64,000 bases of DNA, from NCBI RefSeq assembly GCF_946477935.1, contig NZ_CAMLAC010000002.1, positions 378 to 64,377 of the forward strand. The letters run 5' to 3'. Within the stretch, counting starts at the first letter, position 1, and every line of letters begins with the position of its first letter. Under the pieces are notes generated by a model. That model was not told where the DNA came from and did no database searches. It saw only the letters and a list, made by a program, of their open reading frames with translations. This document shows, piece by piece, positions 1 through 64,000 of the stretch. Position numbers and translations under genes: made by a program. The DNA comes from an uncultured Sphingomonas sp. Lineage in GTDB: Bacteria; Pseudomonadota; Alphaproteobacteria; Sphingomonadales; Sphingomonadaceae.

Positions 1-2
1 AT

Positions 3-173
3 CATGGTCACGAGAGCCTCGTGCTGCTGTCGCATGCCGAATATCAGCGGCTCAAGAGCCGGGATCGTCAGGTCTACACGCTTGATGACGTACCTGGCGA
101 TATCGTGGAGGGCGTGCGCGCCGCGCGGGCGCCGGCCGAGGCCGCCGCCTTCGATAACGAGGTCGGGTCCTGA
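3..173 (+). CDS. Phd/YefM-family antitoxin, C-terminal part (5' truncated by window edge)
   Basis: Frame 3 from base 3 reads HGHESLVLLSHAEYQRLKSRDRQVYTLDD...VGS*, matching the Phd pattern (HG..VLLS..EY.RL). It ends 3 bp before the toxin start. Not in the supplied ORF track. Confidence 0.7.
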   Translation, partial: HGHESLVLLSHAEYQRLKSRDRQVYTLDDVPGDIVEGVRAARAPAEAAAFDNEVGS

Positions 174-176
174 CGC

Positions 177-614
177 GTGGCAATTCCTGAACCGGTTCCA
201 GGTCTCGTTATCCGCTACGCCTATCTCTGGAGTCACGAAGCCAAGGCCGGCCACGAAGAGGGCAGCAAGGATCGTCCCTGCGCCATCCTGCTGACGGCAA
301 TTACCAAGGCGGGCGCCAAAATGGTTACCGTCCTGCCGGTGACGCACAGTCCTCCGGCTGACCCGAAACTCGCGGTGGAGATTCCGGCGGCGACGAAGGC
401 ACGCCTTGGGCTCGATGATGAGCGATCATGGGTGATCCTGACCGAGCTCAATCACTTCCAGTGGCCCGGCCCCGACCTGCGACCAACGCCCGGGGATCCG
501 GAGGGCGACATCGCCTACGGTCTGCTGCCGGCGAGCCTGTACGAGACCATCCGCACGCGCTGGCTCGCCGCCTATGACGCCGGCAAGATCGCCCAGGTGA
601 AACGCACGTCCTGA
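177..614 (+). CDS. PemK/MazF-like type II toxin
   Basis: 145 aa; GLVIRYAYLW...EEGSKDRPCAILL...VTVLPVTHSPP fits the PemK/MazF K.RP.vv...v.v.PiT pattern; directly follows the antitoxin. Confidence 0.75.
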   Translation: MAIPEPVPGLVIRYAYLWSHEAKAGHEEGSKDRPCAILLTAITKAGAKMVTVLPVTHSPPADPKLAVEIPAATKARLGLDDERSWVILTELNHFQWPGPDLRPTPGDPEGDIAYGLLPASLYETIRTRWLAAYDAGKIAQVKRTS

Positions 615-743
615 ACTGCCGCGCCGCGAGGCGCAGCGCCTTCTCCAACGAGCGCCGCAGGCTCGGTCGGTCGCCCAACCGGCCAGCATCGCCGTTGCGG
701 ATAGCGTTCATCCCTCGGATTAGCGCCTTTCGTCGCCGGTTCC

Positions 744-895
744 TGACACCTGCGGCAAGACGGACGCCCCCCACAACCCCATCCGCTCACCCGTGTTGCC
801 GCTACGCGGCTGCCCGCACCAGCTCCCTCCAGGGGTTCCCCGGCACGCTGTGCGCGCCGGTGTGGAGCGCCTCCGCACGCCGCTTTTCGGTGTCA
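744..895 (+). promoter_or_regulatory. Nested inverted-repeat element upstream of ssb (candidate ssDNA promoter/ssi)
   Basis: TGACACC (744-750) pairs with GGTGTCA (889-895); internal GCGGCAA (752-758) pairs with TTGCCGC (796-802); loosely resembles the elements at 2965 and 6548. Confidence 0.4.
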
Positions 896-934
896 CCGGC
901 GGAAAGGCTGCTGGTCCCAGAGAGGAGTATCCCC

Positions 935-1255
935 ATGAACAACGTCAACATCGCCGGCCGCGTCGCCAAAGACCCCGAGACACGCGGCACCGTCACCACC
1001 CTCATCGTCGCGACGGATCGCTTGAAGCTCAAGGACGGCAAGACCTATGTCGACGAGGTGACCGGCTATACCGCCAAGGATACCGAGTTCCACAGGGTGA
1101 CCTGCTTTAACGGGCTCGCGCGATCGGGTGCATCACGCAAGAAGGGCGACGTCGTCGCGATCACCGGAAGCCTCCATTATTCGAGCTGGGACGACCGCGA
1201 TGGTGTCACTCGCTACGGATGCGAGATCTGGGCCGACAAGATCGACTTCTTCTGA
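935..1255 (+). CDS. ssb: Single-stranded DNA-binding protein, OB-fold only
   Basis: MNNVNIAGRVAKDPE...TEFHRVTCFN...KKGDVVAITGSL...YGCEIWADKIDFF; AGAGGAG RBS before ATG 935; 106 aa with no acidic tail. Confidence 0.9.
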   Translation: MNNVNIAGRVAKDPETRGTVTTLIVATDRLKLKDGKTYVDEVTGYTAKDTEFHRVTCFNGLARSGASRKKGDVVAITGSLHYSSWDDRDGVTRYGCEIWADKIDFF

Positions 1256-1264
1256 GACGCGGCG

Positions 1265-1284
1265 GGCGGCGCCTTGGCGCCGCC
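1265..1284 (+). terminator. GC hairpin after ssb
   Basis: GGCGGCGCC-TT-GGCGCCGCC perfect 9-bp stem; no clear U-tract. Confidence 0.35.
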
Positions 1285-1316
1285 TCGTCACCACAGCGGA
1301 CCCGAGCTAGAGACCT

Positions 1317-1490
1317 TCAGCCGTGACGCGGCGGAACGACGAGCAGATCCGCTACGCTCTGTGCAAATCCCTGCGCCAGCAGCGCCTCTTCTCGCGTCAA
1401 TATGATCTCGTTCGCCATGCTCGCGTCGAGCAAATTCTTGAGCCGGGCCGCTAGTGCCAAGGCGGCTTCCTTGATCAATGCTTCATCCAT
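1317..1490 (-). CDS. Small hypothetical protein (57 aa)
   Basis: MDEALIKEAALALAARLKNLLDASMANEIILTREEALLAQGFAQSVADLLVVPPRHG*; protein-like composition; below the ORF-track cutoff. Confidence 0.35.
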   Translation of the reverse strand: MDEALIKEAALALAARLKNLLDASMANEIILTREEALLAQGFAQSVADLLVVPPRHG

Positions 1491-1604
1491 CTCGCGCCCC
1501 GCGTCGTTGATGCCGGTGCTTTACGGGCAGGCGCGGGACTCATGTCGCACTGCTACCCGTCGTCGTCAGGCCATAGCATGGTTCACGGCACGAGCAGACC
1601 CGCC

Positions 1605-2732
1605 CTATTCTCCTTCTGCGGGGAGCGGCGCTGCGAGCGGGGTCACCGCGGTCGCATAAACCCAGGCTCGTGCAAGCTGGCCGGAGAGCGGGTCTCGGAA
1701 CAGGACCTTGTGCCAACGGCCCTTTCTCTCTTCCACCGCAATCTCGGTATCCTGCGGCGCCTTCCACACGACGGCTCCGCTGCGCGACGGCGCATCTCGC
1801 AATGTCGCAGCCCGCGCCAGATAGCCGCGCTGATGCTTCGCCAGGAGGGCCGCTTCGGACTGGGCTGCGGCTTCGTGGTACCTGTGATGCTCTGCCTGCG
1901 CCCGATCGATCTTCTCGTGCAACGAGCTGAAGGCGGCCTTCTCATCAGGGCTCATCGTCTGCTGCTGCGGTATCAGCGCATAGGCGCCCAAAATAGTCAG
2001 AATGAAGCTGATGAAACCGACCAGGCCCATGCGTTGCAACTCCGGCAACGTGTTGGGACCAAGACCCTGGAAGAAGCTCTGGACGAGATCGAACAACGAG
2101 CCCTGCAGCCGGGCTGTCTCTTCATCCGTTTCCGCAGTGACGATCGCCGCAGCCACCTGCTGCATCTCGATCACGGTGCGCGCCGCGAACGCGGTCGCGG
2201 TTTCCCGCTCCTCGTCGCTGGCGCGCAGGGTTAGCGTATCGATCACGAGCATTCGCTCGGCGATCGCGCTGAAGGTCGTGAACCGCGGTAGCGCCTCGGC
2301 GATCACACGCCTGTAGGTCTCGCCAACACTGGCGGAAGCGATCGCCGATGCAACCAGCGACTGGCTCGCTCCGAACGCACGCACCGTATCGAGCACCGAC
2401 GAGGCCAGATGCCGCTGCTGGTCAAGCAACGACCTGTCCTGTCCGGCGAGCCGGCGCGCCGTTTCGGTCACCGACAGCGCCCAGGCATTGCTGGTCAGAT
2501 GCTTGAGGCTCTCGCGTTGTTTGCGATCCCGCTCAAGCGTGTCGAGGATTCCGCGATAAGGCGCGTCGAAATCAAATCCGCGCAGCATCTCGCTGGCGGT
2601 CTTCGCGTGTTTCATCGCGTCGGCGACTGCGCTGCCGCCGAGCGCATTGCGGTACAGGGCAGCGCGTTCGCGTTCCTCGCGAAGGAATCGGTCGGTGGCG
2701 CTCTCGGGCAGGCCAAAAGGGTTGGTCCTCAT
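1605..2732 (-). CDS. Hypothetical membrane-anchored protein with C-terminal bacterial SH3-like domain
   Basis: 375 aa; one hydrophobic segment (GLVGFISFILTILGAYALI), then a coiled coil and ATLRDAPSRSGAVV...EIAVEERKGRWHKV...RAWVY, typical of SH3b. Confidence 0.6.
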   Translation of the reverse strand: MRTNPFGLPESATDRFLREERERAALYRNALGGSAVADAMKHAKTASEMLRGFDFDAPYRGILDTLERDRKQRESLKHLTSNAWALSVTETARRLAGQDRSLLDQQRHLASSVLDTVRAFGASQSLVASAIASASVGETYRRVIAEALPRFTTFSAIAERMLVIDTLTLRASDEERETATAFAARTVIEMQQVAAAIVTAETDEETARLQGSLFDLVQSFFQGLGPNTLPELQRMGLVGFISFILTILGAYALIPQQQTMSPDEKAAFSSLHEKIDRAQAEHHRYHEAAAQSEAALLAKHQRGYLARAATLRDAPSRSGAVVWKAPQDTEIAVEERKGRWHKVLFRDPLSGQLARAWVYATAVTPLAAPLPAEGE

Positions 2733-2964
2733 GAAGGCAATCCTGTCAGATCGACACGCCCGGTGCGACCAACATTTCGAGAACCGACATTCACCATCAC
2801 CAGGGCTCGACGCATCCCACCCTGCGGGCGGGACCGGCGCTCTACTCGCCTGCGGCTCCCGGAGCCCCGTCTCCGTCGGGTCTCCGCCCTCCGGGTGACG
2901 ATCACCTTGCGGGTGCGTGGGGAGAGGTCAAGGAAAAAATCTCTCTCTCTGAATTCCTAGTTGT

Positions 2965-3144
2965 GACGTGCGGGGATCCGAGCCCGTCAAGGATGAGCGG
3001 TCCCCCCAATTTTCACGAACCCTCCGCTTCGCTCCGGGCACGAGAAAATCGGCTCCCCCGCTCCCCGCTTCGCGGCGTTAACCGGGGTCCGGCTGGCGCC
3101 GGCTTCCCGGTTAACGTCCCTGACCGGCACGACCACCGCACGTC
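2965..3144 (+). promoter_or_regulatory. Large nested stem-loop A upstream of the DUF2493 gene (Frpo/ssi-like candidate)
   Basis: GACGTGCGG(2965)/CCGCACGTC(3136-3144); GTCAAGGA(2986)/GTCCCTGAC(3116-3124); ATTTTC(3009)/GAAAAT(3044); CGTTAACCGGG(3076)/CCCGGTTAACG(3106-3116). Confidence 0.6.
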
Positions 3145-3189
3145 GATTGAAAAGCCTCATCGAATGGATGAGTTTCCAAGGAGGCTATC

Positions 3190-4167
3190 ATGCAGACCAG
3201 TTTCACCAACTTCGCCGACCTCGCCAGCCACATTGCCGCCGCACGCGAAAACGAGGACCTGACGCAGACCTACGAAGGCGCCTTCATCGAGCATAACGAA
3301 ATGGCGAAGCTCAGCATTGTCGAGGCGCCGGAAGCGCTGGACATGCCCGATCCCGAGCAGGTCCGAGCCGCCGTCGAGATGATGATGCAGACGATGTTCG
3401 ATGTGCTGCGCGACACGCGCATGGAGGCCTTCGCGACCGATCTCGCCTGGGGTTTCGCGAACAGCTTCCACGTGGTGGCGAAGCGGATCGAAGGCCGGGA
3501 GGATGACGCGGCCAAGAAGCTCGGCGACCTCGCCCGCGCCTACGACCCCTCCGAGATCTACGCGACCGAACTGGAGGACACGCAGCTCCTCTGCCAGACG
3601 CTGCAGGGGTGCCGGGAGGCGATGGAGTGCATGCGCGACCATGCCGCCGAAGTCTATCGCGTCGAGACCGGCAAGCCCTTCTCGCCGGTCCGGGGAAGCC
3701 GGGTGTCGAGCGCGCTCAACGCCTCGATGATCGATGCCCGCGACTATCTCGCCTCACGCGCCCGGGAACGCCGCGAACAGTTCGCGCCTGAGGGACCCGT
3801 GGTGGCCTTCTCCGGCGGTCAGGTTTGGGAAGACGGCGACCTGCTCTGGAAGGGCCTCGACAGCATCAAGGCGCGCATCCCCGAGATGATCCTCGCGACG
3901 ACCGCACAGGCCAAGGGGTGCGATGCCGCGGCGCACGCATGGGCCGCCTCGCGCGGCGTGAAGGTGATCCAGTTCCGGCTCGATCGCAGCCAGGGCAACC
4001 GGGCGGCGTTCGTGCGCAACGACCGCATCCTCAACCTCAAGCCGGTCGAAGCGGTCATCTGCGAGGGCTCGGGCATTCAGCAGAACCTCGCCCAGAAGCT
4101 GCGGCAGGCAGGTGTCCCGCTGCACATCGTCCGCCTCGCCCAGCAGCGCAGCCAGCGCGCCGCGTGA
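3190..4167 (+). CDS. DUF2493 (YspA-related SLOG) domain protein
   Basis: 325 aa; C-terminal VVAFSGG...ILATTAQAKGCDAAAHAWAASRGV...AAFVRNDRIL...EGSGIQQNL is the DUF2493/SLOG pattern; GGAGG RBS. Confidence 0.8.
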   Translation: MQTSFTNFADLASHIAAARENEDLTQTYEGAFIEHNEMAKLSIVEAPEALDMPDPEQVRAAVEMMMQTMFDVLRDTRMEAFATDLAWGFANSFHVVAKRIEGREDDAAKKLGDLARAYDPSEIYATELEDTQLLCQTLQGCREAMECMRDHAAEVYRVETGKPFSPVRGSRVSSALNASMIDARDYLASRARERREQFAPEGPVVAFSGGQVWEDGDLLWKGLDSIKARIPEMILATTAQAKGCDAAAHAWAASRGVKVIQFRLDRSQGNRAAFVRNDRILNLKPVEAVICEGSGIQQNLAQKLRQAGVPLHIVRLAQQRSQRAA

Positions 4168-4178
4168 TGCGCTTGTCC

Positions 4179-4218
4179 GAGAGGCTCCGGCGACCGCTGG
4201 GGCCTCTCTTCCTTTCTT
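4179..4218 (+). terminator. Probable intrinsic terminator
   Basis: GAGAGGCTCC...GGGGCCTCTC stem followed by TTCCTTTCTT. Confidence 0.5.
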
Positions 4219-4355
4219 GCGTCGTCGGGCGGCGCTCAGGGGCGTCGAGCCCCTTCGCGCTGCGCGATTGAGCGCGCGCGCGCACGCTCTGAAGCCCCGC
4301 CGGGGGCGGCAGAGGGGAGGGGGAGGGGCGGTTGCAGATCAGCAGGGAGGTCAAG

Positions 4356-4934
4356 ATGTCCGTCACGTTCCGCATCGCCACTGCCGCCGACGATCGCGAC
4401 GGCCCGACCGCCGCCATTACCACCTGTCAACTCGCCGCGTTTCGCACGTTTCTTCGCGAACAGGGCGAACGCTATGGCATCGTCCTCGCTGACCCCGATC
4501 CGGACGAACGCGGCTTCCTCCCCAATCATCTCGAAGCGAGGGTCTGCCCGGTGGCGCTGGCCACGATCGCCAGGCTGTTCGACTATGACGAGGCGGTCAT
4601 CACCGTGGTCGAGGAAGCCCAGTTCCGGCGCCGCCGCATCAGCGTCTATCCTGTCGACCAGGCCAGCACGCTAGCCATGGGCATCGCACTCACATCCGAC
4701 CTCGGTCACGAACTCGATCTCGCATCGAACAACGCTTTCGCGCTGCTCGAAAGCCTCGGCCTCCGACCGGACAGCGTCGGCGAAATTCCGGTGCATGCAG
4801 TGCTCGCCCGCCTCTCACATCCGGCCGTTCGCCGCCGCGCCATGGCGGAAGGCACCAGTACCTATCTCGATCGACTTGATCGGCTTCTGGCCACCGCCGA
4901 TCCCGATGATGCGCCGCGGTTGGAATGGGCATAG
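4356..4934 (+). CDS. Hypothetical leading-region protein (192 aa)
   Basis: GGGAGG RBS before ATG 4356; high-GC3 codon use; followed by a terminator. No family recognised. Confidence 0.75.
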   Translation: MSVTFRIATAADDRDGPTAAITTCQLAAFRTFLREQGERYGIVLADPDPDERGFLPNHLEARVCPVALATIARLFDYDEAVITVVEEAQFRRRRISVYPVDQASTLAMGIALTSDLGHELDLASNNAFALLESLGLRPDSVGEIPVHAVLARLSHPAVRRRAMAEGTSTYLDRLDRLLATADPDDAPRLEWA

Positions 4935-4961
4935 CCTCCGTCCAATCTACGCCACAGCGCA

Positions 4962-4995
4962 GGGCGCGTCGCTCCGGCGGCGCGCCCATTTTTTT
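4962..4995 (+). terminator. Intrinsic terminator
   Basis: GGGCGCGTCGC-TCCG-GCGGCGCGCCC followed by ATTTTTTT. Confidence 0.7.
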
Positions 4996-5547
4996 GCTTG
5001 CCGGACCCGAGATCCCGGTCGCAGCCGGCCCTCAATTGTGCGGCGGTGCTCGGTCGCTCTCGCTCACCGGCTGGCGAAGCAAAGCGTCGATCGCCCGCTG
5101 CGTATGGCTGGCAGCCGCGACCTCTCCCGCGGTCCCGAGATAGACCAGCGTCTGACGTAGCAGCGCCAGCGCCAGCGCGCGCGCGACGACCTGCTCTGAT
5201 GGGTTCGCATCCATGTCCCGATCCCGAGCGCGAAGGTGATCCCAGCGGCAGTCGGCGGAGCGCCCAGCCAACAACTCCCGCGCGCTAGGCGCGGGAGCCG
5301 GGGCTGGTAACACGTCGAGACATGCGCCTACGCTTTTAGTGCCGAGGCACCTGGACATATGCGCAGGCACCCCGGCGTGATCACTCACCCCGAGTTGCCG
5401 TTCTCGACGGGATTACCAGTCCCGGCGCCGCCCGTTTCGCAGCGCCCGAGCGGACTAACATGTGGCTGGACATCGAACCATAAATTTGTGGATCGAAGGC
5501 TCAGGCGACGGCCTGCCGAGGCCACCGGCCACGGCGACCTCGGAGAA

Positions 5548-6417
5548 CTAGTTCTCGCTCTTTGACGTAGTCTGGTTAAGCTTTTCCCGCAGTGCGAATG
5601 CGCGCAGCATCTCGTCGAAACCCATCATTATCGCCCGCCGCTGGGTACCTGGCCCACCTGCCGGGTCGTCTCCCTCCCAGATCACGGGAACCGCGCCCTC
5701 TGGGATCTCGAACCGCTGAAAAACAGCGGCGGCATAGTGGGCCATTTGTTTAAGCGCTGGAGTGTAGAATCCGAGCACTAGGGCCATTAGCCCGTCATGA
5801 GCTTTCCGGTAGTCAACAGCCAGTGCGGTTAGGTCGAGCGGGCCGGAGCCGAGGGTCAGCAGTTCGGTGCGGACCTTCTTGTTGACCCTGCTGCTGGCCG
5901 CAAGGGTCGCAGGGTAAAGCTGAAGGCCAATGCGGGCCGCCATTACCCCATCCGCCATGCGATCCGCATTGATCGGCACGAAGGAAATCGGCAGTTCGTG
6001 GTGCTGCGCGAAATTGCGCAGCTGACACAGGCAGCGATACGCGAAGCTCGTGTCGAACCAGTGGTTTGTCGCTGCCTCAAACGCCGCAGGCTCGACGCCC
6101 TGCTTGCCGAACTGGCCCAGCAGCCTGGTCTTCGACCGATCACGAAATGCGCTGGCTGCGCCCAGAAAATTGCCGATCCGGCGCTGCGCCTCGGCATTGG
6201 CATCCACACCTGCGGGGATCGTGATCATCGCGGTCGCCAATTGTCGCGACAAAGCCTCACCGATCTCGACCTCCGTGCGTTCGAAAGCCGCGTAATCTTC
6301 CGACAATGCAAGATAGTCGACCATGTACGGTCGCAGCAGTTCCACGACGCGCGTGTACTGCCGGAATTCGGACCAGATTGTCGCGTCGATCGGCCGGGCA
6401 TCGATCTTGAGGTCCAT
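5548..6417 (-). CDS. Hypothetical protein with HEPN-like R-x4-H motif
   Basis: ~289 aa from MDLKIDARP (start could be 6486); contains FAYRCLCQLRNFAQHHELPI (LRNFAQH encoded at 6001-6021). Confidence 0.6.
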   Translation of the reverse strand: MDLKIDARPIDATIWSEFRQYTRVVELLRPYMVDYLALSEDYAAFERTEVEIGEALSRQLATAMITIPAGVDANAEAQRRIGNFLGAASAFRDRSKTRLLGQFGKQGVEPAAFEAATNHWFDTSFAYRCLCQLRNFAQHHELPISFVPINADRMADGVMAARIGLQLYPATLAASSRVNKKVRTELLTLGSGPLDLTALAVDYRKAHDGLMALVLGFYTPALKQMAHYAAAVFQRFEIPEGAVPVIWEGDDPAGGPGTQRRAIMMGFDEMLRAFALREKLNQTTSKSEN

Positions 6418-6547
6418 CGCCCCGCCGGGCTTCGGGACATACCATCCAAACCGGCGGCGCCCGGGCAGATGGCCAACGTCCTTCATCCATCCACCCCCGC
6501 GGTCGCCCCCAATAAGAGGGTAAAATCTCTCACAGACTTCCAAGGAT

Positions 6548-6722
6548 GTCGTTGAGGGAGCCGCCGCGTCAAGGACGGCGGGGCCCCACCATTTTCTTCG
6601 GCGGATCGAGGCCGGTTCCCAGCCTTCGGCGACAGTGGCCGCCGAAGAAAATCGTGACCCCCACCGCCGCTGCGCGGCGCCGGCGTTGCCGGCGTCCCTG
6701 ACCCGGCGGCTCCCTCAACGAC
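6548..6722 (+). promoter_or_regulatory. Large nested stem-loop B upstream of the 74-aa gene (Frpo/ssi-like candidate)
   Basis: Perfect 19-bp IR GTCGTTGAGGGAGCCGCCG (6548-6566/6704-6722); GTCAAGGACG/CGTCCCTGAC (1 mismatch); perfect 14-bp IR ATTTTCTTCGGCGG (6591-6604/6639-6652). Confidence 0.65.
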
Positions 6723-6760
6723 GGCCATTCCCCTGTCATTCAAGACGACAGGAGGCTTCC

Positions 6761-6985
6761 ATGCAGACCATCTCGACCGCCGCCCACGCCGACGCCGCAA
6801 ACTACCTCGCCGCCCTCGCATTCGCAGAGCGCCGAGCACTTCACAGCTTCTTCGACCAGCACGTCATTGAGGAGGGGGACGGACGCTACGTCGCCATCGA
6901 CGAGGGCGACTATGATGCGCTGCCGATGACGCTCATCGACCGGGTCGTCCACACGGTTCCGGGACGCATGTCCGACGAATTCTGA
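6761..6985 (+). CDS. Small acidic hypothetical protein (74 aa)
   Basis: AGGAGG RBS, MQTISTAAHAD...RMSDEF*, 13 D/E vs 5 R and 0 K; followed by a terminator. Confidence 0.8.
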   Translation: MQTISTAAHADAANYLAALAFAERRALHSFFDQHVIEEGDGRYVAIDEGDYDALPMTLIDRVVHTVPGRMSDEF

Positions 6986-6991
6986 GGGTCG

Positions 6992-7020
6992 GGGAGGGGC
7001 TGCGGCCTCTCCCTTTTTTT
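6992..7020 (+). terminator. Intrinsic terminator
   Basis: GGGAGGGGC-TGCG-GCCTCTCCC followed by TTTTTTT. Confidence 0.75.
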
Positions 7021-7096
7021 GCCTGGAGATGAGCAGTCATGGGGGGCATCGAACCCCCCATGACCGCGCCGCGGCGATGCCGCGGCAGGTGCGGAT

Positions 7097-7315
7097 TCAG
7101 GCCGCCAATCGCTTCTCGACTTCCTCGATACCAAGTCGCTTGATGCGATCGGCGAGGTCCGCCAGTCGCTTGGCCTCGAGCTTGAGCAGGCCCGACTTCT
7201 CGACCGTCGCGATCGCCTGCTCGCGTTCGCGTTCCTCCAGCCTTCGTCGCCGCTCATCCAGCCGGCGCTCATCTTCCTCGAGCGCCAAACGCTCCTGTTC
7301 CAAGGTCTTTGCCAT
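7097..7315 (-). CDS. Small coiled-coil protein next to oriT (72 aa)
   Basis: MAKTLEQERLALEEDERRLDERRRRLEERE...GIEEVEKRLAA; heptad-like charged helix; position resembles oriT-flanking mobilisation/stability genes. Confidence 0.65.
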   Translation of the reverse strand: MAKTLEQERLALEEDERRLDERRRRLEEREREQAIATVEKSGLLKLEAKRLADLADRIKRLGIEEVEKRLAA

Positions 7316-7754
7316 AGTTGCCTCTTGTGAAGGCTAATCGGGCTATGAACCGGTCCGCTATATCGAGGACGGTCGCGGCTCGAAAGGCGTTTCAGGAAGC
7401 TTGGGCGGGTCGGGCTGCCGCCCGAACACGGCTCTATTCGCTAAGGTCCCCTGCCGACCCTGCAGGCCGGCAAGCGACCTAACCTCACGGAGCCAAGGCC
7501 GACGCCTTGTCTCCGCCCGTGCGGGTCACGATCCTCGCCTGCTCAATGGCGCCTTCGGCCGCCATTGTACCTGCGACGCCCGGAAACGGGGCCGTAGTCT
7601 TCGCCGACCCGCATGATTGGCAGGTCTTCCCGAGGTGCCATGCTGCCCCACCAGCACTTCCGCCTGGCGGCGGACCCATGCCCCGCCGGAACCGGTAGCG
7701 GGCACTTCCCGACCTCACTGGATCGAGACCGGGACCAAGGATCGGCCCCATAGG

Positions 7755-7787
7755 ATATGCACACCCTACGCACCTGAAGGTGCAGGG
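7755..7787 (-). other. oriT: oriT core with predicted nic site (nick on minus strand between 7761 and 7760)
   Basis: Minus strand reads CCCTGCACC-TTCA-GGTGCGTAGGGTGT^GCATAT, combining an R388-like GCACC-N4-GGTGC hairpin (R388 GCACCGAAAGGTGCGTATTGTCT^ATAG) with an F-like TGCGT.GGGTGT^G nick context; upstream of the RHH-T4CP-relaxase operon. Confidence 0.8.
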
Positions 7788-8006
7788 TTTTCGTTGCTGC
7801 ACAACGGCTTAGCGCGGAAGAGAAGGGGAGTACGCCGTAGTACGTTAACGGTGGAGCGTGAAAGGCGCAGATTTCCGCCATTCTCTGGTACTACGCCAGA
7901 CTACGGCGCAGGCGTATAATAAGACCAGCTTGTCGCTTCCCTGCCGCCGAGGTATAAGCGTCGCCATTCTTCAGTCCCCACCAGCCTCCCTGCTAGGAGG
8001 TTGGTC

Positions 8007-8297
8007 TTGGCTACCAATTACCGGCACTACAATATTCGCCTGGAGCGCTCCCAATGGGATCGCCTCAGCGCGATCGCGGCCGATCAGAAGCTGACCGTCG
8101 CCGACATCATCCGGTCGGCGCTCGACGTCTTCCTTTCCTCCTCCGATTTGCTGACCGCCAGCCAGCGGCGCCTGGCCCGCATCAGCGAGTTTCAGCAGCT
8201 CGCACTCGATGTCATCATCCGCGAGCAATACCCCGAATTGCGCGACCGTCTGGTGGCCGAAACCGACAAGCGCCTGGTGCAATATCATGGCGCGTGA
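8007..8297 (+). CDS. Ribbon-helix-helix relaxosome accessory protein (TrwA/TraY-like position)
   Basis: HYNIRLERSQWDRLSAIAADQKLTVADIIRSALD is an RHH pattern; AGGAGG RBS then TTG; overlaps the coupling-protein start. Confidence 0.75.
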   Translation: MATNYRHYNIRLERSQWDRLSAIAADQKLTVADIIRSALDVFLSSSDLLTASQRRLARISEFQQLALDVIIREQYPELRDRLVAETDKRLVQYHGA

Positions 8298-10590
8298 GGA
8301 CATCCGCTCGAACGGGCAGAACATCCCGCTCACCCACCACTCCGCGCGTGGTCGCGTGCAGCGCAACTCCGGCAATTTCACCCGCGGCTCCCAGCTCCTG
8401 ACCCACGAAATGCTCATGTGGTTTTCGGGTGCGCGGCTGCCCGTCATCGCATGGTTCTTTGCCTTCCTCCTCGCCTGGTTCGCGATCCTGTCATTCCGCC
8501 TCGACGAGCATGGTTTCCAGCTCGTCTGCATGAAGCTCTACGCGACGCTCTGGAACTGGATCGAGCTCAACCCGAACAAGCGCGTCAACGTCACGCTGCC
8601 CAACGGCGAGATCATGCGCACGATCATGCCGGCAGTGCCGTTCATTCCCGAGGTTCAGCAGGCTTGGGCGACGACGATGCGGGCCCTGGTCGGATCTCTG
8701 CTGGTCTCGCTTTTCGTGGTGGTGCCGTTAGCGATCTGGTTCATCGATCTCTCGCGCCGGCGTGGCAAGACGATCCTTCAGGAGCGACACGAACGTGGCG
8801 CCATGCTCGTCGAAAACGCCGTGCTTCAGTCCGAAATCGCCCGGCACAACCTCGCCAGCTTCGAAGACGATGCGCGCAAATTCTTTCCCGCGCTCTCGCC
8901 GAAGGCCGTGCTGAGGCTGACGTTCCAGGAGCGGAAGGCGGGCGGCATCCACCACCCCTATTCGCTCGCCGGCGTGCCTTACCCGCACCGCATGGAGCAA
9001 TCCCACACGATGCTGATCGGGACGACGGGATCGGGCAAAACCACGGAGCTTCGCAGCCTCGTCGCCCAAATGCGCGAGCGCCGGGACAATGCCGTCATCT
9101 TCGACCTGACCGGGGCCTATGTCGAAGCCTTTTTCGACCCTGCCCGCGACACGATCCTGAACCCGATGGACCAGCGCTGCCCGGCCTGGTCGATCTTCAA
9201 CGACTGCCTTACGCACAGCGAATTCACCGCCGCCGCGGCCGCGTTGATTCCCTCCGACGGCGGGTCCTCCGAACCCTTCTGGGCGCTGGCCGCCCGCACA
9301 CTGTTCATCGAGATGTGCATCCGGCTTCAGGAACGGGGTCAGACCACCAATCTGGCGCTGTCCGAGAACCTGATGACCGCGGATCTCAAGCGGGTCCACC
9401 GCTTCCTCGCCAACACGATCGCGGATCCACTGACCGCCCCGGAAGCCGCCCGCATGGCGGAGTCGATCCGCGCCGTGTTCAATACCAATGCGCAGGTCCT
9501 GCGCTTCCTCCCCGACGAGGGCGAGCAGTTCTCGATCCGCGACTGGATCACGGGCGAAAAGCAGCCCGGCGCGATCCTCTTCATCACCTCCAATTACGTC
9601 GATCTGCCGATGAACCGGGCGCTGCTGACGCTCTGGATGGACCTGTGCATCAATCGCCTGATGACCATGCCGCGCACCCGCTCGCTGCGCATGTGGTTCA
9701 TGTTCGACGAGCTCGGCGCGCTCCACAAACTACCCGCCATCGAGAACGGCCTGCAGACCGCCCGCGCGTTCGGCGGCGCTATGATCCTGGGCATTCACAG
9801 CTTCGAGAAGCTGGTCGAGGTCTATGGCGAGCAGGGCGCCCGCAATCTCGCGTCGCTGGCGCGCTCGAAGCTCATTCTCGCGACCGCTGACCTCGACACC
9901 GCCGAGCAGTGCGCGCGCTACATCGGCAACCGCGAAGTCCGCCAGATGGATGAGGCCTATAGCTACGGCTACAACAACAATCGCGACGCCTCGACGCTGA
10001 CACCCAGGAAACAGGTCGAGCCGCTCGTCATCGCCGACGACATCACCAACCTCCCTTCGATGCATGGCTTCGTGAAGTTCCCGGACGGCTTCCCGGCCGC
10101 GCGCATCCTGCTCGAGTGGAAGGACTATCCCCAGGTCGCCCCGGGGTTCGTCGCCAGACCCTCGATGCAGCCTGTCCGCTCTCGCCGCGGCGAGGAGGCA
10201 TTCGCGGACGAGGGGGGTGAGGCGGGCGGTCGCGACGGCGCCGTCCAGATCGTCGACGAGGTGGTCGATACAACAAATCTCGCCAAGGAGATGGCGGCGA
10301 GGATCCTGCAGATGCCTGCCGCGGAGCATGTCATAGAAGCCGACCGGGCGGCGCAGCGTGCCGACGACAAGAACGAACAATCGACTCCCGCCAGCCACGC
10401 TGCCCACAAGGCCCAGGCGGCACGCGAGAAGTCCGAGGGACATCAGCCTGCGAACCGCTCGTCGGACGAGCGCCGCGACGGCCGCGCCGCGCCGCCACAG
10501 AATAGCCAGGTCGAGAACCAGACGCTCGTTGAATTGCGCCACGGTATCGCTGTCGGCCGCGACGACAGCGATCTCGACATGGGCATTTGA
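8287..10590 (+). CDS. Type IV coupling protein (TrwB/TraD family)
   Basis: Two N-terminal TM segments, Walker A GTTGSGKT, Walker B WFMFDELGAL, acidic low-complexity C-tail; 767 aa. Confidence 0.93.
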   Translation: MAREDIRSNGQNIPLTHHSARGRVQRNSGNFTRGSQLLTHEMLMWFSGARLPVIAWFFAFLLAWFAILSFRLDEHGFQLVCMKLYATLWNWIELNPNKRVNVTLPNGEIMRTIMPAVPFIPEVQQAWATTMRALVGSLLVSLFVVVPLAIWFIDLSRRRGKTILQERHERGAMLVENAVLQSEIARHNLASFEDDARKFFPALSPKAVLRLTFQERKAGGIHHPYSLAGVPYPHRMEQSHTMLIGTTGSGKTTELRSLVAQMRERRDNAVIFDLTGAYVEAFFDPARDTILNPMDQRCPAWSIFNDCLTHSEFTAAAAALIPSDGGSSEPFWALAARTLFIEMCIRLQERGQTTNLALSENLMTADLKRVHRFLANTIADPLTAPEAARMAESIRAVFNTNAQVLRFLPDEGEQFSIRDWITGEKQPGAILFITSNYVDLPMNRALLTLWMDLCINRLMTMPRTRSLRMWFMFDELGALHKLPAIENGLQTARAFGGAMILGIHSFEKLVEVYGEQGARNLASLARSKLILATADLDTAEQCARYIGNREVRQMDEAYSYGYNNNRDASTLTPRKQVEPLVIADDITNLPSMHGFVKFPDGFPAARILLEWKDYPQVAPGFVARPSMQPVRSRRGEEAFADEGGEAGGRDGAVQIVDEVVDTTNLAKEMAARILQMPAAEHVIEADRAAQRADDKNEQSTPASHAAHKAQAAREKSEGHQPANRSSDERRDGRAAPPQNSQVENQTLVELRHGIAVGRDDSDLDMGI

Positions 10591-10593
10591 TCG

Positions 10594-13500
10594 ATGCACT
10601 CGATCGCCTCGGTCCGCTCCGCATCGGGTGCCGCGAGCTATTTCGCGAAGGACGACTTCCAGGACGATTACTACACCGCTGACGGAGCCTCGGAGGTCAA
10701 TAGCTGGGGCGGGAAAGGGGCCGAGACGCTCGGCCTGGAAGGCGAGGTCTCGCGGGAATCATTCGAGGCGGTCCTGAGCGGGATACTGCCGAGCGGCGAG
10801 GGCGTGGCGCAGGTCGAGAATCGCCGTCACGGGCTTGATCTCACCTTCTCGGCGCCGAAGTCCGTTTCGGTCATGGCCTATGTCGCCGGCGACAAGCGCG
10901 TGCTCGCCGCCAACATGGCGGCCGTCCAGAAAACCATGGCGTGGGTCGAGAGGAATCTCGCCGAGGGGCGCAAGGATGTCGAAGGGCGCAAGGTGCCGGT
11001 CCAGACCGGCAATCTTGTCTATGCGCTCTTCCAGCACGACACCAGCCGCGCGCTCGATCCGCAGGCCCACGTCCATGCCGTGGTCGCCAACCTGACGCAG
11101 ATGCCGGACGGCAAATGGCAGGCACTTCATGCCGACAAGATCTGGAGCCACAACGCGACGATCGGCGCCATCTACCACGCCTATCTGCGGGCCGGGCTTG
11201 AGAAGCTGGGTTATCAGGTCGAGTTGAAGGGCAAGCACGGCACCTTCGAGATATCGGGCGTGCCGAAAGCGGTGATCGATGCCTTCAGCCAGCGGCGCGA
11301 GGCGATCCTTGAAAAGGCTGCCGCGCTCGGGATCGTCTCAGCCAAGGGTCGCGACGGCGTCACTACCACGACCCGCGATCCCAAGCTTAACGTCGAGGAC
11401 CGCGACGGGCTCGTTAAAGGCTGGATCGACAAGGCGTCGGGGCTCGGCTTCGACGGCAATAGCCTAATCGCCGCAGCCACAGCCCGCGCCGGTCAGCGTC
11501 TCGGGGCGGGGCCGATCGAGCGCGGATATCGCGCGGTAAGCGATGCGATCGCGAGCGCTCGCACGTCGCTCGGCGGGTTCCTGCGCCCACGCGATCCTCT
11601 CGTCGACAGCGGGCTCGCTCGCGCTACCCAGTCACCGGCGATTGCGCGCTCGCAGCTCGCGGTCGCGTCGGCAGTCCGGATCCTGGCGGAGCGCGAGGCG
11701 GCGTTCAACGTCCATCTGCTCGCAAGGACCGCGTTGGACCTCGGCTTGCAAGGCGTCACGATCGACACGGTCGAGCACCGGATCGGCCAGCTCCTCGAGA
11801 CCCGCCAGCTCCTCCCCGGGGTCGCGAGAGCCGGCGACAGGGGCGTCCAGATGGTAACCACGCAGGAAGCGCTGCGCACCGAAGAAGCGATCCTGAAAAG
11901 CGTTGAGGCAGGGGCCGGCACGGCAGATCCGGTCGTAGCGGCGAGTGCGGCGCCCGAGCGCCTGCAGAGTGTCGCCGATCGGCCGCTCAACGCCGGCCAG
12001 CTTGCTGCCGCGACCCTGATCCTGTCGTCGCCCGACCGCACCGTCACCATTCAGGGTGTCGCCGGTGCCGGCAAGTCGACGATGCTGCAGGCCGTGGCCC
12101 GGATCGCAGAAGCCGAGGGCCGCACAGTGCTCGGCCTCGCCTTTCAGAACAAGATGGTCGCGGACTTGGCCGAGGGTGCCGGCATCAAGAGCCAGACGAT
12201 CGCGTCCTTCGTCCTCGCGAACGAACGGTTTGTCACCGAGCGCGATACGAACCGATTCGAGGAAGCGCAGGCCCGGCTGGCAGGCGCCTTGCTGGTGGTC
12301 GACGAGACCTCGATGGTCTCGAGCAGCGACCTGCTGATGCTGCACCGGATCACCGGGGCGCTCGGCGTCGACAAGCTGGTGCTGGTCGGCGATCGCCAGC
12401 AGCTCTCCTCGATCGACGCCGGCAAATCGTTTGCGATGATCCAGGCGGCCGGAGGGACGATGGCGCGGATGGACGAGAACATCCGTCAGCGCACCGACAC
12501 GCTGCGGACGGTCGCCGCGCTCGCCAATGTCGGCCGGGCGGGCGAGGCGATGAAGGTGCTGGGCGACAATGTCCATGAGAGCGCGAGTCCACCCGAGACG
12601 GCGGCGGGCATGTGGCTCGCACTATCGGCCGAGGACCGCGATGCCACAGCCGTGTTCGCGTCGGGCCGCGCATCGCGCGCGATCATCAATCAACGTATCC
12701 AGGACGGCCTTGCGGCCGAAGGAACGGTGCGAGGGCAGGGTATCCATCTCACGGTCTTCGAGCGCGTCAACCTCACGCGCGAGGAGCTGCGCTACGCCTC
12801 GACCTATCAGGTCGGCCAGACGCTCGACGTCGGCCGCGGGGGCGCGCAGGACATCGGTCTCAAGCAGGGGCGCTACGATGTCACGCGCGTGCTGCCGAGC
12901 GGCAAGATCGAGCTCAGCGATGGGCGGCGGCATATCCGCTTCGATCCCCAAAGCCTGTCGCCCACCGAAAAGCGGGATCGGCTCGAACTTACCCAGAAAA
13001 AGGACCTCCACGTCCACGAGGGCGACCGCATCCGCTGGACCGCCAACGACAAGCCCCGCGACCTCCATAACGCCGCGCTCGCGCGTGTGGTGTCGGTGGA
13101 CAGCGCGGGGGTGACGGTCGAAACCGCGGGCAAGCAGACGCTCACGCTCGATCTCGGCGATCCGATGCTGTCGCGGCTCGATCTCGCCTACGCGCTCAAC
13201 ATGCACATGGCGCAAGGCATCACGACCGACAAAGCTATCACGGTGATGGACAGCCACGAGCGCAACCTGTCCAACCAGCGGCTCTTCAATGTCGGTGTCA
13301 CCCGCGTGCGCGACGAGCTCGTCATGGTGGTGGATGACAAGGGGAAGCTGGAGCGCCAGCTCGACCTCAATCCGGGCAACAAGACCTCGGCGCTCGAGAC
13401 GCTCGGGCGCATCGACATCGACGGAAGGAAGGGGCCCGCCGCGCCGGTGAAGTTCGATCCCGGCCCGATCGACGGCATCAATCTGGCCGGCGAGCCCGAC

Positions 13501-13665
13501 CTCCTCGCCGACTTGCCGCCCCTCCCGGACGGACCCCTCACGCCGGCCGCTGCGCCCGCAGCCGCATCGAAGAGCGGCGAACTCAAGGCCCCTGCAGACC
13601 TTAAAGCCGACAAGGGCGACCTGCTGCCGCCGCTGCCGGAGCGCAGCCTCGGGCTCGATTTGTGA
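10594..13665 (+). CDS. MOBF relaxase-helicase (TrwC/TraI family)
   Basis: N-terminal YF..DD..DDYY tyrosines, HUH motif FQHDTSRALDPQAHVHAVVAN, helicase Walker A GVAGAGKST, VVDETSM, AYALNMHMAQG; 1023 aa. Confidence 0.96.
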   Translation: MHSIASVRSASGAASYFAKDDFQDDYYTADGASEVNSWGGKGAETLGLEGEVSRESFEAVLSGILPSGEGVAQVENRRHGLDLTFSAPKSVSVMAYVAGDKRVLAANMAAVQKTMAWVERNLAEGRKDVEGRKVPVQTGNLVYALFQHDTSRALDPQAHVHAVVANLTQMPDGKWQALHADKIWSHNATIGAIYHAYLRAGLEKLGYQVELKGKHGTFEISGVPKAVIDAFSQRREAILEKAAALGIVSAKGRDGVTTTTRDPKLNVEDRDGLVKGWIDKASGLGFDGNSLIAAATARAGQRLGAGPIERGYRAVSDAIASARTSLGGFLRPRDPLVDSGLARATQSPAIARSQLAVASAVRILAEREAAFNVHLLARTALDLGLQGVTIDTVEHRIGQLLETRQLLPGVARAGDRGVQMVTTQEALRTEEAILKSVEAGAGTADPVVAASAAPERLQSVADRPLNAGQLAAATLILSSPDRTVTIQGVAGAGKSTMLQAVARIAEAEGRTVLGLAFQNKMVADLAEGAGIKSQTIASFVLANERFVTERDTNRFEEAQARLAGALLVVDETSMVSSSDLLMLHRITGALGVDKLVLVGDRQQLSSIDAGKSFAMIQAAGGTMARMDENIRQRTDTLRTVAALANVGRAGEAMKVLGDNVHESASPPETAAGMWLALSAEDRDATAVFASGRASRAIINQRIQDGLAAEGTVRGQGIHLTVFERVNLTREELRYASTYQVGQTLDVGRGGAQDIGLKQGRYDVTRVLPSGKIELSDGRRHIRFDPQSLSPTEKRDRLELTQKKDLHVHEGDRIRWTANDKPRDLHNAALARVVSVDSAGVTVETAGKQTLTLDLGDPMLSRLDLAYALNMHMAQGITTDKAITVMDSHERNLSNQRLFNVGVTRVRDELVMVVDDKGKLERQLDLNPGNKTSALETLGRIDIDGRKGPAAPVKFDPGPIDGINLAGEPDLLADLPPLPDGPLTPAAAPAAASKSGELKAPADLKADKGDLLPPLPERSLGLDL

Positions 13666-13708
13666 AGCGAACAGCCGGCGCGGTGTCGGCAGATGAAGGA
13701 GACGACCG

Positions 13709-13909
13709 ATGGGATGGGAGTTCGATGAAGGCGGCAAGTTCGGCAGTGAGAAGGCAGCCGAGGATTATGCCCGGCGCAACGGGTTGAGCAATGCCGACTT
13801 TCGGACCCGGCGGAAGGGTGACGGCGTCGAACTCGAGATCCGCCGCTCCGCCGTGGATGGCCGAAGCCTGCGCGACAGCAACGAGGGGCGCAAAGACGGA
13901 TGGTTCTGA
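13709..13909 (+). CDS. Small hypothetical protein (66 aa)
   Basis: GAAGGAG RBS; co-directional with the relaxase; no family recognised. Confidence 0.6.
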   Translation: MGWEFDEGGKFGSEKAAEDYARRNGLSNADFRTRRKGDGVELEIRRSAVDGRSLRDSNEGRKDGWF

Positions 13910-13937
13910 GGCGCGCCTGCGGAAAGGAGATAAAGCT

Positions 13938-14474
13938 ATGCCTGAATTGATCGATCAGCTCGGTCGCGCGCCGTTCGCCGCCGTCATCCTCCTGGCCTGC
14001 ATCGTCATGCTCTTCGCGCTTATCAAGGGCGCCGATGGATCGCTGGCCCCGATAGCGAAACGGTTCCTCACCGCCCGTGAGCAGGCGATGCTTGTGGCGC
14101 TCGAGCATGTTCTACCCATGTATCGCATCCATGCTCAGGTCTCGATGGGCGCACTGCTGGCAGCTCCTCGTCGGCCGGGGAGCCGATTCAATCCCGCAGA
14201 TCGCAACGCATTCTCACAGAAGATCGTCGACTTTGTCGTCGTCGATCCGACCGTTTGGAATGTCGTCGCTTTGGTCGAACTGGATGATCGATCGCATAAT
14301 GCCGTCAAGGATCGGGTACGAGACGCGACGACGGCGGGCGCAGGGTACAAAACGATCCGGATCCCCAGCTCCGCTCGTCCGACGGTCGCGACGGCGATCG
14401 CAGCAGTCGGCCATCTTCGTGATATGGCTCATTCCGACGAGAGCCAGATCACAGAGCCGCGGGCGGCGACCTAA
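13938..14474 (+). CDS. DUF2726-like protein (N-terminal TM plus restriction-endonuclease-like domain)
   Basis: FLTAREQAML...IHAQVSMGALL...KIVDFVVVD...LVELDDRSH...KDRVRD matches the DUF2726 pattern; AAAGGAGA RBS. Confidence 0.75.
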   Translation: MPELIDQLGRAPFAAVILLACIVMLFALIKGADGSLAPIAKRFLTAREQAMLVALEHVLPMYRIHAQVSMGALLAAPRRPGSRFNPADRNAFSQKIVDFVVVDPTVWNVVALVELDDRSHNAVKDRVRDATTAGAGYKTIRIPSSARPTVATAIAAVGHLRDMAHSDESQITEPRAAT

Positions 14475-14566
14475 ATGACAAAGATCGGTTCAGTCATGAG
14501 ACGCGGCAGCTAACCCCGCCCGCAGTAACCGAACATGGTGGCGCACTTGCCAGGACGCTGTCGCGG

Positions 14567-15991
14567 TCAGCCCTCAGGCTCGGTTGCTGGCGGCTGGTGC
14601 TCGATCCAACGACATATGTCGGTTTTCGGTCGCGGCTCATACGCTCGCGCCTGATACGGCCCCTTCGGAAACGGTACCGCATCGTCACCCGAATATAGCA
14701 TCAGCCCGGCTTTGCCGAGCGGCAGCCCCGAGCCCTTGATTAACGAGCGGCTGCGGTTGAGCCACTCGGCGAAGTTGCGGGCCTGCTCATAGCTGAGGAA
14801 GTCGAGCGGCAAATTCTGGCCGAACACGTCGAGCAGCGTCAGCTCGTTGTTGCTTGGAGCGTAGAGGCGCCAACTCGGACGGCGAACACTTGTCGCCGGA
14901 ACCAGTTCGACCCGCTTCTTGCTGTAAACGCCGCGTTGATAATCTGCCTTCTGCTTGCCCTCGATATAGGTGCCCGCGTTCGCCGTGACCTTGCGCAGCT
15001 CGTAATATAGATAGACGTCGGCGATCAGCGGACACGATGGCGGCGACTTCTGCAGCGTCACTTCGAGCGTGATCTCGCCGGGCGCCTGCAGCGCGCCCGC
15101 CTCGTTGGCGAGCCTCAACTTGGTGACCCGCTGTGTCCGCTCCTCAAGCGGATCGCTCGCTGCCCCAAGGTCGCGGCGCCAGCGGCGTGGATCAATGCGC
15201 ATGGTGAGGGCGATCAGCGTGTTCCCGGATATGTCCAGATTGCGCTCGCTTTCGCGCAGAATGCGCAGCTCAGTCGGCAGGATGTCGGCACCGAGCTTCA
15301 AATACTGCTGATTGATCGTCGCGTTGGCGACCCGCGTGTTGCTCAAGTTGCCGCTGACGCCCGCGCTGGTTCCTAGCACATCGGTCAGAACATCGGTCAC
15401 AGGGGGCGCGGCCGTGGTGGATGCGTTCGTATCGGACGTTGTGCGGCCGAGCTGGGCCTGAAGGCTCGCGCTCGCAGTGTCAGTGATCTGCGCGATGTTG
15501 AGGAGCTGGTTGTCAGTCGCGATGACCGTGTAACCATCGAACACGAAATTGCGCGGCATGACCTCGATCCACGTGCGGACGAGCCGATCGGCCGGTCCTG
15601 CATCCCAGCCGCGGCTCACGGTCGCGACTAAAGTTTGTTTGTAACTGCCTTCGACTGCCGCTGTCCCTTCCGGCTGCGCGGCCTTCTGCGCGAGCGGGCG
15701 AGCCAATGCGTCGCGAATTTCATCTGTCTTTGCGCCGGAGGCGGTCATTGCCGCGATGAGCGCGGCCTGACCATGATCGGACAAGTCCTTCAGCGAAGCC
15801 GGTGAGCTTGGCGGCGTCGCTGTCGGAAAGCTATAGAGCGCCACCGAGGGCTTGTTCCACTCAAACTCAGAGCCAGCAGGCCGGGCAGGCAACGGATCAA
15901 GCACTGGGGTGTGGCCCTTCGCCCAGCGACGTTCTTCCGGACTCGCACACGCGGCGAGCACGAGCGGAGCGATCAGGAATATCGCTTTCAT
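14567..15991 (-). CDS. Lipoprotein of unknown function (474 aa)
   Basis: MKAIFLIAPLVLAAC lipobox signal; start overlaps the stop of the upstream gene (ATGA); the N-terminal extension in the ORF track looks spurious. Confidence 0.8.
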   Translation of the reverse strand: MKAIFLIAPLVLAACASPEERRWAKGHTPVLDPLPARPAGSEFEWNKPSVALYSFPTATPPSSPASLKDLSDHGQAALIAAMTASGAKTDEIRDALARPLAQKAAQPEGTAAVEGSYKQTLVATVSRGWDAGPADRLVRTWIEVMPRNFVFDGYTVIATDNQLLNIAQITDTASASLQAQLGRTTSDTNASTTAAPPVTDVLTDVLGTSAGVSGNLSNTRVANATINQQYLKLGADILPTELRILRESERNLDISGNTLIALTMRIDPRRWRRDLGAASDPLEERTQRVTKLRLANEAGALQAPGEITLEVTLQKSPPSCPLIADVYLYYELRKVTANAGTYIEGKQKADYQRGVYSKKRVELVPATSVRRPSWRLYAPSNNELTLLDVFGQNLPLDFLSYEQARNFAEWLNRSRSLIKGSGLPLGKAGLMLYSGDDAVPFPKGPYQARAYEPRPKTDICRWIEHQPPATEPEG

Positions 15992-16287
15992 GAGATATCT
16001 CCGCGCCACAGCCGCTGATCCTGCCCGTGGACCTCGCAACGGACGACATCGTAGCCCATGCCGTATTCGCAGTCCGGCAGTACTAGCTCCTCCACGGCGA
16101 CGAGGAGCACGCGGGGTTTGGCGCGACGATTGTTGAAGTCGAGACATTGGCCCGGCGGTGCGCCGTAGTAGGGTACTGGGTCCTTCGGACTGTTCCAGTC
16201 CGACATCAAAACGAAGACTTGATCCACGAGCACCCCCTCTCGATGAAACTTGCCATAGTTCGTCGCGGTCGTTTCAACCGCCGTCAT
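15988..16287 (-). CDS. Small hypothetical protein (99 aa)
   Basis: Starts 8 bp after the nuclease C-terminal stop and overlaps the lipoprotein start by 4 bp, indicating translational coupling. Confidence 0.65.
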   Translation of the reverse strand: MTAVETTATNYGKFHREGVLVDQVFVLMSDWNSPKDPVPYYGAPPGQCLDFNNRRAKPRVLLVAVEELVLPDCEYGMGYDVVRCEVHGQDQRLWRGDIS

Positions 16288-16295
16288 TCAGACAA

Positions 16296-17309
16296 TCAGT
16301 CGACTGGCTTCGTGTAGGCGGGATCGAGCGCATCGTTTACAAGATGCGCAAGCCGGATACCCGCACGGCGCACGCGTTCCCCCGCCACGTCCTTGAACGC
16401 GTTTAGATAGGCGGCATCGACACGCACCTTCTTCGGCTGTCCGCCGTCTGGCAGGGCTGCGAACTCAGCAGAATATCGGCACGATCCGGCAGCCATCACG
16501 CAATATTGCACAGCTGGTCGCCTTGCTATCTCGTAAGACTCGGCGGCCCATTGCCATGGCGCGGTCGCGACGAACTGTTGCTTCTCGGCGATGCTCGTGT
16601 TCGCGTCGAGCGTGTCGACAGCGCGATAGGTGATCGTGCGCCGGCTCCAATTGGGCCGGTAATCTGTGCGTTCGCGCACGCGCTGAAAAATGCCGTTCTC
16701 GAGCAGGCAATTATCTCAGACAGCGTGAAAGCTGCCAGGTCTATAGGGATTGCCGGTCGAGCCGACACCGCATTTGCCAGAGAACGAAACGCTTATCGAG
16801 TTGCCGCCGACATCGTCCTCATAGGAAATATGCAGCGGCTGATGGATGTCTCCGACCCAATGGCCCAGCGCAAGCAGCGCTACGACTCGGTCTTGCTTCG
16901 ATCGTGATGCGTCCCCGAGAATGGCGATGTCGCGCCTGATCCCAGATAGGATGCATTTGAGCGGTTGCCCGGTCGTTTCGCTCAAAGGGCAAATGTCGTT
17001 GGCGATCGCAGGCAGCGAGCGCGCAACATTTATAAAATGGTCTTTCGGATTTCTACGCGGCCGCTCGTCTTCCTCCAGGCAGCCGACATTGAGCGAGGTG
17101 TAGGTCCGCGTTTCGCCGTGCGCTGTGATAGTCACGCCACCGGCGAACAGGTCCTTGACTGCCTGTCGGGTTGCCGGCGTGAAATTGCGATACGCGAGAT
17201 CACAGACGGTCAAATGACCGAATTCGCCCCATGCCTTGCTTTCCTGCGGCATCACGACGCCGCTTGCGGCCAATGCTGTCGTGAGCAACGCTAATGAAAA
17301 ACGCGCCAT
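16296..17309 (-). pseudogene. Secreted S1/P1-family nuclease with an in-frame TGA at the conserved Trp of HAVWD
   Basis: Signal peptide then WGEFGH; GHWVGDIHQPLH; SFHAV-TGA(16716-16718)-DNCLLE continues in the same frame to RRAGIRLAHLVNDAL; GGAGG RBS before ATG 17309. Confidence 0.85.
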
Positions 17310-17673
17310 GACCAGCCTCCTGGGTCTTGCCGACTCCTTTACCTCATCGTGCAATAAAGAACGTCTGATCGGACTTTGGCAAGTAGTCGAGTCCTGTGAC
17401 TGCTCCGCATTGCAGCTTTCGAGTTTCCGGTTCGCTCAGCGACAGACTAGAATCGCGGGCCCGATCAAATGCGCGGCCCAAGGGGAGCGGCATCACGGAT
17501 CACGGTTGCATGGAAGCGGCGAGCGCGTGAGGCTTCGCACATTGCAACGCCACACCCAAGTCGCTTGCCGCGCATGGGCCAGTCGTGGGTACGAGAACAT
17601 CTGGATCGACGGCGCCTCACGCGATCGGCTCATTCGTGAGGCACAGATCGCCGCGCGAATAAGAACTGGGCGA

Positions 17674-17727
17674 TGTCATCCATGACACTTTACCCGGAGG
17701 GTGGATGGTAAAGTGTCATTGATGACA
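17674..17727. repeat. 21-bp inverted repeat (1 mismatch, 12-bp spacer), each arm containing a TGTCAT-N2-ATGACA palindrome
   Basis: TGTCATCCATGACACTTTACC-CGGAGGGTGGAT-GGTAAAGTGTCATTGATGACA. Confidence 0.8.
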
Positions 17728-17770
17728 GCCTTGTGGACGCTGATAGCCTCGCGTGCGGGATTTGGCAGGG

Positions 17771-20700
17771 TCAGTGAAAATCATGGCTGCGGATGCGCAG
17801 CAACTCTTCTTCGTCGGGAACGGCGTTGAAGGGCGGATAGGCCAGCGTTCGCCCACGCGGTGGCCAGGTCGGGTCACGCGGATCGGGACCGGCGCCGTTC
17901 TTCGCACCATCACCGCGTCCCGGCGCAACAGTGAAATCCATCTTCCCGATCGATCGCAGCATGTCGTCATGGTCCGTGACGCGGTCGCAGATGATGTGGA
18001 TGACCTCACCCTCCTTCTGGACCCTGCCGCGCATGGCTATCATCGAGGCGGACATGACCTGGCGGCGATAAATCTCGAACCGGTCGGGCCACAGGATGCC
18101 GTTGGCGATGCCGGTCTCGTCTTCGATCGTGATGAACAGCACTCCTTTGGCGGAGCCTGGACGCTGGCGGACGAGGATCACGCCGGCGACCTCCACGTTG
18201 GGGCCGTCGCGTACCGAGGCGAGATCGGCGCATCGGGTAATACGCATCATATCGAGCTGGCCGCGAAGAAAGCTCATCGGGTGGCCGCGCAGCGATAGCT
18301 GGAGCGAGCGATAGTCCTCGACCACCTCGCGCCCATCGGTCATCGTGCGGAGCGGAACCGACGGCTCCAAGCCCTCGGGCGAGAACTTCTCCTCGCGCGC
18401 GTCGGCGGCAGCGAACAGCGGCAGCGGCGCTTCGCCGAGCCCTTTCACTTTCCACAGGCCCTGGCGGCGGTTTTCAGCGAGGCAGTGGAAGGCGTCGGCT
18501 TCAGCCAACCGCTCGATCGCGGCGCGCGGCACACCGGCGCGGCGCCACACCTCCTCAATGCTCTCGTAGGGCGCTGGCCCGCGTGCCGCTGCGATCGCGG
18601 CGCCATGGACGTTCGCGAGCCCGCGAACTTGCCGGAACCCGAGCCGTACCGCCATGTAGCGGCCGCCGGTTGGTTCCAGCGTACAGTCCCAATGGCTGCG
18701 ATTGATCGACACCGACCGTACTTCGACATCATGCTTGCGCGCGTCGTCGACGATCTGGGCGGGGGCATAGAAGCCCATTGGTTGCGCGTTGAGCAGCGCT
18801 GCGCAGAACACGTCGGGATGATGGTGCTTCATCCAGCACGACGCATAGGCGATCTTGGCGAAGCTGGCGGCATGGCTCTCGGGAAACCCGTACGAGCCGA
18901 ATCCCTCGATTTGCTTGAACGTCCTCTCAGCAAAGTCCTTCGGATAGCCGCGCGCCACCATCCCGCTGACCAACTTGTCATAGAAGTGGCTGACCCCGCC
19001 CGTGAGCTTGAAGGTGGCCATTGCGCGACGGAGCTGATCGGCCTCTTGGGGAGTGAACCCGGCGCCGACGATGGCGACCTTCATGGCCTGCTCTTGAAAG
19101 AGCGGCACGCCGAGAGTCTTCTCGAGGACGGCGCGCAGCTCGGGTTTAGGATATTCGGGCTTCTCTTTGCCCTCCCGGCGCCGGAGATAGGGGTGGACCA
19201 TGTCACCCTGGATCGGTCCCGGCCGCACGATCGCGACCTCGATGGTGAGATCGTAGAATTCCTTGGGCTTCATGCGTGGCAGCATGTTCATCTGCGCGCG
19301 GGACTCGATCTGGAAGACGCCGAGCGTGTCGGCCTTCTGGATCATCGCGTAGACATCAGGGTCATCGTCCTGCAGGTCGGCCATGCCGACCCTGATGCCC
19401 TTGTCCTGCTCCAAGAGGTTGAACGCGCGGTTAAGGCAACCGAGCATGCCCAAGCCCAGCACGTCGACTTTCATGAATTTGAGGGCGTCGATATCGTCCT
19501 TGTCCCACTCAATGATCTGGCGATCCTCCATCCGTGCAGGCTCGATCGGCACGAGATCGTCGAGCCGGTCCTGGGTCAGCACGAAACCGCCGGGGTGCTG
19601 CGACAGGTGTCGCGGGTGCCCGATCAGCTGGCGGGCGAGCTGAAGCGTCAGCTTCAGCCGGTGATCCCCGGCATTGAGGTTGAGGCTTTCGATCTGCTCG
19701 TCGCTGATCCCGTCGACCGACCAGCCCCACACGAGCCCGGTCAGCATTTTCGTTAGGTCGCGTGGCAGGCCCAGCGCCTTGCCGACCTCAGCGACTGCGC
19801 CGCGAGTGCGGTAGCGGGTTACCACGGCGGTGAGGGCGGAGCGGTGACGTCCGTAGGTCTCGTAAATCCATTGGATGATCTCTTCGCGTCGCTCATGTTC
19901 AAAATCGACGTCGATATCGGGCGGCTCCTTTCGCTCGCCGCTTACGAAGCGTTCGAACAGCAATTCGTGCTTGATGGGGTCGATCGACGTGATGCCGAGC
20001 AGAAAGCAGACGCAGCTGTTGGCCGCGCTTCCGCGACCCTGACACAAGATGCCGCGGCGGCGGCTCTCGCCGACGATCGAATGCACCGTCAGGAAGTAGG
20101 GCGCATAACCTAGCTGGTCGATCAACCTGAGCTCGTGGTCGATTTGGGAACGATATGCCTGCGGTACGCCCCCGGGGAACATGCGCGCTGCCGCCTCCTC
20201 GGTCAGCGCCGCCAGCGCCTCCTGCGCCGTCCGCCCAGCGATGACCTGCTCGTATGGATACTGATACTGGATCTCGCCAAGGTCGAATCGGCACTGCGCC
20301 GCAATGTCGGCGCTGGCCCGGACGGCATCCGGGAAGTCAGCGAACCGCCGCTCCATCTCGGCCGGAGACTTCAGGTTCCGGTCCATGTAGCGCTCGCGCC
20401 GGAACCCGAGCGCATCGATCGTCGTCCCTTCGCGGATGGCCGTCATCACGTCCTGCAAGGGCCGCGCCTCGCCGGTGTGATAGAGCACATCTCCGGTAGC
20501 GACGCTCCGCACGCCCGCGGCACGCGCCATCGCATCCAGCCCGTAGAGGCGTTCGGCATCATCGGGGCGGCGGCGCAGCGACAGCGCCAGATAGCCGCGA
20601 GATCCGAACACGGCACGCAGCTCATCGAGGCGAGCGGCTGTGGTCTCGTCCGGCATATCCGGCACGAGGATCGCCACCAGCCCGTCGGCATGCGCCGCGA

Positions 20701-21049
20701 CGTCGCTCCAGTCGAGGATGCAGAGGCCCTTGCCGCCACGCGCCTTGCCGACCGACAGGAGGCGCGTCAGTCGCGACCAGGCGGTGCGGTCGGTTGGATA
20801 AAGCAGCACCGCTCGGCCGTCGGTCAGATCAACCCGGGCGCCGGGCATCATGCGCACGCCGGTAGCCTTTTGCCCATCCCAGCCGCGGACCACGCCAGCG
20901 ACGCTACCCCGATCGGCCAGACCCAGCGTATGATGACCGAGCAGAGCGGCTGCAGAAAACAGTTCCTCGGGCGAGCTGCTGCCACGCAGGAACGAGAAGT
21001 GGCTCGTCACCTGGAGCTCGACGTAGATCGTTGCGGGCGCGTCCGTCAT
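17771..21049 (-). CDS. dnaE2: Error-prone DNA polymerase DnaE2 (ImuC)
   Basis: [18 protein letters not shown] start, [37 protein letters not shown]-terminal IRSHDFH; ATGA overlap with imuB; 1092 aa. Confidence 0.97.
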
Positions 21050-22905
21050 CCGAACAGCCCGTGCATGTACCAGCTGAGGTCGCCGGTCGGCGCCTCGACG
21101 CCGTCCCCGCGGCGAAACAGCCAGAAGCGCTCGCCACCCTCGGCCTCCACCCGGAAATAGTCCCGCACCGCCCACATCTCGCGCTCGTTGCGCCACCACT
21201 CGCCATGGATGCGTTCCGGGCCATCGCCGGCGACGACGCGATAGATGCGGCCGCGCCACGCGAACCGCCGCGGCGGGTGATCCGGCAACAGCGCCACGAC
21301 GTTGCTGAGCGCCTCGGGCCGACGCAGCAACCGCACCGGCCGCTTCCACGTCGGCCAGCCAGCCGGTGCCGCGAGCACGTCTGTCCGTCGGATAGCACGC
21401 TCAGGCACGTCGCTCTCTTCCGCGCCAACCCGGAACAACGCGGCCTCGCCGACGCGTCCGGCAAGCTGGTCGACCAGCGGCGAGAGGTCGGCGGGGAGAT
21501 CGTCGCCGACCAGCACCGCACCGAGCGACACCGGTGCAAGATCCTCGATCCTCGGGGCGGCAAGCGCCACCGCCTCGATACCCAGCCCCGGATCGATCCG
21601 TTCGACCCGCATCGCCAGCATACGCGTGAGATGCTTCGCGTCGCGCGTCGCCCGCGCGGTTCCAAGACCGATACGCTGCTCGTCGCCGTCGACGCGCAAG
21701 CAGGTCAGCACCGCGGCGCGAACACCGAGCCCCCGCGCTTGCAGCACCGCCACCATGTCGTCGACGAGATCGCCAATCACCTGGGTGATCGCCTCGGCTG
21801 TACCGATCGGTTCCAGCAGCCGGCGCATCACGCGCGGCTCTTCGAAGGGCACCACCGGAATGATCGGCTCGGCGACCATCCCGCGGGCCTGGTCGAGGCG
21901 AGTGACCGTCGCCATGCCGAGCCGGCGCGCGAGCGGACCGCGCGGCATCGAATAGAGGTCGGAAACCCGCTCCAGCCCGAATCTGGCGGCCGCATGCAAC
22001 GCCTCTGGCGTCAGCCGCAGCGAGGCAAGCGGCAGATCGGCGAGAATCTCCGTTTCTGAGCCAGGTGGCACGATAGTGGCCGGCTTGCCGCCGTAGCGCG
22101 CCAGCGCATGCGCTGCGCCCGGTGTGCCGGCGATCGCAATGCTGGCGGTGAAGCCGACACGCTGGAGGAAGCGCAGTAAGCGGCGGCAGAAGTGCGGCTC
22201 GCCACCGAACAGATGGGTGGTGCCGGTTAGATCGAGCCACAAGCCATCCGGTCCGGCGACACTGGCGGAAGGCGTCCAATGGCCGACCGCATGGAGCGCC
22301 AGCCGGTCGAGCCAAGCGCGATCCTTGTCGTGCTCAGCGTCGCGTACGTCGAGACCGGCGACGAGGGCGCGGGCATAGGCCGCAGCCATGCCGGGGCGCA
22401 GGCCTAGCTCGAGCGCAGCCGGGCAAGCAGCGGTCAACACGTCCTTCTGGCCGACCCGTTCGATCAATACGGTCGGGCGACCCCATATCCGATCAAGCGG
22501 GGCTGGCACAGCACGTCCGCGCCCCGGCGTACCTTCGTCTGGCGGCATCGCCTTGAACGGATGATCGGCTGGTTCGCTGCGGCGGCCAAGCATACGCCTG
22601 GGCGGTTGCTGATGCGCCGGCAGCGTTGCGATCGCTTGCTCGACCGAAGCGTGCGGCGATGCGCCATCGCGTGGCCATGCCGCGGAGCCATGATCGGCGA
22701 GCGCCCAGCGCGCGCCCGGCCGCCAGCCGCCGCCGCGTGGCACCGAGCAGGCGCCAGGATCGTCGTCGATCGGCGGTGCGAACCTCAAGCGTGTGGGGGC
22801 CGGCAGCGCCTCAGGCAGCTTGGCTGGCCGCTCCAACCGCCGCAGCCGCTCGATGGCGAGCTGGGGCAGGTAGAGCGAGGCGACCCTGGTCATCACACGC
22901 ATCAA
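21046..22905 (-). CDS. imuB: ImuB, Y-family polymerase-like protein
   Basis: [34 protein letters not shown]-terminal [10 protein letters not shown]...RDYFRVE...FWLFR; located between imuA and dnaE2. Confidence 0.93.
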
Positions 22906-23605
22906 GTTCGAGGGAGAAAGGATTGCCGTTGCGCTGTCTGACCAACTCGACCGACCAGCGTGGACGGCCGACGCCAGGATAAGGTAGCCTGGCTGACGAC
23001 ACGCAGCCGATCCGCCAGCGGGTCATCGCCGACGAGGGCTGACCGAGCGGACAACGGTCGCACGAGCGATGCCGGCGGTAGAGCAGCATCGGCGTCCCGC
23101 CATCCGATGCGGCAAGCTGGAGGCGGCGGGTCGCGGTCTGATCGGCCAACTTCACCTCGGCGACCACGCAGGCGAGCGAGCCGAATCGCAACGCATCCTC
23201 GGCCAGCGCCAGCACCTCGGCATCCTTGCCCGCTTCGGCGTGGAAAATGCGCTCTGGACCGAGCCCGACCTGATCGAGCCCCGGCGCATAAAGGTCGTAG
23301 CGGCTCAGTGCCCACAGCACCGTAAATCCTGGTTGTGAGGCGAACCTGGCGGCGATGCCGGCTGCAAATAGCGTGGCGGCCGCGTCGTCGTTCAGCGAGG
23401 CGGTGGCGGCAGCGATCTCATGGAGCCCGGCGCCGTCGAGCCCGCCGCCGGCAACCTTGCTATCGACCGCCTCCAGTCCAAACGCCAGTACCGGCCCGCG
23501 CTGGCTCTGGGCTTGCGCAAGCTGCGCGCGAAGCGCGGCTAGTTGATCGGCATCGGGCCGATCGGGGGACGACGAAGGTAGGAGCATCGGGCAACATCGA
23601 CTCAC
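22811..23605 (-). CDS. imuA: ImuA (RecA/SulA-like)
   Basis: GGGLDGAGLHEI, ALAEDALRFG, RRLQLAASDGG, RPRWSVELVRQRNG; alternative start at 23587. Confidence 0.92.
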   Translation of the reverse strand: MSRCCPMLLPSSSPDRPDADQLAALRAQLAQAQSQRGPVLAFGLEAVDSKVAGGGLDGAGLHEIAAATASLNDDAAATLFAAGIAARFASQPGFTVLWALSRYDLYAPGLDQVGLGPERIFHAEAGKDAEVLALAEDALRFGSLACVVAEVKLADQTATRRLQLAASDGGTPMLLYRRHRSCDRCPLGQPSSAMTRWRIGCVSSARLPYPGVGRPRWSVELVRQRNGNPFSLELDACDDQGRLALPAPARHRAAAAVGAASQAA

Positions 23606-23607
23606 TT

Positions 23608-23622
23608 GTTCCTTCTATGTTC
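23608..23622. promoter_or_regulatory. Alphaproteobacterial LexA (SOS) box upstream of imuA
   Basis: GTTC-CTTCTAT-GTTC, a perfect GTTC-N7-GTTC. Confidence 0.9.
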
Positions 23623-23691
23623 CGCCTACTCGTGGGGTTCGTCAAGCCGGATGATGAGTTATCCGTTTCTCGGACGTGAAGATGCAGTGGC

Positions 23692-24129
23692 TCACCCCGC
23701 CGGCGCCGCATCTCCGATGAGGCGTAGCGTCATCGGGTCGCGCTTGCCGCCAAACCAGCGGTCAAGCGCCGCGGCGATGAGCGCATTGGGACGAACTGCC
23801 TCGAACAGGGTCAGCGACGAGCGCAGCTTCGTGGCATCGATGTCGCCGAATACAGCCTCGGCATTGCTCGTCGCGAGATCCTGCAGGGCGGCGACGCATT
23901 CGAGATAGCGTGGACCCAATACGGCGTGGTCGAGATAGGCGCGTGCCTCTTCGAGCGACCGGACGGCGAAATGCTGCGCGGTCGAACTGCGCCCGAGCCC
24001 GGTGAACTGTGGGAAGACATACCACATCCAGTGCGAGCGCTTGGCCCCACGCCGGATTTCCGCGAGCGCGGTCTTGTAGTTGAGGGTCTGAGCCTCGACG
24101 AAACGATCGAGCGAGTTAACGTCCGGCAT
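23692..24129 (-). CDS. DUF1810-family protein
   Basis: LDRFVEAQ...ALAEIRRGAKRSHWMWYVFPQ..GLGRS...EARAYLDHAVLGPR...KLRSSLTLF. Confidence 0.9.
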   Translation of the reverse strand: MPDVNSLDRFVEAQTLNYKTALAEIRRGAKRSHWMWYVFPQFTGLGRSSTAQHFAVRSLEEARAYLDHAVLGPRYLECVAALQDLATSNAEAVFGDIDATKLRSSLTLFEAVRPNALIAAALDRWFGGKRDPMTLRLIGDAAPAG

Positions 24130-24130
24130 G

Positions 24131-24739
24131 TCAGAGCAGCGCCGGTTCTGCGGCCGGGAACACGCGCGTGACCGGCAAACTGCCTTTCGGTAACGCCCGC
24201 AGCACATCCTTCGGCGGCACCGACGGATCAAGCCAGTCAGCCCATTGATCGCGGGTCAGCGGGATGATCTGACGATGATGATAGGGCGCGACATCTTCAC
24301 CCGGCTCCATGGTCAGCATGGTCCAAGCTTCGCCGGATGGCACCGCCCGCCAGATGCCCGCGATGCAGAACCAGTCGTGTCCCTTCAGCGTGAACAGCCA
24401 CTTTGTCTTGCGCTTCTGACCTGGCTGCGGTTCGGTAAACTCATAGAAGCCATCGGCCAGGATCAAGCAACGCCCGGAGGCAAATTCGCGACCTTCGCTG
24501 CGGTAGTTGTAGACGGGCCTGCCGCCTTGCCCTGGCCAGCTCCATCTACGACTGACCAGCTCGCCCACGCCACGTTCGCCCTCGACACCGCGTACTATCG
24601 GGGCTGAATCGCTTATCTTGATATCCTCTCGAGCTGCCACGTTGGGCGTGCCTTCGGGGGTCTTGATCTTGATCTTGAGGTCTTCAAAGTCTTCCATGAT
24701 CGAGGCGATGTCCACCTCCAGCCGATAGTCATTGCACAC
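24131..24739 (-). CDS. SOS response-associated peptidase (SRAP/YedK/HMCES family), catalytic
   Basis: GTG start giving MCNDY (Cys2), RCLILADGFYEF (Glu), PYHHRQ (His). Confidence 0.9.
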   Translation of the reverse strand: MCNDYRLEVDIASIMEDFEDLKIKIKTPEGTPNVAAREDIKISDSAPIVRGVEGERGVGELVSRRWSWPGQGGRPVYNYRSEGREFASGRCLILADGFYEFTEPQPGQKRKTKWLFTLKGHDWFCIAGIWRAVPSGEAWTMLTMEPGEDVAPYHHRQIIPLTRDQWADWLDPSVPPKDVLRALPKGSLPVTRVFPAAEPALL

Positions 24740-24769
24740 ACGCCCCAGCCTTTCTTGCGACCTGCCGTC

Positions 24770-24784
24770 GTTCCCACTATGTTC
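24770..24784. promoter_or_regulatory. LexA box between the divergent SRAP genes
   Basis: GTTC-CCACTAT-GTTC, a perfect GTTC-N7-GTTC. Confidence 0.9.
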
Positions 24785-24791
24785 CTGCGGG

Positions 24792-25313
24792 ATGGAGTCG
24801 CCTATACCATTTGATACCGACGCCCCGCCGGGGGGCAGACGTGCCATCATCAGGCGAAATCCGGATGATGCCAGCGAAATCGAGATGGTCGAGGCGGCCT
24901 GGGGGTCCAACCCGCGGTTCAGTGATGGCGCCTCGTTGCGGTTCGTTCGCTCGGAAGGCCGCCCATTCCCGAACAACCGTTGCCTGATTCCAGCCAGCGA
25001 ATTCCACATGCGCGTGGGAGACAACCGCTACCGCGCGACTCTCGACAGCGGCAACTTCTTCTATCTTGCCGCCATCTGGGAGCCGGCAATTGGCGGGTGG
25101 CCGCTCAGCTTCCGTGTCATCACAGTCGCGGCGAACGCTGAGGTTGCCCGCTACCAGGACCGGCATGGCGCGATCATCGAACGACGGCACCGGATGCAGT
25201 GGCTCGACGCTACCGTTCCGGAGATCGACCTGCTGCAGACGCCGCCAGAGCGGACCTTTCTCGTCGAGCGGCTCGTAGGGGGCGGGACCAGCCAAGCGGT
25301 GCTCGCCCTGTGA
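24792..25313 (+). CDS. SRAP-family paralog lacking the catalytic triad
   Basis: RSEGRPFPNNRCLIPASEFHMR and VARYQDRH align with the neighbouring SRAP but lack Cys2, Glu and His. Confidence 0.75.
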   Translation: MESPIPFDTDAPPGGRRAIIRRNPDDASEIEMVEAAWGSNPRFSDGASLRFVRSEGRPFPNNRCLIPASEFHMRVGDNRYRATLDSGNFFYLAAIWEPAIGGWPLSFRVITVAANAEVARYQDRHGAIIERRHRMQWLDATVPEIDLLQTPPERTFLVERLVGGGTSQAVLAL

Positions 25314-25338
25314 CCACCGAGAAACAAGGAGCAGCAGC

Positions 25339-25599
25339 ATGGACGTGCTAGCGGACGCAGCAAGTTGGCTGACCCAAGAGGCCGACGAGATCCTACTCGA
25401 ATATCCTCGAACATCGCCTGCGGACCTCGCCACGTCGTTCGAGCGGACGATAGCCAGCTATGACGGCGATCGGGACATGGCTGTGGCCATCATTGCCGAG
25501 CTGAGGCACCGCGCCGGCGCGGGCGTACGCTTTTGGCCTGGCCAGCCCTCCGAGCCGGAGGCGGCCGATGCAATTACGGGCGACGACATACCGTGGTGA
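25339..25599 (+). CDS. Small acidic protein ending GDDIPW (86 aa)
   Basis: AAGGAG RBS; stop overlaps the next start (GTGA). Confidence 0.7.
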   Translation: MDVLADAASWLTQEADEILLEYPRTSPADLATSFERTIASYDGDRDMAVAIIAELRHRAGAGVRFWPGQPSEPEAADAITGDDIPW

Positions 25600-26030
25600 C
25601 GGCTCCGAGACGGTTCGAACTGGCCTCCGCGAATCCGCGTCCATATTTGGTGCTTGGCGCAGTCGTCACATCGTTTTCTTGGGCGACACCCGCATCGGCA
25701 GATCCTTGCGAGGGAGTTCTGCCCGCTCGCGGTGCCGTCTTCTCGGGTGTCGTTCGCTATGTCGGCGATGGCGACGGCCTCTGCATCGGACCTGCGAGAC
25801 GGCCGGACCGGTGGATCGAGGTGCGCCTCGCCGACTTCGACGCCCCGGAGCTAAGTGAGCCAGGTGGCCAGCGTGCGAAGCGATTGCTCGCAAGCATCGT
25901 CATGGGCCGCTCTCTCACCTGCCGCGCTGGCCGACGTAGCTATGACCGGATTGTGGCGCATTGCAGGTTAGATGAGCGTCCGCTCGGCAATCTATTACGC
26001 GACCGCGGCGGTCGCGAAGGCGGCCGCTAA
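25596..26030 (+). CDS. Thermonuclease (SNase-like) family protein, probably exported
   Basis: Hydrophobic N-terminus ending ATPASA, then VRYVGDGDGLC, VRLADFDAPE, SYDRIVA. Confidence 0.8.
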   Translation: MTAPRRFELASANPRPYLVLGAVVTSFSWATPASADPCEGVLPARGAVFSGVVRYVGDGDGLCIGPARRPDRWIEVRLADFDAPELSEPGGQRAKRLLASIVMGRSLTCRAGRRSYDRIVAHCRLDERPLGNLLRDRGGREGGR

Positions 26031-26237
26031 CTCGCAAGCCAATGCAGCCTGACCTGATCAACTCGCGCCTCTTGTCGTGCTCGATCTGCCATCTGATTGG
26101 TGAGGCCGGTCATATGTGAGAACACAGCATCGTCGCGCTTGAAGAAAGGCGTTGGTCGATCGGGTCTTGTGCTCTGTTGGAGCCAGCTTGAAGCCATCCG
26201 ACAGTGTCAGTCGTTAAGAGAGCAGCACTAGCGGAGC

Positions 26238-26705
26238 ATGGCTTTGACCCCGTTCGACTTCTGGACCGGCATGTGGCGTACGGGGCAGGCGATGGCCAAC
26301 GCTGGTATGAAGATGGCGGAGGTGACCGATGCGTCGCGCACCGTTATCGAAAGCCGATCACTAGCGATGCTAGCGGCGTCTCGCGATCCATTGAATGGCG
26401 ACTATGCTGAGCTCAATCGGATGGTGCCGGAGAAAGTCGCAGCATTCGCAAGGGCAGGGGCTTCCGCGTTCGACGATCTTCAGGCTGTCCAAGCGCAGGC
26501 GATTGCAAACTGGCAGATGATGGTGGGCATAGCGCTGAAAGGCCGTGCTGCTACGCCGGCCGAGATCGGGATCATGACGTCTCGCACCGCGACGATGATC
26601 GAACGGAGCGCGACGGCGGCGGGGAGGGCGCTTGCCCCCGTCCACCGCAGCGCCACCGGCAACGCTCGCCGGCTCACTCGTACGAAGGCGCGCAAGAAAG
26701 TCTGA
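26238..26705 (+). CDS. Ala/Met-rich helical hypothetical protein (phasin-like, uncertain)
   Basis: 155 aa, GGAG RBS; ELNRMVPEKVAAF and PVHRSATGNARRL segments; function not established. Confidence 0.55.
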   Translation: MALTPFDFWTGMWRTGQAMANAGMKMAEVTDASRTVIESRSLAMLAASRDPLNGDYAELNRMVPEKVAAFARAGASAFDDLQAVQAQAIANWQMMVGIALKGRAATPAEIGIMTSRTATMIERSATAAGRALAPVHRSATGNARRLTRTKARKKV

Positions 26706-26749
26706 GCAAGGCGACAAAGGGGATTCACACGCGACTCGGCGTCGCGTAG

Positions 26750-26764
26750 ATTCCTGCTATGTTC
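26750..26764. promoter_or_regulatory. Near-consensus LexA box overlapping the start codon at 26759
   Basis: ATTC-CTGCTAT-GTTC; shares the C-NN-CTAT-GTTC core with the two perfect boxes. Confidence 0.6.
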
Positions 26765-27289
26765 CATCAGGCAGACCTGTTTGACCAGCCGCGCACTTCA
26801 AGACGCGCCATGGATACGCCGACGCTTTTGGCGACGATCGCCGGCGCCTCGCAGAGACCCAAGTTCGCCTACATGCTCCTTCAACTGATCGCCGAGATTG
26901 CCGATGAAAAGGGGCGGGCAGGCCCGAGCGTTGCCGTCGACGGCGCGGCGATGCCGGTGCGGGATTGGCTTTGCGACGGCCTAGTCCCCATGGCGCAGCG
27001 AGACGCACGCCGACGCTCCACGGTCCAAGCGGTGCGCGAGGACCTCGAGAAGTCGAACGCGCTCCCTGTTGACGCTACCAAAGCCGATCTTCTCATCGAG
27101 CAGAAGGTGCGTGAGCGCGTCCGCCGCTCTGGCCGTTGCAACGTCAGCCGTGCAGTCTCGGACCTTGTTCGGGCTGGGCTGTTGCGGCGCCATTATCAAG
27201 GCTATCGCGTCGATCATGAAAACCGTGGAGCACAGCGTGAGGCCGTCTATACGATCGTACCTGACGCACTCGCGGCCCTACGCAGATAA
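26759..27289 (+). CDS. Hypothetical protein with possible C-terminal winged helix
   Basis: 176 aa; NVSRAVSDLVRAGLLRRHYQG...AVYTI resembles a wHTH recognition helix plus wing. Confidence 0.65.
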   Translation: MFHQADLFDQPRTSRRAMDTPTLLATIAGASQRPKFAYMLLQLIAEIADEKGRAGPSVAVDGAAMPVRDWLCDGLVPMAQRDARRRSTVQAVREDLEKSNALPVDATKADLLIEQKVRERVRRSGRCNVSRAVSDLVRAGLLRRHYQGYRVDHENRGAQREAVYTIVPDALAALRR

Positions 27290-27367
27290 TCGACCCGCCA
27301 TTTAGCATAGATTGCCTGCGGCCGCGGCGCCCTTCGATGCGCGGGCGTAGCCAGCGCGAGCGCAGTC

Positions 27368-27652
27368 TCAAGAGGAAGGCAACTCCCGCTGACTTTCGAG
27401 AAGCGCGAGCTGGGTCTGAATGGTGTGCAGCGCGGGTCGAACGACGTCCAGCAGTGCCGCCCCGGCAGGAGTGAGAGATAGCCGTCGGGTGGTCCGCTCA
27501 AGCAGCATAACCTTGTGCCGGCCTTCCAATTGCTGAACGGCCCGCGTCAGCGCCGATTGCGAAACGCCAAGCCGCGATGCGGCTTTCGTGAAGCTGCCCA
27601 TTTCAGCCACTGCGGCGAAGGCCACCAGATCGGCTAGGTCGTCTCTGGACAT
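27368..27652 (-). pseudogene. Truncated LysR-family regulator (HTH only, 94 aa)
   Basis: AFAAVAEMGSFTKAASRLGVSQSALTRAVQQLE...LLERTTRRLSLTPAG, then a stop where the effector domain should begin. Confidence 0.75.
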
Positions 27653-27904
27653 ACGCTAGAACCCGCCGACGGGAGAGGAGCGCGCCAAGCTGTCCACTGT
27701 CCTCTGCCTTCCTGTGCTGAGCAGCCAGTCGCTGCTCATAGGCAGAAGCGAGCGCGTCTCCTGCGTCGCGACGGTCCATCTTCTTAAGGCCTGACATCCA
27801 GCACGCTCACTCGCGAGCAGGTTGGCAGAGGCGCGCCGCCTTCGTTCACCGGGACAGGTGAATGCCCCGCACTGACAAATAGCCATGTCGCGGATCTCAA
27901 TCTA

Positions 27905-27955
27905 TATGCGTCACGCATACAGTTCGGGAACGCGGATGTCTATGCGTCACGCATA
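27905..27955. promoter_or_regulatory. Two copies of palindrome TATGCG-N3-CGCATA (27905-27919, 27941-27955)
   Basis: Both TATGCG-TCA-CGCATA, 36 bp apart, upstream of the YeeE/YedE gene. Confidence 0.8.
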
Positions 27956-28075
27956 TAATAGCAGAACTGATGCGCGTCGTTGCAACGGCCCTGCGCGCAA
28001 CGGGTGTGTCCGCGCCTCAGGCAATCACGCTTACCGGCTTCCCACGGTGCAAAATGCGCCGCCTGAACTGCGGGG

Positions 28076-29050
28076 TTGAGCACGATGCTGTCGTGGCTCG
28101 ATGTCGTTCTGAGTATGCTATCCTTCGGCTTCGGTTTCTCCGCTAATCAGGGGGGCACCTGTCTGGTCGCGGTCGCTGACGAGCTAGTCAGACGACGCCC
28201 TCCCAAAACTCTCATCGGACTTGTCGCAGCATCTGCGGCTGCCGGCCTTATAGCCGTGCCGCTCGCTTGGGCTGCGGTGATCGACGGACTATCGATCACC
28301 GCAGCCAGCATCCATGTTCCGCTCATGGTAGGTGCCGTTGCGTTCGGTATCGGAGCCCTCGTCAACGACACGTGCCTGTTGGGGTCGCTGGCTCGTTTAG
28401 GGGACGGCGAAATGCGGCTCTTGGCACTGCCCTTCGGATTAGCGGCCGGCATGCTGCTCATTGACCACGCGCGACTTGCTTCTGTCGCTACGTGGCCGAG
28501 CCCGCTTTCGACGCCAAGCCTGCTGGGTGCGGTTTGCCTGTTGAGCTTTTTGATCGTCCTGACGCTGGCATCCATCAAGCTAACGGCCACCGAGCCTCCG
28601 CTACCTAGGGGAAGATGGCCACTGGTATTGTCAATGCTGATCCTTGGAGCGACCGGCGGCGCGCTTTTTGCGCTGTCACCAACCTGGACACTCGCGCACC
28701 TGTTGCAGCACAGCCTTCTAGCCGGAGATATGCGCACCGGAATTGTCGCACTCCCGGCCGTTGCAGCATCGGTTGTCGGCGCATTCGCTGCGTCGATGTG
28801 GCAAGGCAATATGCGCCTTCAAACCCCTTCCACCCGTGACCTCTTTCGGACCTTTGGCGGCGGCCTCCTCATGGGGGTCGGGATCGCACTCATCCCCGGC
28901 GGAAACGACGGTTTGATCCTGTCGGCGATACCCGCGCTGTCGCCAGCCGGCTTCGCGGCTGTCCTTACGATGATCGCTACTATTCTGCTTGGTCTGATCG
29001 GACGCCGCCGACTGACCCGCGGCGGGCGCATCGATCCTCACCGAACATAG
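28076..29050 (+). CDS. YeeE/YedE-family (sulfur-compound transport) membrane protein
   Basis: Multi-TM; NQGGTCLV, FGIGALVNDTCLLGSL and GGLLMGVGIALIPGGNDG motifs. Confidence 0.75.
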   Translation: MSTMLSWLDVVLSMLSFGFGFSANQGGTCLVAVADELVRRRPPKTLIGLVAASAAAGLIAVPLAWAAVIDGLSITAASIHVPLMVGAVAFGIGALVNDTCLLGSLARLGDGEMRLLALPFGLAAGMLLIDHARLASVATWPSPLSTPSLLGAVCLLSFLIVLTLASIKLTATEPPLPRGRWPLVLSMLILGATGGALFALSPTWTLAHLLQHSLLAGDMRTGIVALPAVAASVVGAFAASMWQGNMRLQTPSTRDLFRTFGGGLLMGVGIALIPGGNDGLILSAIPALSPAGFAAVLTMIATILLGLIGRRRLTRGGRIDPHRT

Positions 29051-29478
29051 CTGCTGATCAAACTATAGGCCTTGGCCGGACCCGTCACGTCGATGATGAT
29101 CTCGAATGCGCCCGGCAGCGCAAGAGCGTAACGAACCTCGTACAGGTCGTCACCACAGTGGTGGACGTCGTCAGCTACCAGGCGTTCGCCGTCGGAGGCA
29201 TCGAACGTCAGGCGCACGAAGTCATTGCCTATCGTCGGCCCATCCGCAAACGCGACCGTGAAGCCTCTTTCGGAGGGCCGATAGGTGTAGCGCCGGTGAG
29301 ACGACAACTCGCGGCCGTCTCGCAATCTAAGCGTACCGCATTCCCGGTATGCGAAAATGCCGCCGAGTCCAGGCTCGAAGGTCGCCTTGCCGTGGAGCTG
29401 AGCGCCGGCACCTCTAATCTCTCGATCAAGCTGCCAGGCGCCGCTCAGGCTTCGAAGGAGGTTAGCCCCTTCAAGCAC
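29038..29478 (-). CDS. DUF6314-like protein
   Basis: GAWQLDREI...YRECGTL...YTY...F.DG...HHCGDDLYEVRY...GPAKAYSLISSY. Confidence 0.65.
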   Translation of the reverse strand: MLEGANLLRSLSGAWQLDREIRGAGAQLHGKATFEPGLGGIFAYRECGTLRLRDGRELSSHRRYTYRPSERGFTVAFADGPTIGNDFVRLTFDASDGERLVADDVHHCGDDLYEVRYALALPGAFEIIIDVTGPAKAYSLISSYVR

Positions 29479-29555
29479 GGCGAACCGTCATCCTGCGTGC
29501 TGTACACGCGCTGACGCGCCGCAGGAATATCTCCTGAAGCGCGAGCACGCGTCCG

Positions 29556-30041
29556 TTACGCCAGATGCGCCGGTCGCCGCTCGACCGAATTGAAGAACAG
29601 AACGAGCGACGCTGCGAGGAGGACGGCGTCCTTCAGCAGGAACTGACCCGGCGCCGCCGAAATCGCGGGGAATCCTCCCGCGCTGGCTTCCGCGACGCCC
29701 GGTGTGGTCACGAAGAATGTCAGCGTGATCAGGTAGGTGGCAACTGACATCAGCGCACCCAGCGCCGAGAAGACCGGCCGAAACGCGCCGATGGCGAGAG
29801 CCGCAGCCGTCGAGAGCTCGATGACCCCGATGAAGTAGCTCTGCCCTTGCGTTCCGAACATGCCGAGCCAGCTCATCAGCGGGCTATGCCCGATAAACGG
29901 AGCGATCCCGTCAGCTTCGTACATCGTGAACTTCATGGCACCGAACCATAGAAAGACCAAGACGAGCGCCCATCTCAGCAGCGCCAAGTCCTTTCTGTCT
30001 TGCTCGGCGACATGAAAGCGGTAGCGGTTCAGAAACGGCAT
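29556..30041 (-). CDS. DUF417/YkgB (RclC-like) inner-membrane protein
   Basis: LRWALVLVFLWFGAMKFTMYEADGIAPFIGHSPLMSWL...IGVIE...TLTFFVTTPG...GQFLLKD, the RclC/YkgB signature. Confidence 0.85.
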   Translation of the reverse strand: MPFLNRYRFHVAEQDRKDLALLRWALVLVFLWFGAMKFTMYEADGIAPFIGHSPLMSWLGMFGTQGQSYFIGVIELSTAAALAIGAFRPVFSALGALMSVATYLITLTFFVTTPGVAEASAGGFPAISAAPGQFLLKDAVLLAASLVLFFNSVERRPAHLA

Positions 30042-30089
30042 CTGGAACTCCTCAATGAAGATGATGTCGGTTGAGTAGGGTCGAGTGGC

Positions 30090-30599
30090 TCAATGGCGCC
30101 GCGCGCCCATCGGGCAGCCAAGACATTTTGCCTGATCGCAGAAGCGGCACGTTGGCAGCGCGCTCTGCGGATCATCGAGCAGCGAAGTGAGAATGGTGTC
30201 GGCGATCCGCTCCAAGACTGCGCGGTCGTTGTCAGGAACCCGAACCAACAAACCGGAGACCGCAGCATTTCTCAGACCGAGAAGTTTGGTTCGCTCGGCC
30301 TGACCCCGCCGTGTGAGCGTGATATGGGCGACGCGGCGGTCGGACGGCGACTGTGACTTTCCCACAAGGCCTTGATCATCCAGCCGCTCGACCACACGCA
30401 CCGTTCCGGCGTGCGAGAGGCGAAGGATTCGGCTGATCTGATCGATCGACATCCCCGGCTCGTGACCAATTGCGATCAGCGCGGCCGCAGTTTCCCCGCC
30501 CGCAGTGAACGCTTCGGCGATAGCAATCCGTACCCGATCGGACACGGCCTGAGAAAGCGCGCCGAAAACGTTGATCAGTCGATCTGAGGGCTCGTCCAT
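30090..30599 (-). CDS. MarR-family regulator with C-terminal C-x2-C-x4-C-x2-C motif (MarR1)
   Basis: LSHAGTVRVVERLDDQGLV...DRRVAHITLT wHTH; tail CRFCDQAKCLGCP; start uncertain (30599-30632). Confidence 0.85.
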   Translation of the reverse strand: MDEPSDRLINVFGALSQAVSDRVRIAIAEAFTAGGETAAALIAIGHEPGMSIDQISRILRLSHAGTVRVVERLDDQGLVGKSQSPSDRRVAHITLTRRGQAERTKLLGLRNAAVSGLLVRVPDNDRAVLERIADTILTSLLDDPQSALPTCRFCDQAKCLGCPMGARRH

Positions 30600-30622
30600 C
30601 ATCAGCATGACTCGATGGAATA

Positions 30623-30637
30623 TATGCGTCACGCATA
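30623..30637. promoter_or_regulatory. TATGCG-TCA-CGCATA palindrome upstream of MarR1
   Basis: Exact copy, 23 bp from the predicted start. Confidence 0.8.
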
Positions 30638-30790
30638 CACCTTCAATCGGCTTATGTCGAGTTAGAACCGGGAATTGTTGCGCCGGTCGTCCGGATCACC
30701 TCTTGTCGATGAGACTTTGACGATCGTGAGCCCGGCGCAGACAAGCCGCTCGGACGGATATATTCCGAGCGCCGGCGTCTCGCCGTATAG

Positions 30791-31807
30791 TCAGCTGTCC
30801 AATTTGCCCATCTCGAGTGCTGTATCGGCCATGCGGGTCGCAAAGCTCCACTCGTTGTCATACCAAGCAAGCACGCGAACCATTCGCCGGTCGACAACAT
30901 CGGTCTGAGGGAGTGCGACGATCGACGACTCGGTCCGATGGCTCAAATCGATCGATACCAGCGGTTCGGCGGTGACTGCCAGCACGCCCTGCATTGATCC
31001 ATCGGCAGCTTGCCGGATGGCTTCGTTCACTTCGTCAACGGTGACGTCGCGCATGGCGGACACAGCCAGGTCGATGACCGACACGTTGGGAGTGGGAACC
31101 CGGATCGACGATCCGTGCAGCTTGCCCTTCAACTCCGGCAATACGCGGCCAATGGCGTTCGCCGCGCCCGTCGACGTCGGGATCATCGAGAGGGCAGCCG
31201 CGCGGCCGCGATATGGGTCCGAGTGGACGGCATCGAGCGTCGGTTGGTCCCCGGTGTAGGCGTGAACAGTCGTCATGTAACCGCGCTCGATACCGAACAG
31301 ATCGTTCAGCACCTTCGCCACGGGTGCGAGCACGTTTGTCGTGCAGGAGCCGTTCGAAACGATCACATCTTCGCTCGTCAGCGTATCGTGATTGACCTTG
31401 AAGACGATCGTCTTGTCGGCGCCCTCGCTGGGCGCGGAGACGAGGACGCGCTTTGCGCCGGCGCGAAGGTGCGCGCTCGCCTTGTCCTTCGAGGTGAAGA
31501 ATCCAGAGCACTCCAGCGCTATGTCGACCCCGCACCGCTGATGAGGCAAGTCCGCAGGGTCGCGCTCCGTAGTGACTTCGATTTTTCCGGAGCCGACGTC
31601 GATCCAGTCGGTACCGATATCGATTTCACCCGGGAAGGGACCGTGAATCGAATCGTATTTGAGAAGGTGGGCCAGGGTAGCGACTGACGCGAGGTCGTTG
31701 ATCGCCACCACCTGGATATCCCGACGGCCGAGCTCGACCATCGAGCGCAACGTCAGACGACCGATGCGCCCGAAACCGTTGATCGCGACCCTGACCGTCA
31801 TGCGCAT
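30791..31807 (-). CDS. gap: Type I glyceraldehyde-3-phosphate dehydrogenase
   Basis: VAINGFGRIGR, SNGSCTTNVLAP, TVHAYTGDQ, AWYDNEW. Confidence 0.95.
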   Translation of the reverse strand: MRMTVRVAINGFGRIGRLTLRSMVELGRRDIQVVAINDLASVATLAHLLKYDSIHGPFPGEIDIGTDWIDVGSGKIEVTTERDPADLPHQRCGVDIALECSGFFTSKDKASAHLRAGAKRVLVSAPSEGADKTIVFKVNHDTLTSEDVIVSNGSCTTNVLAPVAKVLNDLFGIERGYMTTVHAYTGDQPTLDAVHSDPYRGRAAALSMIPTSTGAANAIGRVLPELKGKLHGSSIRVPTPNVSVIDLAVSAMRDVTVDEVNEAIRQAADGSMQGVLAVTAEPLVSIDLSHRTESSIVALPQTDVVDRRMVRVLAWYDNEWSFATRMADTALEMGKLDS

Positions 31808-31897
31808 TTCCTTCAGTTGCTGAGAAATGGTCGCTGGCAGCGGGCACCTGCTCGCTACCGTCTGGAAGAGGTTTGAGACTCAAGCCGACGCAATATA

Positions 31898-31912
31898 TAT
31901 GCGCGGCGCATA
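31898..31912. promoter_or_regulatory. TATGCG-CGG-CGCATA palindrome between divergent gap and rpiA
   Basis: Exact arms. Confidence 0.75.
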
Positions 31913-32053
31913 GACCTAATCGTCGGTTCCTGGCAGGTCAACATGGTGAGGCGATCGAGCGCAGCAGGCGGGTGCCCGTCAGCTCATTCGCTACCGTCGA
32001 GGATAGCAGGTACCCCGCTGAGTGAGGACCCGAGGGCAAGACGGGAGACGTGA

Positions 32054-32743
32054 GTGGTGTCTGACCTTGAAGCAGAAAAGGTTCTCGCGGCCAGACGAGC
32101 GGTCGATGAAGTCCAGGATGGCATGCTTGTTGGATTAGGGACTGGCAGCACGGCTAACTACGCAGTTAGATGCCTGGCCGAGCGGATTGCCAGCGGTCTC
32201 CGCATCACAGCGGTGGCAACGTCGCGAATGACCGAAGTCTTGGCCCGCGAACTGGCCATACCGCTGACATCCATGGAAGGTGTCAGCTCAATCGACCTCA
32301 CGATCGACGGCGCTGACGAGATCGATCACCGCTTGCAGGCGATCAAGGGCGGTGGGGGGGCCTTGCTGCGGGAAAAGGTCATTGCTGCCGCGTCAGCTCG
32401 CGTCATAGCCGTGGTCGATTCCAGCAAGTTCGTGACGCAGCTGGGCCGCTTCCCGTTACCGATCGAGGCCTTTCCATTCGCCACCGCTTTCGTCGGGGCG
32501 CGCCTCGCTGATCTTGGAGGCCCGGTGTCTCTGCGAATGGAGGACGGCCGTCCGTTCGTGACCGATCAGGGCAACCACATTCTGGACGTTGCGCTTGGAT
32601 CTATTGCGGATAGCCAGCAGACCGCGCTCGCGATTTCAGGCATTCCGGGCGTCGCCGGGCACGGCCTCTTCCTCTCTGAGATCGACACCGTCGTTATTGC
32701 CCACGGCGGCACGGTCGAGCTCCGGCACGCGGAGCGGTCGTGA
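32054..32743 (+). CDS. rpiA: Ribose-5-phosphate isomerase A
   Basis: VGLGTGST, DLTIDGADE, IKGGGGALLREK. Confidence 0.95.
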   Translation: MVSDLEAEKVLAARRAVDEVQDGMLVGLGTGSTANYAVRCLAERIASGLRITAVATSRMTEVLARELAIPLTSMEGVSSIDLTIDGADEIDHRLQAIKGGGGALLREKVIAAASARVIAVVDSSKFVTQLGRFPLPIEAFPFATAFVGARLADLGGPVSLRMEDGRPFVTDQGNHILDVALGSIADSQQTALAISGIPGVAGHGLFLSEIDTVVIAHGGTVELRHAERS

Positions 32744-32981
32744 TGTCCATCCAGTCGCTTGCGTCGATCGATTGCACCGTCACGTCGGCGATGAGATGGA
32801 GGGAAACCACACGAGATCTAGCGTTCACCTAGCTGTCATAGCCGCCGCGTATCATGCTATTCGACAGCACGTCGCAAATTCTGATGAGTCAGACGGTTGC
32901 CCACAGGGCGTAAGAGGCTGATAATACAGCACTTACTCGCATTCGAGCCGTCCGTGTCAAACCACGCCGAAGCTTGCTGTC

Positions 32982-32996
32982 TATGCGCCACGCACA
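32982..32996. promoter_or_regulatory. TATGCG-CCA-CGCACA (1 mismatch) upstream of MarR2
   Basis: 13 bp before the predicted start at 33010. Confidence 0.65.
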
Positions 32997-33009
32997 TATA
33001 ACGGCGCGA

Positions 33010-33534
33010 ATGGATGGACCTCGAGACCGTAACGTGTTCGGGGCGTTCGCACTCATGATCGGCGAGGACATCGTTCGCGCTAGTTCATCGCGGGCGCCTG
33101 AAGAAGGACCTGCCGCTTCGGCGTTGGCGCTGATTGCGCACAAGCCCGGGCTTTCGGTGAGAATGCTCGCGATTGGCGTAGGCTTGTCGCACGCGGCGGC
33201 GGTTCGCCTTGCAGATCGCCTTACTATTCAAGGGCTGATCGAGAGCCGGGCGAGTTCGTCCGACGGGCGGGTCCGCTCCCTGTATCTGACATCGGCCGGT
33301 CAGACGGCCAGCGCCGCGGTCCTAGCCGCTAGAGATGAGGTAATCGCGGAAGGGTTGTCGATCCTCAACAAGGGCGAAATGAAGTTCCTGGCCGACATTG
33401 CCGAGCGCGTATTACGCGACCGTTTGGAGAACCTCGAGCATTCTTACCGCATCTGCCGCCTGTGCTGCTACGAAGGCTGTACCGATTGTCCTATCGACGC
33501 CGAGCTGCACGAGCGGGGGCGGGACCGCGAGTGA
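33010..33534 (+). CDS. MarR-family regulator with C-terminal C-x2-C-x4-C-x2-C motif (MarR2)
   Basis: NVFGAF, LSHAAAVRLADRL, DGRVRSLYLT; tail CRLCCYEGCTDCP; paralog of MarR1; start uncertain (32974-33010). Confidence 0.85.
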   Translation: MDGPRDRNVFGAFALMIGEDIVRASSSRAPEEGPAASALALIAHKPGLSVRMLAIGVGLSHAAAVRLADRLTIQGLIESRASSSDGRVRSLYLTSAGQTASAAVLAARDEVIAEGLSILNKGEMKFLADIAERVLRDRLENLEHSYRICRLCCYEGCTDCPIDAELHERGRDRE

Positions 33535-33563
33535 GGGCCACATCCATCCGGGTATGAGCCGGA

Positions 33564-34349
33564 TTAGTGTTGCGCGATCAGGTAAGCGGCGAGGAAGCCA
33601 AGAACCGTGATCAGGCCTATGAAGGGAGGCGCATTCTCGAATGCTTCTGGGATCATGGCCTCCGCCAGCATGGCTAGTACGGCCCCCGCCGCGAACAGGA
33701 GGATCGCCGGCTCCTGCGCCGATGCTGAACCGAGCAGAAAATTCCCGGCGGCGGCAGCGATCCCTATGAGCAGCGGTATCCCGATCCAAATCGTGTAGAC
33801 GTACCGACGCGACCGGCCGGCCTGCTTCATCCCCGAGGTGCTCGACAGTCCCTGAGGCACGTTAGCTAGAAAGAAGCCCGCGATCACCGCCAAGCTGATC
33901 GCGCCGCCGCCGGCGACTGACATCCCGATCACCAGGGCCTCCGGTATTCCGTCAAGCACACTGCCGACCGCGATCGCAGACCCACTCCCGTGATGCTCTG
34001 CCTCGTTCGGTTGCTCGACGCATTCGCCGCAGCGCTTCCGGTTCTTCGCGCCGCGGCGGGCCAGATACCAGTTTATGCTGCTGAAAACCGCCGCCCCTGC
34101 TGGCAAGGCGACGGTTGGCCATATATCCGCCCCCGCCGCGTCCGGTCGGACGACGAGTTCGGTGGCTATCACGGCAAACAGGACGCCGCCGCCAAAGCCC
34201 ATGACGGCTGCAATCATCCGGTGGCTGAGCTTGCCGAAGAAAGCGTCCGCAACGATCGCGCCCAGAAGCAACCCGCTACCGGATACCAGACCCCACAGAC
34301 CGGCAACAAGGAACTCAGGGATCGGGGAAGCAGGAGAGCCCATAGCCAC
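33564..34349 (-). CDS. ZIP-family metal transporter
   Basis: LDGIPEALVIG, NVPQGLSS, GAVLAMLAEAMIPEAF; loop motif RKRCGEC. Confidence 0.8.
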   Translation of the reverse strand: MAMGSPASPIPEFLVAGLWGLVSGSGLLLGAIVADAFFGKLSHRMIAAVMGFGGGVLFAVIATELVVRPDAAGADIWPTVALPAGAAVFSSINWYLARRGAKNRKRCGECVEQPNEAEHHGSGSAIAVGSVLDGIPEALVIGMSVAGGGAISLAVIAGFFLANVPQGLSSTSGMKQAGRSRRYVYTIWIGIPLLIGIAAAAGNFLLGSASAQEPAILLFAAGAVLAMLAEAMIPEAFENAPPFIGLITVLGFLAAYLIAQH

Positions 34350-34444
34350 TCAGCCTCTTTCAGATGATGTCGACACGCAGGATCGCTCGGTTGCGCATTC
34401 ACAAACGACCGGACGCGCGGGCGACTGGCGGCATCGCCACATCC

Positions 34445-35023
34445 TCACCGCTGTCGATCCAGGCGCCAATTGGGGCGCGCGAAGTGGCAGCTATAACCCC
34501 GTGGGTGGCGAACGAGGTACTTCTGATGCTCCGGCTCCGCTTCCCAGAAAGGCTCTTCGGGATTGATTTCGGATAAGACTGGCCCTGGCCATAGACCTGA
34601 CGCTTCGATCTCCTCGATCGTCGCCAAGGCAACTTCCATCTGACGCTTGTCGGTATAGAAAATAGCGGAGCGGTAGCTCGGACCGACGTCGCTACCTTGT
34701 TGCTCGTAGGTTGTGGGATCGTGGATCTGAAAGAAGAGCTCCAGCAAAGTTCGATAGCTCAGAAGGGCCGGGTCGAAGACCACTTCTACCGCCTCCGCGT
34801 GCCCATGATGATCATCGTAGGTCGGCGCCGCCATCTCACCGCCGATATATCCGACGCGCGTCGAGATGACCCCCCGCTTGCGACGCAGCAGATCCTCCAA
34901 ACCCCAGAAGCAGCCGCCGGCGAGTATCGCTCGCTCCGTACGGCTCGCCCCATCTCCGGCAACCCTGTCGCTTTCGGATCGCTCACTTACTGATCGATCC
35001 TGATTGTCGCCACCGGATGCCAT
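34445..35023 (-). CDS. msrA: Peptide-methionine (S)-S-oxide reductase, copy 1
   Basis: [45 protein letters not shown]. Confidence 0.93.
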
Positions 35024-35025
35024 GC

Positions 35026-36273
35026 TTACGCGGCCGACCGGGGGTCGGCTTCGCGGCTGGGCGAACCAACGAGATCGGTCTGAACATCGGATCCGCGAAT
35101 GAGCGTCAGATCGACGGGACAGCGATCGGCGATCTCAAGAATCCGTGCGCGCTGTTCCTCATCGAGAGGCCCCTCAAGGACGATCGTGCGCGTGAACCTA
35201 TCTGGCGGAACCATGTCCGCCACCTTCTTGTGCTCGACCCTCGTGCTCGCTCGTTCGAGCGGAAAGCCCTTCCGGTTAGCATAGAGGCGCATCGTCATTA
35301 CCGTGCAGGCAGCAAGGCCCGCCGAGACCAGTTCATATGGCGACAGACCGCTCCCTAACCCGCCGACTGAGGCCGGTTCGTCCGAGAAGATCGTGTGCTT
35401 GCCGCTGCGGACCCTAAGCTGAAACTTGCCTGCCAGCGTCTCGATGGCCTCGACCCCATCCGCTGCCTCAACCTGGGGAAGATCGGCTACAAGGGGCGGC
35501 AGGTAGCGATTTGCCCAGGTTGCCACCATTGCTGAAACGAAGTTTGCGTTGGCGGCATCGGCGATGAGATGATCTGCCATGTCGAGCGAAACAAAGCTCT
35601 TGGGGTGGCGAGCAGCGACGAAGATGCGCGACGCATGCTCAATCCCGACCACCTGATCGATAGGGGAGTGCAGGACGAGCAAGGGACGACGCAGCGTCGC
35701 CACCGCCTTCTCCACATCCACCTCCGCAACGGCGTCGATGAAGCTGCGACGAATGAGAAAGGGCCGCCCGGCGATTTCGACCGATGCTTCTCCGTCGCGC
35801 CTGACCGTGTCGAGATCGCTGGCATTGAAGACCTTCAGGATATGCTGGAGCTCCGCCGGAGCGCCGATAGTCGCCACGGCGACGATATCCGGGAGATCGG
35901 CGGCAGCCACCAAAGCGGCGGTTCCACCAAGGCTGTGCCCAATAAGGAGGGAAGGGGTCATTCCCGCGGCCGTCATCGCGTTCGCCGCTGATTTGAGATC
36001 CGTAACGTCCGAGGCGAAACTGACTGCCTCGCCTTGGGCGCTGCCTATCCCAGTTCCAGCAAAGTCGAATCGCAGCACGCCGATGCCCGCCCGCGAAAGC
36101 GCACGGGAAATATGGACAGCCGCTCGGCTGTCTTTCCCGCACGTGAAGCAATGGGCGAAGATCGCCCATCCTCGGGGGGTGCCTTCCGGCGGCTCCAGGA
36201 GGGCGGAAAGAGGCCGGCCCTCCTCGTTTTGGAACGTGAACGATGTGCCCGGCACGCCGATACCTCCCAGCAT
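35026..36273 (-). CDS. Bifunctional alpha/beta hydrolase-OsmC protein
   Basis: [14 protein letters not shown] nucleophile elbow, OsmC part LAACTVMT...IADRCPV. Confidence 0.9.
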
Positions 36274-36392
36274 CTATGGGCACCGATCGACGATCTCTGC
36301 CAGCCCGCGAGAGGGGTGATCGTCACCACCTCGCGTCTCACTGGGCCGCACAGCATCGGCATCGGCACCTGTCTCCACAGGCATCCTTTTTA

Positions 36393-36447
36393 TATGCGTC
36401 ACGCATATAGACAAGCCCCTACCGCCAAACTATATGCGTCGCGCATA
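36393..36447. promoter_or_regulatory. Two TATGCG-N3-CGCATA palindromes (36393-36407, 36433-36447) between divergent osmC-hydrolase and lysR
   Basis: Exact arms, 40 bp apart. Confidence 0.8.
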
Positions 36448-36517
36448 CTTCTCCGTAACGCTCGATCGACGCCTGATCCGTGGGGAAGTGCGTGACAGAC
36501 ACATGGGCCGAAGGGTG

Positions 36518-37393
36518 ATGGAACTCAATCAGGTCAGCTATTTCATAAACTTGGCTGCGACGCTGAACTTTACCGAGGCAGCTCGGCTGAGTGGCGTATC
36601 GCAGCCAAGCCTGACCCGCGCTATCCGCCGACTAGAAGAGGAACTAGGCGGTGCGCTGATCTATCGGGACGGAAAGAACAGCCGCCTCACCGGACTGGGC
36701 CAGGATGTCGAAGCGGAGTTCCGGCGAATGCTCTTCGCCCTGAAAAGCGTGCGCGATCATTCCGAGAACTGGACGATGGGGCGGCACCGGGTGCTGGACA
36801 TCGCCGTGGCGCCAACCGTCAGTCCCAAAGCGTTTGGGACCTTCTTCGAAGGTGCCCTGGATAAGGTGCCCTCAATCGAGATCAGGCTGCACTCGCTCCA
36901 GTCGAGCGAGGACACGTCGGAAGTGTTATCAGGCAAATATCACGCTTGTATCCTGCCGCGGGAAATCCGCCCGGACCGTAAGCTCGATATCCGTCCTCTC
37001 TTTCGAGAGCGCTTTGTACTCGCCTGCGCGGTCGAGCACCCATTGGCGAACGCAGATATTGTGCGCGGTGAGGACTTGTCGAGATATCCGGTCGTCGATC
37101 GACTCAAATGCGAGTTTCGTGACCAGATAGTGGAACACTTTGCGCGGCGCGACGTGGTCATGCGCCCACGCTTCCGTTCCGAGCGAGAAGACTGGGTTCA
37201 TCGAATCGTCGCCGAAGGTCGCGCGATATGCATCTTGCCGGAGCGATCGGCGGCAGACACTGGTCTCGTAACTCGACCGATCGAAGGTTTCACCTTGGAA
37301 CGAGAAGTGGTGATCGCGACTGTTTCCGGTTCGACGGCTCCGGTCGAGATCCGGAAGGTAGCGCAACTCGCGGCCCGACACGAATGGCAGTGA
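36518..37393 (+). CDS. LysR-family regulator, OxyR-like Cys198
   Basis: MELNQVSYF...NFTEAA...SQPSLTRAIRRLEEELG; effector domain DRLKCEFRDQ with Cys at residue 198. Confidence 0.9.
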   Translation: MELNQVSYFINLAATLNFTEAARLSGVSQPSLTRAIRRLEEELGGALIYRDGKNSRLTGLGQDVEAEFRRMLFALKSVRDHSENWTMGRHRVLDIAVAPTVSPKAFGTFFEGALDKVPSIEIRLHSLQSSEDTSEVLSGKYHACILPREIRPDRKLDIRPLFRERFVLACAVEHPLANADIVRGEDLSRYPVVDRLKCEFRDQIVEHFARRDVVMRPRFRSEREDWVHRIVAEGRAICILPERSAADTGLVTRPIEGFTLEREVVIATVSGSTAPVEIRKVAQLAARHEWQ

Positions 37394-37411
37394 GTCAGAC
37401 AAAGCGTCAGA

Positions 37412-37441
37412 GCTATGGAAACTATGCTCACAGCGTATTGG
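37412..37441 (+). promoter_or_regulatory. 30-bp LysR/OxyR-like box upstream of msrB-msrA-gst
   Basis: GCTATGGAAACTATGCTCACAGCGTATTGG. Confidence 0.7.
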
Positions 37442-37540
37442 ATAAGTGACGTCGCCACTGCGATAGTCGATGTGACGACAGATCAGTCAAGCTGAACTCA
37501 GTGCGCCCGGCCCTCTAAACTTAGTATTGGAGATCGAATC

Positions 37541-37984
37541 ATGAAGTTCGAGAAGACACAGGCGGCTATTGACCGCCTCACCCCAGAGCAACGTCGCATT
37601 ACCCAGGAACACGGCACCGAGCGGGCGTTCACGGGTGAATATAACGACAACAAGGAGCCGGGCATTTACGTCGATGTCGTCTCGGGCGAGCCGCTTTTCG
37701 CGTCGACCGATAAGTTCGAATCTCGCTCCGGCTGGCCGAGTTTCACCAAGCCAATCGTCCCGGCGCATATCAACGAGGTGCGAGACAGCTCGCACGGGAT
37801 GGTCCGGACGGAAGTTCGGTCGGTGCACGGTGACAGCCATCTCGGCCACGTGTTTCCGGACGGTCCGTCCGACCGCGGCGGCCTGCGCTACTGCATCAAC
37901 TCGGCAGCGCTCCGCTTCATCCCGCGCGATGAGATGGAGGCGGAAGGCTACGGCGAATATCTCGACCAGGTAGAGGAGGCTTAA
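37541..37984 (+). CDS. msrB: Peptide-methionine (R)-S-oxide reductase
   Basis: GTERAF, GWPSF, HLGHVF.DGP, RYCINS; single Cys. Confidence 0.95.
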
Positions 37985-37985
37985 C

Positions 37986-38525
37986 ATGCAACAGCGCGCT
38001 GTTCTCGCTGGCGGCTGCTTTTGGGGCATGCAGGATCTGATCCGCAAGAAACCCGGCATCATCTCGACCCGCGTGGGCTATACCGGCGGCGACGTCCCCA
38101 ATGCCACCTATCGCAATCATGGCACCCACGCCGAGGGCATCGAAATCATCTTCGACCCCGAGGTGACGAGCTATCGAAACATCCTGGAATACTTTTTCCA
38201 GATCCACGATCCGACCACGAAGGACCGTCAGGGCAACGATCGCGGTCTCTCCTACCGGTCAGGCATCTACTACGTCGACGAGGAGCAGAAGCGCATCGCC
38301 GAAGATACGATCGCCGACGTGGATGCATCGGGGTTGTGGAACGGCAAGGTCGTCACCGAGGTCAAGCCCGTGGGCGATTTCTGGGAGGCCGAGCCGGAGC
38401 ATCAGGACTATCTCGAGAAGCGTCCGGGTGGCTACACCTGTCACTTCGAGCGAAAGGACTGGGTGCTTCCGAAGCGCCAGGATGCCGGCGGTTCGCAAGC
38501 TGCGGTCGCTGCACGAGCTGAATAG
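37986..38525 (+). CDS. msrA: Peptide-methionine (S)-S-oxide reductase, copy 2
   Basis: [39 protein letters not shown]. Confidence 0.95.
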
Positions 38526-38657
38526 GACGACACTCTTACGCGCCGCCGCCGACTGTGGTCGCTCACTTCGTGACCGCATCGCCATGCGATGCGGTCCTCG
38601 AGTTGGAGACTGACCAGGCACCCATTCGGACCAAGCCTGCCCGAGGATCGCAGCCGT

Positions 38658-39362
38658 ATGCCAGACTTCTCCTCGTTCCCGATCGCGCAACGATGGCCAG
38701 CGGCACATCCGGAGCGGGTGCAGCTTTACGCCGCACCGACGCCGAACGGCGTGAAGGTGTCGATCATGCTCGAAGAGACCGGGCTCGCCTACGAGCCGCA
38801 TTTCGTTGATATCTCGAAGAACGAGTCGAAGGACCCGGCCTTCGTATCGCTTAATCCGAACGGGCGCATACCTGCGATCATCGACCCCCTTGGTCCGGGC
38901 GGCACGCCGATCGGCGTCTGGGAATCCGGGGCTATTCTGGTCTATCTGGCGGATAAGACCGGCCAGTTCATGCCGATCGCTCCGGCTGCGCGCTACGAGA
39001 CGCTGAGTTGGGTATTCTTTCAGATGTCGGCGATCGGGCCCATGTTCGGTCAGTTGGGCTTCTTCCTGCGATGGGGCGGCAAGGACTTCGAGGATAAACG
39101 CCCCCAGCATCGCTTCGCCGATGAATCCAAGCGACTGCTTGGGATCGTCGATCGTCAGCTCGATGGACGCGACTGGATCACCGGCGAATATTCGATCGCC
39201 GACATCGCTACGCTCGGCTGGGTGAACGCGCTCGTTACCTCATATGACGCCGGCGACCTTCTCGGACTGAAGGATTTCTCGAACATAGCCGCCTGGCTCG
39301 AACGCGGTCTCGCGCGACCGGCAGTAAGGCGCGGGCTGCTCGTTCCGGCCAGAACTATATGA
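38658..39362 (+). CDS. Glutathione S-transferase family, YfcG/YghU-like disulfide oxidoreductase
   Basis: TPNGVKVSIMLEE, NPNGRIPAI, ESGAILVYL, YSIADIA. Confidence 0.9.
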   Translation: MPDFSSFPIAQRWPAAHPERVQLYAAPTPNGVKVSIMLEETGLAYEPHFVDISKNESKDPAFVSLNPNGRIPAIIDPLGPGGTPIGVWESGAILVYLADKTGQFMPIAPAARYETLSWVFFQMSAIGPMFGQLGFFLRWGGKDFEDKRPQHRFADESKRLLGIVDRQLDGRDWITGEYSIADIATLGWVNALVTSYDAGDLLGLKDFSNIAAWLERGLARPAVRRGLLVPARTI

Positions 39363-40327
39363 GCGTCATTGCCAGTTATTATTACAACGAGGGGAAGCGC
39401 GTTCGAGAGGTCGCGATCGACGAGAGTGTCGCGCCCGACAAAAGCCGATCAGGCTTCTGCTGGATCGGTTTGAGTGAGCCGACCACGGAGGAGCTGCGCT
39501 CGCTCCAGGAAACCTACGGCCTACATCCTTTGGCCATCGACAACGCGATGCACCCGCAATGTCCTCCGAAGCTCGAGGTCTACAACGACGAGCTTTACGT
39601 GGTCGCCAAAACAGCCGAGCTGGACGGAGACCGTATCCGTTACGGCAAGACGGCCATCTTCATGGGCCACAATCATCTTATCACTGTGCGACACGGGACG
39701 CCGGGCGCCTTGGGGAATCTCCGGGAGCAGCTTGAGGCATCACCGACGCTGTTCGGCAAGGGCGTCGACTACGTCCTCCATGCGATCCTGCACCGCATCG
39801 TCGACCAGTACCTCCCGATCTTCGAGATGATCGAGGACGATGTTCTGGCGATGGAGCGCCGTTCACTCGACGACTTCCTCGGCCGCAAGGAGGTCGCTCG
39901 CATTTTTGGCCTGAGGTGCGAGTTGACGAGGTTTCAGCGGACACTGGGAGCGATGGCCGAGCTGGTGCGCAAGCTCGTCCGGGGGCACTTCCCTTGCATC
40001 AGCACAGAGGTCCGGCCGTACTTCAACGACGTCGCGGATCATGTCTCGCGCGTGCAGGCAATGGTCGACGGCCTCCTGCAGGTCCTGTCGTCCGTTTTCG
40101 AGTTCAGCAGCCTGCTGGAAGCGCAGCGGACCGGCGTCATCACCCGGCAACTCGCCGCCTGGGCCGCGATCCTCGCCGTGCCCACCGCGATCGCCGGGAT
40201 ATACGGCATGAACTTCAGGCACATGCCCGAGCTGGACACCGCCTACGGCTATTTCGTCGTGCTCGGGGTGATGACGTTGTTCTGCCTCTTCCTGTTTTTG
40301 CGCTTCAAAAAGGCGAAATGGCTGTGA
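39359..40327 (+). CDS. CorA-family Mg2+/Co2+ transporter
   Basis: GLHPLAIDNA, C-terminal PTAIAGIYGMNF (GMN motif). Confidence 0.93.
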   Translation: MSVIASYYYNEGKRVREVAIDESVAPDKSRSGFCWIGLSEPTTEELRSLQETYGLHPLAIDNAMHPQCPPKLEVYNDELYVVAKTAELDGDRIRYGKTAIFMGHNHLITVRHGTPGALGNLREQLEASPTLFGKGVDYVLHAILHRIVDQYLPIFEMIEDDVLAMERRSLDDFLGRKEVARIFGLRCELTRFQRTLGAMAELVRKLVRGHFPCISTEVRPYFNDVADHVSRVQAMVDGLLQVLSSVFEFSSLLEAQRTGVITRQLAAWAAILAVPTAIAGIYGMNFRHMPELDTAYGYFVVLGVMTLFCLFLFLRFKKAKWL

Positions 40328-40421
40328 ACGCCGCTCCTCGCTCTTTGTTTATCTGCGCGGCCATTCACAGTGCTGCCTCAACCGGAACGGCCCTGATCGT
40401 ACAACAGGCAAAGGAGTACAC

Positions 40422-40994
40422 ATGACTAACCAGGTGTCCGACGTTCTAGAGGCCGTGCAGTCCTTCGTCTCAAAGGGCTATGATCGCGAGTACCGCGTCA
40501 AAGAAGGGCGCCTGGTCGATCTAGAGCTTGGATCCACGCTGGACGCCTGCGCAATCCAAGTTGATGCTGCCCTGCGCCTGGAAAGCGGCGACGACGCCGA
40601 AGACGCCTCGAACATCTACGCGATCACCGATCCCACAACCCAGCACAAGGGGCTGCTGATCGATGCCTTCGATGTCTTCGATGAGATCTGCCACCGTGAC
40701 CTGGCCGAACGTCTCTCAGAGCAGCGAGAAACGATGCCGGCCGGTGATGAAGACGTCCCTAGCAAGCACGGCCTGCGCAAGGTTTACAAAGCCGATTTCG
40801 ACAGTGATCCCGAGCGCTACGTCCTGCGCGAAGGCTTTCCGGATTTTCCAGCCTGTCCGTTTGGCGGCGCCTTCAACATCCTTGGTTTCGACACCGCCGA
40901 GCAAACGTACGTTTGGCTGGTCACGAGCATCATTCGCGACCCGCGGCTGATCCGCATCCCATACCAGGGCGAGGGTGTCATCTCAGACGAATAG
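40422..40994 (+). CDS. Acidic hypothetical protein (190 aa)
   Basis: AAGGAG RBS; overlaps the next gene region; no family recognised. Confidence 0.7.
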   Translation: MTNQVSDVLEAVQSFVSKGYDREYRVKEGRLVDLELGSTLDACAIQVDAALRLESGDDAEDASNIYAITDPTTQHKGLLIDAFDVFDEICHRDLAERLSEQRETMPAGDEDVPSKHGLRKVYKADFDSDPERYVLREGFPDFPACPFGGAFNILGFDTAEQTYVWLVTSIIRDPRLIRIPYQGEGVISDE

Positions 40995-41070
40995 CGCGGT
41001 CCGGCGAGCAGCAGCCGTTGTTTGGTCGCTGCGCTCACAATTCATGCTAGCGGAATCCAAAGAGGGTGAG

Positions 41071-41520
41071 ATGGATTGGAATAAGGATCACGTGCGGGAA
41101 ACGATGCTCTCGCTTGAAGCGGCTGCCCTGCAGAGCGCCCGCGAGAAATATCTGGATTATGTTTCCACCGCTCGGCTCGATCGAAGCGAGCCGATCGAGA
41201 ACGACGAACAGGCCCAGGCCGAGGTCGCGAGCGACTTCGCGGAAGCGCTCGACGACACGCTCGATGATTACGCCGACAAGCTCGACAAGCTCAGGATGAT
41301 CGACTTCGGACCGAAAACCGCAGTCGCGGAAGGCGCGCTCGTAAAGCTGTCGGGCCGCTACTTCGTGATCGCTGTCTCGACCAGCAAGTTCATGTGCCAC
41401 GGGCAAGAGCTCATGGGGATCTCAACGATGGCGCCGATTTATGAAGCCATCGAGGGCGCGCAACCTGGAGAGACTGTGCAATTCAACGGCCGCGATCTTC
41501 GGGTGGAAGAGATCGCGTAG
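41071..41520 (+). CDS. GreA/GreB-like protein
   Basis: N-terminal acidic-tipped coiled coil (DRSEPIENDEQ) and C-terminal GISTMAPIYEAIEGAQPGETVQFNG...VEEI resembling the Gre C-terminal domain. Confidence 0.55.
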   Translation: MDWNKDHVRETMLSLEAAALQSAREKYLDYVSTARLDRSEPIENDEQAQAEVASDFAEALDDTLDDYADKLDKLRMIDFGPKTAVAEGALVKLSGRYFVIAVSTSKFMCHGQELMGISTMAPIYEAIEGAQPGETVQFNGRDLRVEEIA

Positions 41521-41539
41521 ACCCCGACGAGATCGGCCC

Positions 41540-42820
41540 CTAACGTGTGGCGTGTCGACGCCGGTCTTGCTTTTGTATCATCGCGTCGAGTGCGCCCGTG
41601 ATCATCGGCGCGCTCGGGCAACGGGTGGCCCTCACCGCCAGAGAGTGCTCCGGACACCGATAGACGATGGCGAGCGCTGAAAGGACTGTCAGCAGCGCCG
41701 CGGCGTACAGGAAAAGGCCGCCGGGACCAGCGAGGCTCATTGCCACCCCGGCGACCAGCGGTCCTACGGCCGTCCCAATGCCGTTGAGCAGCAAAAGACC
41801 GCGCGCGGTTCCCAGAAGACGAGCGGCTGGGAGATCGTCGTTCGCGACCGCGACGCACAGCGAGTATATCGGAATACCGAACCCGCCGAAAAGGGCTCCC
41901 ACGGCGAGTAGCAGGGGCAGGGGTGCTTCGGTCGTTAGCGCGACCCCTACGGCGGCCGCCGCAGATGCGAGGGCGGCACCGGCGATGATCAGATTGCGGG
42001 GCACCCGGTCAGACAGCCAGCCAAGCGGCCATTGCAACGCCAGCGTGCCTCCAAGGACCGCGGCCATGAAGGCAGAGATCCCGGCTACATCGAGACCAAT
42101 TTTTTGGGCGAAGCTCGGACCCATTCCCCAGAATCCGCCGATGGCCAGGCCCGTCAGGAAGGCCCCGATCGTCGCGAGAGGCGAGATCGATAGAAGGTCC
42201 CGAAACGCGACCGGCTCCTGTTCAACTTCGGCCGGAGGATGACTGGGCAACAGGGTGATCGGCACCACCGCCGCCGATATGAGCACCGATACGATAAGGA
42301 ACAGCGTCACACCGGCGGGCGGCGCGATGTTGAGGAGCGCTTGCCCGACGGCCCAGGACCCCATCGAAACGACGCCGAAAATCGACAGGAGCTGCCCGCG
42401 GGTCGAAGGCAATGCGTGCGCGTTGAGCCAGCTTTCGGTCGCGAGGATCATGCCGGCGTAAGCAAGACCGGTGACCATGCGAAGCGGCATCCACGCCAAC
42501 GGCTCCACCAGCGCGGCATGAAGAATGGCCGTGATCGATGCGATGGCTGCGAAGCCGGCGAACGTCCTCACATGACCGACGGATACAATGACGCGCGGCA
42601 GCAATAGGGCGCCGATGGTAAACCCCGAGAAGTAGGCCGACATCATCGCGCCGATACTGCCACTCGAGAACTCTTCCTGTCCGGCCCGGACGATCAGCAG
42701 GGTGCCCAGCAATCCATTGCCAAGCAACAGGAAGGCGACACTCAGCAACAGCGCGGCCACAGGCGCGAGTGCGAGACCGCGCGTGGCAGCCACTTTGATC
42801 GACTCCATCGGAGGGGTCAT
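41540..42820 (-). CDS. MFS transporter (YcaD-like)
   Basis: About 12 TM; LLLGNGLLGTL, ESWLN, LGWLSDRVPR, YSLCVAVAND. Confidence 0.88.
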   Translation of the reverse strand: MTPPMESIKVAATRGLALAPVAALLLSVAFLLLGNGLLGTLLIVRAGQEEFSSGSIGAMMSAYFSGFTIGALLLPRVIVSVGHVRTFAGFAAIASITAILHAALVEPLAWMPLRMVTGLAYAGMILATESWLNAHALPSTRGQLLSIFGVVSMGSWAVGQALLNIAPPAGVTLFLIVSVLISAAVVPITLLPSHPPAEVEQEPVAFRDLLSISPLATIGAFLTGLAIGGFWGMGPSFAQKIGLDVAGISAFMAAVLGGTLALQWPLGWLSDRVPRNLIIAGAALASAAAAVGVALTTEAPLPLLLAVGALFGGFGIPIYSLCVAVANDDLPAARLLGTARGLLLLNGIGTAVGPLVAGVAMSLAGPGGLFLYAAALLTVLSALAIVYRCPEHSLAVRATRCPSAPMITGALDAMIQKQDRRRHATR

Positions 42821-42905
42821 CTTCGGTTCCGCCGGACTAACCAGCTCCCGCGTGATCGGTTTGCGATCGGCCAACGCGACTTTTCGTTGCGGAAGCGGGT
42901 CACGA

Positions 42906-43886
42906 TCACTGCGGCATCTCGACATGTCCGCCGAAGCCGAAGCGCATCGCCGAAAGCAGTTTATCACCGAAGGTATGTTCGACGCGGCTCCTGTAACGCG
43001 CATACAACGCGGCCGAGAGGACGTTGACCGGCACCGCTTCCTCCATCGCCGCCTCGATCGTCCATCGGCCCTCGCCTGAGTCGGAGACATGGCCCGAGAA
43101 CTGCTCGAGCATCTGATCCCGCGCGAGCGCAGCGGCCGACAGGTCTAGCAGCCAGGACGAGATCACGCTGCCGCGACGCCACACCTCGGCGACATCGGTG
43201 AGGTTGATGTCGAACCGCTCGTCTTCGGGCAGTTTCGCCGACGACCGACCCTTGAGTATGTCGAAGCCTTCAGCATAGGCCTGCATGAGCCCGTACTCGA
43301 TGCCGTTATGGACCATCTTCACGAAATGGCCCGCCCCGGCCGACCCTGCGTGGATGTAGCCCTTCTCCGCGCGCGGGTCGTGGCCGTCGCGGCGATCGAC
43401 TGTGCGCGGTATCGTTCCCAGACCCGGCGCGAGAGCAGAGAAAATGGGATCGAGATGATCGATCACCGGCTTTTCACCGCCGATCATCATGCAGTAGCCG
43501 CGATCAAGCCCCCACACCCCGCCCGACGTCCCGACATCGACAAAGTGGACGCCGCGCTCCGCGAGATCCTTGGCGCGATGGATATCGTCCTTGTAGAAGG
43601 CGTTGCCGCCATCAATGATGATATCGCCCGGCGCAGCGAGGTCGGCGATCGCGGCGATCATCGCCTCGGTCGGCTTGCCGGCCGGCAGCATCACCCAGTA
43701 GATCGCCGGCTTGTCGAGCTTGCTGCGCATGTCGGCCAGCCCCGAGGCACCTACCGCTCCTTCTCGCACGAGCTCGGCAACAGGCTCGGGCGAGCGGTTG
43801 TAGACTATGGTGTCATGGCCGTGCCGGATCAGCCGCCGGGCTATGTTTGCACCCATGCGGCCGAGCCCAATGATGCCGATCTTCAT
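42906..43886 (-). CDS. gnd: Decarboxylating 6-phosphogluconate dehydrogenase (short type)
   Basis: [49 protein letters not shown]. Confidence 0.95.
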
Positions 43887-43962
43887 TTTCTTCTCCGCCT
43901 TGCAACACATTGTGGTGAAGTTGGCCGCATCGATTTTGCGATATCGGCGCGCCCTTCCGGTT

Positions 43963-44451
43963 TCATGATGCTCGAGAAGGGTGTCGATACTCGGCCGCGC
44001 TGATGAAGCGGTCGAACGCCTCGCACCAGATCACCACCGTGTTAAATGCGGCAACGTCGACGTCGGCCGGGACGGCGATGATGAAGCCATTGAAGGTCTT
44101 CACATCGCCAATGCGGCGCGAATTGTTCTTGATTGCAAGGAAGGCGTCTTTCGTGCCCGCAAATCGCGGAGCGAGGTAAAGCTTGTAATCCGGACCGGGG
44201 GAGAGGCGGCCGATGTGCGCTATCCGTTCGCGCGACACTTTCACGTCTCCTTCGCCCCAGTGGACGAAATCGCTGCCCTCAAGACGGCGCTCGAATCGCC
44301 CGGTGTAGAGCGCTTCCGCTTCGGTCGAAGCAAACGCCGCCGCATCGGGCAGAGGCGGCGCCGTAAGGATCGGCAGGGCGTAGATGCCGGCGGCAAACCC
44401 CAGTGACAGTGTCGCGACATGAGTCGTGGCAAGGATAAGCCAACGGCGCAT
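43963..44451 (-). CDS. DM13 domain protein, exported
   Basis: N-terminal anchor; G.F...[21 protein letters not shown]. Confidence 0.85.
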
Positions 44452-44454
44452 CGA

Positions 44455-44928
44455 TCAAGCCCGTTCCAGGTGCGCCACCAGCTTGTCCGCATCGAGGTGG
44501 AAGTCCGAGAATATGACCGCCCCGCTGGAGTTTATGACGCTGAACCAAGGCGTGCCCCGTGTCCGGTAATCCTCCATGAATGTGGGAAGGCGCGCGCCAT
44601 GCGGAGCAGGATCATGGCCGAAGACGACTGGCAGCTCGTACTTTAACTGGTTCGTCCGCAGCTTCTCGAAGGTGTTTTCGTGCTCGCCCTCGAACACCGT
44701 CTGGATCACCGCAAAGCCGACACCCTTGGTTGCTAGGGCGGCGTGGAGCCGCTGCAACGTGGGGAAGCCGTGCAGGTGGCAACCGCGACACCAGTGCTGA
44801 AACGCAAAGAGGATCTTCGGTCCTGATCCCAGCTGAGAGAGCGTAACTGGAACGTCCAGCTCCTTGCCGTCCCCGCCGATCCATTGCATCACCCGAAGCT
44901 CAGGGGCTGATTGCTCGGGAGCGGCCAC
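44455..44928 (-). CDS. Thioredoxin-fold redoxin (AhpC/TlpA-like)
   Basis: AFQHWCRGCHLHGFP (CxxC), GTPW cis-Pro motif. Confidence 0.8.
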   Translation of the reverse strand: MAAPEQSAPELRVMQWIGGDGKELDVPVTLSQLGSGPKILFAFQHWCRGCHLHGFPTLQRLHAALATKGVGFAVIQTVFEGEHENTFEKLRTNQLKYELPVVFGHDPAPHGARLPTFMEDYRTRGTPWFSVINSSGAVIFSDFHLDADKLVAHLERA

Positions 44929-45109
44929 TGTGTCTCTCCTCCTCAGTTATGCCGTTCGACATCCAGGATCACTTTTTCCAGACCACAGCGGGCGAGCCTG
45001 CCGGGCCTTCGCTGATGTTCTGCCTGCTCTCCGGGATCATGACCGCACCTTAAGCAGCCTTCGATGCCGATCCGGGCGTCGACACTATGAAGTTTGCGCT
45101 TTCTGTTTT

Positions 45110-45139
45110 CCAATAGCGGTAGGCTATAGTTTCAATAGC
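45110..45139 (-). promoter_or_regulatory. 30-bp LysR/OxyR-like box in the divergent redoxin / thioredoxin-fusion intergenic region
   Basis: Minus strand GCTATTGAAACTATAGCCTACCGCTATTGG; plus strand shows ATAG-N7-CTAT-N7-ATAG. Confidence 0.75.
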
Positions 45140-45244
45140 TGCGCTGTAAGTTCACAAGCTCGCGGCACTTTACGTGAGCTCAAATATGCGATGTTGCAGA
45201 AATCGATCAGGTGAATTCCTGTAGCGCTTCACTAAATAGATAGC

Positions 45245-46168
45245 ATGACAAACACTCGAGTTTCACATCGCGAGCATCGTGAGCTCGGCGACGTCGCATG
45301 GCTGCGCGACTACGATCACGCGACGGCGCTCGCGGCCGCTCAGGGCAAGCCCGTGTTGCTGCTATTTCAGGAAGTTCCGGGGTGCGCGACCTGCGTGCAC
45401 TTCGGGCAGGACGTTTTGACGCATCCTTTGATGGTGGAGCTGATCGCCGAGCGGTTCGTGCCGGTGGCGATCTTCAACAATCATCCCGGTGCTGATGCCA
45501 GGATAATGCGGCTCTATGGCGAGCGCTCCTGGAACAACCCGGTCATGCGCTTCCTTCGGTCGGACGGAACCGAGCTTTTGCCCCGTCTGGCGGATCGCTA
45601 CGATCCGCTCGCCCTTCATGAGAAGCTCAGCGCCGCTCTGGAAGCGCTCGGTGGCGACGTGCCGGCCTATTTCCGCCTATTGGGGCGTGATCTGCTCATC
45701 GAGCATGGCTTGAGCGAGGGGGGCGTCTACACGACGCCGTGCTTCTGGTCGGGGGAGACGAGCCTCGCTCAACATCCCGCCGTTATCACAACCGATGCGG
45801 GTTGGGTGGATGGCGAAGAAGCTGTGCAGGTACAGTTTGACCCGCGCGCCGTCAGCCGGGCTGACCTGAACACCTACGCCCATGCAGAGGGCTTCGCATC
45901 GGTGGCGCATGGCATCTTCCGCCTAGACCGCGAACCGCAATTCTACCTGCGCAAGAACGCCGTCCGCCATCTGCCGCTGTCGGCGGCGCAGCGAACTCGG
46001 ATCAACTTGGCCGTACCGTATCGCAATCCGATCCCTGACTTGCTCAGCCCGCAGCAGTCCGCTTGGCTTGCAGATCCGCTACTGCAGCGCGTGAGCGACG
46101 GAGAGACCTACCGCCAAGACATTCGCGATAGCTGGCCGGTGCTAAAGACGCAGCTCGGTTCCGCATGA
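45245..46168 (+). CDS. Thioredoxin-like (VPGCxxC) domain fused to an MsrA-like domain
   Basis: VLLLFQEVPGCATC...SWNNPV (VPGUxxT-type thioredoxin family, Cys form), then PCFWSGE...VITTDAGW..GEEAVQVQFDP resembling MsrA GCFWG.E...V.ST.VGY...EAVEV.FDP. Confidence 0.75.
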   Translation: MTNTRVSHREHRELGDVAWLRDYDHATALAAAQGKPVLLLFQEVPGCATCVHFGQDVLTHPLMVELIAERFVPVAIFNNHPGADARIMRLYGERSWNNPVMRFLRSDGTELLPRLADRYDPLALHEKLSAALEALGGDVPAYFRLLGRDLLIEHGLSEGGVYTTPCFWSGETSLAQHPAVITTDAGWVDGEEAVQVQFDPRAVSRADLNTYAHAEGFASVAHGIFRLDREPQFYLRKNAVRHLPLSAAQRTRINLAVPYRNPIPDLLSPQQSAWLADPLLQRVSDGETYRQDIRDSWPVLKTQLGSA

Positions 46169-46334
46169 AGTGGAGTGATCATTTCGGGACTCGATTGGAT
46201 CAGACGGCGGTCGATTGCGCTCCGATGCGATGATCGGGGTGTCGCCGCTCGCGACTGCGGACCACTTCCCAGGCTTTTCGTGTGCTCGCTCGTGCCTTTG
46301 TACTGGCGATCGCGCCGCATCCGATGCCCTAACG

Positions 46335-46364
46335 GCTATTGAAACTATAGTCACAGGGCATTGG
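46335..46364 (+). promoter_or_regulatory. 30-bp LysR/OxyR-like box upstream of the Mo-oxidoreductase operon
   Basis: GCTATTGAAACTATAGTCACAGGGCATTGG. Confidence 0.75.
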
Positions 46365-46569
46365 GAAAGGGCGCTCTTCCGAAGTTATAGTCAACACGTT
46401 GTCGCCACGAATCGTGACGAACGAAGTCATGTCTATACCGACAGAGCTTCAGGCACCTAGGTTTCAGAAAGTTTATCTTCGTTTCGATCCGCATGCGTAA
46501 GTCTTGTGACGCAGGGGAGTAAGCTGAAGACTAGGCCGGGGCTGTCGCGACGAACAAGGGGAGTCCGGC

Positions 46570-47175
46570 ATGGTCACCAGAGGTTTTACCGGTCGCGGAT
46601 CGGGCAGCGACCAGTCCGGCCGGATCCCGCCTGGCCAGCATCTCGTTGAGAATTTTCCGGTTCTGACCGCCGGACCGACCCCGGACCTCGATACCGCGAA
46701 ATGGAATTTCACGGTCAAGATCGGGCCGAAGCCCGTCAAGGTCTGGAACTGGAGCCAGTTCAACGCTCTGCCTCAAACCAGGGTGAAGAAGGACATTCAC
46801 TGCGTCACGTCCTGGTCCAAGCTGGATACGGCATGGGACGGCGTACTCATCGAGGACATCCTCGCAGACGCCGGGCTCGAGCACCCCACCGATTTCGTCC
46901 TCGTGCATTCGTACGACGGTTACTCGACGAACGTGCCGCTGGCGGATTTGCTTTCGGACAAGGCGATGGTCGCGCTCAAATATGCCGGGCAGCCGCTTCC
47001 GCGCGATCATGGCGGCCCAGCGCGCCTGCTCGTGCCGCACCTGTACTTCTGGAAGTCGGCCAAGTGGGTGAAAGCGCTGCAGTTCACGACGCGCGACGAA
47101 GCCGGCTTCTGGGAACTTCGCGGCTATCACATCTACGGCGATCCGTGGCGCGAGCAGCGATACACTCATGACTGA
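46570..47175 (+). CDS. Sulfite-oxidase-like molybdopterin oxidoreductase, no export signal
   Basis: RIPPGQ, DIHCVTSWS (Mo-ligand Cys), DGYSTNVPL, HGGPARLLVPHLYFWKSAKW. Confidence 0.88.
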   Translation: MVTRGFTGRGSGSDQSGRIPPGQHLVENFPVLTAGPTPDLDTAKWNFTVKIGPKPVKVWNWSQFNALPQTRVKKDIHCVTSWSKLDTAWDGVLIEDILADAGLEHPTDFVLVHSYDGYSTNVPLADLLSDKAMVALKYAGQPLPRDHGGPARLLVPHLYFWKSAKWVKALQFTTRDEAGFWELRGYHIYGDPWREQRYTHD

Positions 47176-47914
47176 AGGCGCCGTGCAGGCAGCGCCGTGG
47201 CAGAAGGCCGTGATTGACCAGGTCGTCCAACAGACCCCGGCCATCAAAAGCTTCTTCTTCCGGCTGCGCACGCCTTTCACCCATGTGGCGGGTCAGCACG
47301 TCGATGTGCGCCTGACGGCGCCTAACGGCTACACGGCGATGCGCAGCTATTCGATTGCCTCACCGACCAGCGATGCAGGGGTCCTTGAGCTCGCCATCGA
47401 ACGCTTGCCCGACGGGGAGGTATCCCCCTTCTTTCACGACGTCGCAGCGGTCGGTGACGAGATCGAACTTCGCGGCCCACTCGGCGGGCACTTCCTCTGG
47501 CCGGGGCAGGGAGCCGAGCCGATCCTTCTGATCGGAGCAGGCTCTGGTCTGGTCCCGCTGATGGCCATGATCCGGCAGCGCCGTGAGATGGCACAGACTG
47601 TTCCGACAGCGCTGCTCCTGTCAGCCCGCACGGCGCGCGACGTCCTGTTCTCGGACGAGCTGCTGGCCATCGAACTGGATGATCCCGCCTTCGTGCTGAC
47701 GCTGGCGATCACGCGTGAAGCTCCGAAGCGTGCGACAGACTTCGCGCGGCGGATCGATAGCACGGTCGTCCAGGAGGTGGTCAGTCGGCTTCCCCGCACG
47801 CCTGCCCACGTCTTCGTCTGCGGGTCGAACGGCTTCGTGAACATAGCGGCCGATGGCGCACTGCTCGCCGGTCTGGACGCCGCGGCAATCAAGACCGAGC
47901 GATACGGTGGATAA
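47168..47914 (+). CDS. FNR-like FAD/NAD(P)H oxidoreductase
   Basis: RSYSIAS, GEVS, GPLG.F, IGAGSGLVP, FVCGSNGFV; overlaps the Mo-enzyme stop. Confidence 0.9.
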   Translation: MTEGAVQAAPWQKAVIDQVVQQTPAIKSFFFRLRTPFTHVAGQHVDVRLTAPNGYTAMRSYSIASPTSDAGVLELAIERLPDGEVSPFFHDVAAVGDEIELRGPLGGHFLWPGQGAEPILLIGAGSGLVPLMAMIRQRREMAQTVPTALLLSARTARDVLFSDELLAIELDDPAFVLTLAITREAPKRATDFARRIDSTVVQEVVSRLPRTPAHVFVCGSNGFVNIAADGALLAGLDAAAIKTERYGG

Positions 47915-47986
47915 CGGCGCAGATCCCGCCGCGTCCTCCCGAGCGCGGACGCGAAACCGCGGCGATCGGCGGGGAGGGCTGAGGCA

Positions 47987-49006
47987 ATGACGGTCGTCGC
48001 GCGCCAGTTTCATCTCAGGGCCCGTCCGGAAGGGCTACCCGCGTCTGACAACTTCGAGCTCGTCGAACGATCGCTTCCGGCTCCGCACAGCGGGCAGGTT
48101 CTCGTCCGCAATCTGTGGCTCTCAGTCGACCCCTACATGCGCGGAAGGATGACCGGCCGCGAAAGCTACATCCCGCCGTTTGAGATAGGCGAGCCCCTGG
48201 ATGGGGCCGCGATCGGCGTCGTTGTCGAAAGCGACGACACCGGCCTAAGGCCGGGCGATGTCGTCAGCCACTTCGCCGGGTGGCGTGACTATGCGGTCGT
48301 CGACGCTACTTCTGCCACCAAGATCGATCCTGCGATCCCGGAGCAAGCCTATCTCGGGCCGCTCGGGTTCCCCGGCTTCGCCGCTTATATCGGCCTCCTG
48401 CGGATCGGAAAGCCGCAATCAGGCGAAACCGTCTTCGTCTCCGCCGCAGCCGGCTCGGTCGGTTCGCTCGCCGTCCAGATCGCAAAGATCAAGGGATGCC
48501 GGGTCGTGGCCTCCGCCGGCTCAGAGGAAAAGCTTCGCTGGCTACGCGATGAGGCGGGCGTCGATGCCACGATCAATTACAAGGAGGCGGGGGACATGTC
48601 GGCGGCGCTCGACACGGCAGCACCAGAAGGCATCGACATCTATTTCGACAATGTCGGCGGGACCCATCTCGAGGCAGCGCTGAGCGCCGCGAACGACTTC
48701 GCCCGCTTCGCACTGTGCGGAATGATCGACCAATATAACAGCGAGCCGTCCGGCCCCCGCAACATCTACGCCGCGATCGAGAAAAGCATCCTGCTGCAGG
48801 GCTTCATCACGATCCACAACATGTCCGTGTGGGAGGACTTCCAGCGCGACGTCGCGCGATGGATTCTGGACGGCGAGATCAAATGGCAGGAGACCGTGCT
48901 GCACGGCCTCGAGAGCACGCCAGCGGCTTTCCTCGACCTCTTTGCGGGAAAGAACATCGGCAAGATGGTGGTCGACCTGCGCGACGATCCACAGGGAGGA
49001 TCGTGA
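47987..49006 (+). CDS. NADP-dependent alkenal/prostaglandin reductase-like oxidoreductase (CurA-like MDR)
   Basis: WLSVDPYMRGRM, VSAAAGSVGS, YFDNVGG, LCGMIDQYN, GKNIGKMVV. Confidence 0.9.
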   Translation: MTVVARQFHLRARPEGLPASDNFELVERSLPAPHSGQVLVRNLWLSVDPYMRGRMTGRESYIPPFEIGEPLDGAAIGVVVESDDTGLRPGDVVSHFAGWRDYAVVDATSATKIDPAIPEQAYLGPLGFPGFAAYIGLLRIGKPQSGETVFVSAAAGSVGSLAVQIAKIKGCRVVASAGSEEKLRWLRDEAGVDATINYKEAGDMSAALDTAAPEGIDIYFDNVGGTHLEAALSAANDFARFALCGMIDQYNSEPSGPRNIYAAIEKSILLQGFITIHNMSVWEDFQRDVARWILDGEIKWQETVLHGLESTPAAFLDLFAGKNIGKMVVDLRDDPQGGS

Positions 49007-49085
49007 TGCGACGACCACGCCGCACGACCGCGACAGCGTCCCGCTGCCTCATTCCAGCGCAATTCCAGCATACCGGGAGATCAGC

Positions 49086-50351
49086 ATGAGCCGCTTCGCC
49101 GAACCCGTCTTTGTGGCCGCCGGCCTTCGGACACCATTTGGCCGCGGAGGCGGAGCGCTGGCGGCATACGACACGGTTTCGTTATCCGTACCAGTGGTGC
49201 AGGCGATGGCCGAGCATGCGAAGCCCGACCTGGTCGTCTGGGGAACCGTGATCCCGAACCTTGGCTGGAGCAATATTGCCCGCGAGGTCTGGCTCGATGC
49301 CAAGCTTAATCCGAATGTGCCGGCATTCTCCGTCGTTCTGGCGTGCTCGACCAGCATGACAGCAACCTTCGCAGCGGCGGGCATGCTCGGCGGCGGGACT
49401 GACCTGACGCTCGTCGGCGGCGGCGAGGTCATGAGCCGGCCATCGCTGGCCTTGACCCCAGAATCATCGAAGCGGCTCACGGATCTTTTCGCGAAAGATC
49501 CCGCCGCCGCGCTGGCTGCGCTGCAGGCGCTTACGCCGCGCGACTATGTCCTACCGACCAAGGGGTGGGCCAACCGCATCACCGGCAGAACCATGGGCGA
49601 TCATATGGAGGAGACGGCCAAGGCCTGGTCCATCTCCCGCGAAGCCCAGGACGATTGGGCGCTCAAAAGCCACCAGCGCGCAGTCGCCGGCTGGAATGCC
49701 GGCTTTTTCGATGATCTCGTGATCCCGCTGACCGAGCTGAAGCGCGACGCTAACCCGCGCTCAGACACGTCCGCCGAGCGGCTCGCCGCCCTGAAGCCTG
49801 CCTTCGATCGAGACAGCGGCTTCGGAACCCTGACGGCCGGCAACAGCTCGCCGATCACCGATGGCGCGGCCGCCTGCTGGGTCGCCAATGCGGTTGGCGT
49901 GGCAAAGCTACCGTCCGATACGCCATATGTCCGGTTGGTCGACTACGAGGTGTCAGCGGTCGACCTTCACAACGAGGGTCTGCTGATGGCCCCGTCCTAT
50001 GGCATCCCGCGCCTGCTTGCACGGCATGGACTCAGCTACCCGGACATTGCTCTTTGGGAAATCCACGAAGCTTTCGCCGCCCAGGTGCTGGCGAACGTCG
50101 CGGCTATCACCGACCGTGACTGGGTCCGCACGAAGGCGGGTGTCGACCAAGACATGGGCCAGTTCGACTGGGACCGCGTCAACCCAAATGGCGGCTCGGT
50201 GGCGATCGGGCATCCGTTCGGCGCCACCGGCGCCCGCGACCTCAGCCAGGCGGTGAAGGAGCTGTGGGCGCAGCCGGTGGGATCACGCGCGATCGTCAGC
50301 ATCTGCGCCGATGGCGGGCAGGGGACCGTCGCGCTTCTCGAGCGCGTGTGA
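49086..50351 (+). CDS. Thiolase (acetyl-CoA C-acyltransferase)
   Basis: RTPFG, LACSTS (Cys), HEAFAAQ, GHPFGATG, SICADGG. Confidence 0.92.
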   Translation: MSRFAEPVFVAAGLRTPFGRGGGALAAYDTVSLSVPVVQAMAEHAKPDLVVWGTVIPNLGWSNIAREVWLDAKLNPNVPAFSVVLACSTSMTATFAAAGMLGGGTDLTLVGGGEVMSRPSLALTPESSKRLTDLFAKDPAAALAALQALTPRDYVLPTKGWANRITGRTMGDHMEETAKAWSISREAQDDWALKSHQRAVAGWNAGFFDDLVIPLTELKRDANPRSDTSAERLAALKPAFDRDSGFGTLTAGNSSPITDGAAACWVANAVGVAKLPSDTPYVRLVDYEVSAVDLHNEGLLMAPSYGIPRLLARHGLSYPDIALWEIHEAFAAQVLANVAAITDRDWVRTKAGVDQDMGQFDWDRVNPNGGSVAIGHPFGATGARDLSQAVKELWAQPVGSRAIVSICADGGQGTVALLERV

Positions 50352-50361
50352 AGGGGGCAGC

Positions 50362-51435
50362 ATGATGAAGGCAATCCGCTTCCATGAATTCGGTGCCCCG
50401 GACGTGCTCCGATACGAAGACGCTCCAAAGCCAGACATCAAGCACGGAGAAGTGCTGATCCGCGTGATCGCCGCCGGCATCAACCCGCCCGACTGGTATC
50501 TGCGGGAAGGGTATAAGGCATTGCCGCCGGAATGGCGGCCGGAGGTCGCGTTCCCGGTCATTCCCGGATCGGACGTGTCCGGTGTCGTCGTTGCCGTCGC
50601 AGACGATGTGCAGGGCTTCGTGCCCGGCGACGAAGCGTTCGGCATGATCCGTTTCCCGAGTTACGGCGACAGCCTGGGATATGCCGAATATGTATCCGCG
50701 CCGGCATCAGACCTCGCCATCAAGCCGCGGTCGATCGATCACGTGCACGCCGCGGCAGTCCCGATGTCGGGCCTCACCGCTTGGCAATTCCTGATCAGTC
50801 TAGGTCACGACGAGCCCAATCCGCTGCAGCCGGATCGGCACCAGCCGGTCCCGCTTGCCGGCAAATGGGTCCTCGTCAATGGCGCGGCCGGCGGGGTCGG
50901 CCATCTCGCGGTCCAGTTGGCGAAACAGCAGGGCGCACGCGTCATCGCCGTCGCCTCGGGCCGGCACGAGAATTTCCTGGACGATCTCGGTGCGGACGAT
51001 TTCATCGACTATACCAAGACTGCGGCAGAAGATGTCGTGCGCGACGTCGATCTGGTGGTCGACGCGGTCGGCGGTCCTACGGCAGACCGCTTCCTGCGCA
51101 CGATCCGACGCGGCGGCGCGCTATTCCCGATCTTTCCGCTTGGTTTCACCGGCCAGGACGACGCCGCTCGGCTCGGTGTAACCGTCTCGGCGACGCAGGT
51201 CAGATCGAATGGTGCGCAGCTCGCGGAGCTTGGGCAGTTGCTCGAAAGCGGGGCCGTCCGTGTCGCTATCGACGGCACCTACCCGCTATCGCAGGCTTCC
51301 GCCGCGCACGAGCGCGCTGCGGACGGGCACATCCAAGGGAAGATCGTACTCACCGTCGGTGACGCAGATCCGCGCCCTGTAAGTACATCTGCCGTGTCGC
51401 CGACGACATGGCCGCCGCGCACGATCGGCCACTGA
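50362..51435 (+). CDS. NADP-dependent quinone-oxidoreductase-like MDR
   Basis: MKAIRFHEFGAPDVL, GINPPDW, PGSDVSG, NGAAGGVGH, GHIQGKIVL. Confidence 0.9.
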   Translation: MMKAIRFHEFGAPDVLRYEDAPKPDIKHGEVLIRVIAAGINPPDWYLREGYKALPPEWRPEVAFPVIPGSDVSGVVVAVADDVQGFVPGDEAFGMIRFPSYGDSLGYAEYVSAPASDLAIKPRSIDHVHAAAVPMSGLTAWQFLISLGHDEPNPLQPDRHQPVPLAGKWVLVNGAAGGVGHLAVQLAKQQGARVIAVASGRHENFLDDLGADDFIDYTKTAAEDVVRDVDLVVDAVGGPTADRFLRTIRRGGALFPIFPLGFTGQDDAARLGVTVSATQVRSNGAQLAELGQLLESGAVRVAIDGTYPLSQASAAHERAADGHIQGKIVLTVGDADPRPVSTSAVSPTTWPPRTIGH

Positions 51436-51539
51436 GGTGCGAGCGTTTGCCCCGCCTTTCGCGTGCTCCCGTCAGCGATTCGGAGCTGTTCATTGCGAGA
51501 CCGGACTAGCGGGCACGCGCAGGCGCTGGGAGGGGATCA

Positions 51540-53144
51540 GTGGCTCTGAACGCTAACACAGCGGATGTAGGTGCGATCCATCGCGCCAAGGCTCTTGCGG
51601 ACCTGATGGTCCTCGACACGCCTGACGAGCAAACCTTCGACGATCTCGTCTTTATCGCGGCAAAGGCCTGCGATGTCCCGATCGCACTGATCACGCTCCT
51701 CGATGTCGATCGACAATGGTTCAAGGCCAAGTACGGGCTCGACGTCCAGGAAACGGAGATCGAGCACTCCGTATGCCGGATAGAAATAGATCGCGGCGAC
51801 ATGCTCGAGATTACGGATCTGACCGCCGATCGTCGCACAAACTGCAACCCGCTCGTCACAGGTGCCCAGCACTTCCGCGCTTATGCCGGCGCACCGCTGG
51901 TCCTGCGCTCCGGTGTCGTGGTCGGCCGGCTGTGCGTCATCGACACCGAGCCACGCCCGGAAGGGTTGAGTGAGTTGGAAAGGGCGATGCTGCGTGCTCT
52001 CGCTCGCCTCGCCAGCGAGAACCTCGAGCTTCGTCGGACCGCCATGGCCAGCAATCGTCTGACGGAGTTGCAGGCCGCCTTGGTCGAGGTCGGCGAGGCC
52101 ATTCGCGGTAGCGGAGACGCTGGGCAGATGGCGTCAGCGACCGCAGCAATCGTCGGGCGGGTGCTGACTGCAGATCGCGCAGGCCTGGGGTCAGTCGACG
52201 ACGCAATCGAGACGATCGACATCAAGACCGACTGGACTGCGCCCGGAATTCTCAGCCTCGCCGGCCGTCATCGCCTCGATGAGTATGTGAGTTTGCGGGA
52301 GCCGCTCGTGTATGGCGACCCGCTGGTGGTCGCTGACGCCCTCACCGACGAACGCGCAGTCTCGAACCTTGCGATCGCAATGCGCATCGGGGTTCGCGCG
52401 CTTGTCGATATGCCGGTCCGGGAACATGGCAGGACGATCGCCTTGTTCTTCGTTCATTCGGCGCAGCCTAGACCTTGGCTGGCAGAAGAGATCGCGTTTC
52501 TCCGTAGCGCGACCGACCGTCTCGAAGCCGGTGTTGCGCGACATCGATCGGACGAGCAACAGCGCATCGTAAACGGTGAGATTGCGCACCGGCTGAAGAA
52601 CATGCTGACGATGGTTCAAGCGATCGCGAGCCAGACACTGCGATCAGCGAGCGACCGTGAATCAGTCTATGCCTTCGAACGCCGCCTGATGGCGCTGAGC
52701 GCCGCGCATGACGCCCTGCTTCAAAATAGCTGGGCGCAGGCCGACCTCAAATCAATAGCGACGACCGTGGTCGAGGCGATCGGGTTCATGGATCGCGTCA
52801 AGATGGACGGCCCACCAGTGGCGTTGGGGGCGCGGGCAGCGCTCTCCTTCTCGCTGATCGTGCACGAGCTTCTGACAAACGCCTGCAAATACGGGTCTCT
52901 CACGGGCGACTCCGGAGAAGTCTCGCTCACCTGGGAGATCGAGACCAACGATGGTGACGATCGCCTCATGATAAAATGGCGAGAGCGGGGGGGACCTCCA
53001 GTCACTCCACCTACGCGCCGGGGCTTCGGCTCGAAGCTTATCAGCATAGGCTTGGCCGGCACCGGCGGAGTGGACCTTCGCTACGATCCGGACGGATTCG
53101 CGGCCGACTTGCAAGCCCCCATGCGCCACCTGGCCAAGGGCTGA
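51540..53144 (+). CDS. HWE-family sensor histidine kinase with two GAF domains, cytoplasmic
   Basis: GAF (YAGAPL...GRLCVID), EIAHRLKNML H-box, HELLTNACKYG, WRERGGP; no TM segments. Confidence 0.92.
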   Translation: MALNANTADVGAIHRAKALADLMVLDTPDEQTFDDLVFIAAKACDVPIALITLLDVDRQWFKAKYGLDVQETEIEHSVCRIEIDRGDMLEITDLTADRRTNCNPLVTGAQHFRAYAGAPLVLRSGVVVGRLCVIDTEPRPEGLSELERAMLRALARLASENLELRRTAMASNRLTELQAALVEVGEAIRGSGDAGQMASATAAIVGRVLTADRAGLGSVDDAIETIDIKTDWTAPGILSLAGRHRLDEYVSLREPLVYGDPLVVADALTDERAVSNLAIAMRIGVRALVDMPVREHGRTIALFFVHSAQPRPWLAEEIAFLRSATDRLEAGVARHRSDEQQRIVNGEIAHRLKNMLTMVQAIASQTLRSASDRESVYAFERRLMALSAAHDALLQNSWAQADLKSIATTVVEAIGFMDRVKMDGPPVALGARAALSFSLIVHELLTNACKYGSLTGDSGEVSLTWEIETNDGDDRLMIKWRERGGPPVTPPTRRGFGSKLISIGLAGTGGVDLRYDPDGFAADLQAPMRHLAKG

Positions 53145-53151
53145 CGGAGGA

Positions 53152-53520
53152 ATGCGTATAATGATGAGGCCCGTGGTTCTCGTCGTAGAAGACGAACCAC
53201 TTGTTCGGCTTTTCGCATCGGACATGATCGAGGAAGCCGGTTTCGAGGTGCTGCAAGCGGCCGATGCCACGGACGCGATCGTCACGCTGGAAGGTCGGCT
53301 CGATGTCCGTGTCGTCTTCACCGATGTGGACATGCCTGGCGGGATCGACGGCATCATGCTGGCGATCTGCATTCGGGAGCGCTGGCCCGCCATTCAGATC
53401 ATCATCACTTCCGGCAGACCCTGGCCGGAGGGGACGGACATCCCTGACGACATGGTCTTTTTCTCGAAGCCATATCGTCAGGACCGGGTGCTGGAGACTG
53501 TTCGGAGGATGGCGGCATGA
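53152..53520 (+). CDS. Single-domain response regulator
   Basis: VLVVEDE, VFTDVDMPG, ITSG, FSKPY; no output domain. Confidence 0.92.
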   Translation: MRIMMRPVVLVVEDEPLVRLFASDMIEEAGFEVLQAADATDAIVTLEGRLDVRVVFTDVDMPGGIDGIMLAICIRERWPAIQIIITSGRPWPEGTDIPDDMVFFSKPYRQDRVLETVRRMAA

Positions 53521-53630
53521 CGCAGCACACCTGGGCGCCGCGGATAAGTGCTGGCGCAAGCCTCACCCCCCCGGCCGGGACAAGCCGCTGATCCCCGGCG
53601 ACCCCGGCTACGCCACTTCTCGCTGAAAGA

Positions 53631-55373
53631 ATGCTCGTGATGCTTCTGCTGCTGCTCTCCTACCTCGCCGGCGTGCTGACGATCATCAGCCCATGCATCC
53701 TGCCGGTGCTGCCCTTCGTCTTCGCGCGAGCAGGCCAGCCGTTCATGCGCAGTGGCCTGCCGCTACTGCTGGGGATGGCGGTGACCTTTGCCGGGGTAGC
53801 GACACTGGCCGCCGTCGGAGGCGGCTGGGCCGTCCAGGCGAATAGCTTCGGGAGAGCAGTGGCGCTGCTAATATTGGGATTGTTCGGCCTGCTGCTGCTC
53901 TTTCCCGCGCTTGCGGATCGAGCCACCCGACCGCTCGTCAAGCTGGGCGCCCGTCTCACAGAAGCGACCGGCCCGGAACGTTCCGGCGGCAGCTTCTGGG
54001 CGTCCCTGCTGCTTGGGTTCGCCACCGGTCTTCTATGGGCTCCCTGCGCGGGACCGATACTGGGGCTGATCCTGACCGGAGCCGCCTTGCAGGGCGCCAA
54101 TGTCGGCACGTCGCTGCTGCTGCTCGCCTACGCCGCCGGTGCCGCTACGTCGCTAGCACTGGCGCTGCTCCTCGGCGGACGCGTTTTCGCCGCGATGAAG
54201 CGGTCGATCCGTGTCGGCGACTGGTTCCGCCGTTCGCTCGGCGCGCTGGTGCTCGTCGCCGTGGCCGCCATCGCGCTGGGGCTCGACACGGGCCTGCTGA
54301 CCAGGCTCTCGCTTGCCGGCACGTCGGCCGTCGAACAGAGGCTCCTAGACAAGTTCCGGCTGGACGATCGCTCGGCGCAGACCAGCATGCCGGGAGACGG
54401 CCCACTCGGCATCGAAGGGGCGTTGCCTCCGCTCACCGGTGCAACGAGTTGGCTGAACTCTCCGTCGCTCACGCGCGAGGCGTTGCGCGGAAAGGTCGTC
54501 CTGGTCGATTTCTGGACTTACAGCTGCATCAACTGCCTGCGGACGCTGCCGTACGTCAAAGCCTGGGAGCAGAAGTATCGGGCCGCCGGGTTCGTCGTGA
54601 TCGGGGTTCACGCCCCCGAGTTCGCCTTCGAGAAGGATCCCAGTAACGTCGCGAAGGCCGTGCGTGACCTGGGCATCACCTATCCCGTCGCGCTCGACAA
54701 CAATCACGCAATCTGGCGCGCCTTCGACAACCGCTATTGGCCAGCGCATTACTTCATCGATGGCCGCGGCCGCATTCGATACCATCATTTCGGCGAAGGC
54801 AATTACGCCGAATCCGAGAAGGTCATCCAGCGGCTCCTCGCCGAGAATGGCCAGGCGGTCGGCGACATGCGAACCGTATCGGTGCGCACGGCGGGATCCT
54901 CCGCGGCGGCGAGCTGGAACGATGTACGCTCACCCGAGACCTACCTGGGCTATGTGCGTGGCGAGCGTTTCACGTCACCGGGCGGCCTCGCGCGCGAAAC
55001 CGTGCATGACTATGTCGCGCCGCCTCGGCTGCCTCTGAACGCCTGGGCGCTTTCCGGCCGCTGGATCGCGGGGTCGGAACATGCCTCGGCCCAATCCGCC
55101 GGTGCCCGCCTCGTCTACCGTTTTCATGCCCGCGACGTGCACCTTGTGCTCGGCCCTTCCACCATGGGACGGCGGGTTCGATTCCGCGTCACGATCGACG
55201 GCAAGCCGCCCGCTGGCGATCACGGCACGGACATCGATGACGCTGGGAACGGCACGATCGAGGGACAACGTCTCTATCAGCTCGTTCGGCAGAAGGGCGC
55301 CGTGCGCGAGCGTACCTTCTCGATCGAGTTCCTAGATGCCGGCGCTCAGGCTTTCGCCTTCACCTTCGGCTGA
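53631..55373 (+). CDS. dipZ: DipZ-like protein (CcdA/DsbD membrane domain plus thioredoxin domain)
   Basis: SPCILPVLP, WAPCAGPILG, VDFWTYSCINC, HAPEFAFEK, ETYLGY. Confidence 0.9.
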   Translation: MLVMLLLLLSYLAGVLTIISPCILPVLPFVFARAGQPFMRSGLPLLLGMAVTFAGVATLAAVGGGWAVQANSFGRAVALLILGLFGLLLLFPALADRATRPLVKLGARLTEATGPERSGGSFWASLLLGFATGLLWAPCAGPILGLILTGAALQGANVGTSLLLLAYAAGAATSLALALLLGGRVFAAMKRSIRVGDWFRRSLGALVLVAVAAIALGLDTGLLTRLSLAGTSAVEQRLLDKFRLDDRSAQTSMPGDGPLGIEGALPPLTGATSWLNSPSLTREALRGKVVLVDFWTYSCINCLRTLPYVKAWEQKYRAAGFVVIGVHAPEFAFEKDPSNVAKAVRDLGITYPVALDNNHAIWRAFDNRYWPAHYFIDGRGRIRYHHFGEGNYAESEKVIQRLLAENGQAVGDMRTVSVRTAGSSAAASWNDVRSPETYLGYVRGERFTSPGGLARETVHDYVAPPRLPLNAWALSGRWIAGSEHASAQSAGARLVYRFHARDVHLVLGPSTMGRRVRFRVTIDGKPPAGDHGTDIDDAGNGTIEGQRLYQLVRQKGAVRERTFSIEFLDAGAQAFAFTFG

Positions 55374-55433
55374 GAACGAAATGCCTGTGGAATCGCAATC
55401 GACCTCAACAACGAACGATCGGAGAGAGTAGCC

Positions 55434-55706
55434 ATGACGCCCGAAATTATCCTCTACACGACCAATTGGTGCCCTTTTTGCCGCCGCGCGAGGGCGCTTC
55501 TCACCCAGAAGGGCGTGAAATGGACTGAACACGACATCGAGGAGGATCCTGCTCAGCGCCAGGCAATGATCGAGGCCTCAGGCCGGGACACGGTTCCACA
55601 GATATTCATCAACGGCACGCACGTCGGAGGGTCTGATGACCTCTTTGATCTCGATGCCAAAGGCGGCCTCGACAAGCTGCTCGCAGGTGAGGCGTCCGCG
55701 ACCTGA
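55434..55706 (+). CDS. grxC: Glutaredoxin 3
   Basis: WCPFC, TVPQIFI, GGSDDL. Confidence 0.93.
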   Translation: MTPEIILYTTNWCPFCRRARALLTQKGVKWTEHDIEEDPAQRQAMIEASGRDTVPQIFINGTHVGGSDDLFDLDAKGGLDKLLAGEASAT

Positions 55707-55754
55707 TGCGACTGGCAAAGGCGCGCCCAGACATCGATGGAATGAAGGAACAGA

Positions 55755-56036
55755 ATGGTTTCGGCAGTTTGGAACGGCGCCACTATCGCCGCGAGCGAAG
55801 TGACCGTGATCGTCGACGGAAATCACTATTTTCCGCCAGAGGCGGTTGACCAAAGCAGGCTCGAGGCGAGCGATCACTCGTCCGTCTGTCCAGTCAAGGG
55901 CTCAGCGCGCTATTTTCATGTGCGGGCGGGCGGCGAGCGCAATCCGGATGCGGCCTGGACGTACCCCGACCCGACCGCAGAAGCCGAAGCGATCAGGGGT
56001 TATTTCGCATTCTGGAAGGGCGTGGAGGTTGCGTAG
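55755..56036 (+). CDS. DUF427-family protein
   Basis: GNHYFPPE, SVCPVKGSARY, AAWTYPDP, AFWKGV. Confidence 0.9.
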   Translation: MVSAVWNGATIAASEVTVIVDGNHYFPPEAVDQSRLEASDHSSVCPVKGSARYFHVRAGGERNPDAAWTYPDPTAEAEAIRGYFAFWKGVEVA

Positions 56037-56060
56037 GCCCCGCCTCGGAGGCGGCCGCTG

Positions 56061-57806
56061 ATGCCGGCAGCGCTTCATGCTCGCGTTTCCGCACATCTTG
56101 AGCAGGCGCTCGACGTGCTGGAGGCGTCTGGCGACCTGCCGGCCGGTCTCGCACGAAGTGGCGTGACCGTGGAAACGCCGCATGACGCTGCGCACGGCGA
56201 CCTGTCGACCAACGCCGCAATGGTGATGGGGAGACGTGCCGGCGTGCCGCCGCGGCAGCTCGCCGAGGCGCTGGCCAGCCGGCTGGCGGCGCTCGAGGAA
56301 GTGACGAGTGTCGAGGTCGCCGGGCCGGGCTTCGTCAATCTGCGGCTGACCGATCACGCGTGGCGGGACGAGCTGGCGACGATCGCACATTCTGGCGAGC
56401 GATATGGCAGCTCGGGGTTTGGTGCCGGCAAAACGGTGAATATCGAATATGTCTCGGCCAACCCGACCGGCCCGATGCACATGGGACATTGCCGCGGAGC
56501 GGTCGTGGGGGACGCGCTGGCGAACCTGCTCGCGTTCACCGGGCACCGCGTGATCCGCGAATACTACGTCAACGACGCCGGCGGACAGGTGGACGTCCTC
56601 GCCAGATCCGCGCACATCCGCTACCTCGAGGCGCTGGGCGACAGCGTTGGTGATATCCCGGAAGGCCTCTATCCGGGCGACTATCTCAAGCCCGTCGGCC
56701 AGGCCTTGGCCTCGGACTACGGCGACCGCTACCGACAAGCCCCGCCTACCGCATGGCTTCCGATATTCCGCTCGCGCGCCGTCGCAGCGATGATGGAAAC
56801 GATCCGTGCGGACCTCGCGCTGCTGGGCGTTCGTCACGACCGCTTCGCATCGGAAGCCGAACTGCTCGAGACGGGAAGGCCGGCCGCCGCCGAGGCTTGG
56901 CTGCGCGAGCGCGATCTCATCTATAATGGGGTGCTTGACCCTCCGAAGGGGTCGAAGCCGGAGGACTGGCAACCGATCGAACTTCCGCTGTTTCGCTCGA
57001 CACTTTTTGGCGATGATCAGGATCGGCCGATCCGCAAGGCAGATGGAAGCTGGTCCTACTTCGGCATCGACCTAGCCTACCACTTCGAGAAGGCACGCGA
57101 CGCCGATCAGATGATCGACGTCTGGGGCGCGGACCATGCCGGCACGGTGAAGCGGATCATCGCGGCTACCGAAGCCCTCACCGAAGGGCGCAAGCGCTTC
57201 GACATCAAACTGGTGCAGCTCGTTCGCCTGCTCCGCGCGGGCGAGCAGGTGAAGATGTCGAAGCGCGCCGGCAACTTCGTGACGCTTTCCGACGTCGTTC
57301 GGGAAGTCGGCAAGGACGTCGTCCGCTTCACCATGCTGACCCGTAAGGCCGAAGCGCCGATGGACTTCGACTTCGCGAAGGTCGTCGAGGCATCCAAAGA
57401 TAACCCGGTCTTCTACGTGCACTATGCCCATGCGCGCATCCACTCGCTCGCGAATCGCGCGGCCGAAGCCGCCTTCGAGCAGGGGGCGACACCCGACCTG
57501 ACCCGACTGGACGACCGTGACCTCGCTCTCGTGAAACAAGCGGCACAATTTCCGCGCATCGTGGAGGCATCTGCCGCCGCCCGCGAACCGCATCGGATCG
57601 CCTTCTACCTCGCTGACCTCGCGGCCGCATTTCACGCCATGTGGAACGCCGGCATCGATGATCCGCAGCGCCGCTTCATCCTGAAAGACGACGCCCCGCT
57701 CAGTCACGCCCGCCTCTCGCTGGCGAACGCCGTCGGACAGGTGATCCGCAACGGCATGGCGCTAATGGGGGTCGAACCGATGCAGCAGATGCCTCGCGCG
57801 CCGTGA
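56061..57806 (+). CDS. argS: Arginine-tRNA ligase
   Basis: HGDLSTN, EYVSANPTGPMHMGH (HIGH), EYYVNDAG, VWGADHAG, KMSKRAG, VHYAHAR; full length, 581 aa. Confidence 0.96.
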   Translation: MPAALHARVSAHLEQALDVLEASGDLPAGLARSGVTVETPHDAAHGDLSTNAAMVMGRRAGVPPRQLAEALASRLAALEEVTSVEVAGPGFVNLRLTDHAWRDELATIAHSGERYGSSGFGAGKTVNIEYVSANPTGPMHMGHCRGAVVGDALANLLAFTGHRVIREYYVNDAGGQVDVLARSAHIRYLEALGDSVGDIPEGLYPGDYLKPVGQALASDYGDRYRQAPPTAWLPIFRSRAVAAMMETIRADLALLGVRHDRFASEAELLETGRPAAAEAWLRERDLIYNGVLDPPKGSKPEDWQPIELPLFRSTLFGDDQDRPIRKADGSWSYFGIDLAYHFEKARDADQMIDVWGADHAGTVKRIIAATEALTEGRKRFDIKLVQLVRLLRAGEQVKMSKRAGNFVTLSDVVREVGKDVVRFTMLTRKAEAPMDFDFAKVVEASKDNPVFYVHYAHARIHSLANRAAEAAFEQGATPDLTRLDDRDLALVKQAAQFPRIVEASAAAREPHRIAFYLADLAAAFHAMWNAGIDDPQRRFILKDDAPLSHARLSLANAVGQVIRNGMALMGVEPMQQMPRAP

Positions 57807-57896
57807 ACCTTCGAGCCGCGGCTATACTGCCTACTTGTCGGCGCCCCTGCTTTCGACCGGCGCTCGCACATCAAATCCTCAACAGGAGAAGCTCGA

Positions 57897-58652
57897 ATGT
57901 CGAAAGTTCTACAAGGGAAGGTCGCGTTGATCACCGGCGGCTCTCGGGGTCTCGGTGCCGTGCTGGCAGAGACGCTCGCCGACCAGGGAGCAGATATCGC
58001 GATCACCTACGCCGCATCTGCCGCCAAGGCTGAAGCCGTGGTCGAGAAGGTGAGGGCCAAAGGGGTGCGGGCGATCGCCATTCAGTGCGATCAGGCGGAT
58101 AGCGCGGCTGCGCAGCCGATGGTCGAGCAGGTGGTCTCTGAGTTCGGCAAGCTCGACATCCTCATCAACAACGCAGCGATCGCGGTCCAGGGCAAGCTGG
58201 TCGATGATCCCACGCTTGATGGCCCTGCCTTTGACAAGCAGTGGATCGTCAACGTGCTCGGGACCGTGGCGGTAACGCGGGCGGCGGCGCAAAAGATTTC
58301 GGACGGCGGCCGGATCGTCTTCATCGGGTCCGGACTTGGCACGCGCGCGATCGTTCCGGGGGTTGCCGATTACGCCGGCACTAAGGCGGCCATCGCCGGA
58401 TATGCCCGCGGCGTGCAGCGCGATCTGGGGCCGCGCAATATCACGGTGAACGTGGTGCAGCCGGGCATCATGCCGACCGACATGGCGGCAGGAGCTGCGG
58501 AAAATTTCCCTGAAGCCGTCCTGGACCTACACCCGATACGTCGCATCGCTACCATCGAGGAAGTCGCGTCCGCGGTGAGCTACCTCGTTGGTCCGACCGC
58601 CAGCTACACAGCCGGGGCCGTGATCGACGTGTCCGGCGGTGTCCTGGTCTAG
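57897..58652 (+). CDS. Short-chain dehydrogenase/reductase
   Basis: TGGSRGLG, NNAAI, YAGTK, QPG. Confidence 0.92.
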   Translation: MSKVLQGKVALITGGSRGLGAVLAETLADQGADIAITYAASAAKAEAVVEKVRAKGVRAIAIQCDQADSAAAQPMVEQVVSEFGKLDILINNAAIAVQGKLVDDPTLDGPAFDKQWIVNVLGTVAVTRAAAQKISDGGRIVFIGSGLGTRAIVPGVADYAGTKAAIAGYARGVQRDLGPRNITVNVVQPGIMPTDMAAGAAENFPEAVLDLHPIRRIATIEEVASAVSYLVGPTASYTAGAVIDVSGGVLV

Positions 58653-58794
58653 AGGCGCTGTCTTGATGGCAAGTGCATCGGCGCCGGACCGCCGTATCGC
58701 GGCGCCCCCCACGGCAGGCGGGCGGGTCCGCCCGCCCGCCGCGCAGAGGTGCCTGCCGAGCACGTCCCGTCCCCATACCGCATCGGCAGCCTGA

Positions 58795-59061
58795 ATGGAA
58801 AACCCCGATTTCGAAGCTACGCTCGAAGGTCTGCCGCGCGGCTATAGCGAAGGGTTTTTCGATGGCCGCCGCTATGGCGTGTCGGTGCAGCGATCTGACG
58901 ACGGTCGGCGAAATAGCCTGTTTGCGAGAGATCTCGCCGGCACCGACATCGTGAGCTTCAATCTGTACCGAGTGGCGAACGGCGAGACGTTGCTCAGGCC
59001 TTGCGAGATGTCCTCGGAGAAAGTGGTCCGCTTTGTGCTTGGGTTCACGCCCGTCAACTAA
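58795..59061 (+). CDS. Small hypothetical protein with C-terminal PCEM motif (88 aa)
   Basis: SFNLY...LRPCEM; protein-like composition; single Cys. Confidence 0.65.
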   Translation: MENPDFEATLEGLPRGYSEGFFDGRRYGVSVQRSDDGRRNSLFARDLAGTDIVSFNLYRVANGETLLRPCEMSSEKVVRFVLGFTPVN

Positions 59062-59126
59062 CTTCTCTCTCGCACGCCGTGCAAGGGTTGGAAACACAAA
59101 CGCTACTCGCGCCTTAGCCGCTGAAG

Positions 59127-59156
59127 GCTATCGAAACTATAGCTGCCGGTTATTGG
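59127..59156 (+). promoter_or_regulatory. 30-bp LysR/OxyR-like box upstream of dps
   Basis: GCTATCGAAACTATAGCTGCCGGTTATTGG. Confidence 0.75.
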
Positions 59157-59251
59157 ACATCGATCCAAGCCAAACTCATTCTGTCGGCCTCAGCGGCCGA
59201 AGGGGAATCGATGCCGGCTCCTGTGAAAGCCACCATTCAGGGAGTCTATCG

Positions 59252-59752
59252 ATGACCAACGCCAGTACTGCGCCAGTTGCAACTCCCACCGACCTCGACG
59301 AGTCTGCTACGATGACCGTAGCCGATGCGCTCAAGATCATTCTGGCGAACAGCTATGCGGTATATCTCAAGACCAAGAATTTTCACTGGCACGTCTCCGG
59401 GCCATATTTCCGTGACTATCACCTCCTGCTCGATGAACAGGCGGCCGAGATCCTCGCGGTCACGGATGCTATCGCCGAGCGTGCCAGGAAGACTGGCAAT
59501 CGCACGCTAACATCGATCGGTGACATCGCACGCCACCAGACCATCAAGGACAACGACGCCGAATTTGTAACTCCGCAGGAGATGCTGGGCGAGTTAAGGG
59601 CCGACAATTTGCACATGGTGGAAGCGTTCCGGCGCGCGAAGGAGGTCGCGGACGAGGCGAAGGATAACGCCACCTCTGGCCTCATCGATGCATGGACTGA
59701 TGAAGCCGAACGCCGCGCATGGTTCCTTTTCGAAGCCAGCCGGCCCGGCTGA
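59252..59752 (+). CDS. dps: Dps-family ferritin-like DNA protection protein
   Basis: KTKNFHWHVSGPYFRDYHLLLDEQ...DAIAER ferroxidase signature. Confidence 0.93.
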   Translation: MTNASTAPVATPTDLDESATMTVADALKIILANSYAVYLKTKNFHWHVSGPYFRDYHLLLDEQAAEILAVTDAIAERARKTGNRTLTSIGDIARHQTIKDNDAEFVTPQEMLGELRADNLHMVEAFRRAKEVADEAKDNATSGLIDAWTDEAERRAWFLFEASRPG

Positions 59753-59893
59753 CGGCCGCCAACTAGGCATCGCTGCGCGGCCGAACCGATTGCGCCCGCC
59801 AGACAATAGCAAACCGCCGGGGCGCCGGTCGACGTGAAGCAGGCTCGAGGCCGATCCACGCGGCTTGTCGATCTGATATTATGAGGAAGCTGT

Positions 59894-60760
59894 ATGACCG
59901 CTGGCCACTTGCCCACGCAATTCGTGCAACATGAGGGCGGGGCCGTGGCATTCGACGACACGGGAGGCGCAGGTCCGATCGTTCTCGGCATACCCGGGAT
60001 GGGCGACCTGCGATCCGAGTATCGCCGCTTGAAGCCCATCCTGCAGCAGGCGGGAATGCGGTTTGTCACGATGGACGTCCGCGGCTTCGGAGAAACGTCG
60101 GCACAATGGGACGATTATTCAGCCCGCGCCGTCGGCCGCGACGCTGTGGCCATCATCCGACACCTGGACGCTGGACCGGCGTTCATCTTGGGCAACTCAT
60201 TTGCTGCAGGGTCCGCGCTATGGGCGGCGAAAGAAGCGCCCAGCATGGTCCAGGGAGTTGTCCTGCTGGGCCCGATCGTACGCGATCTTCCACTATCCGC
60301 GGCGCAGAAGCTCGCTCTTACGATCGGGTTCGCCGGCCCTTGGCGCACATGGTTCTGGACCACATATTGGACCAGCCTTTTCACTTCACAACGAGCGCCA
60401 GACCATGCCGAGGTGAAGCGGACGATCGCCCGCAACCTGAACGAGCCCGGTCGAATGGACGCACTGCTCAAGATGCTATCGCTATCGAAAGCAGACACTG
60501 CGGCCATCTTGGACGACAGCGTTGTTCGGGCACTTATAGTGATGGGTACGCGCGACCCGGACTTCTCCGATCCCGGCGCCGAAGCTGAAATGCTCGCTGC
60601 ACAGCTCAATGCGGAGACGATGATGCTAGAGGGCGCCGGTCACTATCCCCACGTCGAGATGGCCGATGTGGTCGGGCATCGGATTACGGCATTCATTAGC
60701 GGTGCTCGCTCCCGGAGGAGAACGAACGGCGCTGCACCTGCCTTCCCGAGGAGACTATAA
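59894..60760 (+). CDS. Alpha/beta hydrolase
   Basis: GIPGMGD, DVRGFGET, GNSFAA, GAGHYPH. Confidence 0.85.
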   Translation: MTAGHLPTQFVQHEGGAVAFDDTGGAGPIVLGIPGMGDLRSEYRRLKPILQQAGMRFVTMDVRGFGETSAQWDDYSARAVGRDAVAIIRHLDAGPAFILGNSFAAGSALWAAKEAPSMVQGVVLLGPIVRDLPLSAAQKLALTIGFAGPWRTWFWTTYWTSLFTSQRAPDHAEVKRTIARNLNEPGRMDALLKMLSLSKADTAAILDDSVVRALIVMGTRDPDFSDPGAEAEMLAAQLNAETMMLEGAGHYPHVEMADVVGHRITAFISGARSRRRTNGAAPAFPRRL

Positions 60761-61245
60761 TGAAAATCGGGTTTGGTGGCGGCTGCCATTGGTGCACGGA
60801 GGGCGTCTTTCAGGCGCTCAAAGGTGTCACCCAGGTGGACCAGGGCTTCCTTCAATCTGAGCCTCCCGCGGACACTTGGGCCGAAGGCGTCATCGTGACT
60901 TTCGATCCGTCCGTTATCAGTCTGGAGACGCTGGCCGAAGTGCATCTTCGAACGCACTCTTCGACCAGAGCACGTTCACCCCGCGGGAAGTATCGCAGCG
61001 CGATCTACACTTTCGAATCTCCACAACGTCCGGGAGCTGAGCGGGCAGTGCGCCGATTCGCGGACGAGGCTTCGAAAGAAATTCACACGCAGGTGATACC
61101 CTTCGTCGGCTTCTTACCGTCGGACGAGCGCTACCAGAACTACTATCGTACCGATCCTACCCGCCCGTTCTGTCGTCGGTACATTGATCCGAAGCTCGAT
61201 TTTATCCGACGCGAGTATGCGGACATTGCGCTGCCCTCGGAGTGA
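60760..61245 (+). CDS. msrA: MsrA-family protein, copy 3, variant active site GCHWC
   Basis: GGGCHWCTEGVF, EGVIVTFDP, YRSAIY, RYQNYY, PFCRRYI; TAATG overlap with the hydrolase. Confidence 0.8.
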   Translation: MKIGFGGGCHWCTEGVFQALKGVTQVDQGFLQSEPPADTWAEGVIVTFDPSVISLETLAEVHLRTHSSTRARSPRGKYRSAIYTFESPQRPGAERAVRRFADEASKEIHTQVIPFVGFLPSDERYQNYYRTDPTRPFCRRYIDPKLDFIRREYADIALPSE

Positions 61246-61351
61246 GCTCTTCGAGAAAATGCTCGTCGAGTAGTCGGGCCAGTCTCACGCAGACCTTCCG
61301 ATCGCAAAGCTGCGTGAGTCCCCGGAAACATCAGGCCGCGAGTTTAGATGC

Positions 61352-62032
61352 ATGACCCATCAGCTTTCGGACACTGATCCGTTCAACGACGCCTTCGGAC
61401 GCTGCCCGCTTGTAGCGATCTTACGCGGCGTCCGTCCTGGGGAGGTGCGGGCGATCGGCGAAGCGCTCGTTGAAGTGGGCATTGTCCTGATAGAGATACC
61501 GCTTAATTCCCCGCAGCCGCTGCTCAGCATCGAGCTTCTAGCAAAGCATCTTGCGAACCGGGCGGTCGTGGGAGCAGGCACCGTTATCCGAGCCGAGGAT
61601 GTCTCAAGGATCGACGATGCCGGCGGTCGGCTTGTCATCGCGCCAAATACGGACGTCCGCGTCATCGCCGCCGCATCCGAGCGAGGCATGGTGGCGCTGC
61701 CGGGCTTCGCGACACCCACAGAGGCAGTCGCGGCGATAGCGGCGGGTGCGACGGCGCTTAAACTCTTTCCGGCCGAGGGTTTCACCCCGGCGTTCGTAAA
61801 GGCGTCACTGGCGGTGTTGCCTCAACGCACCCGAGTCCTCCCGACAGGCGGAATCCTCCCTGAAACGATGGGGCGCTGGCGATCGGCAGGCGCTGCCGGC
61901 TTCGGGCTAGGTTCAGCACTCTACTCGGCCGGCATGACCCATGTCGAGGTGCGCGCCCGAGGTCAGGCTTTCGTCACTGCTCACCAAGCGCTTTCGTCGG
62001 GATCCGGTAGCGAGACGGCGCTCGCCCATTGA
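61352..62032 (+). CDS. 2-dehydro-3-deoxy-6-phosphogalactonate aldolase (DgoA/Eda family)
   Basis: LVAILRG, IEIPLNSP, VGAGTV, ALKLFPA, LPTGG. Confidence 0.88.
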   Translation: MTHQLSDTDPFNDAFGRCPLVAILRGVRPGEVRAIGEALVEVGIVLIEIPLNSPQPLLSIELLAKHLANRAVVGAGTVIRAEDVSRIDDAGGRLVIAPNTDVRVIAAASERGMVALPGFATPTEAVAAIAAGATALKLFPAEGFTPAFVKASLAVLPQRTRVLPTGGILPETMGRWRSAGAAGFGLGSALYSAGMTHVEVRARGQAFVTAHQALSSGSGSETALAH

Positions 62033-62093
62033 ACTAGGTTAGCTCGAACGGTCCGGGATTCTGAACACCCTGCCGCTGCCAAACTGTTGCTTC

Positions 62094-62125
62094 CTATGTC
62101 CGATAAGATGCCTTATCGGACATAG
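62094..62125. other. Palindromic Xer/dif-like recombination site candidate
   Basis: CTATGTCCGATAA-GATGCC-TTATCGGACATAG: perfect 13-bp arms (14 including flanking G/C) with ATAA-N6-TTAT core, 58 bp upstream of a tyrosine recombinase. Confidence 0.7.
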
Positions 62126-62183
62126 TTGGACAGAGCGCGGAAGGGGAGCCAATCCCGTCCAGTTCGAAGCGGAAGCAGTCGTA

Positions 62184-63233
62184 ATGGACGAGACAGCCAA
62201 CAGTGAAGCTGACACGGCGGACGGTGGCGGGCTGCCGGTCCTGGCGGCTGGAGGCGACATGCTCGCCGTTCTGCGCGATGACCTCGAGCAGGCCGCAGCG
62301 TTCAAGAAGGCGGCGCGTGCGGCTGCCACCCACCGCGCCTACGGGTCAGACTGGGCGATCTACAGCGAGTGGTGCGGCTCGCGTGGGCTCGCGTCCATGC
62401 CCGCGCATCCGGAGCAGGTCGCCGCGTTCGTGGCCAACCAAGCCACGGCCGGGTTCAAGGCGTCGACTATCGAGCGGCGCGTCGCCGCGATCGGGCACCA
62501 TCACCGGGCGAGCAACTACCCTGCGCCGACCGCGCACCCGGCCGCTGGCGGCCTCCGCGAGGCGCTCGCCGGCATTCGCCATACCAAGACCATCCGGAAA
62601 ACGCGCAAGAGCGCGGCCGATGCTGCCGCGCTTCTGGGCATGCTAGCCGAAATCAAAGGTTCCGGGTTGCGGGCAAAGCGCGACCGTGCAGTCCTTGCGA
62701 TGGGAATGGCCGCGGCATTGCGCCGATCCGAGCTTGTCGGTCTGACGATGGGGAGCGTCGGCTTGCATGAGAAAGGGCTCGAGCTGTATCTCGGACCGAC
62801 TAAGACCGATCAGGCAGGTGAAGGCGCAACGATCGCCATCCCGGAAGGTGCGCAGATCAAGCCGAAGGCGCTGCTGCTCGAATGGATCGACGCGGTGCGG
62901 ATCCTCGAAGCCGGCTTGGAACGGACTGAGGCCGAAGCAGAGAAAGTGCCGTTGTTCCGCCGGCTGACCCGCGGAGACCAGCTCACCGCCTCGCCGATGT
63001 CCGACAGAGCGGTAGCGCGGCTCGTCAAGCGTTGCGCCTCAGATGCCGGCTTCGACGCGAGCACATTTTCAGGACACTCGTTACGCTCCGGGTTTCTGAC
63101 CGAAGCGGCAAGCCGAGGCGCGACGATCTTCAAGATGCAGGAGGTCAGCCGGCACAAAACCGTGCAAATTCTGTCTGACTATGTCCGTTCGGCCGAACGG
63201 TTCAAGAACCATGCGGGAGAGAGCTTCCTTTGA
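62184..63233 (+). CDS. Tyrosine recombinase (Cre/phage-integrase-like)
   Basis: SAM-like N-terminus, RDRAVL...LRRSEL (Arg), TKTDQ, GHSLRSG (HxxR), RHKTVQILSDY (His, Tyr). Confidence 0.93.
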   Translation: MDETANSEADTADGGGLPVLAAGGDMLAVLRDDLEQAAAFKKAARAAATHRAYGSDWAIYSEWCGSRGLASMPAHPEQVAAFVANQATAGFKASTIERRVAAIGHHHRASNYPAPTAHPAAGGLREALAGIRHTKTIRKTRKSAADAAALLGMLAEIKGSGLRAKRDRAVLAMGMAAALRRSELVGLTMGSVGLHEKGLELYLGPTKTDQAGEGATIAIPEGAQIKPKALLLEWIDAVRILEAGLERTEAEAEKVPLFRRLTRGDQLTASPMSDRAVARLVKRCASDAGFDASTFSGHSLRSGFLTEAASRGATIFKMQEVSRHKTVQILSDYVRSAERFKNHAGESFL

Positions 63234-63243
63234 GGAGAACTGC

Positions 63244-63702
63244 TTAGCCTGCACCCGGGGGCTGATACTCCGCCTGCCGTTCGGCTCGGGCCCGGTCGAG
63301 CACATATTGGTTCCAGCACACGGTCGCGTCGAGCTCAGGCTCACCGGCAGCAAGCCGAGCCCGGTTGCGAACGGCGAGGGCAGCTTTCCTTTGCTCCTCA
63401 GTATCGGCTTTCCAAGCCGCTTTGGTCGCGCGGGGAACGATCACGGCCGGCGCAATGATGAACCAAAGCAGCGTCACCATCGCTAGCCCCGCCCCACCGA
63501 GAAAGGTGTAACCAAATGCCGCAACCGCCGCGAATGTCCCGATCAGCCAAGGAGCGTAGGCTCGCGGTCGTTGCCCGGTCTGGAACACGACTGACGGCCA
63601 CCAAGGGCGCTGAAGTAGCAGCAGCAGACCGCCGAGAATCGCCGCTAACGCGACGAGCATGCTCGCGACGATCACCGCACGGATAAACATTGCGCTGAGC
63701 AT
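63244..63702 (-). CDS. Hypothetical membrane protein (~152 aa)
   Basis: Three hydrophobic segments; start 1 bp after the upstream stop (TAAGATG). Confidence 0.65.
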   Translation of the reverse strand: MLSAMFIRAVIVASMLVALAAILGGLLLLLQRPWWPSVVFQTGQRPRAYAPWLIGTFAAVAAFGYTFLGGAGLAMVTLLWFIIAPAVIVPRATKAAWKADTEEQRKAALAVRNRARLAAGEPELDATVCWNQYVLDRARAERQAEYQPPGAG

Positions 63703-63703
63703 C

Positions 63704-64000
63704 TTAGCGACCCTCCAACGCCGACTCATCCGGCGTGGCCGGTATGCCGCCCGCATCGAGAAGCGACTTGAGTTCCTGCAACCGCTTCGCCTGAGGGTTG
63801 GAAATCACGATGTTCTGAATGACCTTGCCGTCGAGCGATACGACATCGCCGATGCCCTCGTCCTTGTGCCGCACGAAGCTAGGCTCGCTCGGCTCGCCGC
63901 CGTAGCCGCCACCTTCCCGCCCAGCCTTAAGTTCGAACAGGAAACGCTCTGGCTCGCTGAGACTGAGCGCCAGTGTCTCGCCACGCTCGCTTTGCCGGAT
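63704..64000 (-). CDS. Hypothetical protein, C-terminal part (5' truncated by window edge)
   Basis: Open frame from 64000: IRQSERGETLALSLSEPERFLFELKAG...ALEGR*; not in the ORF track. Confidence 0.55.
   Translation of the reverse strand: MRQSERGETLALSLSEPERFLFELKAGREGGGYGGEPSEPSFVRHKDEGIGDVVSLDGKVIQNIVISNPQAKRLQELKSLLDAGGIPATPDESALEGR

Follow-up and report, generated by a model that had tools for sequence, protein, structure and literature searches.

Known systems and the protein studied

The catalytic roles of Cys51, Glu94, Tyr82, and Tyr134 of MsrA have been described, with Glu94 acting as the acid catalyst and either Tyr82 or Tyr134 as the proton donor, and in Neisseria PilB an MsrA domain is joined with a thioredoxin (Trx)-like domain and MsrB in one chain (PMC6210582). 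NF041383, the family to which the protein studied here is assigned, corresponds to the hypothetical selenoprotein OS_HP5 (PMC13188914, PMC9312934), and "VPGU" has been given as its selenocysteine (Sec) motif (PMC13188914). In the searchable papers, VPGUxxT/OS_HP5 proteins appear only as a hypothetical family in review tables, and a relationship with MsrA is not mentioned. In this study, we analyzed a gene of this family in a Sphingomonas genome, within a window of 64,000 nucleotides (the whole stretch of DNA examined); its 307-aa product joins a CxxC domain to a module derived from MsrA (Table 1).

Table 1. Positions in the window of the gene, the parts of its product, and the surrounding features (residue numbers refer to the 307-aa protein)
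Feature	Position	Strand	Basis or annotation
Canonical MsrA1, the sequence used for comparison in the sequence-only reading	34445..35023	-	
LysR-type regulator (36434-37393), msrB (37541-37984), and msrA2 (37986-38525)	36434..38525	+	
Related box, 3 mismatches, sharing the CCAATA extension; flanked by the LysR gene and msrB-msrA2	37412..37427	.	
DM13 domain protein, encoded in the same operon as the redoxin	43963..44451	-	
157-aa CxxC (WCRGCH) redoxin, divergent	44455..44928	-	"redoxin domain-containing protein" in NZ_CP065714
Upstream operator-like box, CCAATA-N8-CTATAGTTTCAATAGC; ATAG-N7-CTAT-N7-ATAG; located between the divergent genes	45106..45139	.	
Gene of the VPGC thioredoxin-like/MsrA-like fusion protein, 307 aa	45245..46168	+	NCBIfam NF041383
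Thioredoxin-like domain, Thioredoxin_7/DsbD-gamma-like, residues 13-136	45281..45652	+	Pfam PF13899 and Foldseek
VPGCATC motif, residues 44-50; Cys47, Cys/Sec position; Cys50, optional resolving Cys	45374..45394	+	
Interdomain linker helix, residues 137-155	45653..45709	+	AF2 helix 141-153; conservation
MsrA-derived half-domain, residues 156-227, running strand-helix-strand-strand-helix and ending in a short fourth strand	45710..45925	+	
CFWSGE, residues 166-171, corresponding to the catalytic block GCFWGxE of MsrA; Cys166, putative nucleophile	45740..45757	+	
Glu192, aligned to Glu94 of the HAE motif, the acid catalyst of MsrA	45818..45820	+	Alignments, conservation
Family-specific helical tail, residues 228-307, replacing the MsrA second half	45926..46165	+	
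Downstream copy of the box in inverted orientation, ahead of the Mo-oxidoreductase operon	46335..46368	.	
Sulfite-oxidase-like Mo oxidoreductase (46570-47175), then FAD/NAD ferredoxin-reductase-like protein (47168-47914)	46570..47914	+	
Related box with 1 mismatch, preceding a dps-like gene	59127..59142	.	

Family assignment and reading frame

By its profile match, the 307-aa protein is a member of NF041383, the "VPGUxxT family thioredoxin-like (seleno)protein, type 2": residues 13-275 align with positions 1-287 of the 287-position profile, scoring 328.1 bits (cut-off, 275), the match was also obtained in a genome-level profile search, and the [VI]PG-(Cys/Sec) motif is present within the thioredoxin fold as VPGCATC. 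That Sec takes the place of Cys47 in other members is drawn from the NCBIfam name and from PMC13188914; no Sec form was found among the family sequences fetched, and the match in the protein's own genome is free of in-frame stops. An in-frame TAA at 45233-45235 excludes an N-terminal extension or signal peptide, and the N-terminus of a 95% identical homolog (P0001) is the same as that of the 307-aa protein, which has no signal peptide and is predicted to be cytoplasmic. A promoter/terminator scan found nothing. The family comprises 854 clusters (50% identity, E <= 0.001), with at least 551 matches among GTDB species genomes, in Alphaproteobacteria and Bacteroidota. When other Trx fusions of the VPGU kind were sought through the type 1 family NF041382, no match was obtained in 150 Alphaproteobacteria, and in eight Bacteroidota genomes the profile matched only type 2 genes, via the N-domain.

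A thioredoxin-like domain fused to half of MsrA

The N-terminal domain matches PF13899 at 49.6 bits (cut-off, 27), and Foldseek gives TMt values of 0.64-0.73 to 3f9u, DsbH, DsbD-gamma, and 2lst. Many Arg, Asn, Glu, and Trp residues of this domain are invariant in the family, and P140 and Y/W142 are conserved in the linker helix that follows. The sequence-only reading had described a VPG(U/C) family protein in which a Trx-like CxxC domain is fused to a domain paralleling MsrA1 of the same window, and the family membership, the fusion, and the parallel all stood up to the analysis. BLASTP aligns the protein with MsrA1 (E 1e-7, 24% identity over 143 aa) and with MsrA2 (E 4e-5), the peptides quoted in that reading are located in the 307-aa protein and in MsrA1, and the peptide TPCFWSGETSLAQHPAVITTDAGWVDGEEAVQVQFDPRAVSRADL corresponds to residues 164-208. 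With hhalign, residues 156-211 align to residues 28-96 of MsrA1 at 98.4% probability (E 7e-15), and the family profile finds MsrA crystal structures in the PDB at E 7.6e-9. The scores from the MsrA profiles are below their cut-offs (PMSR PF01625, residues 165-192, 18.3 bits against 23.7; TIGR00401, 12.4 bits against 108.1), and 88 of 101 family members match PMSR at E <= 0.01. All top Foldseek matches of the C-terminal domain are MsrA, 63-76 residues superposing at 1.1-1.3 A. The similarity thus far exceeds chance, and the C-terminal module is a genuine homolog of MsrA.

The expectation that this domain would adopt the MsrA fold holds for a homologous core, but the core amounts to about half of the fold: the TM score of the isolated domain to MsrA is only 0.25-0.47, good superposition is limited to the 63-76 columns, and the complete alpha/beta fold is not found. 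The half that is kept is the first, strand-helix-strand-strand-helix, where P-C166-F-W-S-G-E aligns to GCFWGxE and provides both the catalytic Cys, at the N-terminus of helix 1, and the Phe/Trp pocket, Phe167 and Trp168 being the counterparts of the MsrA pair that holds the substrate methyl group. The Tyr82 (NPTY) loop is absent through a deletion of 13-17 residues between GWVDG and EEAV, at which AF2 places a tight hairpin (residues 188-191). No homolog of the second half of MsrA (HDPT...GxQYRS with Tyr134/Asp129, FxxAExxHQxY, and the recycling Cys) was detected, as hhalign stops at residue 211 and HMMER gives nothing significant beyond. Because the Tyr82 loop is gone and the second half is replaced, the 307-aa protein is not a member of the MsrA family, and because the lost parts carry Tyr82 and Tyr134, one or the other of which donates the proton in MsrA, chemistry of the MsrA type may be impaired or changed. 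AF2 models the whole protein with pLDDT 96 and pTM 0.92, the two domains forming a single rigid unit in the model.

It might be argued that the C-terminal domain is a metal-binding, HMA-like domain of ferredoxin fold, handling, e.g., Cu or Hg together with the CxxC domain, and that its likeness to MsrA reflects a shared fold only. CopA, MerP, and ATP7B do appear as weaker matches (1p6t at E 2e-4; Foldseek TMt 0.55-0.65), and Met164-x-Cys166 is reminiscent of the first half of the HMA motif MxCxxC, MxC. The E-values to MsrA are, however, stronger by 4-5 orders of magnitude, quite apart from the hhalign probability given above, and Met-x-Cys also occurs in E. coli and bovine MsrA. Moreover, the protein reads M/T164-x-C166-F-W-S169, with Ser, Glu, or Thr family-wide in place of the second Cys of MxCxxC, and no conserved metal genes lie near the family loci, so that this explanation appears very improbable.

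Conserved residues

In the unfiltered set of full-length representatives, PGC is present in 134 of 135 and C[FY]WxG[EQ] in 126 of 135, and only two cysteines are conserved family-wide, Cys47 of the Trx site and Cys166 of the MsrA type. Cys50 is found in 78% of members and Cys217 in 50%, the latter never without Cys50; as both are optional, the minimal set is Cys47 plus Cys166. Glu192 is kept in 98 of the 101 members of alignment A1. As only sequences with VPG[CU] and C[FY]W had been admitted to A1, the cysteines that look "invariant" in it are so partly by construction. In the helical tail, Q249, N254, and Q271 are near-invariant. The loss of half of the MsrA fold along with two catalytic tyrosines might suggest that the C-terminal domain is nothing but the decayed, non-functional remnant of an MsrA fusion. 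Such decay is hardly credible, because the truncated architecture has been kept across at least two phyla, Pseudomonadota and Bacteroidota, the family comprises 854 clusters, the catalytic block and the new tail are under strong purifying selection, and the AF2 confidence is very high.

Neighboring genes

The surroundings of family genes were compared over 82 loci, consisting of 80 genome loci and two metagenome contigs, and ORF clustering of these loci with the window yielded no universal neighbor. Canonical msrA or msrB lies next to family members in several distant lineages, with msrA within 6 kb in 18 of the 82 loci (about 13 lineages); at most family loci, an msr gene is absent nearby. 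In five Bacteroidota lineages (L024, L030, L032, L076, and L077), msrA is directly adjacent and co-oriented, even a 4-bp overlap with the family gene occurring in that phylum, and in exported pairs the family protein and MsrA each have a signal peptide. The 157-aa redoxin, which has no Pfam or NCBIfam match, recurs next to family members and msrBA in both phyla, and in the operons of L030 and L035 a separate CxxC redoxin adjoins msrB-msrA. In many lineages, a SirB1-like Transglut_core2/TPR protein is translationally coupled to the family gene, and in four Bacteroidota lineages the genes of EgtB and EgtD adjoin it.

In the Sphingomonas genome studied, the gene is part of a mobile oxidant-defense island, which looks as though it were directed at oxidant or chlorine stress. 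The syntenic gene on an S. paucimobilis plasmid is named VPGUxxT type 2 by RefSeq, and a DipZ gene lies within the syntenic island. Plasmids of several bacteria, among them Acinetobacter, Klebsiella, and Pseudomonas, also carry the Mo-oxidoreductase/reductase pair of this island.

These arrangements raise the possibility that the family protein is not itself a sulfoxide reductase but a dedicated redox relay or electron donor for the adjacent MsrA/MsrB or another partner. The half-domain would then serve for docking or relay, with a disulfide being shuttled by its Cys. The full-length msrA genes that directly adjoin, or even overlap, the family gene could equally mean such a helper role as a reductase activity of the protein itself, the loss of Tyr82 and Tyr134 agrees with it, and so does the DipZ gene of the island; in exported members, the DsbD-gamma-like Trx fold would suit the receipt of electrons from DsbD/CcdA. 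A relay would have no need, however, for the retained Phe167, Trp168, Gly170, Glu171, and Glu192, which are substrate-pocket or acid-catalyst residues in MsrA; the operons of L030 and L035 already possess a CxxC redoxin of their own; and most family loci have no msr gene to be served. We consider a relay role rather unlikely.

LysR-type boxes

The sequence-only reading had the gene bracketed by two oppositely oriented LysR-type boxes. An exact inverted pair does exist, as the 16-nt sequence CTATAGTTTCAATAGC occurs at 45124-45139 (+) and 46335-46350 (-), each copy being part of a 34-nt arm with 76% complementarity between the two arms (chance expectation, 0.01), but the pair neither delimits the gene nor controls it specifically, copies being present elsewhere. 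The upstream box is conserved in L001, L003, and L005, L004 has the gene with the downstream box only, and the box precedes msrB in L012, L013, and L021, whereas in L016 and L019 it is found with the Mo-oxidoreductase gene. The orientation of the upstream box fits the divergent redoxin-DM13 operon at least equally well. We rejected the idea that the boxes are the ends of a mobile cassette, since the box, together with its CCAATA extension, also stands before msrB and dps in the window, and other Sphingomonadales have it with msrB or the Mo-oxidoreductase gene and without the family gene. Given that the operator also precedes msrB-msrA and dps, the two flanking boxes mark promoters of a regulon. 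The LysR-type regulator encoded ahead of msrB was considered as OxyR and rejected; its match to OxyR is weak (75 bits; cut-off, 329), and it can at most be called OxyR-like.

Possible function

The combination of an MsrA core, two conserved cysteines, and a recurrent msrA/msrB operon context yields a concrete hypothesis for what was a "hypothetical thioredoxin-like protein", namely, that the gene product is a candidate cytoplasmic, two-domain, self-recycling thiol-based reductase of the methionine-sulfoxide-repair kind, a predicted function to which we give an even chance. In the reaction that we envisage, Cys166 would attack a methyl sulfoxide and become a sulfenic acid, which Cys47 would resolve by forming an interdomain disulfide. 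The most likely substrate would be methionine-S-sulfoxide, either free or protein-bound. The interdomain disulfide would then pass to Cys50 to give Cys47-Cys50, which cellular thioredoxin or glutaredoxin would re-reduce. A composite active site would result, in which the Trx domain and the helical tail with Q249, N254, and Q271 take over from the lost Tyr82 loop and second half of MsrA. Promoters of a LysR-type regulon, to which msrB-msrA and dps also belong, lie on either side of the gene.

Against the self-recycling reading, the invariant residues of the Trx domain exceed by far what a recycling module requires. These invariant Arg, Asn, Glu, and Trp residues suggest a composite binding site, and the peptide-binding half of MsrA has been swapped for a conserved tail with invariant Gln, Asn, and Gln; the remodeled pocket might therefore act on another oxidized substrate, such as small-molecule S-/Se-oxides, protein sulfenic acids or N-chloramines, or oxidized low-molecular-weight thiols, e.g., ergothioneine. 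The EgtB and EgtD genes in four lineages and the apparent dedication of the island to oxidant or chlorine stress are in line with such substrates. This possibility is nevertheless unlikely in our judgment, because conservation within the domain is highest at the methyl-binding Phe/Trp pair and the strongest recurrent functional neighbors are msrA/msrB rather than genes of another pathway. A broader proposal, which we regard as doubtful, is that VPGUxxT type 2 proteins constitute a new class of Cys/Sec-dependent reductases, in which half of MsrA, a DsbD-gamma-like Trx domain, and the tail form one composite site for a substrate other than the ordinary peptide methionine-S-sulfoxide on which the neighboring canonical MsrA acts. 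Candidates would be free or small-molecule S-/Se-oxides, chloramine or sulfenate lesions, and clients presented by the SirB1-like Transglut_core2/TPR protein.

If the proposed repair of methionine sulfoxide is true, the protein would show to what extent the MsrA scaffold can be trimmed, without Tyr82 and Tyr134, when a fused partner completes the active site, and a catalogued prokaryotic (seleno)protein family would gain a candidate role in the repair of oxidized sulfur.

Comparison with known systems

Compared with other members of NF041383, the majority of which have signal peptides, the 307-aa protein belongs to a cytoplasmic alphaproteobacterial clade and is a Cys form rather than a Sec form. 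With MsrA (PF01625; E. coli 1FF3, bovine 1FVG, and N. meningitidis 3BQE), it shares the core, Cys-Phe-Trp-x-Gly-Glu, and the equivalent of Glu94, whereas the 17-column Tyr82 loop, the Tyr134 half, and the C-terminal recycling cysteines are found in MsrA alone. Its N-terminal domain resembles DsbD gamma, DsbH, and other Thioredoxin_7 proteins (1VRS, 2FWH, 2JU5, 3F9U, and 2LST) in fold and in the position of CxxC, but these are stand-alone or membrane-linked thiol-disulfide carriers, none of which has an MsrA-like domain. The Trx domain of PilB is DsbE/TlpA-like, while PF13899 and Foldseek place that of the 307-aa protein as Thioredoxin_7/DsbD-gamma-like, in agreement with the earlier view that the two fusions use different Trx families. 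The MsrA part, too, differs from that of PilB in being truncated and cytoplasmic, and no MsrB (SelR) domain was matched by PF01641 in the 307-aa protein. What the two proteins have in common is a thioredoxin-fold CxxC domain placed N-terminal to an Msr-type domain, and, by analogy with PilB, this order in a single polypeptide would make intramolecular recycling its natural logic.

Results

The fusion gene encodes 307 amino acids in the sole long frame of its interval on either strand, and an in-frame TAA immediately upstream rules out an N-terminal extension; P0001, a homologue of 95% identity, has an identical start site. VPGCATC comprises residues 44-50, and the peptide quoted in the sequence-only reading was located exactly at residues 164-208. 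The protein matches the whole NCBIfam profile NF041383 (328 bits; cut-off 275), named "VPGUxxT family thioredoxin-like (seleno)protein, type 2", a name borne by many database homologues and by the syntenic gene of a 426-kb Sphingomonas paucimobilis plasmid. Two reviews mention the family, solely under the label OS_HP5, a hypothetical selenoprotein whose "VPGU" motif carries Sec (PMC13188914, PMC9312934), and no paper on its function or its kinship to MsrA was found in the literature searched. Signal or lipoprotein peptides begin most non-alphaproteobacterial members and are missing from the clade of the window.

Features of the window around the fusion gene and its putative regulon
Feature	Positions	Strand	Remark
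MsrA1 gene	34445..35023	-	comparison sequence of the sequence-only reading
LysR gene	36434-37393		
Operator-like box	37412-37427		LysR gene to msrB gap, upstream of msrB-msrA2; CCAATA-N8 extension
msrB	37541..37984		
MsrA2 gene	37986..38525		second msrA, directly after msrB
Redoxin gene	44455-44928	-	157 aa
Operator-like box	45106-45139		between redoxin-DM13 and VPGC gene, a divergent pair
Exact 16-mer	45124-45139	+	
In-frame TAA	45233-45235		
Fusion gene	45245..46168	+	
Exact 16-mer	46335-46350	-	
Operator-like box	46335-46368		upstream of Mo-oxidoreductase operon
Mo oxidoreductase and FAD/NAD reductase genes	46570-47914	+	
Operator-like box	59127-59142		upstream of dps-like gene; CCAATA-N8 extension
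Third MsrA gene	60760-61245	+	161 aa

The resemblance of the C-terminal domain to MsrA proved genuine. Pairwise BLASTP aligned the fusion protein with MsrA1 (E 1e-7, 24% identity over 143 aa) and MsrA2 (E 4e-5). The Pfam MsrA profile (PF01625, PMSR) matched residues 165-192 below threshold (18.3 bits; cut-off 23.7), and 88 of 101 diverse family members matched it with E-values of 0.01 or lower, down to 3.8e-9. The first matches of the family profile were MsrA crystal structures (bovine 1FVG, E 7.6e-9; E. coli 1FF3, 3.5e-8), hhalign related the alignment of the domain to that of MsrA with a probability of 98.4% (E 7e-15), and, in reverse, positions 142-208 of the NF041383 profile found the genome's own msrA paralogues.

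AlphaFold2 gave a confident two-domain model (full length, pLDDT 96.2, pTM 0.92; residues 137-307 alone, pLDDT 96.4). The N-terminal domain belongs to Thioredoxin_7 (Pfam, 49.6 bits), matches DsbD-gamma, DsbH, 3F9U, and 2LST in Foldseek (TMt 0.64-0.73), and places its CxxC where the first helix begins; judging from the fold, W96-N97-x-P99 would occupy the position of the thioredoxin cis-Pro loop. The modelled C-terminal domain consists of a strand (158-163), a helix (167-175), a hairpin (180-188/191-198), a second helix (205-214), and a short strand (225-227), after which the tail is helical. The MsrA fold expected for it was borne out in part: the core is homologous, and MsrA structures were the top PDB matches of the isolated domain (Foldseek probability 1.0; rmsd 1.1-1.3 A), but the superposition covers just 63-76 columns with TM-scores of 0.25-0.47. 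About half of MsrA is present, the alignable stretch being limited to residues 156-211 against MsrA1 28-96, with a 17-column gap at the site of the MsrA NPTY loop (hhalign). HMA metallochaperone domains share the strand-helix-strand-strand-helix-strand plan, which could suggest an HMA-like metal binder; we regard this as very improbable, and these domains were weaker Foldseek matches ranked after MsrA.

In Neisseria meningitidis MsrA, Cys51 is catalytic, Glu94 is the acid catalyst, and Tyr82 or Tyr134 donates a proton (PMC6210582). The fusion protein keeps Cys166-Phe167-Trp168-x-Gly170-Glu171, the counterpart of GCFWGxE, and Glu192, aligned with the HAE glutamate, whereas Tyr82 is deleted and no homologue of the Tyr134 half (GxQYRS) or of the C-terminal recycling cysteines is found. 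The protein thus contains an MsrA-derived module yet lacks several of the hallmarks by which the MsrA family is defined. Such losses would also suit a reductase acting on another oxidised substrate, which we consider unlikely. Near-full-length representatives, unfiltered, had PGC in 134/135 and C[FY]WxG[EQ] in 126/135. The family alignment of 101 members was pre-filtered for both motifs, so invariance within it is partly by construction; there, Glu171, Glu192, Gly186, and Val194, together with Q249, N254, and Q271 of the tail, are conserved in >=93% of members, a pattern hard to reconcile with a decayed remnant, which we hold to be the least credible explanation of the half-domain. Numerous polar residues of the thioredoxin-like domain are invariant (E43, N78, N79, E93, W96, N97, R102, and R114), which hints that it may contribute to substrate binding beyond recycling alone.

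Cys50 occurs in 78% of members, the others having Val, Ser, or Ala; Cys217, where helix 2 ends, occurs in 50% (Phe in the protein of the window) and never without Cys50, a pattern that may be lineage-confounded. As neither is universal, the minimal redox set common to the family is the thioredoxin-site Cys/Sec plus the MsrA-type Cys, the pair that a sulfenate-resolving relay between the domains would need. Two of the 135 representatives, P0208 and P0225, resemble natural "mutants": one has VPGS for VPGC with CFWEGE retained, and the other has SHAEDGE for CFWxGE with CxxC retained. Either may be a pseudogene, an error, or a sub-functionalised form.

ORFs surrounding the gene were called and clustered for the window and for 82 further loci, 80 from genomes and two from metagenome contigs (L001, L002). 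Canonical msrA lies nearby in 18/82 loci, representing about 13 independent lineages, against a roughly estimated chance of ~1% per 12-kb stretch (a few msrA copies per genome of ~4 Mb); msrB and the Mo-oxidoreductase gene were each found in 11 loci, and a WCxGCH redoxin (157-200 aa) in 12. In five Bacteroidota lineages, msrA directly adjoins the family gene, co-oriented, with gaps of 20-65 bp or a 4-bp overlap (L076); L030 has the order VPGC gene, msrB, msrA, redoxin, and in L076 and L077 the MsrA is exported, as is the fusion protein. This proximity could reflect a redox relay or donor to the neighbouring MsrA/MsrB, a fairly unlikely alternative; no ORF cluster of the 82 loci and the window was a universal partner. 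The tightest partner outside the window, in two phyla and 17 loci, is a SirB1-like Transglut_core2 + TPR_9 protein. Its gene lies downstream of the family gene in L007-L013, L015, L020-L022, and L038, with a 4-bp overlap at the family gene's stop in most of the 13 alphaproteobacterial loci where it occurs, and upstream in the same orientation in four Bacteroidota lineages (L029-L031 and L035; directly adjacent in L029, L030, and L031). It is missing from the locus of the window, the one genome copy being on another contig (L090).

Several neighbours deserve separate mention. The redoxin of the window (CxxC in FQHWCRGCH) has no Pfam or NCBIfam match; in Bacteroidota, its homologues are lipoproteins encoded beside msrB-msrA and the VPGC gene, and in Sphingomonadales they accompany a DM13 protein. 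Four Bacteroidota lineages (L024-L028, L030, L032, and L075) have, <=6 kb from the fusion gene, putative EgtB-like and EgtD-like genes of ergothioneine biosynthesis, so named from their sequence, which co-occur with msrA and OsmC-hydrolase fusions. The third MsrA of the window is a bona fide member (PF01625, 82.7 bits) encoded 3' of an alpha/beta hydrolase gene and dps; its active-site block, GCHWC, is unusual, and its Tyr82-region loop is shortened.

The exact 16-mer CTATAGTTTCAATAGC occurs on both sides of the fusion gene. The four boxes share CCAATA-N8-CTATAGTTTCnATAGC, with OxyR/LTTR-type ATAG-N7-CTAT spacing, and the copy at 45113-45149 agrees with ATAG-N7-CTAT-N7-ATAG-N7-CTAT at 14/16 positions; a fifth match at 29053, in coding sequence and without the extension, is probably due to chance. 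Related Sphingomonadales share the motif: the box is kept at the same places in L001, L003, and L005, relatives of 82-92% identity, where the central base alone varies. It also precedes msrB in L012, L013, and L021 and the Mo-oxidoreductase gene in L016 and L019, in which those genes are away from the fusion gene. The fusion gene thus lies between two promoters that belong to a single regulon. The bracketing by oppositely oriented LysR-type boxes stands as exact inverted copies, but the downstream copy belongs to the Mo-oxidoreductase operon. Judged by how the box is oriented at the three remaining sites, the upstream copy fits the divergent redoxin-DM13 operon, and it may serve the fusion gene too. 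The neighbouring LysR protein is the probable regulator, although its match to OxyR is only weak.

The family forms 854 clusters at 50% identity (whole-library search, E <= 0.001) and occurs in at least 551 species genomes, chiefly of Sphingomonadales, Rhizobiales, and Bacteroidota. Its distribution is patchy, with none in 400 other sampled Pseudomonadota genomes, 5 of them congeneric. In this genome the fusion gene is accessory and resides on an island syntenic, from the OsmC-hydrolase fusion to argS, with the 426-kb S. paucimobilis megaplasmid (L089, NZ_CP065714 174115-194728); because of this synteny and those absences, the island looks accessory and mobile. L001 has a resolvase gene and a Tn3-type gene nearby. 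The genes for the Mo oxidoreductase (sulfite-oxidase-like, cytoplasmic) and reductase pair have counterparts of 75-77% DNA identity on 100+ plasmids, whose hosts include Acinetobacter, Klebsiella, Pseudomonas, and Aeromonas.

Discussion

The best-supported reading, from sequence and model, is that the fusion protein would be a self-contained sulfoxide-type reductase. Cys166, in the retained Phe/Trp pocket and aided by Glu192, would attack a methyl sulfoxide, most likely Met-S-SO. The resulting sulfenic acid would be resolved by Cys47 (Sec in other members), presumably close to Cys166, and Cys50 would then form the Cys47-Cys50 disulfide, to be reduced by cytoplasmic thioredoxin or glutaredoxin. 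Other residues would replace Tyr82 and Tyr134.

The gene family is already catalogued, and its kinship to MsrA can be found with standard tools because most members match PMSR weakly. What is new, as far as the literature searched indicates, is a variation on the known Trx-Msr fusion theme, in which a truncated MsrA core would be completed by a fused DsbD-gamma-like Cys/Sec domain.

Follow-up and report, generated by a model that had tools for sequence, protein, structure and literature searches.

The gene pair described here is best compared with the MsrP-MsrQ system (YedYZ of E. coli, with Fre as the upstream donor), with the eukaryotic assimilatory nitrate reductase (Mo, cytochrome b5, and FAD/NADH parts), and with mARC/cytochrome b5/cytochrome b5 reductase and E. 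coli YcbX-CysJ, in which a small cytoplasmic-facing molybdenum cofactor (Moco) reductase is fed by an NAD(P)H flavoprotein and detoxifies oxidized compounds. The pair itself belongs to an uncharacterized cytoplasmic group of the sulfite oxidase (SO) family, whose members are signal-less single domains of ~200 aa with an FNR-type gene directly downstream. PMC7759655 attributes this group (e.g., Deinococcus DR_0716) to Workun 2008 and Kappler 2008. The question of whether DR_0716 is a cytoplasmic methionine sulfoxide (MetO) reductase was raised in a 2022 review (PMC8945050); therefore, the idea of such an enzyme is not new. No functional study or biochemical datum on any member was found in the literature searched, which covered DR_0716, YuiH, DUF6510, and plasmid msrAB islands.

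A minimal molybdoenzyme gene overlaps a flavoprotein gene

We analyzed a 64-kb stretch of DNA (the window), in which the gene of a SUOX-fold protein (P0001) overlaps that of an FAD/NAD(P)H reductase (P0002) by 8 nt (ATGACTGA), in agreement with the original prediction (Table 1). NCBI names the two products "sulfite oxidase-like oxidoreductase" and "ferredoxin reductase"; the pair is a real two-component enzyme, catalogued but uncharacterized. P0001 matches positions 2 to 169 of the 169 in PF00174 (Oxidored_molyb), with 127.6 bits against a gathering cut-off of 24. Its N terminus is polar (MVTRGFTGRGSGSDQSGRIPPGQ) and has no hydrophobic stretch, so that, as had been proposed, no Sec or Tat signal is present; in the AF2 model (pLDDT 91.5), residues 1 to 12 are disordered and immediately precede the fold. 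The only cysteine, Cys78 in DIHCVTSWSK, is the predicted Mo ligand and pairs with YedY Cys102 in the profile alignment. The sequence stops after the Mo domain, and the C-terminal dimerization domain is absent. The host genome encodes MoeA and four other PF00174 enzymes besides P0001.

P0002 matches PF00970 (52 bits) and PF00175 (46 bits) and nothing else in Pfam, with no Fe-S or heme domain and a single cysteine. It carries the motifs MRSYS (RxYS type) and GAGSGLVP (GxGxxP type), which are also kept in the fusions described below, and it shows the features that define the FNR-like flavoprotein superfamily (FAD_binding_6 plus NAD_binding_1, RxYS, GxGxxP). Among PDB sequences, it is closest to the MmoC FAD/NAD domain, flavohemoglobin, and BenC reductases. 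The logic is the same as in mARC and YcbX-CysJ; however, the fold of those enzymes is MOSC whereas that of the window's protein is PF00174, and they interpose a heme or a 2Fe-2S cluster, whereas the Mo-reductase locus encodes no heme or Fe-S carrier.

Table 1. Position of the Mo-reductase pair, the box copies, and the surrounding genes in the window
Feature	Position	Strand	Description
LysR-family regulator, candidate box binder	36518..37393	+	PF00126 + PF03466
Degenerate box copy	37413..37449	+	CTATGGAAACTATGC-TCACAGC-GTATTGG; 23 nt past LysR stop, ~90 nt before msrB
msrB-msrA	37541..38525	+	3' of degenerate box; tblastn 94.6% / 92% identity to annotated S. paucimobilis plasmid MsrB / MsrA
CxxC (HWCRGCH) redoxin-like gene (P0245)	44455..44928	-	157 aa; 73% identical to WP_003464979, E. 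coli pKPC-bca9
Box copy	45102..45138	-	between divergent redoxin-like gene and VPGUxxT gene
VPGUxxT type-2 thioredoxin-like protein (Cys form)	45245..46168	+	directly 5' of the pair; NF041383 328 bits vs cut-off 275
Operator-like box	46336..46372	+	234 nt 5' of Mo start; GCTATTGAAACTATAG-TCACAGG-GCATTGG; LysR-type core CTATTGAAACTATAG (CTAT-N7-ATAG, T-N11-A dyad) at 46336-46350
Weaker second half-box	46381..46393	+	GAAGTTATAGTCA; 40 nt 3' of first box
Mo-enzyme gene (P0001)	46570..47175	+	201 aa, minimal SUOX-fold; PF00174, E 4.6e-37
FNR-type FAD/NAD(P)H reductase gene (P0002)	47168..47914	+	248 aa; PF00970 + PF00175
Box copy	59128..59164	+	CTATCGAAACTATAG-CTGCCGG-TTATTGG; ~90 nt 5' of dps
dps, ferritin-like, putative regulon member	59252..59752	+	166 aa; PF00210, E 4.8e-22

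Relation to MsrP and to sulfite-oxidizing enzymes

The top Foldseek match of the P0001 model is E. coli YedY (MsrP; 1xdq/1xdy, TMq 0.67). Searched alone against PDB sequences, P0001 yields no more than partial matches to SO enzymes, at the C-terminal end, and a family profile is required to reveal MsrP, which is then the best match (E 1e-18); the Cys loop aligns without the insertion of SO enzymes. P0001 and MsrP share a SUOX fold lacking the dimerization domain and a short C-V-x-x-W-S Cys loop, and we count the genomic company of msrA and msrB as a further likeness. Unlike MsrP-MsrQ, the window's pair has no Tat signal, and a dedicated soluble FAD protein takes the place of an MsrQ heme partner; in addition, Glu104 of MsrP is replaced by Thr, and an MsrP-specific insertion of ~15 residues is missing. 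No MsrQ-type match (PF01794) occurs in the window or in the whole 96.5%-complete host assembly, as predicted for the window, and no protein in that assembly scores above the MsrP cut-off. P0001 itself reaches 37.3 bits with the MsrP model NF003767, below the equivalog cut-off of 207, and this score, together with the missing Tat signal and MsrQ, led us to reject membership in the MsrP family. Of the proposed cytosolic counterpart of MsrPQ, what holds is a dedicated cytoplasmic pair whose closest solved relative is MsrP; because the family test failed, "analogue" is a fair term but "homologous system" is not.

Scores of P0001 against the models of sulfite-oxidizing enzymes all fall under the cut-off (SoxC, 42.5 of 420 bits; SorT, 30.7 of 570; SorA, 24.4 of 600). 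Of the three arginines that bind sulfite, P0001 lacks two, and the third belongs to a domain that it does not have; the arginine of the SO "RNH" motif is Leu32, and the "CAGNRR" loop is absent. The scores, the arginines, and the lack of a dimerization domain place P0001 outside the SorA, SorT, SoxC, and animal and plant SO families. The active-site tyrosine of the SO type is kept, with Tyr186 aligned to SorA Tyr236 and chicken SO Tyr322, and Lys84 lies six residues past the Cys ligand; with these two residues, an anionic substrate would be conceivable.

In an alternative reading, electrons would flow in the oxidative direction, from sulfite through Mo and FAD to NAD(P)+, in a cytoplasmic sulfite dehydrogenase that would detoxify sulfite from oxidized cysteine or sulfonates. 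With potentials of about -0.52 V for sulfate/sulfite and -0.32 V for NAD+, the reaction is thermodynamically possible, and the retained Tyr186 would suit it; a SulP anion transporter lies close by on the IncX5 plasmid, although as part of a separate transposon cargo block. A Gordonia protein named "sulfite oxidase-like oxidoreductase" is up on sulfonate sulfur sources alongside cysteine dioxygenase (PMC7661421). However, we consider this direction distinctly unlikely, given the missing arginines and the low model scores; furthermore, FNR modules of the P0002 type normally deliver NAD(P)H electrons, the relatives among the matches listed are all of the reductase type, and enzymes of the SorA, SorT, and SoxC types are already present in the host.

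Conserved pairing and natural fusions

In 78 of 80 loci, the Mo gene is followed immediately and in the same orientation by a gene for an FNR homologue; these loci span at least eight phyla (Proteobacteria, Actinomycetota, Chloroflexota, Gemmatimonadota, Dormibacterota, Acidobacteriota, Bacteroidota, and Firmicutes). Identity to P0001 covaries with identity to P0002 (r = 0.94, 73 loci). By ORF clustering, no other neighbor family occurs in more than ~15 of the 80 loci; since greedy clustering is noisy in high-GC loci owing to antisense ORFs, we turned to targeted searches by tblastn and HMM. Among the 120 longer homologues listed, ~54 are fusions of PF00174 with PF00970/PF00175. One natural fusion was modeled with a pTM of 0.85, and in Foldseek no solved structure covers both of its halves (TMq ≤ 0.49). 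A heme domain is absent from both genes and from the natural fusions.

The family motifs are PPGQ, D(I/F)HCVTxWSK, HGGPxR, WKSAKW, and GFWExxGY. P0001 falls in a mobile clade with 70 to 95% identity across plasmids, to which chromosomal alphaproteobacterial members are 42 to 50% identical. The window's pair agrees with the cytoplasmic single-domain group in length, PF00174-only content, motifs, and the two-gene layout seen on annotated plasmids, and its structure is the same; it differs by its mobile clade, its stress-regulon box, and the absence of a third gene, the four-Cys DUF6510, which is found in 35 of the 80 loci. DUF6510 may be an electron carrier that the window's locus lacks, which weakens the case for direct transfer from FAD to Mo.

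The adjacency, the many fusions, the lack of MsrQ in the genome, and the position of MsrP as the closest solved relative together support a dedicated cytoplasmic pair, with a linkage that is functional rather than a local chance; P0002 very probably supplies P0001 with electrons. A role without Mo catalysis, in which P0001 would be a PruR-like pterin sensor or carrier, or P0002 would serve another acceptor and the pairing would be merely genomic, is very improbable. PruR pterin-binding proteins are indeed structural (Foldseek ranks 39 to 45) and profile relatives, but these matches (E 1e-6, TMq 0.5) are far weaker than those to catalytic enzymes. The Mo-ligand Cys is nearly invariant in 30 diverse members and invariant in 30 fusions, and the Moco-binding motifs HGGPxR and WKSAKW are likewise (nearly) invariant in the diverse set; the recurrence of covalent Mo-reductase fusions favors electron transfer between the two proteins.

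A shared promoter box and the plasmid context

The LysR-type box predicted upstream of the operon is present, and the fuller form CTAT-N7-ATAG-N7-nTAT-TGG occurs in four copies in the window; a search for YTAT-N7-ATAG yields 7 strand-hits, located at 4 places, where 0.31 would be expected. The promoters that bear it are those of the Mo-reductase operon, msrB-msrA, the CxxC redoxin-like/VPGUxxT pair, and dps, and this sharing suggests an oxidative-stress regulon. Set against the OxyR consensus (ATAG-N7-CTAT repeats in an 11-bp register), three of four OxyR-type half-sites are in register (CTAT-N7-ATAG-N7-nTAT) at the four promoters, including that of dps. The box upstream of the Mo gene is conserved in S. 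paucimobilis, E. coli IncX5, Acinetobacter, Aeromonas, Vreelandella, and Hyphomicrobiaceae loci, and the msrB-side box is also found in the S. paucimobilis locus L002, at 1299. In the region from 44.8 to 49.2 kb, sigma-70 promoters and terminators did not exceed those of shuffled sequences.

The LysR-family regulator of the island, 89% identical to an S. paucimobilis plasmid LysR, reaches 75 bits with the OxyR model (cut-off, 329) and so does not qualify as an OxyR equivalog. A search for it on other plasmids succeeded in S. paucimobilis alone, and it therefore cannot be a universal binder of the box. A neighboring oxidant island has a MarR regulon (operator TATGCG-N3-CGCATA); its nearest good operator copies end at 36447, not near the Mo operon, which therefore lies outside that regulon.

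The Mo-reductase module is carried by more than 100 plasmids, hospital and wastewater ones included, in Acinetobacter, Klebsiella, Pseudomonas, and Aeromonas; it travels with msrBA, grxC, and dps and adjoins carbapenemase and integron cargo. In Sphingomonas, Acinetobacter, and Aeromonas plasmids, msrB-msrA shares an island with the pair. A P0245-type gene, for which no Pfam or NCBIfam match was found, is the direct divergent neighbor of the Mo gene in gammaproteobacterial plasmids. A redoxin-Mo fusion (P0148) was considered as a Rosetta-stone link for P0245 and rejected, its redoxin half being unrelated to P0245. Two metagenome contigs show a read-through or fusion of MsrA with the Mo protein, followed by the reductase; because the two represent one lineage (91% identical) with a poorly conserved linker and msrA is split in one contig, they may be frameshift artifacts.

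The link to MetO repair is confined to the mobile proteobacterial clade and this single MsrA-fusion lineage. Loci beyond the mobile clade (60-odd, chromosomal) have neither msrA nor a redoxin or VPGUxxT gene within 8 kb of the Mo gene; therefore, the substrate of the family as a whole may be something other than MetO. These chromosomal members would also suit a minimal bacterial equivalent of mARC/cytochrome b5 reductase or eukaryotic nitrate reductase, which would reduce N-hydroxylated bases, hydroxylamines, N-oxides, nitrate/nitrite, or chlorate instead of S-oxides. The make-up of the pair, a SUOX-fold Mo domain with an FNR-superfamily FAD/NAD(P)H module, is that of eukaryotic nitrate reductase minus its heme, and the natural single-chain bacterial fusions resemble it in layout. 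The reductase half of the fusion model is similar to cytochrome b5 reductases and nitrate reductase FAD fragments (1cnf, 5yly), and the Mo half to Pichia nitrate reductase (2bih/2bii, E 6e-10 to 1e-9). However, the window's pair has no heme b5, no dimerization domain, and none of the anion-binding arginines common to SO and nitrate reductase; MsrP outscores SO-type enzymes against the family profile; nitrate/nitrite transport or assimilation genes are absent from the island and the 80 loci; and the regulon partners in the window are msrBA, dps, and thiol-redox genes. We therefore regard reduction of N-oxides, N-hydroxy compounds, or oxyanions as rather unlikely.

Proposed mechanism and substrate

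We favor a soluble two-component molybdoenzyme that works reductively, from flavin to Mo, within an oxidative-stress regulon and with S-oxides, MetO foremost, as its substrate; we put this reading at slightly better than even (about 0.55). In it, P0002 would reduce its FAD by hydride transfer from NAD(P)H, electrons would pass straight from there to the molybdopterin center that P0001 holds through Cys78, and P0001 would act in the cytoplasm as the reductase of an oxidized protein side chain or small molecule. We know of no SUOX-fold enzyme for which a direct path from flavin to molybdopterin is documented. The operon would be one member of a regulon with a LysR/OxyR-type box, the others being msrB-msrA, dps, and two thioredoxin-fold genes, and because of this company an S-oxide is the likeliest substrate class. 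Free or protein-bound MetO is the leading candidate, a guess whose support comes only from the mobile clade; activity on S-oxides would amount to thiol-independent repair. The identity of the regulator and of the substrate, like the reductive direction and the direct reduction of Mo by FAD, is inferred. The most specific version, a thiol-independent, NAD(P)H-driven cytoplasmic MetO/S-oxide reductase that passes electrons from flavin to Mo without a heme or Fe-S relay, is induced with msrBA and dps through an OxyR-like box, and spreads through hospital and wastewater bacteria on broad-host-range plasmids as part of an oxidant/disinfectant survival kit, is tentative and on balance doubtful.

To our knowledge, the cytoplasmic single-domain branch is the sole part of the sulfite oxidase family without an assigned activity, although it is common (331 clusters at 50% identity, E ≤ 1e-30; 43 of the 201 genomes sampled from the host's class). 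With a plain FNR-type flavoprotein as its obligate partner, the system can be assayed directly from NAD(P)H and the two proteins in pure form. Should an S-oxide prove to be the substrate, the pair would provide a bacterial repair route that spares the thioredoxin/glutathione pool under oxidative or chlorine stress, and its spread on plasmids beside msrBA, grxC, dps, and resistance cargo gives it relevance to persistence in disinfected environments.

Organization and conservation of the gene pair

The Mo-enzyme P0001 and the FNR-type reductase P0002 are encoded by ORFs that overlap by 8 nt (ATGACTGA). The sulfite oxidase family's domain for binding molybdopterin, PF00174, is the sole Pfam match of P0001, which has one cysteine and a polar N terminus without any signal-like hydrophobic stretch, and P0002 contains no domain beyond its FAD- and NAD-binding modules; the domain search found no Fe-S or heme domain in either protein. 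Among curated family models, the closest named relatives of P0002 are the reductase modules of MmoC, flavohemoglobin, GbcB, PaaE, and BenC, each scoring far under the family cut-off. ORF anatomy and domain content thus bear out the original prediction of a SUOX-fold protein lacking a Tat/Sec signal, with an overlapping FAD/NAD(P)H reductase gene; the predicted absence of an MsrQ-like heme membrane gene also holds, with no PF01794 protein in the 96.5% complete host assembly.

The N-terminal segment of P0001, ahead of the fold, carries a conserved (S/T)RGFxGR(R) ... PPGQ motif that is disordered in the model and retained in fusions. Because no hydrophobic region follows, this is not a Tat signal; the segment may act in docking or as a lid.

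A pattern scan with one genome per species gave at least 600 matches, and the 80 loci retained span Proteobacteria, Actinomycetota, Chloroflexota, Gemmatimonadota, Dormibacterota, Acidobacteriota, Bacteroidota, and Firmicutes. In 78 of these, a same-strand P0002 homologue begins 0 to 180 nt 3' of the Mo gene; in an unbiased clustering of the flanking ORFs, every other neighbour family stayed at about 15 loci or fewer. Across 73 loci, the identity of the Mo protein to P0001 rises and falls with that of the reductase to P0002 (r = 0.94), a correlation to which relatedness alone contributes. Of the 120 listed matches longer than 352 aa, about 54 join PF00174 to PF00970 and/or PF00175 in one polypeptide chain; one is encoded by a Capillimicrobium with a complete genome, and one cluster occurs on 36 contigs. 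In the fusions, the reductase N terminus directly continues the Mo domain, and one fusion was modelled with a pLDDT of 88 and a pTM of 0.85; no solved structure spans both halves, the best PDB matches aligning with the reductase half only. Judged from sequence, the Mo gene and the reductase gene are a real unit. To our knowledge, no SUOX-fold system characterised so far relies on a heme-free soluble FNR-type protein as its dedicated partner.

A four-Cys DUF6510 gene follows the reductase gene in 35/80 loci, all outside the proteobacterial group, and is absent from the window. Its product (about 90 aa, CxxCG ... RCxxC) is sometimes fused to the reductase (PF20120 in the homologues P0171, P0202, and P0214) and might serve as a carrier akin to rubredoxin or in maturation.

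Coordinates of features in the window and in homologous loci (Lnnn)
Feature	Location	Strand or orientation	Description
Mo gene (P0001)	46570-47175	co-directional with P0002	201 aa; PF00174, E 4.6e-37
P0001 residues 1-23	46570-46640		N-terminal motif segment
Reductase gene (P0002)	47168-47914	co-directional with P0001	248 aa; FAD_binding_6, NAD_binding_1
LysR-type box	46336-46350		CTATTGAAACTATAG
Box copy	45138-45102	minus	between redoxin-like and VPGUxxT genes
Box copy	59128		~90 nt 5' of dps gene (PF00210)
Box copy, degenerate	37413		just 5' of msrB
CxxC (HWCRGCH) redoxin-like gene	44455-44928	minus	157 aa; 73% identical to WP_003464979
CurA-like NADPH enone reductase	47987-49006		directly 3' of flavoprotein gene
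6-Phosphogluconate-dehydrogenase-like gene	42906-43910	minus	adjoins MFS gene
Thiolase-family gene	49086-50351; L002:10634-11899; L094:13439-14704; also L010, L015
MsrA-Mo read-through	L003:6001-7164; L004:6001-7086		387 and 361 aa; complete MsrA domain; reductase next
DUF6510 loci	L035-L088, e.g., L050:9324-9590, L080:9333-9677; also L095:6793-7056
Aeromonas caviae plasmid region	L094:20215-25407		TnAs1 transposase gene ~3 kb from island
488-aa PF00174 protein	G000:C41 (L009:526-1992)		C-terminal MsrP-like Mo domain, 84 bits, under cut-off

Fold and active site of P0001

The AlphaFold2 model of P0001, built with a family alignment of 30 sequences, is confident (pLDDT of 91.5). Its closest solved structures by Foldseek are those of Escherichia coli YedY/MsrP (1xdq, 1xdy; TMq of 0.67, about 20% identity), followed by sulfite dehydrogenases, sulfite oxidases, SoxC, and a nitrate reductase Mo fragment; YedY is also the best PDB match of the family profile (E of 1e-18). 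Against the MsrP, SorA-, SorT-, and SoxC-type proteins of the host and its relatives, this profile gives 58 to 73 bits for MsrP versus 39 to 52 bits for the other types. In the profile alignment, Cys78 (DIHCVTSWSK) matches the YedY Mo ligand Cys102 (MRCVEAWSMV), and the Cys loop aligns without gaps, whereas SO-type enzymes have a 13- to 16-residue insertion there. Pterin-binding PruR proteins rank far lower, and a non-catalytic role for P0001 is very improbable.

Despite this likeness, sequence comparison indicates that P0001 is not an MsrP: it reaches 37 of the 207 bits that the curated model requires, has no Tat signal, carries Thr in place of YedY Glu104, and is missing the MsrP-specific insertion. 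Nor does it appear to be a sulfite oxidase; the SO-type active-site tyrosine is retained as Tyr186, but Leu32 replaces the RNH-motif arginine, and both the CAGNRR loop and the C-terminal domain contributing the third arginine in SO are missing. Since Lys84 after the Cys loop is nearly invariant in the 30-sequence alignment, the substrate may be anionic. Reduction of an N-oxide or an oxyanion is rather unlikely.

The host encodes MoeA and four further PF00174 proteins (SorA-like, SorT-like, SoxC, and a 488-aa protein). About 320 N-terminal residues of the last are unassigned, and the protein is conserved across the genus. All 13 genomes sampled in the genus, the host's among them, lack an MsrP above the curated cut-off; MsrP is present in 8/8 other genera sampled in the order.

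Genomic island and promoter box

The pair sits in a plasmid-borne island syntenic with a Sphingomonas paucimobilis plasmid. The gene order is LysR, msrB, msrA, GST, CorA, two unknown genes, MFS(-), DM13(-), the CxxC redoxin-like gene(-), a VPGUxxT type-2 thioredoxin-like gene, Mo, reductase, thiolase, NADP oxidoreductase, a GAF-HWE kinase with its response regulator, DipZ, grxC, DUF427, and argS. Relative to that plasmid, the window has two additional genes, the CurA-like and the 6-phosphogluconate-dehydrogenase-like genes. The HWCRGCH protein has no Pfam or NCBIfam match. A thiolase-family gene lies repeatedly directly 3' of the pair in the mobile clade and is an odd partner in an oxidant-defence island.

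By megablast, the module occurs on 109 plasmid records at about 75 to 82% nucleotide identity, from Acinetobacter (28 records), Klebsiella (27), Pseudomonas (24), Enterobacter, Aeromonas, Citrobacter, and others. On these plasmids its divergent neighbour is the 73% identical redoxin-like copy, and grxC and DUF427 then follow; on Acinetobacter and Aeromonas plasmids, msrB-msrA-GST-CorA lies a few kilobases 5'. A homologue (E of ≤1e-30) is encoded by 43 of the 201 genomes sampled from the host's class, mostly at 42 to 50% identity, which places the window's copy, as judged by identity, in a distinct mobile clade. On the A. caviae plasmid, a class 1 integron (blaOXA-732, aac(6')-Ia, aadA2, qacEdelta1, sul1) lies about 7 kb from the island.

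The LysR-type box proposed earlier was located 5' of the Mo gene, and its extended element, G-CTAT-N7-ATAG-N7-nTAT-TGG, has three further copies in the window, where 0.31 matches to the core pattern are expected by chance. The box also precedes the Mo gene in E. coli IncX5, Acinetobacter, Aeromonas, Vreelandella, and Hyphomicrobiaceae DNA, and on clinical plasmids the WP_003464979 gene, as direct divergent neighbour, shares the box-bearing intergenic region. With three in-register half-sites, it resembles the OxyR consensus. The adjacent LysR, at 75 bits versus 329, is no OxyR equivalog and does not occur on the other plasmids examined; a host factor may therefore bind the box. No MarR operator of the neighbouring island was found near the pair.

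Predicted function

NCBI names and Pfam already cover these genes, and the MetO idea has been published before. The cytoplasmic single-domain group has been described as uncharacterised (PMC7759655), and a 2022 review poses MetO reduction by the Deinococcus member DR_0716 as a question (PMC8945050). New here are figures for the obligate pairing, a tally of natural fusions, a comparison with MsrP and SO at the level of residues, and the putative regulon of four promoters in the window.

A Gordonia member was induced on sulfonate sulfur sources in one transcriptome (PMC7661421), which keeps a sulfite-handling role alive, although a sulfite:NAD(P)+ dehydrogenase is quite improbable. We infer the reductive direction and the substrate. 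An S-oxide is suggested because MsrP is the closest relative, the SO and nitrate-reductase arginines are lost, the Mo operon, msrBA, and dps have the box in common, and on two contigs msrA reads through or is fused into the Mo gene, with the reductase next. These contigs are 91% identical, the linker is poorly conserved, and msrA itself is split in L004, so the fusions may be frameshift or assembly artefacts; the adjacency is real. In L003, a gene for a 609-aa pyridine-nucleotide-disulfide oxidoreductase overlaps the 5' end of the fusion by 4 nt. No msr gene lies near the pair in the 60-odd chromosomal loci, which counts against a family-wide MetO role. Within the S-/N-compound reading, MetO itself is a candidate substrate, though less likely than not.

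The anatomy argues for a cytoplasmic chain in which NAD(P)H would reduce the FAD of P0002 and electrons would pass to the Mo of P0001. At a probability of roughly 0.55, we favour a reductase that draws on NAD(P)H, acts on an oxidised S- or N-compound, and is controlled by oxidative stress.

What the first reader, a model, noticed from the sequence alone, without database searches (positions are those of the whole stretch)
53631..58652. A full-length arginyl-tRNA synthetase on a mobile element, in a dipZ-grxC-DUF427-argS-SDR run
Seen: intact ArgRS motifs; the gene is co-directional and closely spaced with thiol-redox genes; by my reading the protein has a single Cys (HMGHC). Known: aaRS genes are rare plasmid cargo and extra copies usually give resistance to an inhibitor or serve tRNA-dependent biosynthesis. 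Inference: an oxidation- or chloramine-tolerant backup ArgRS, or one that discriminates against N-chlorinated/modified arginine. No tRNA-dependent transferase is visible nearby.
Basis: partly seen in the sequence, partly recalled or inferred. Interest (0 to 1): 0.6.

Follow-up and report, generated by a model that had tools for sequence, protein, structure and literature searches.

The report
Spare arginyl-tRNA synthetase in oxidant-defence island
A conjugative element of a Sphingomonas carries a complete second arginyl-tRNA synthetase that has travelled for a long time inside a mobile oxidant-defence operon of sphingomonads, but nothing in its sequence shows it to be oxidation-proof or to read a different substrate.

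Summary
Window 53631-58652 encodes DipZ-like, Grx3, DUF427, a full-length ArgRS and an SDR. They are co-directional, with gaps of 61, 49, 25 and 91 bp, on an element with a MobF relaxase and TraD.

The genome has a second argS on contig C9, 70% identical, in conserved chromosomal synteny.

The island copy (here called ArgS2) is not a recent host copy:
- It belongs to a clade with 100/100 support.
- The clade occurs in Sphingomonas, Novosphingobium, Sphingobium, Sphingopyxis and Croceicoccus.
- In the four complete genomes checked it sits beside an intact chromosomal argS.
- It is under purifying selection (dN/dS about 0.15) and has diverged about twice as far as chromosomal copies.

Its conserved place is between DUF427 and an 88-aa gene, in an operon headed by a Mo-oxidoreductase and framed by LysR-type boxes. 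A Klebsiella plasmid has the same operon without argS.

- The housekeeping ArgRS also has exactly one Cys, the same one.
- Cys and Met are not depleted.
- The arginine-binding residues are identical.

Best reading (0.42): a canonical ArgRS co-induced with the island, supplying fresh enzyme during oxidant stress. Induction and benefit are untested.

The scan had noted the island before, but not this gene on other DNA.

The parts
46335..46350 (+). LysR-type box GCTATTGAAACTATAG (GCTAT-N7-ATAG palindrome), about 220 bp upstream of the Mo-oxidoreductase gene; proposed start of the transcription unit that holds argS2
   Evidence: There are 4 matches in the window against 0.06 expected. A box in the same position lies upstream of the Mo-oxidoreductase gene in all 7 related loci.
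46570..47175 (+). Molybdopterin oxidoreductase (sulfite-oxidase/MsrP-like fold), first gene of the conserved operon
   Evidence: PF00174 at 127.6 bits. Present in all 7 related loci and in the Klebsiella plasmid.
47168..47914 (+). FAD/NAD(P) ferredoxin-reductase-type flavoprotein
   Evidence: PF00970 and PF00175. Conserved in all loci.
47987..49006 (+). MDR-family NADP oxidoreductase; variable cargo, found only here and in L033
   Evidence: PF16884 and PF00107; distribution.
48942..50351 (+). Thiolase; the true start is probably downstream of the listed TTG
   Evidence: Thiolase_N and Thiolase_C from residue 56 onward. Conserved in all loci and in Klebsiella.
50311..51435 (+). Zn-ADH-like NADP oxidoreductase; sub-branch A2a only
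51540..53144 (+). GAF-GAF-HWE histidine kinase; A2a only
53152..53520 (+). Single-domain response regulator; A2a only
53631..55373 (+). DipZ-like membrane thiol-disulfide oxidoreductase (CcdA/DsbD-type TM part, thioredoxin-like domain, Thioredoxin_10 domain); A2a only
   Evidence: The S. paucimobilis homologue is annotated DipZ. Distribution.
55434..55706 (+). Glutaredoxin 3; present in A2a and in the Klebsiella plasmid, absent from the Sphingopyxis-type islands
55755..56036 (+). DUF427 protein (beta-tent fold, one conserved Cys in C-P-x-K-G); always directly upstream of argS2, but also present in the Klebsiella operon that has no argS
   Evidence: Fold from PMC4287342.
56061..57806 (+). ArgS2: full-length class I arginyl-tRNA synthetase paralogue, 581 aa
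57897..58652 (+). SDR oxidoreductase; recent variable insertion between argS2 and the 88-aa gene
   Evidence: Found only in the window and in L033, at 98% identity, while neighbouring genes are 88-96% identical.
58795..59061 (+). Conserved 88-aa ORF with no family match, last gene of the unit
   Evidence: Present in all 7 loci and in Klebsiella. No Pfam or NCBIfam hit.
59127..59142 (+). Next LysR-type box, upstream of dps; marks the end of the interval that holds argS2

Best explanation
ArgS2 is a catalytically ordinary arginyl-tRNA synthetase that became a fixed member of a mobile oxidant-defence operon of sphingomonads. The operon is [LysR-type box]-Mo-oxidoreductase-flavin reductase-thiolase-(variable genes)-DUF427-ArgS2-88-aa gene.

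I propose that it is transcribed with that operon when the island is switched on. It would then supply newly made ArgRS, so that tRNA-Arg charging and the synthesis of the repair proteins continue while the housekeeping enzyme is damaged or limiting. The benefit would come from when and how much enzyme is made, not from a visibly different enzyme.

A possible reason why only sphingomonad islands carry it: every sphingomonad ArgRS has a Cys directly after the ATP-binding HMGH motif, where other bacteria have Ala, Gly, Val or Leu. ArgRS may therefore be a weak point in this order, and the neighbouring Grx3 could reduce it.

Shown: gene integrity, paralogy, mobility, conserved operon position, purifying selection, unchanged substrate-binding residues.
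Inferred: co-transcription, induction by oxidants, the benefit, and any role of the Cys.
For: 1. Canonical enzyme.
- It passes the argS equivalog model, 338.5 bits against a cut-off of 261.65.
- HMGH and KMSK are intact.
- 206 of 222 highly conserved columns are kept.
- The residues aligned to the E. coli arginine-binding D118, Y313, D317 and R324 are the same in all 22 island and 56 chromosomal copies.
- There are no internal indels.

2. Extra copy. The host has a second argS on C9 (70% identity) with nagZ downstream. Its neighbours are found beside argS in 60-68 of 74 other sphingomonad loci. Four other complete carrier genomes also have both copies.

3. Selected, not decaying. dN/dS is 0.14-0.19 in eight of nine pairs, up to dS above 1. 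The gene is intact in 22 cluster representatives from at least 5 genera.

4. Fixed operon position. DUF427-ArgS2-88aa is found in all 7 loci, through island rearrangements. In the compact Sphingopyxis form, the unit between two LysR-type boxes is exactly Mo-ox, FR, thiolase, DUF427, ArgS2 and 88aa, with gaps of 28-92 bp. No box lies between the Mo-ox gene and the 88-aa gene in any locus.

5. Context. The island holds msrA, msrB, dps, grx, an OsmC fusion and redoxins. Carriers include Sphingopyxis strains of the H series, one of which (H050) came from drinking water, with two Sphingopyxis strains reported from a chloraminated distribution-system simulator (PMC4816621).

6. aaRS cysteines are documented hypochlorite targets in S. 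aureus (PMC5791933).

7. Cys144 is present in 56/56 sphingomonad ArgRS, 2/12 other alphaproteobacteria, and is Leu in E. coli. The Klebsiella version of the operon has no argS.
Against: - There are no expression data. Co-transcription and induction rest only on spacing and box positions.
- In this window five extra genes, including a kinase and a response regulator, lie between the box and argS2. They may bring their own promoter.
- The LysR-type regulator is not an OxyR by model score, 75 bits against a cut-off of 329.
- ArgS2 keeps the same Cys144, so a fresh copy would be as vulnerable as the old one.
- A mere dosage benefit does not explain why ArgS2 has diverged about twice as far as housekeeping copies (0.90 against 0.48 substitutions per site from the crown node). 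It also does not explain why ArgS2 changes 8-16 otherwise conserved columns, against a mean of 1.6 for chromosomal copies.
- It is unexplained why ArgRS, and no other synthetase, is carried.
Confidence: 0.42

Rival explanations
1. ArgS2 is an intrinsically oxidant-hardened isozyme. This follows the logic of oxidant-resistant stress isozymes such as fumarase C and aconitase A (that analogy is from my own knowledge). It would keep working at oxidant doses that inactivate the housekeeping ArgRS.
For: - The clade has a long stem (0.28) and 8-16 changes at otherwise conserved columns.
- It sits in an oxidant-defence operon.
- Tyr is slightly lower, 2.3-2.5% against 2.9%.
Against: - It has the same single Cys at the same active-site-adjacent position as every housekeeping copy.
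- Met is slightly higher (2.5-2.6% against 2.2%) and His higher.
- The island as a whole shows no depletion of Cys, Met or Lys relative to chromosomal genes.
- Only 9 clade-wide substitutions fall at conserved columns: seven conservative residue changes plus two terminal-extension columns.
Confidence: 0.15
2. ArgS2 has altered or relaxed tRNA recognition. It would serve tRNA-Arg species that are oxidatively damaged or under-modified during stress, or one particular isoacceptor.
For: The positions changed in most or all ArgS2 lie outside the catalytic core:
- 39 and 41, in the N-terminal tRNA-binding domain.
- 465 and 576, in the anticodon-binding DALR domain.
- A tail of 3-10 residues after the conserved C-terminal Met, where chromosomal alphaproteobacterial copies have 0-2, usually one.

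Several of these positions vary among ArgS2 members, as expected if a constraint was lifted.
Against: - The same pattern is expected from plain relaxation in a redundant copy.
- No tRNA gene travels with the island.
- The GPGFVN segment of the N-terminal domain is kept in the window copy. I recall it as the A20-recognition site, but that assignment was not checked here.
- No structural mapping was possible with these tools.
Confidence: 0.1
3. ArgS2 is a passenger. It was captured once and is kept because it sits in the middle of a selected operon, or for a general dosage benefit, with no stress-specific role.
For: - The operon works without it in Enterobacterales.
- Nothing in the enzyme looks special.
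- It is rare: 1 of 151 sampled species genomes of the family.
Against: - Purifying selection holds over deep divergence, with dS above 1.
- It has been retained through several island rearrangements and host changes across at least 5 genera.
- A useless 1.7-kb gene inside an operon would be expected to pick up stops or deletions in some of 22 lineages. None was seen.
Confidence: 0.18
4. ArgS2 confers resistance to an ArgRS inhibitor or an arginine analogue (for example canavanine or chlorinated or hydroxylated arginine). This would be analogous to the plasmid-borne mupirocin-resistant IleRS2.
For: A horizontally mobile second aaRS is the classic signature of inhibitor resistance (review PMC9437257).
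Against: - The arginine-binding residues are identical to housekeeping copies.
- No biosynthetic cluster lies nearby.
- No natural ArgRS inhibitor linked to this habitat is known to me.
- All conserved neighbours are redox genes.
Confidence: 0.05
5. Arg-tRNA made by ArgS2 feeds a non-ribosomal reaction, such as an aminoacyl-transferase acting on proteins, lipids or a small molecule, carried out by an unrecognised neighbour (DUF427 or the 88-aa protein).
For: DUF427 and the 88-aa gene flank argS2 in every locus and have no known function.
Against: - The same DUF427 and 88-aa genes sit side by side without any aaRS in the Klebsiella plasmid, so they do not need ArgS2.
- No known transferase family is present.
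Confidence: 0.04

Closest known systems
Housekeeping bacterial ArgRS (argS, TIGR00456; solved examples C. jejuni 3FNR, P. horikoshii 2ZUE, E. coli 4OBY)
   Same: Same three-domain layout, HIGH and KMSK motifs, arginine-binding residues and length, with no indels. It scores above the equivalog cut-off.
   Different: - It is a second copy on a conjugative element, inside a redox operon.
- It has no chromosomal synteny (argS-nagZ and neighbours).
- It has diverged about twice as far.
- It changes 8-16 columns that are otherwise conserved.
- It has a short C-terminal tail after the conserved Met.
Plasmid-borne resistance synthetases, e.g. mupirocin-resistant IleRS2 (MupA) of staphylococci (PMC9437257)
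   Same: An extra, horizontally transferred, full-length aaRS that coexists with the housekeeping enzyme.
   Different: No inhibitor is known or implied. The binding-pocket residues are unchanged. The gene is embedded in an oxidant-defence operon rather than a resistance transposon.
Stress-induced aaRS paralogues, e.g. E. coli LysU (induced by heat, oxidative stress and low pH; PMC9437257)
   Same: A second, active synthetase whose distinguishing feature would be its regulation under stress.
   Different: - LysU is chromosomal and has a role in Ap4A synthesis.
- From my own knowledge, ArgRS needs tRNA to activate arginine and is not known to make Ap4A.
- ArgS2 is mobile cargo, and its induction is only inferred.
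The same oxidant-defence operon on Enterobacterales plasmids (e.g. Klebsiella michiganensis IncFII plasmid NZ_CP056138.1)
   Same: Mo-oxidoreductase, flavin reductase, thiolase, Grx, DUF427 and the 88-aa gene lie in the same order, at 69-87% protein identity. CorA, MFS, DM13, redoxin, msrA and msrB are nearby.
   Different: There is no argS: DUF427 is followed after 171 bp by the 88-aa gene. ArgS2 is an addition, or a survivor, found only in sphingomonad islands.

Membership tests
Arginyl-tRNA synthetase (class Ia aaRS, TIGR00456 argS) | Whole-protein score above the curated equivalog cut-off | tested here: met
   338.5 bits against a cut-off of 261.65.
Arginyl-tRNA synthetase (class Ia aaRS, TIGR00456 argS) | N-terminal Arg_tRNA_synt_N domain, Rossmann-fold catalytic domain and C-terminal DALR anticodon-binding domain | tested here: met
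   PF03485 at 13-96, PF00750 at 121-181 (with further class I matches at 360-447) and PF05746 at 453-577.
Arginyl-tRNA synthetase (class Ia aaRS, TIGR00456 argS) | HIGH and KMSKS signature motifs | tested here: met
   HMGH at 140-143 and KMSK at 398-401, as in chromosomal copies.
Arginyl-tRNA synthetase (class Ia aaRS, TIGR00456 argS) | Residues that bind the arginine guanidinium (E. coli D118, Y313, D317, with R324 in support; PMC3956977) | tested here: met
   They align to E129, Y333, D337 and K344. These are identical in 22 ArgS2, 56 chromosomal and 12 outgroup sequences.
Arginyl-tRNA synthetase (class Ia aaRS, TIGR00456 argS) | Charges tRNA-Arg with arginine | not testable with these tools
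   Needs an aminoacylation assay or complementation of an argS(ts) strain.
Inhibitor-resistance auxiliary aaRS (MupA/IleRS2 type) | Second, horizontally acquired copy beside a sensitive housekeeping enzyme | tested here: met
Inhibitor-resistance auxiliary aaRS (MupA/IleRS2 type) | Altered substrate or inhibitor pocket, or linkage to an inhibitor biosynthetic cluster or resistance transposon | tested here: not met
   The pocket residues are unchanged. The conserved neighbours are redox genes only.
Stress-induced aaRS paralogue (LysU type) | Own stress-responsive regulation, distinct from the housekeeping gene | tested here: inconclusive
   It lies between two conserved LysR-type boxes in an oxidant-defence operon in 7 of 7 loci. 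No expression data exist, and the regulator is a generic LTTR.
Truncated or aaRS-like paralogues with non-translational roles (e.g. ArgS-related NrtL, NF045898) | Lacks the catalytic domain or motifs, or is shorter than a synthetase | tested here: not met
   It is full length with all motifs. The NrtL model scores 145.8 bits against a cut-off of 340.

The most novel reading that the evidence does not exclude
ArgRS is a specific weak point of sphingomonads under chlorine or oxidant stress, because of the order-wide Cys next to the HIGH motif. The mobile island would have recruited a diverged ArgRS that keeps tRNA-Arg charged under such stress, either because it tolerates oxidants or because it accepts damaged tRNA-Arg. 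It would be the first aminoacyl-tRNA synthetase acting as a transferable disinfectant-tolerance determinant.
Probability: 0.2. Interest if true: 0.7.

Novelty: new variant of a known kind. Interest (0 to 1): 0.45.

Why it matters
Extra synthetase genes on mobile elements are normally read as antibiotic-resistance or biosynthesis genes. Here one is a stable part of an oxidant and chlorine-damage defence operon. That operon circulates among sphingomonads, including species known from water systems such as S. koreensis and S. paucimobilis and the drinking-water Sphingopyxis isolates.

If the gene helps, tRNA charging would be a limiting step in recovery from disinfectant stress, and translation capacity would be transferable cargo. 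It also offers a natural pair of ArgRS enzymes, 70% identical with the same pocket, for asking what makes a synthetase robust.

If it does not help, it is a well-documented example of long-term retention of a redundant essential-gene copy inside an operon.

Tried and rejected
1. Single Cys as a sign of oxidation tolerance: rejected. The chromosomal copy has the same count and the same position.

2. Compositional hardening (Cys, Met, Lys, Tyr, His): the differences from the nearest chromosomal ArgRS are under 0.6 percentage points and go in mixed directions. The island as a whole is not depleted either.

3. DUF427-ArgS2 as an obligate functional pair: rejected. DUF427 and the 88-aa gene are adjacent without argS in a Klebsiella plasmid, and no chromosomal argS locus has DUF427 within 10 kb.

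4. 'ArgS2 derives from Sphingomonas sensu stricto': suggested by the first quick LG+G4 tree but withdrawn.
- An AU test does not reject a tree with all chromosomal copies together (p 0.62; that tree is 14.6 lnL better).
- The careful PMSF tree supports only placement inside the family radiation (97/97). The deeper nodes have 13-51% bootstrap.

5. Calling the island regulator OxyR: rejected, 75 bits against a cut-off of 329.

6. A tRNA gene or known RNA element with the gene: none found.

7. Sigma-70 promoter and terminator scan of 53000-59900: nothing above chance.

8. Alignment of the insertion junctions: uninformative.

9. Literature searches for a described second ArgRS, or an aaRS in hypochlorite islands: nothing found.

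The contexts of the metagenomic ArgS2 proteins (P0014, P0018, P0021 and others) could therefore not be read.

11. No structure was predicted, because the tools return no coordinates for mapping substitutions onto the tRNA interface.
Full report
**What is there**

- 53631-55373 is a 580-aa DipZ-like protein: a weak DsbD-type membrane part, a redoxin/thioredoxin-like domain and a Thioredoxin_10 C-terminal domain.
- 55434-55706 is glutaredoxin 3.
- 55755-56036 is a 93-aa DUF427 protein.
- 56061-57806 is a 581-aa arginyl-tRNA synthetase.
- 57897-58652 is an SDR.

The genes are co-directional, with gaps of 61, 49, 25 and 91 bp and a GGAG-type ribosome-binding site before each start.

The synthetase has all three ArgRS domains. 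It scores 338.5 bits on the argS equivalog model (cut-off 261.65). It carries HMGH at 140-143 and KMSK at 398-401. It has one cysteine, in HMGHC.

**The element is mobile**

The window is contig C2 (69.6 kb) of a 3.93-Mb draft genome in 356 contigs.
- At 8209-13665 it encodes a TrwB/TraD coupling protein and a TrwC/MobF relaxase, followed by an imuB-dnaE2 cassette.
- That backbone is about 81% identical in DNA to the transfer regions of many sphingomonad megaplasmids.
- From about 29.5 kb to 61 kb the window matches, at 82-84% DNA identity, a region of the 426-kb plasmid of Sphingomonas paucimobilis FDAARGOS_881.
- That region is annotated with LysR, msrB, msrA, GST, CorA, MFS, DM13, redoxin, a thioredoxin-like (seleno)protein, a sulfite-oxidase-like oxidoreductase, ferredoxin reductase, thiolase, a GAF kinase, a response regulator, DipZ, GrxC, DUF427, argS, Dps and MsrA.

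So the synthetase sits in an oxidant-defence cargo island. Earlier notes of this scan had reached the same reading of the island.

Plasmid-borne argS is rare. Only 54 of 72,556 PLSDB records contain an ArgRS. Most are chromids or megabase replicons, and only the S. paucimobilis plasmid has this type.

**It is a second copy and not a recent host copy**

The genome has another argS on contig C9, 70% identical at the protein level.
- That copy is followed by a GH3 (nagZ-type) gene.
- Its neighbours are found next to argS in 60-68 of 74 other sphingomonad loci.
- None of the island genes occurs in those loci.

In an even sample of 150 other species genomes of the same family, every genome had one argS. 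The two double hits were split genes in fragmented assemblies. No chromosomal copy is more than 70% identical to the island copy.

A scan of species-representative genomes and a search of 5.8 billion proteins found the relatives of the island copy, which I call ArgS2:
- Sphingomonas sp. BE138 (91%).
- Croceicoccus sp. BE223 (86%).
- S. koreensis (95%).
- Novosphingobium sp. TCA1 (91%).
- S. paucimobilis (86%).
- Sphingobium naphthae (the cluster at 80%).
- A second branch at 72-76% in Sphingopyxis (H038, H053, S. witflariensis, S. terrae), S. molluscorum and MAGs.

Four complete carrier genomes that I checked have ArgS2 plus their own chromosomal argS. A fifth, a 2.8-Mb MAG, showed only ArgS2.

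**Phylogeny**

ArgS2 is one clade with full support: SH-aLRT 100 on 90 rows, and 100/100 on 59 rows under LG+C20+F+G4. It has two sub-branches:
- A2a, with dipZ-grx.
- A2b, the compact Sphingopyxis type.

Its hosts' chromosomal ArgRS are scattered over the family tree, so ArgS2 has moved horizontally.

ArgS2 groups with sphingomonad ArgRS against 12 other alphaproteobacterial families (100/100). It falls inside a 46-row sphingomonad clade (97/97).

My first quick tree placed it within Sphingomonas sensu stricto, and I withdraw that.
- The deeper nodes have 13-51% bootstrap.
- An AU test does not reject a tree in which all chromosomal copies form one clade (p 0.62; that tree was even 14.6 log-likelihood units better under LG+G4).

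The donor lineage is therefore unresolved. What is firm is a sphingomonad origin, considerable age, and no recent copying from any sampled host.

**How the gene has evolved**

- dN/dS among ArgS2 orthologues is 0.14-0.19 (one close pair 0.31), up to synonymous saturation. Chromosomal pairs give 0.06-0.19. This is purifying selection, a little weaker than on the housekeeping gene.
- From the crown node of the family, ArgS2 tips lie at 0.90 substitutions per site, against 0.48 for chromosomal tips.
- Of 222 columns that are at least 95% conserved in 68 chromosomal sequences, ArgS2 members change 8-16. Sphingomonad chromosomal copies change 1.6 on average, and the host's own copy changes 2.
- The positions changed in most or all ArgS2 are 39 and 41 (N-terminal domain), 304, 327, 370, and 465 and 576 (DALR domain).
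- Several of these carry different residues in different members, which looks like a lifted constraint rather than a new fixed state.
- Only nine columns show a clade-wide difference from the conserved chromosomal state. Seven are conservative residue changes and two are terminal-extension columns.
- There are no internal indels. ArgS2 has 2-3 extra N-terminal residues and a tail of 3-10 residues after the conserved C-terminal Met, where alphaproteobacterial chromosomal copies have 0-2, usually one.

First, the single cysteine.
- The host's chromosomal ArgRS also has exactly one Cys, and the family mean is 1.5.
- The Cys after HMGH is present in 22/22 ArgS2 and 56/56 sphingomonad chromosomal ArgRS.
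- It is present in only 2 of 12 other alphaproteobacteria. It is Leu in E. coli and Ala in the C. jejuni and P. horikoshii structures.
- So it is a trait of the order, not of the island copy.

Second, composition.
- Against the 20 nearest chromosomal ArgRS, ArgS2 has Met 2.5-2.6% (against 2.2%), His 2.9-3.2% (2.6%), Tyr 2.3-2.5% (2.9%) and Lys 2.8-3.1% (3.2%).
- Island proteins as a set are not depleted in Cys, Met or Lys.
- There is no hardening signature.

Third, substrate discrimination.
- In E. coli ArgRS, D118, Y313 and D317 hold the guanidinium and R324 supports D118 (PMC3956977).
- These align to E129, Y333, D337 and K344.
- Those residues are identical in all ArgS2, all chromosomal and all outgroup sequences.
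- Nothing points to a changed amino-acid specificity.

**The conserved context**

I compared seven loci: L003, L033 and L034 of branch A2a, and L035-L038 of branch A2b.
- The genes always present are the Mo-oxidoreductase, the flavin reductase, the thiolase, DUF427, ArgS2 and an 88-aa ORF without any family match.
- dipZ, grx, the kinase, the response regulator and one dehydrogenase occur only in A2a.
- The SDR occurs only in the window and in L033, where it is 98% identical while neighbouring genes are 88-96% identical. It is therefore a recent insertion.

A palindromic box, GCTAT-N7-ATAG(C), has the form usual for LysR-type regulators.
- It occurs four times in the window (0.06 expected): before msrB, before the redoxin/DM13 genes, before the Mo-oxidoreductase and before dps.
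- In all seven loci one box precedes the Mo-oxidoreductase gene, and the next one follows the 88-aa gene.
- In the compact A2b form, the interval between the boxes is exactly Mo-oxidoreductase, flavin reductase, thiolase, DUF427, ArgS2 and 88-aa, with gaps of 28-92 bp.

This is the basis for reading ArgS2 as a member of a box-controlled operon. It is an inference from arrangement, not from expression.

The LysR-type gene of the island (36434-37393) is a generic member of its family, not an OxyR by model score.

**The operon without the synthetase**

The Mo-oxidoreductase/flavin-reductase pair matches hundreds of Enterobacterales, Aeromonas and Pseudomonas plasmids.

In one of them, a Klebsiella michiganensis IncFII plasmid from wastewater, the order is Mo-oxidoreductase, flavin reductase, thiolase, Grx, DUF427 and the 88-aa gene.
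- Protein identity to the window is 69-87%.
- CorA, MFS, DM13, redoxin, msrA and msrB are nearby.
- There is no argS. DUF427 is followed after 171 bp by the 88-aa gene, and the next large ORF is a Tn3 transposase.

Two things follow. DUF427 and the 88-aa gene do not need ArgS2. And ArgS2 is an addition (or survivor) specific to sphingomonad islands, which fits its sphingomonad ancestry.

Whether the Enterobacterales form lost it or never had it could not be decided. The three island forms are about equally distant from each other.

**Interpretation**

The evidence fits best a canonical ArgRS whose special feature is where and when it is made.
- It is a stable, selected member of an oxidant-defence operon.
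- It would be co-induced with the island and provide fresh ArgRS during and after oxidant damage.
- Hypochlorite is known to oxidise cysteines of several synthetases in S. aureus (PMC5791933).
- The order-wide Cys next to the HIGH motif offers a testable reason why sphingomonads, and not Enterobacterales, carry a spare ArgRS beside a glutaredoxin.

I give this 0.42. What it leaves unexplained:
- ArgS2 keeps the same Cys.
- It has diverged twice as far as the housekeeping gene.
- Only ArgRS, and no other synthetase, is carried.

The rivals are a truly oxidant-hardened isozyme (0.15), a passenger or general dosage gene (0.18), altered tRNA recognition for damaged or under-modified tRNA-Arg (0.10), analogue or inhibitor resistance (0.05) and a non-ribosomal use of Arg-tRNA (0.04).

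**Novelty**

I found no description of a second ArgRS in sphingomonads, nor of any synthetase in an oxidant or chlorine-defence island. A review of duplicated synthetases does not discuss ArgRS duplicates.

The kind of thing (an auxiliary, horizontally transferred or stress-linked aaRS paralogue) is known. The amino acid, the genomic setting and the apparent absence of a pocket change are new. I class it as a new variant of a known kind, of moderate interest.

**Limits**

- The draft assembly does not show whether C2 is a plasmid or an integrated element, nor, if it is a MAG, that C2 and C9 come from the same cell.
- The isolation source of Sphingopyxis H053 itself was not confirmed. Only strains of the same series are documented from drinking water and a chloraminated simulator.

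Noticed in passing
window 56478-56492 (codons for HMGHC, residues 140-144 of ArgS2); C9 argS and 56 other sphingomonad loci: Every sphingomonad ArgRS sampled (56 chromosomal, 22 island) has a Cys directly after the HIGH motif (HMGHC or HVGHC). Only 2 of 12 other alphaproteobacteria have it, E. coli has Leu, and C. jejuni and P. horikoshii have Ala. All 12 outgroups instead share a Cys at another column that sphingomonads lack. This could be an order-specific redox-sensitive site.
   Followed up: partly
L151 (Klebsiella michiganensis plasmid NZ_CP056138.1) 12032-15820: The same operon (Mo-oxidoreductase, flavin reductase, thiolase, Grx, DUF427, 88-aa gene) occurs on an IncFII wastewater plasmid next to mer genes, IS5075 and a Tn3 transposase, without argS. 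The thiolase and part of the grx are missing from the PLSDB gene table but are found by tblastn.
   Followed up: partly
window 58795-59061: An 88-aa ORF with no Pfam or NCBIfam match is the last gene of the operon in all seven sphingomonad loci and in the Klebsiella plasmid (62-93% identity). It is a conserved unknown of the oxidant-defence island.
   Followed up: no
window 55755-56036: The DUF427 protein has one Cys, in a C-P-x-K-G motif shared with the only solved member (3DJM). DUF427 has the beta-tent fold of MsrB (PMC4287342). Here it sits in an island with several msrA and msrB genes, which suggests a repair or reductase role worth testing.
   Followed up: partly
window 57897-58652 and 58727-58750: The SDR gene is 98% identical to that of Sphingomonas sp. 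BE138, while flanking genes are 88-96% identical, and it is absent from the other five loci. It is followed by a perfect G+C-rich hairpin (GGCGGGCGGG-TCC-GCCCGCCCGCC). It looks like a recently inserted gene cassette.
   Followed up: no
window 50311-55706: A five-gene block (Zn-ADH-like oxidoreductase, GAF-HWE histidine kinase, single-domain response regulator, DipZ, Grx3) separates thiolase from DUF427 in branch A2a only. HWE kinases with single-domain regulators usually feed the alphaproteobacterial general stress response (my own knowledge), so this island branch may have its own sensory input.
   Followed up: no
window 62184-63233: A tyrosine recombinase (phage-integrase family) lies just past the last island genes (msrA-like at 60760-61245, KDPG-type aldolase at 61352-62032). 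It may mark the island border.
   Followed up: no
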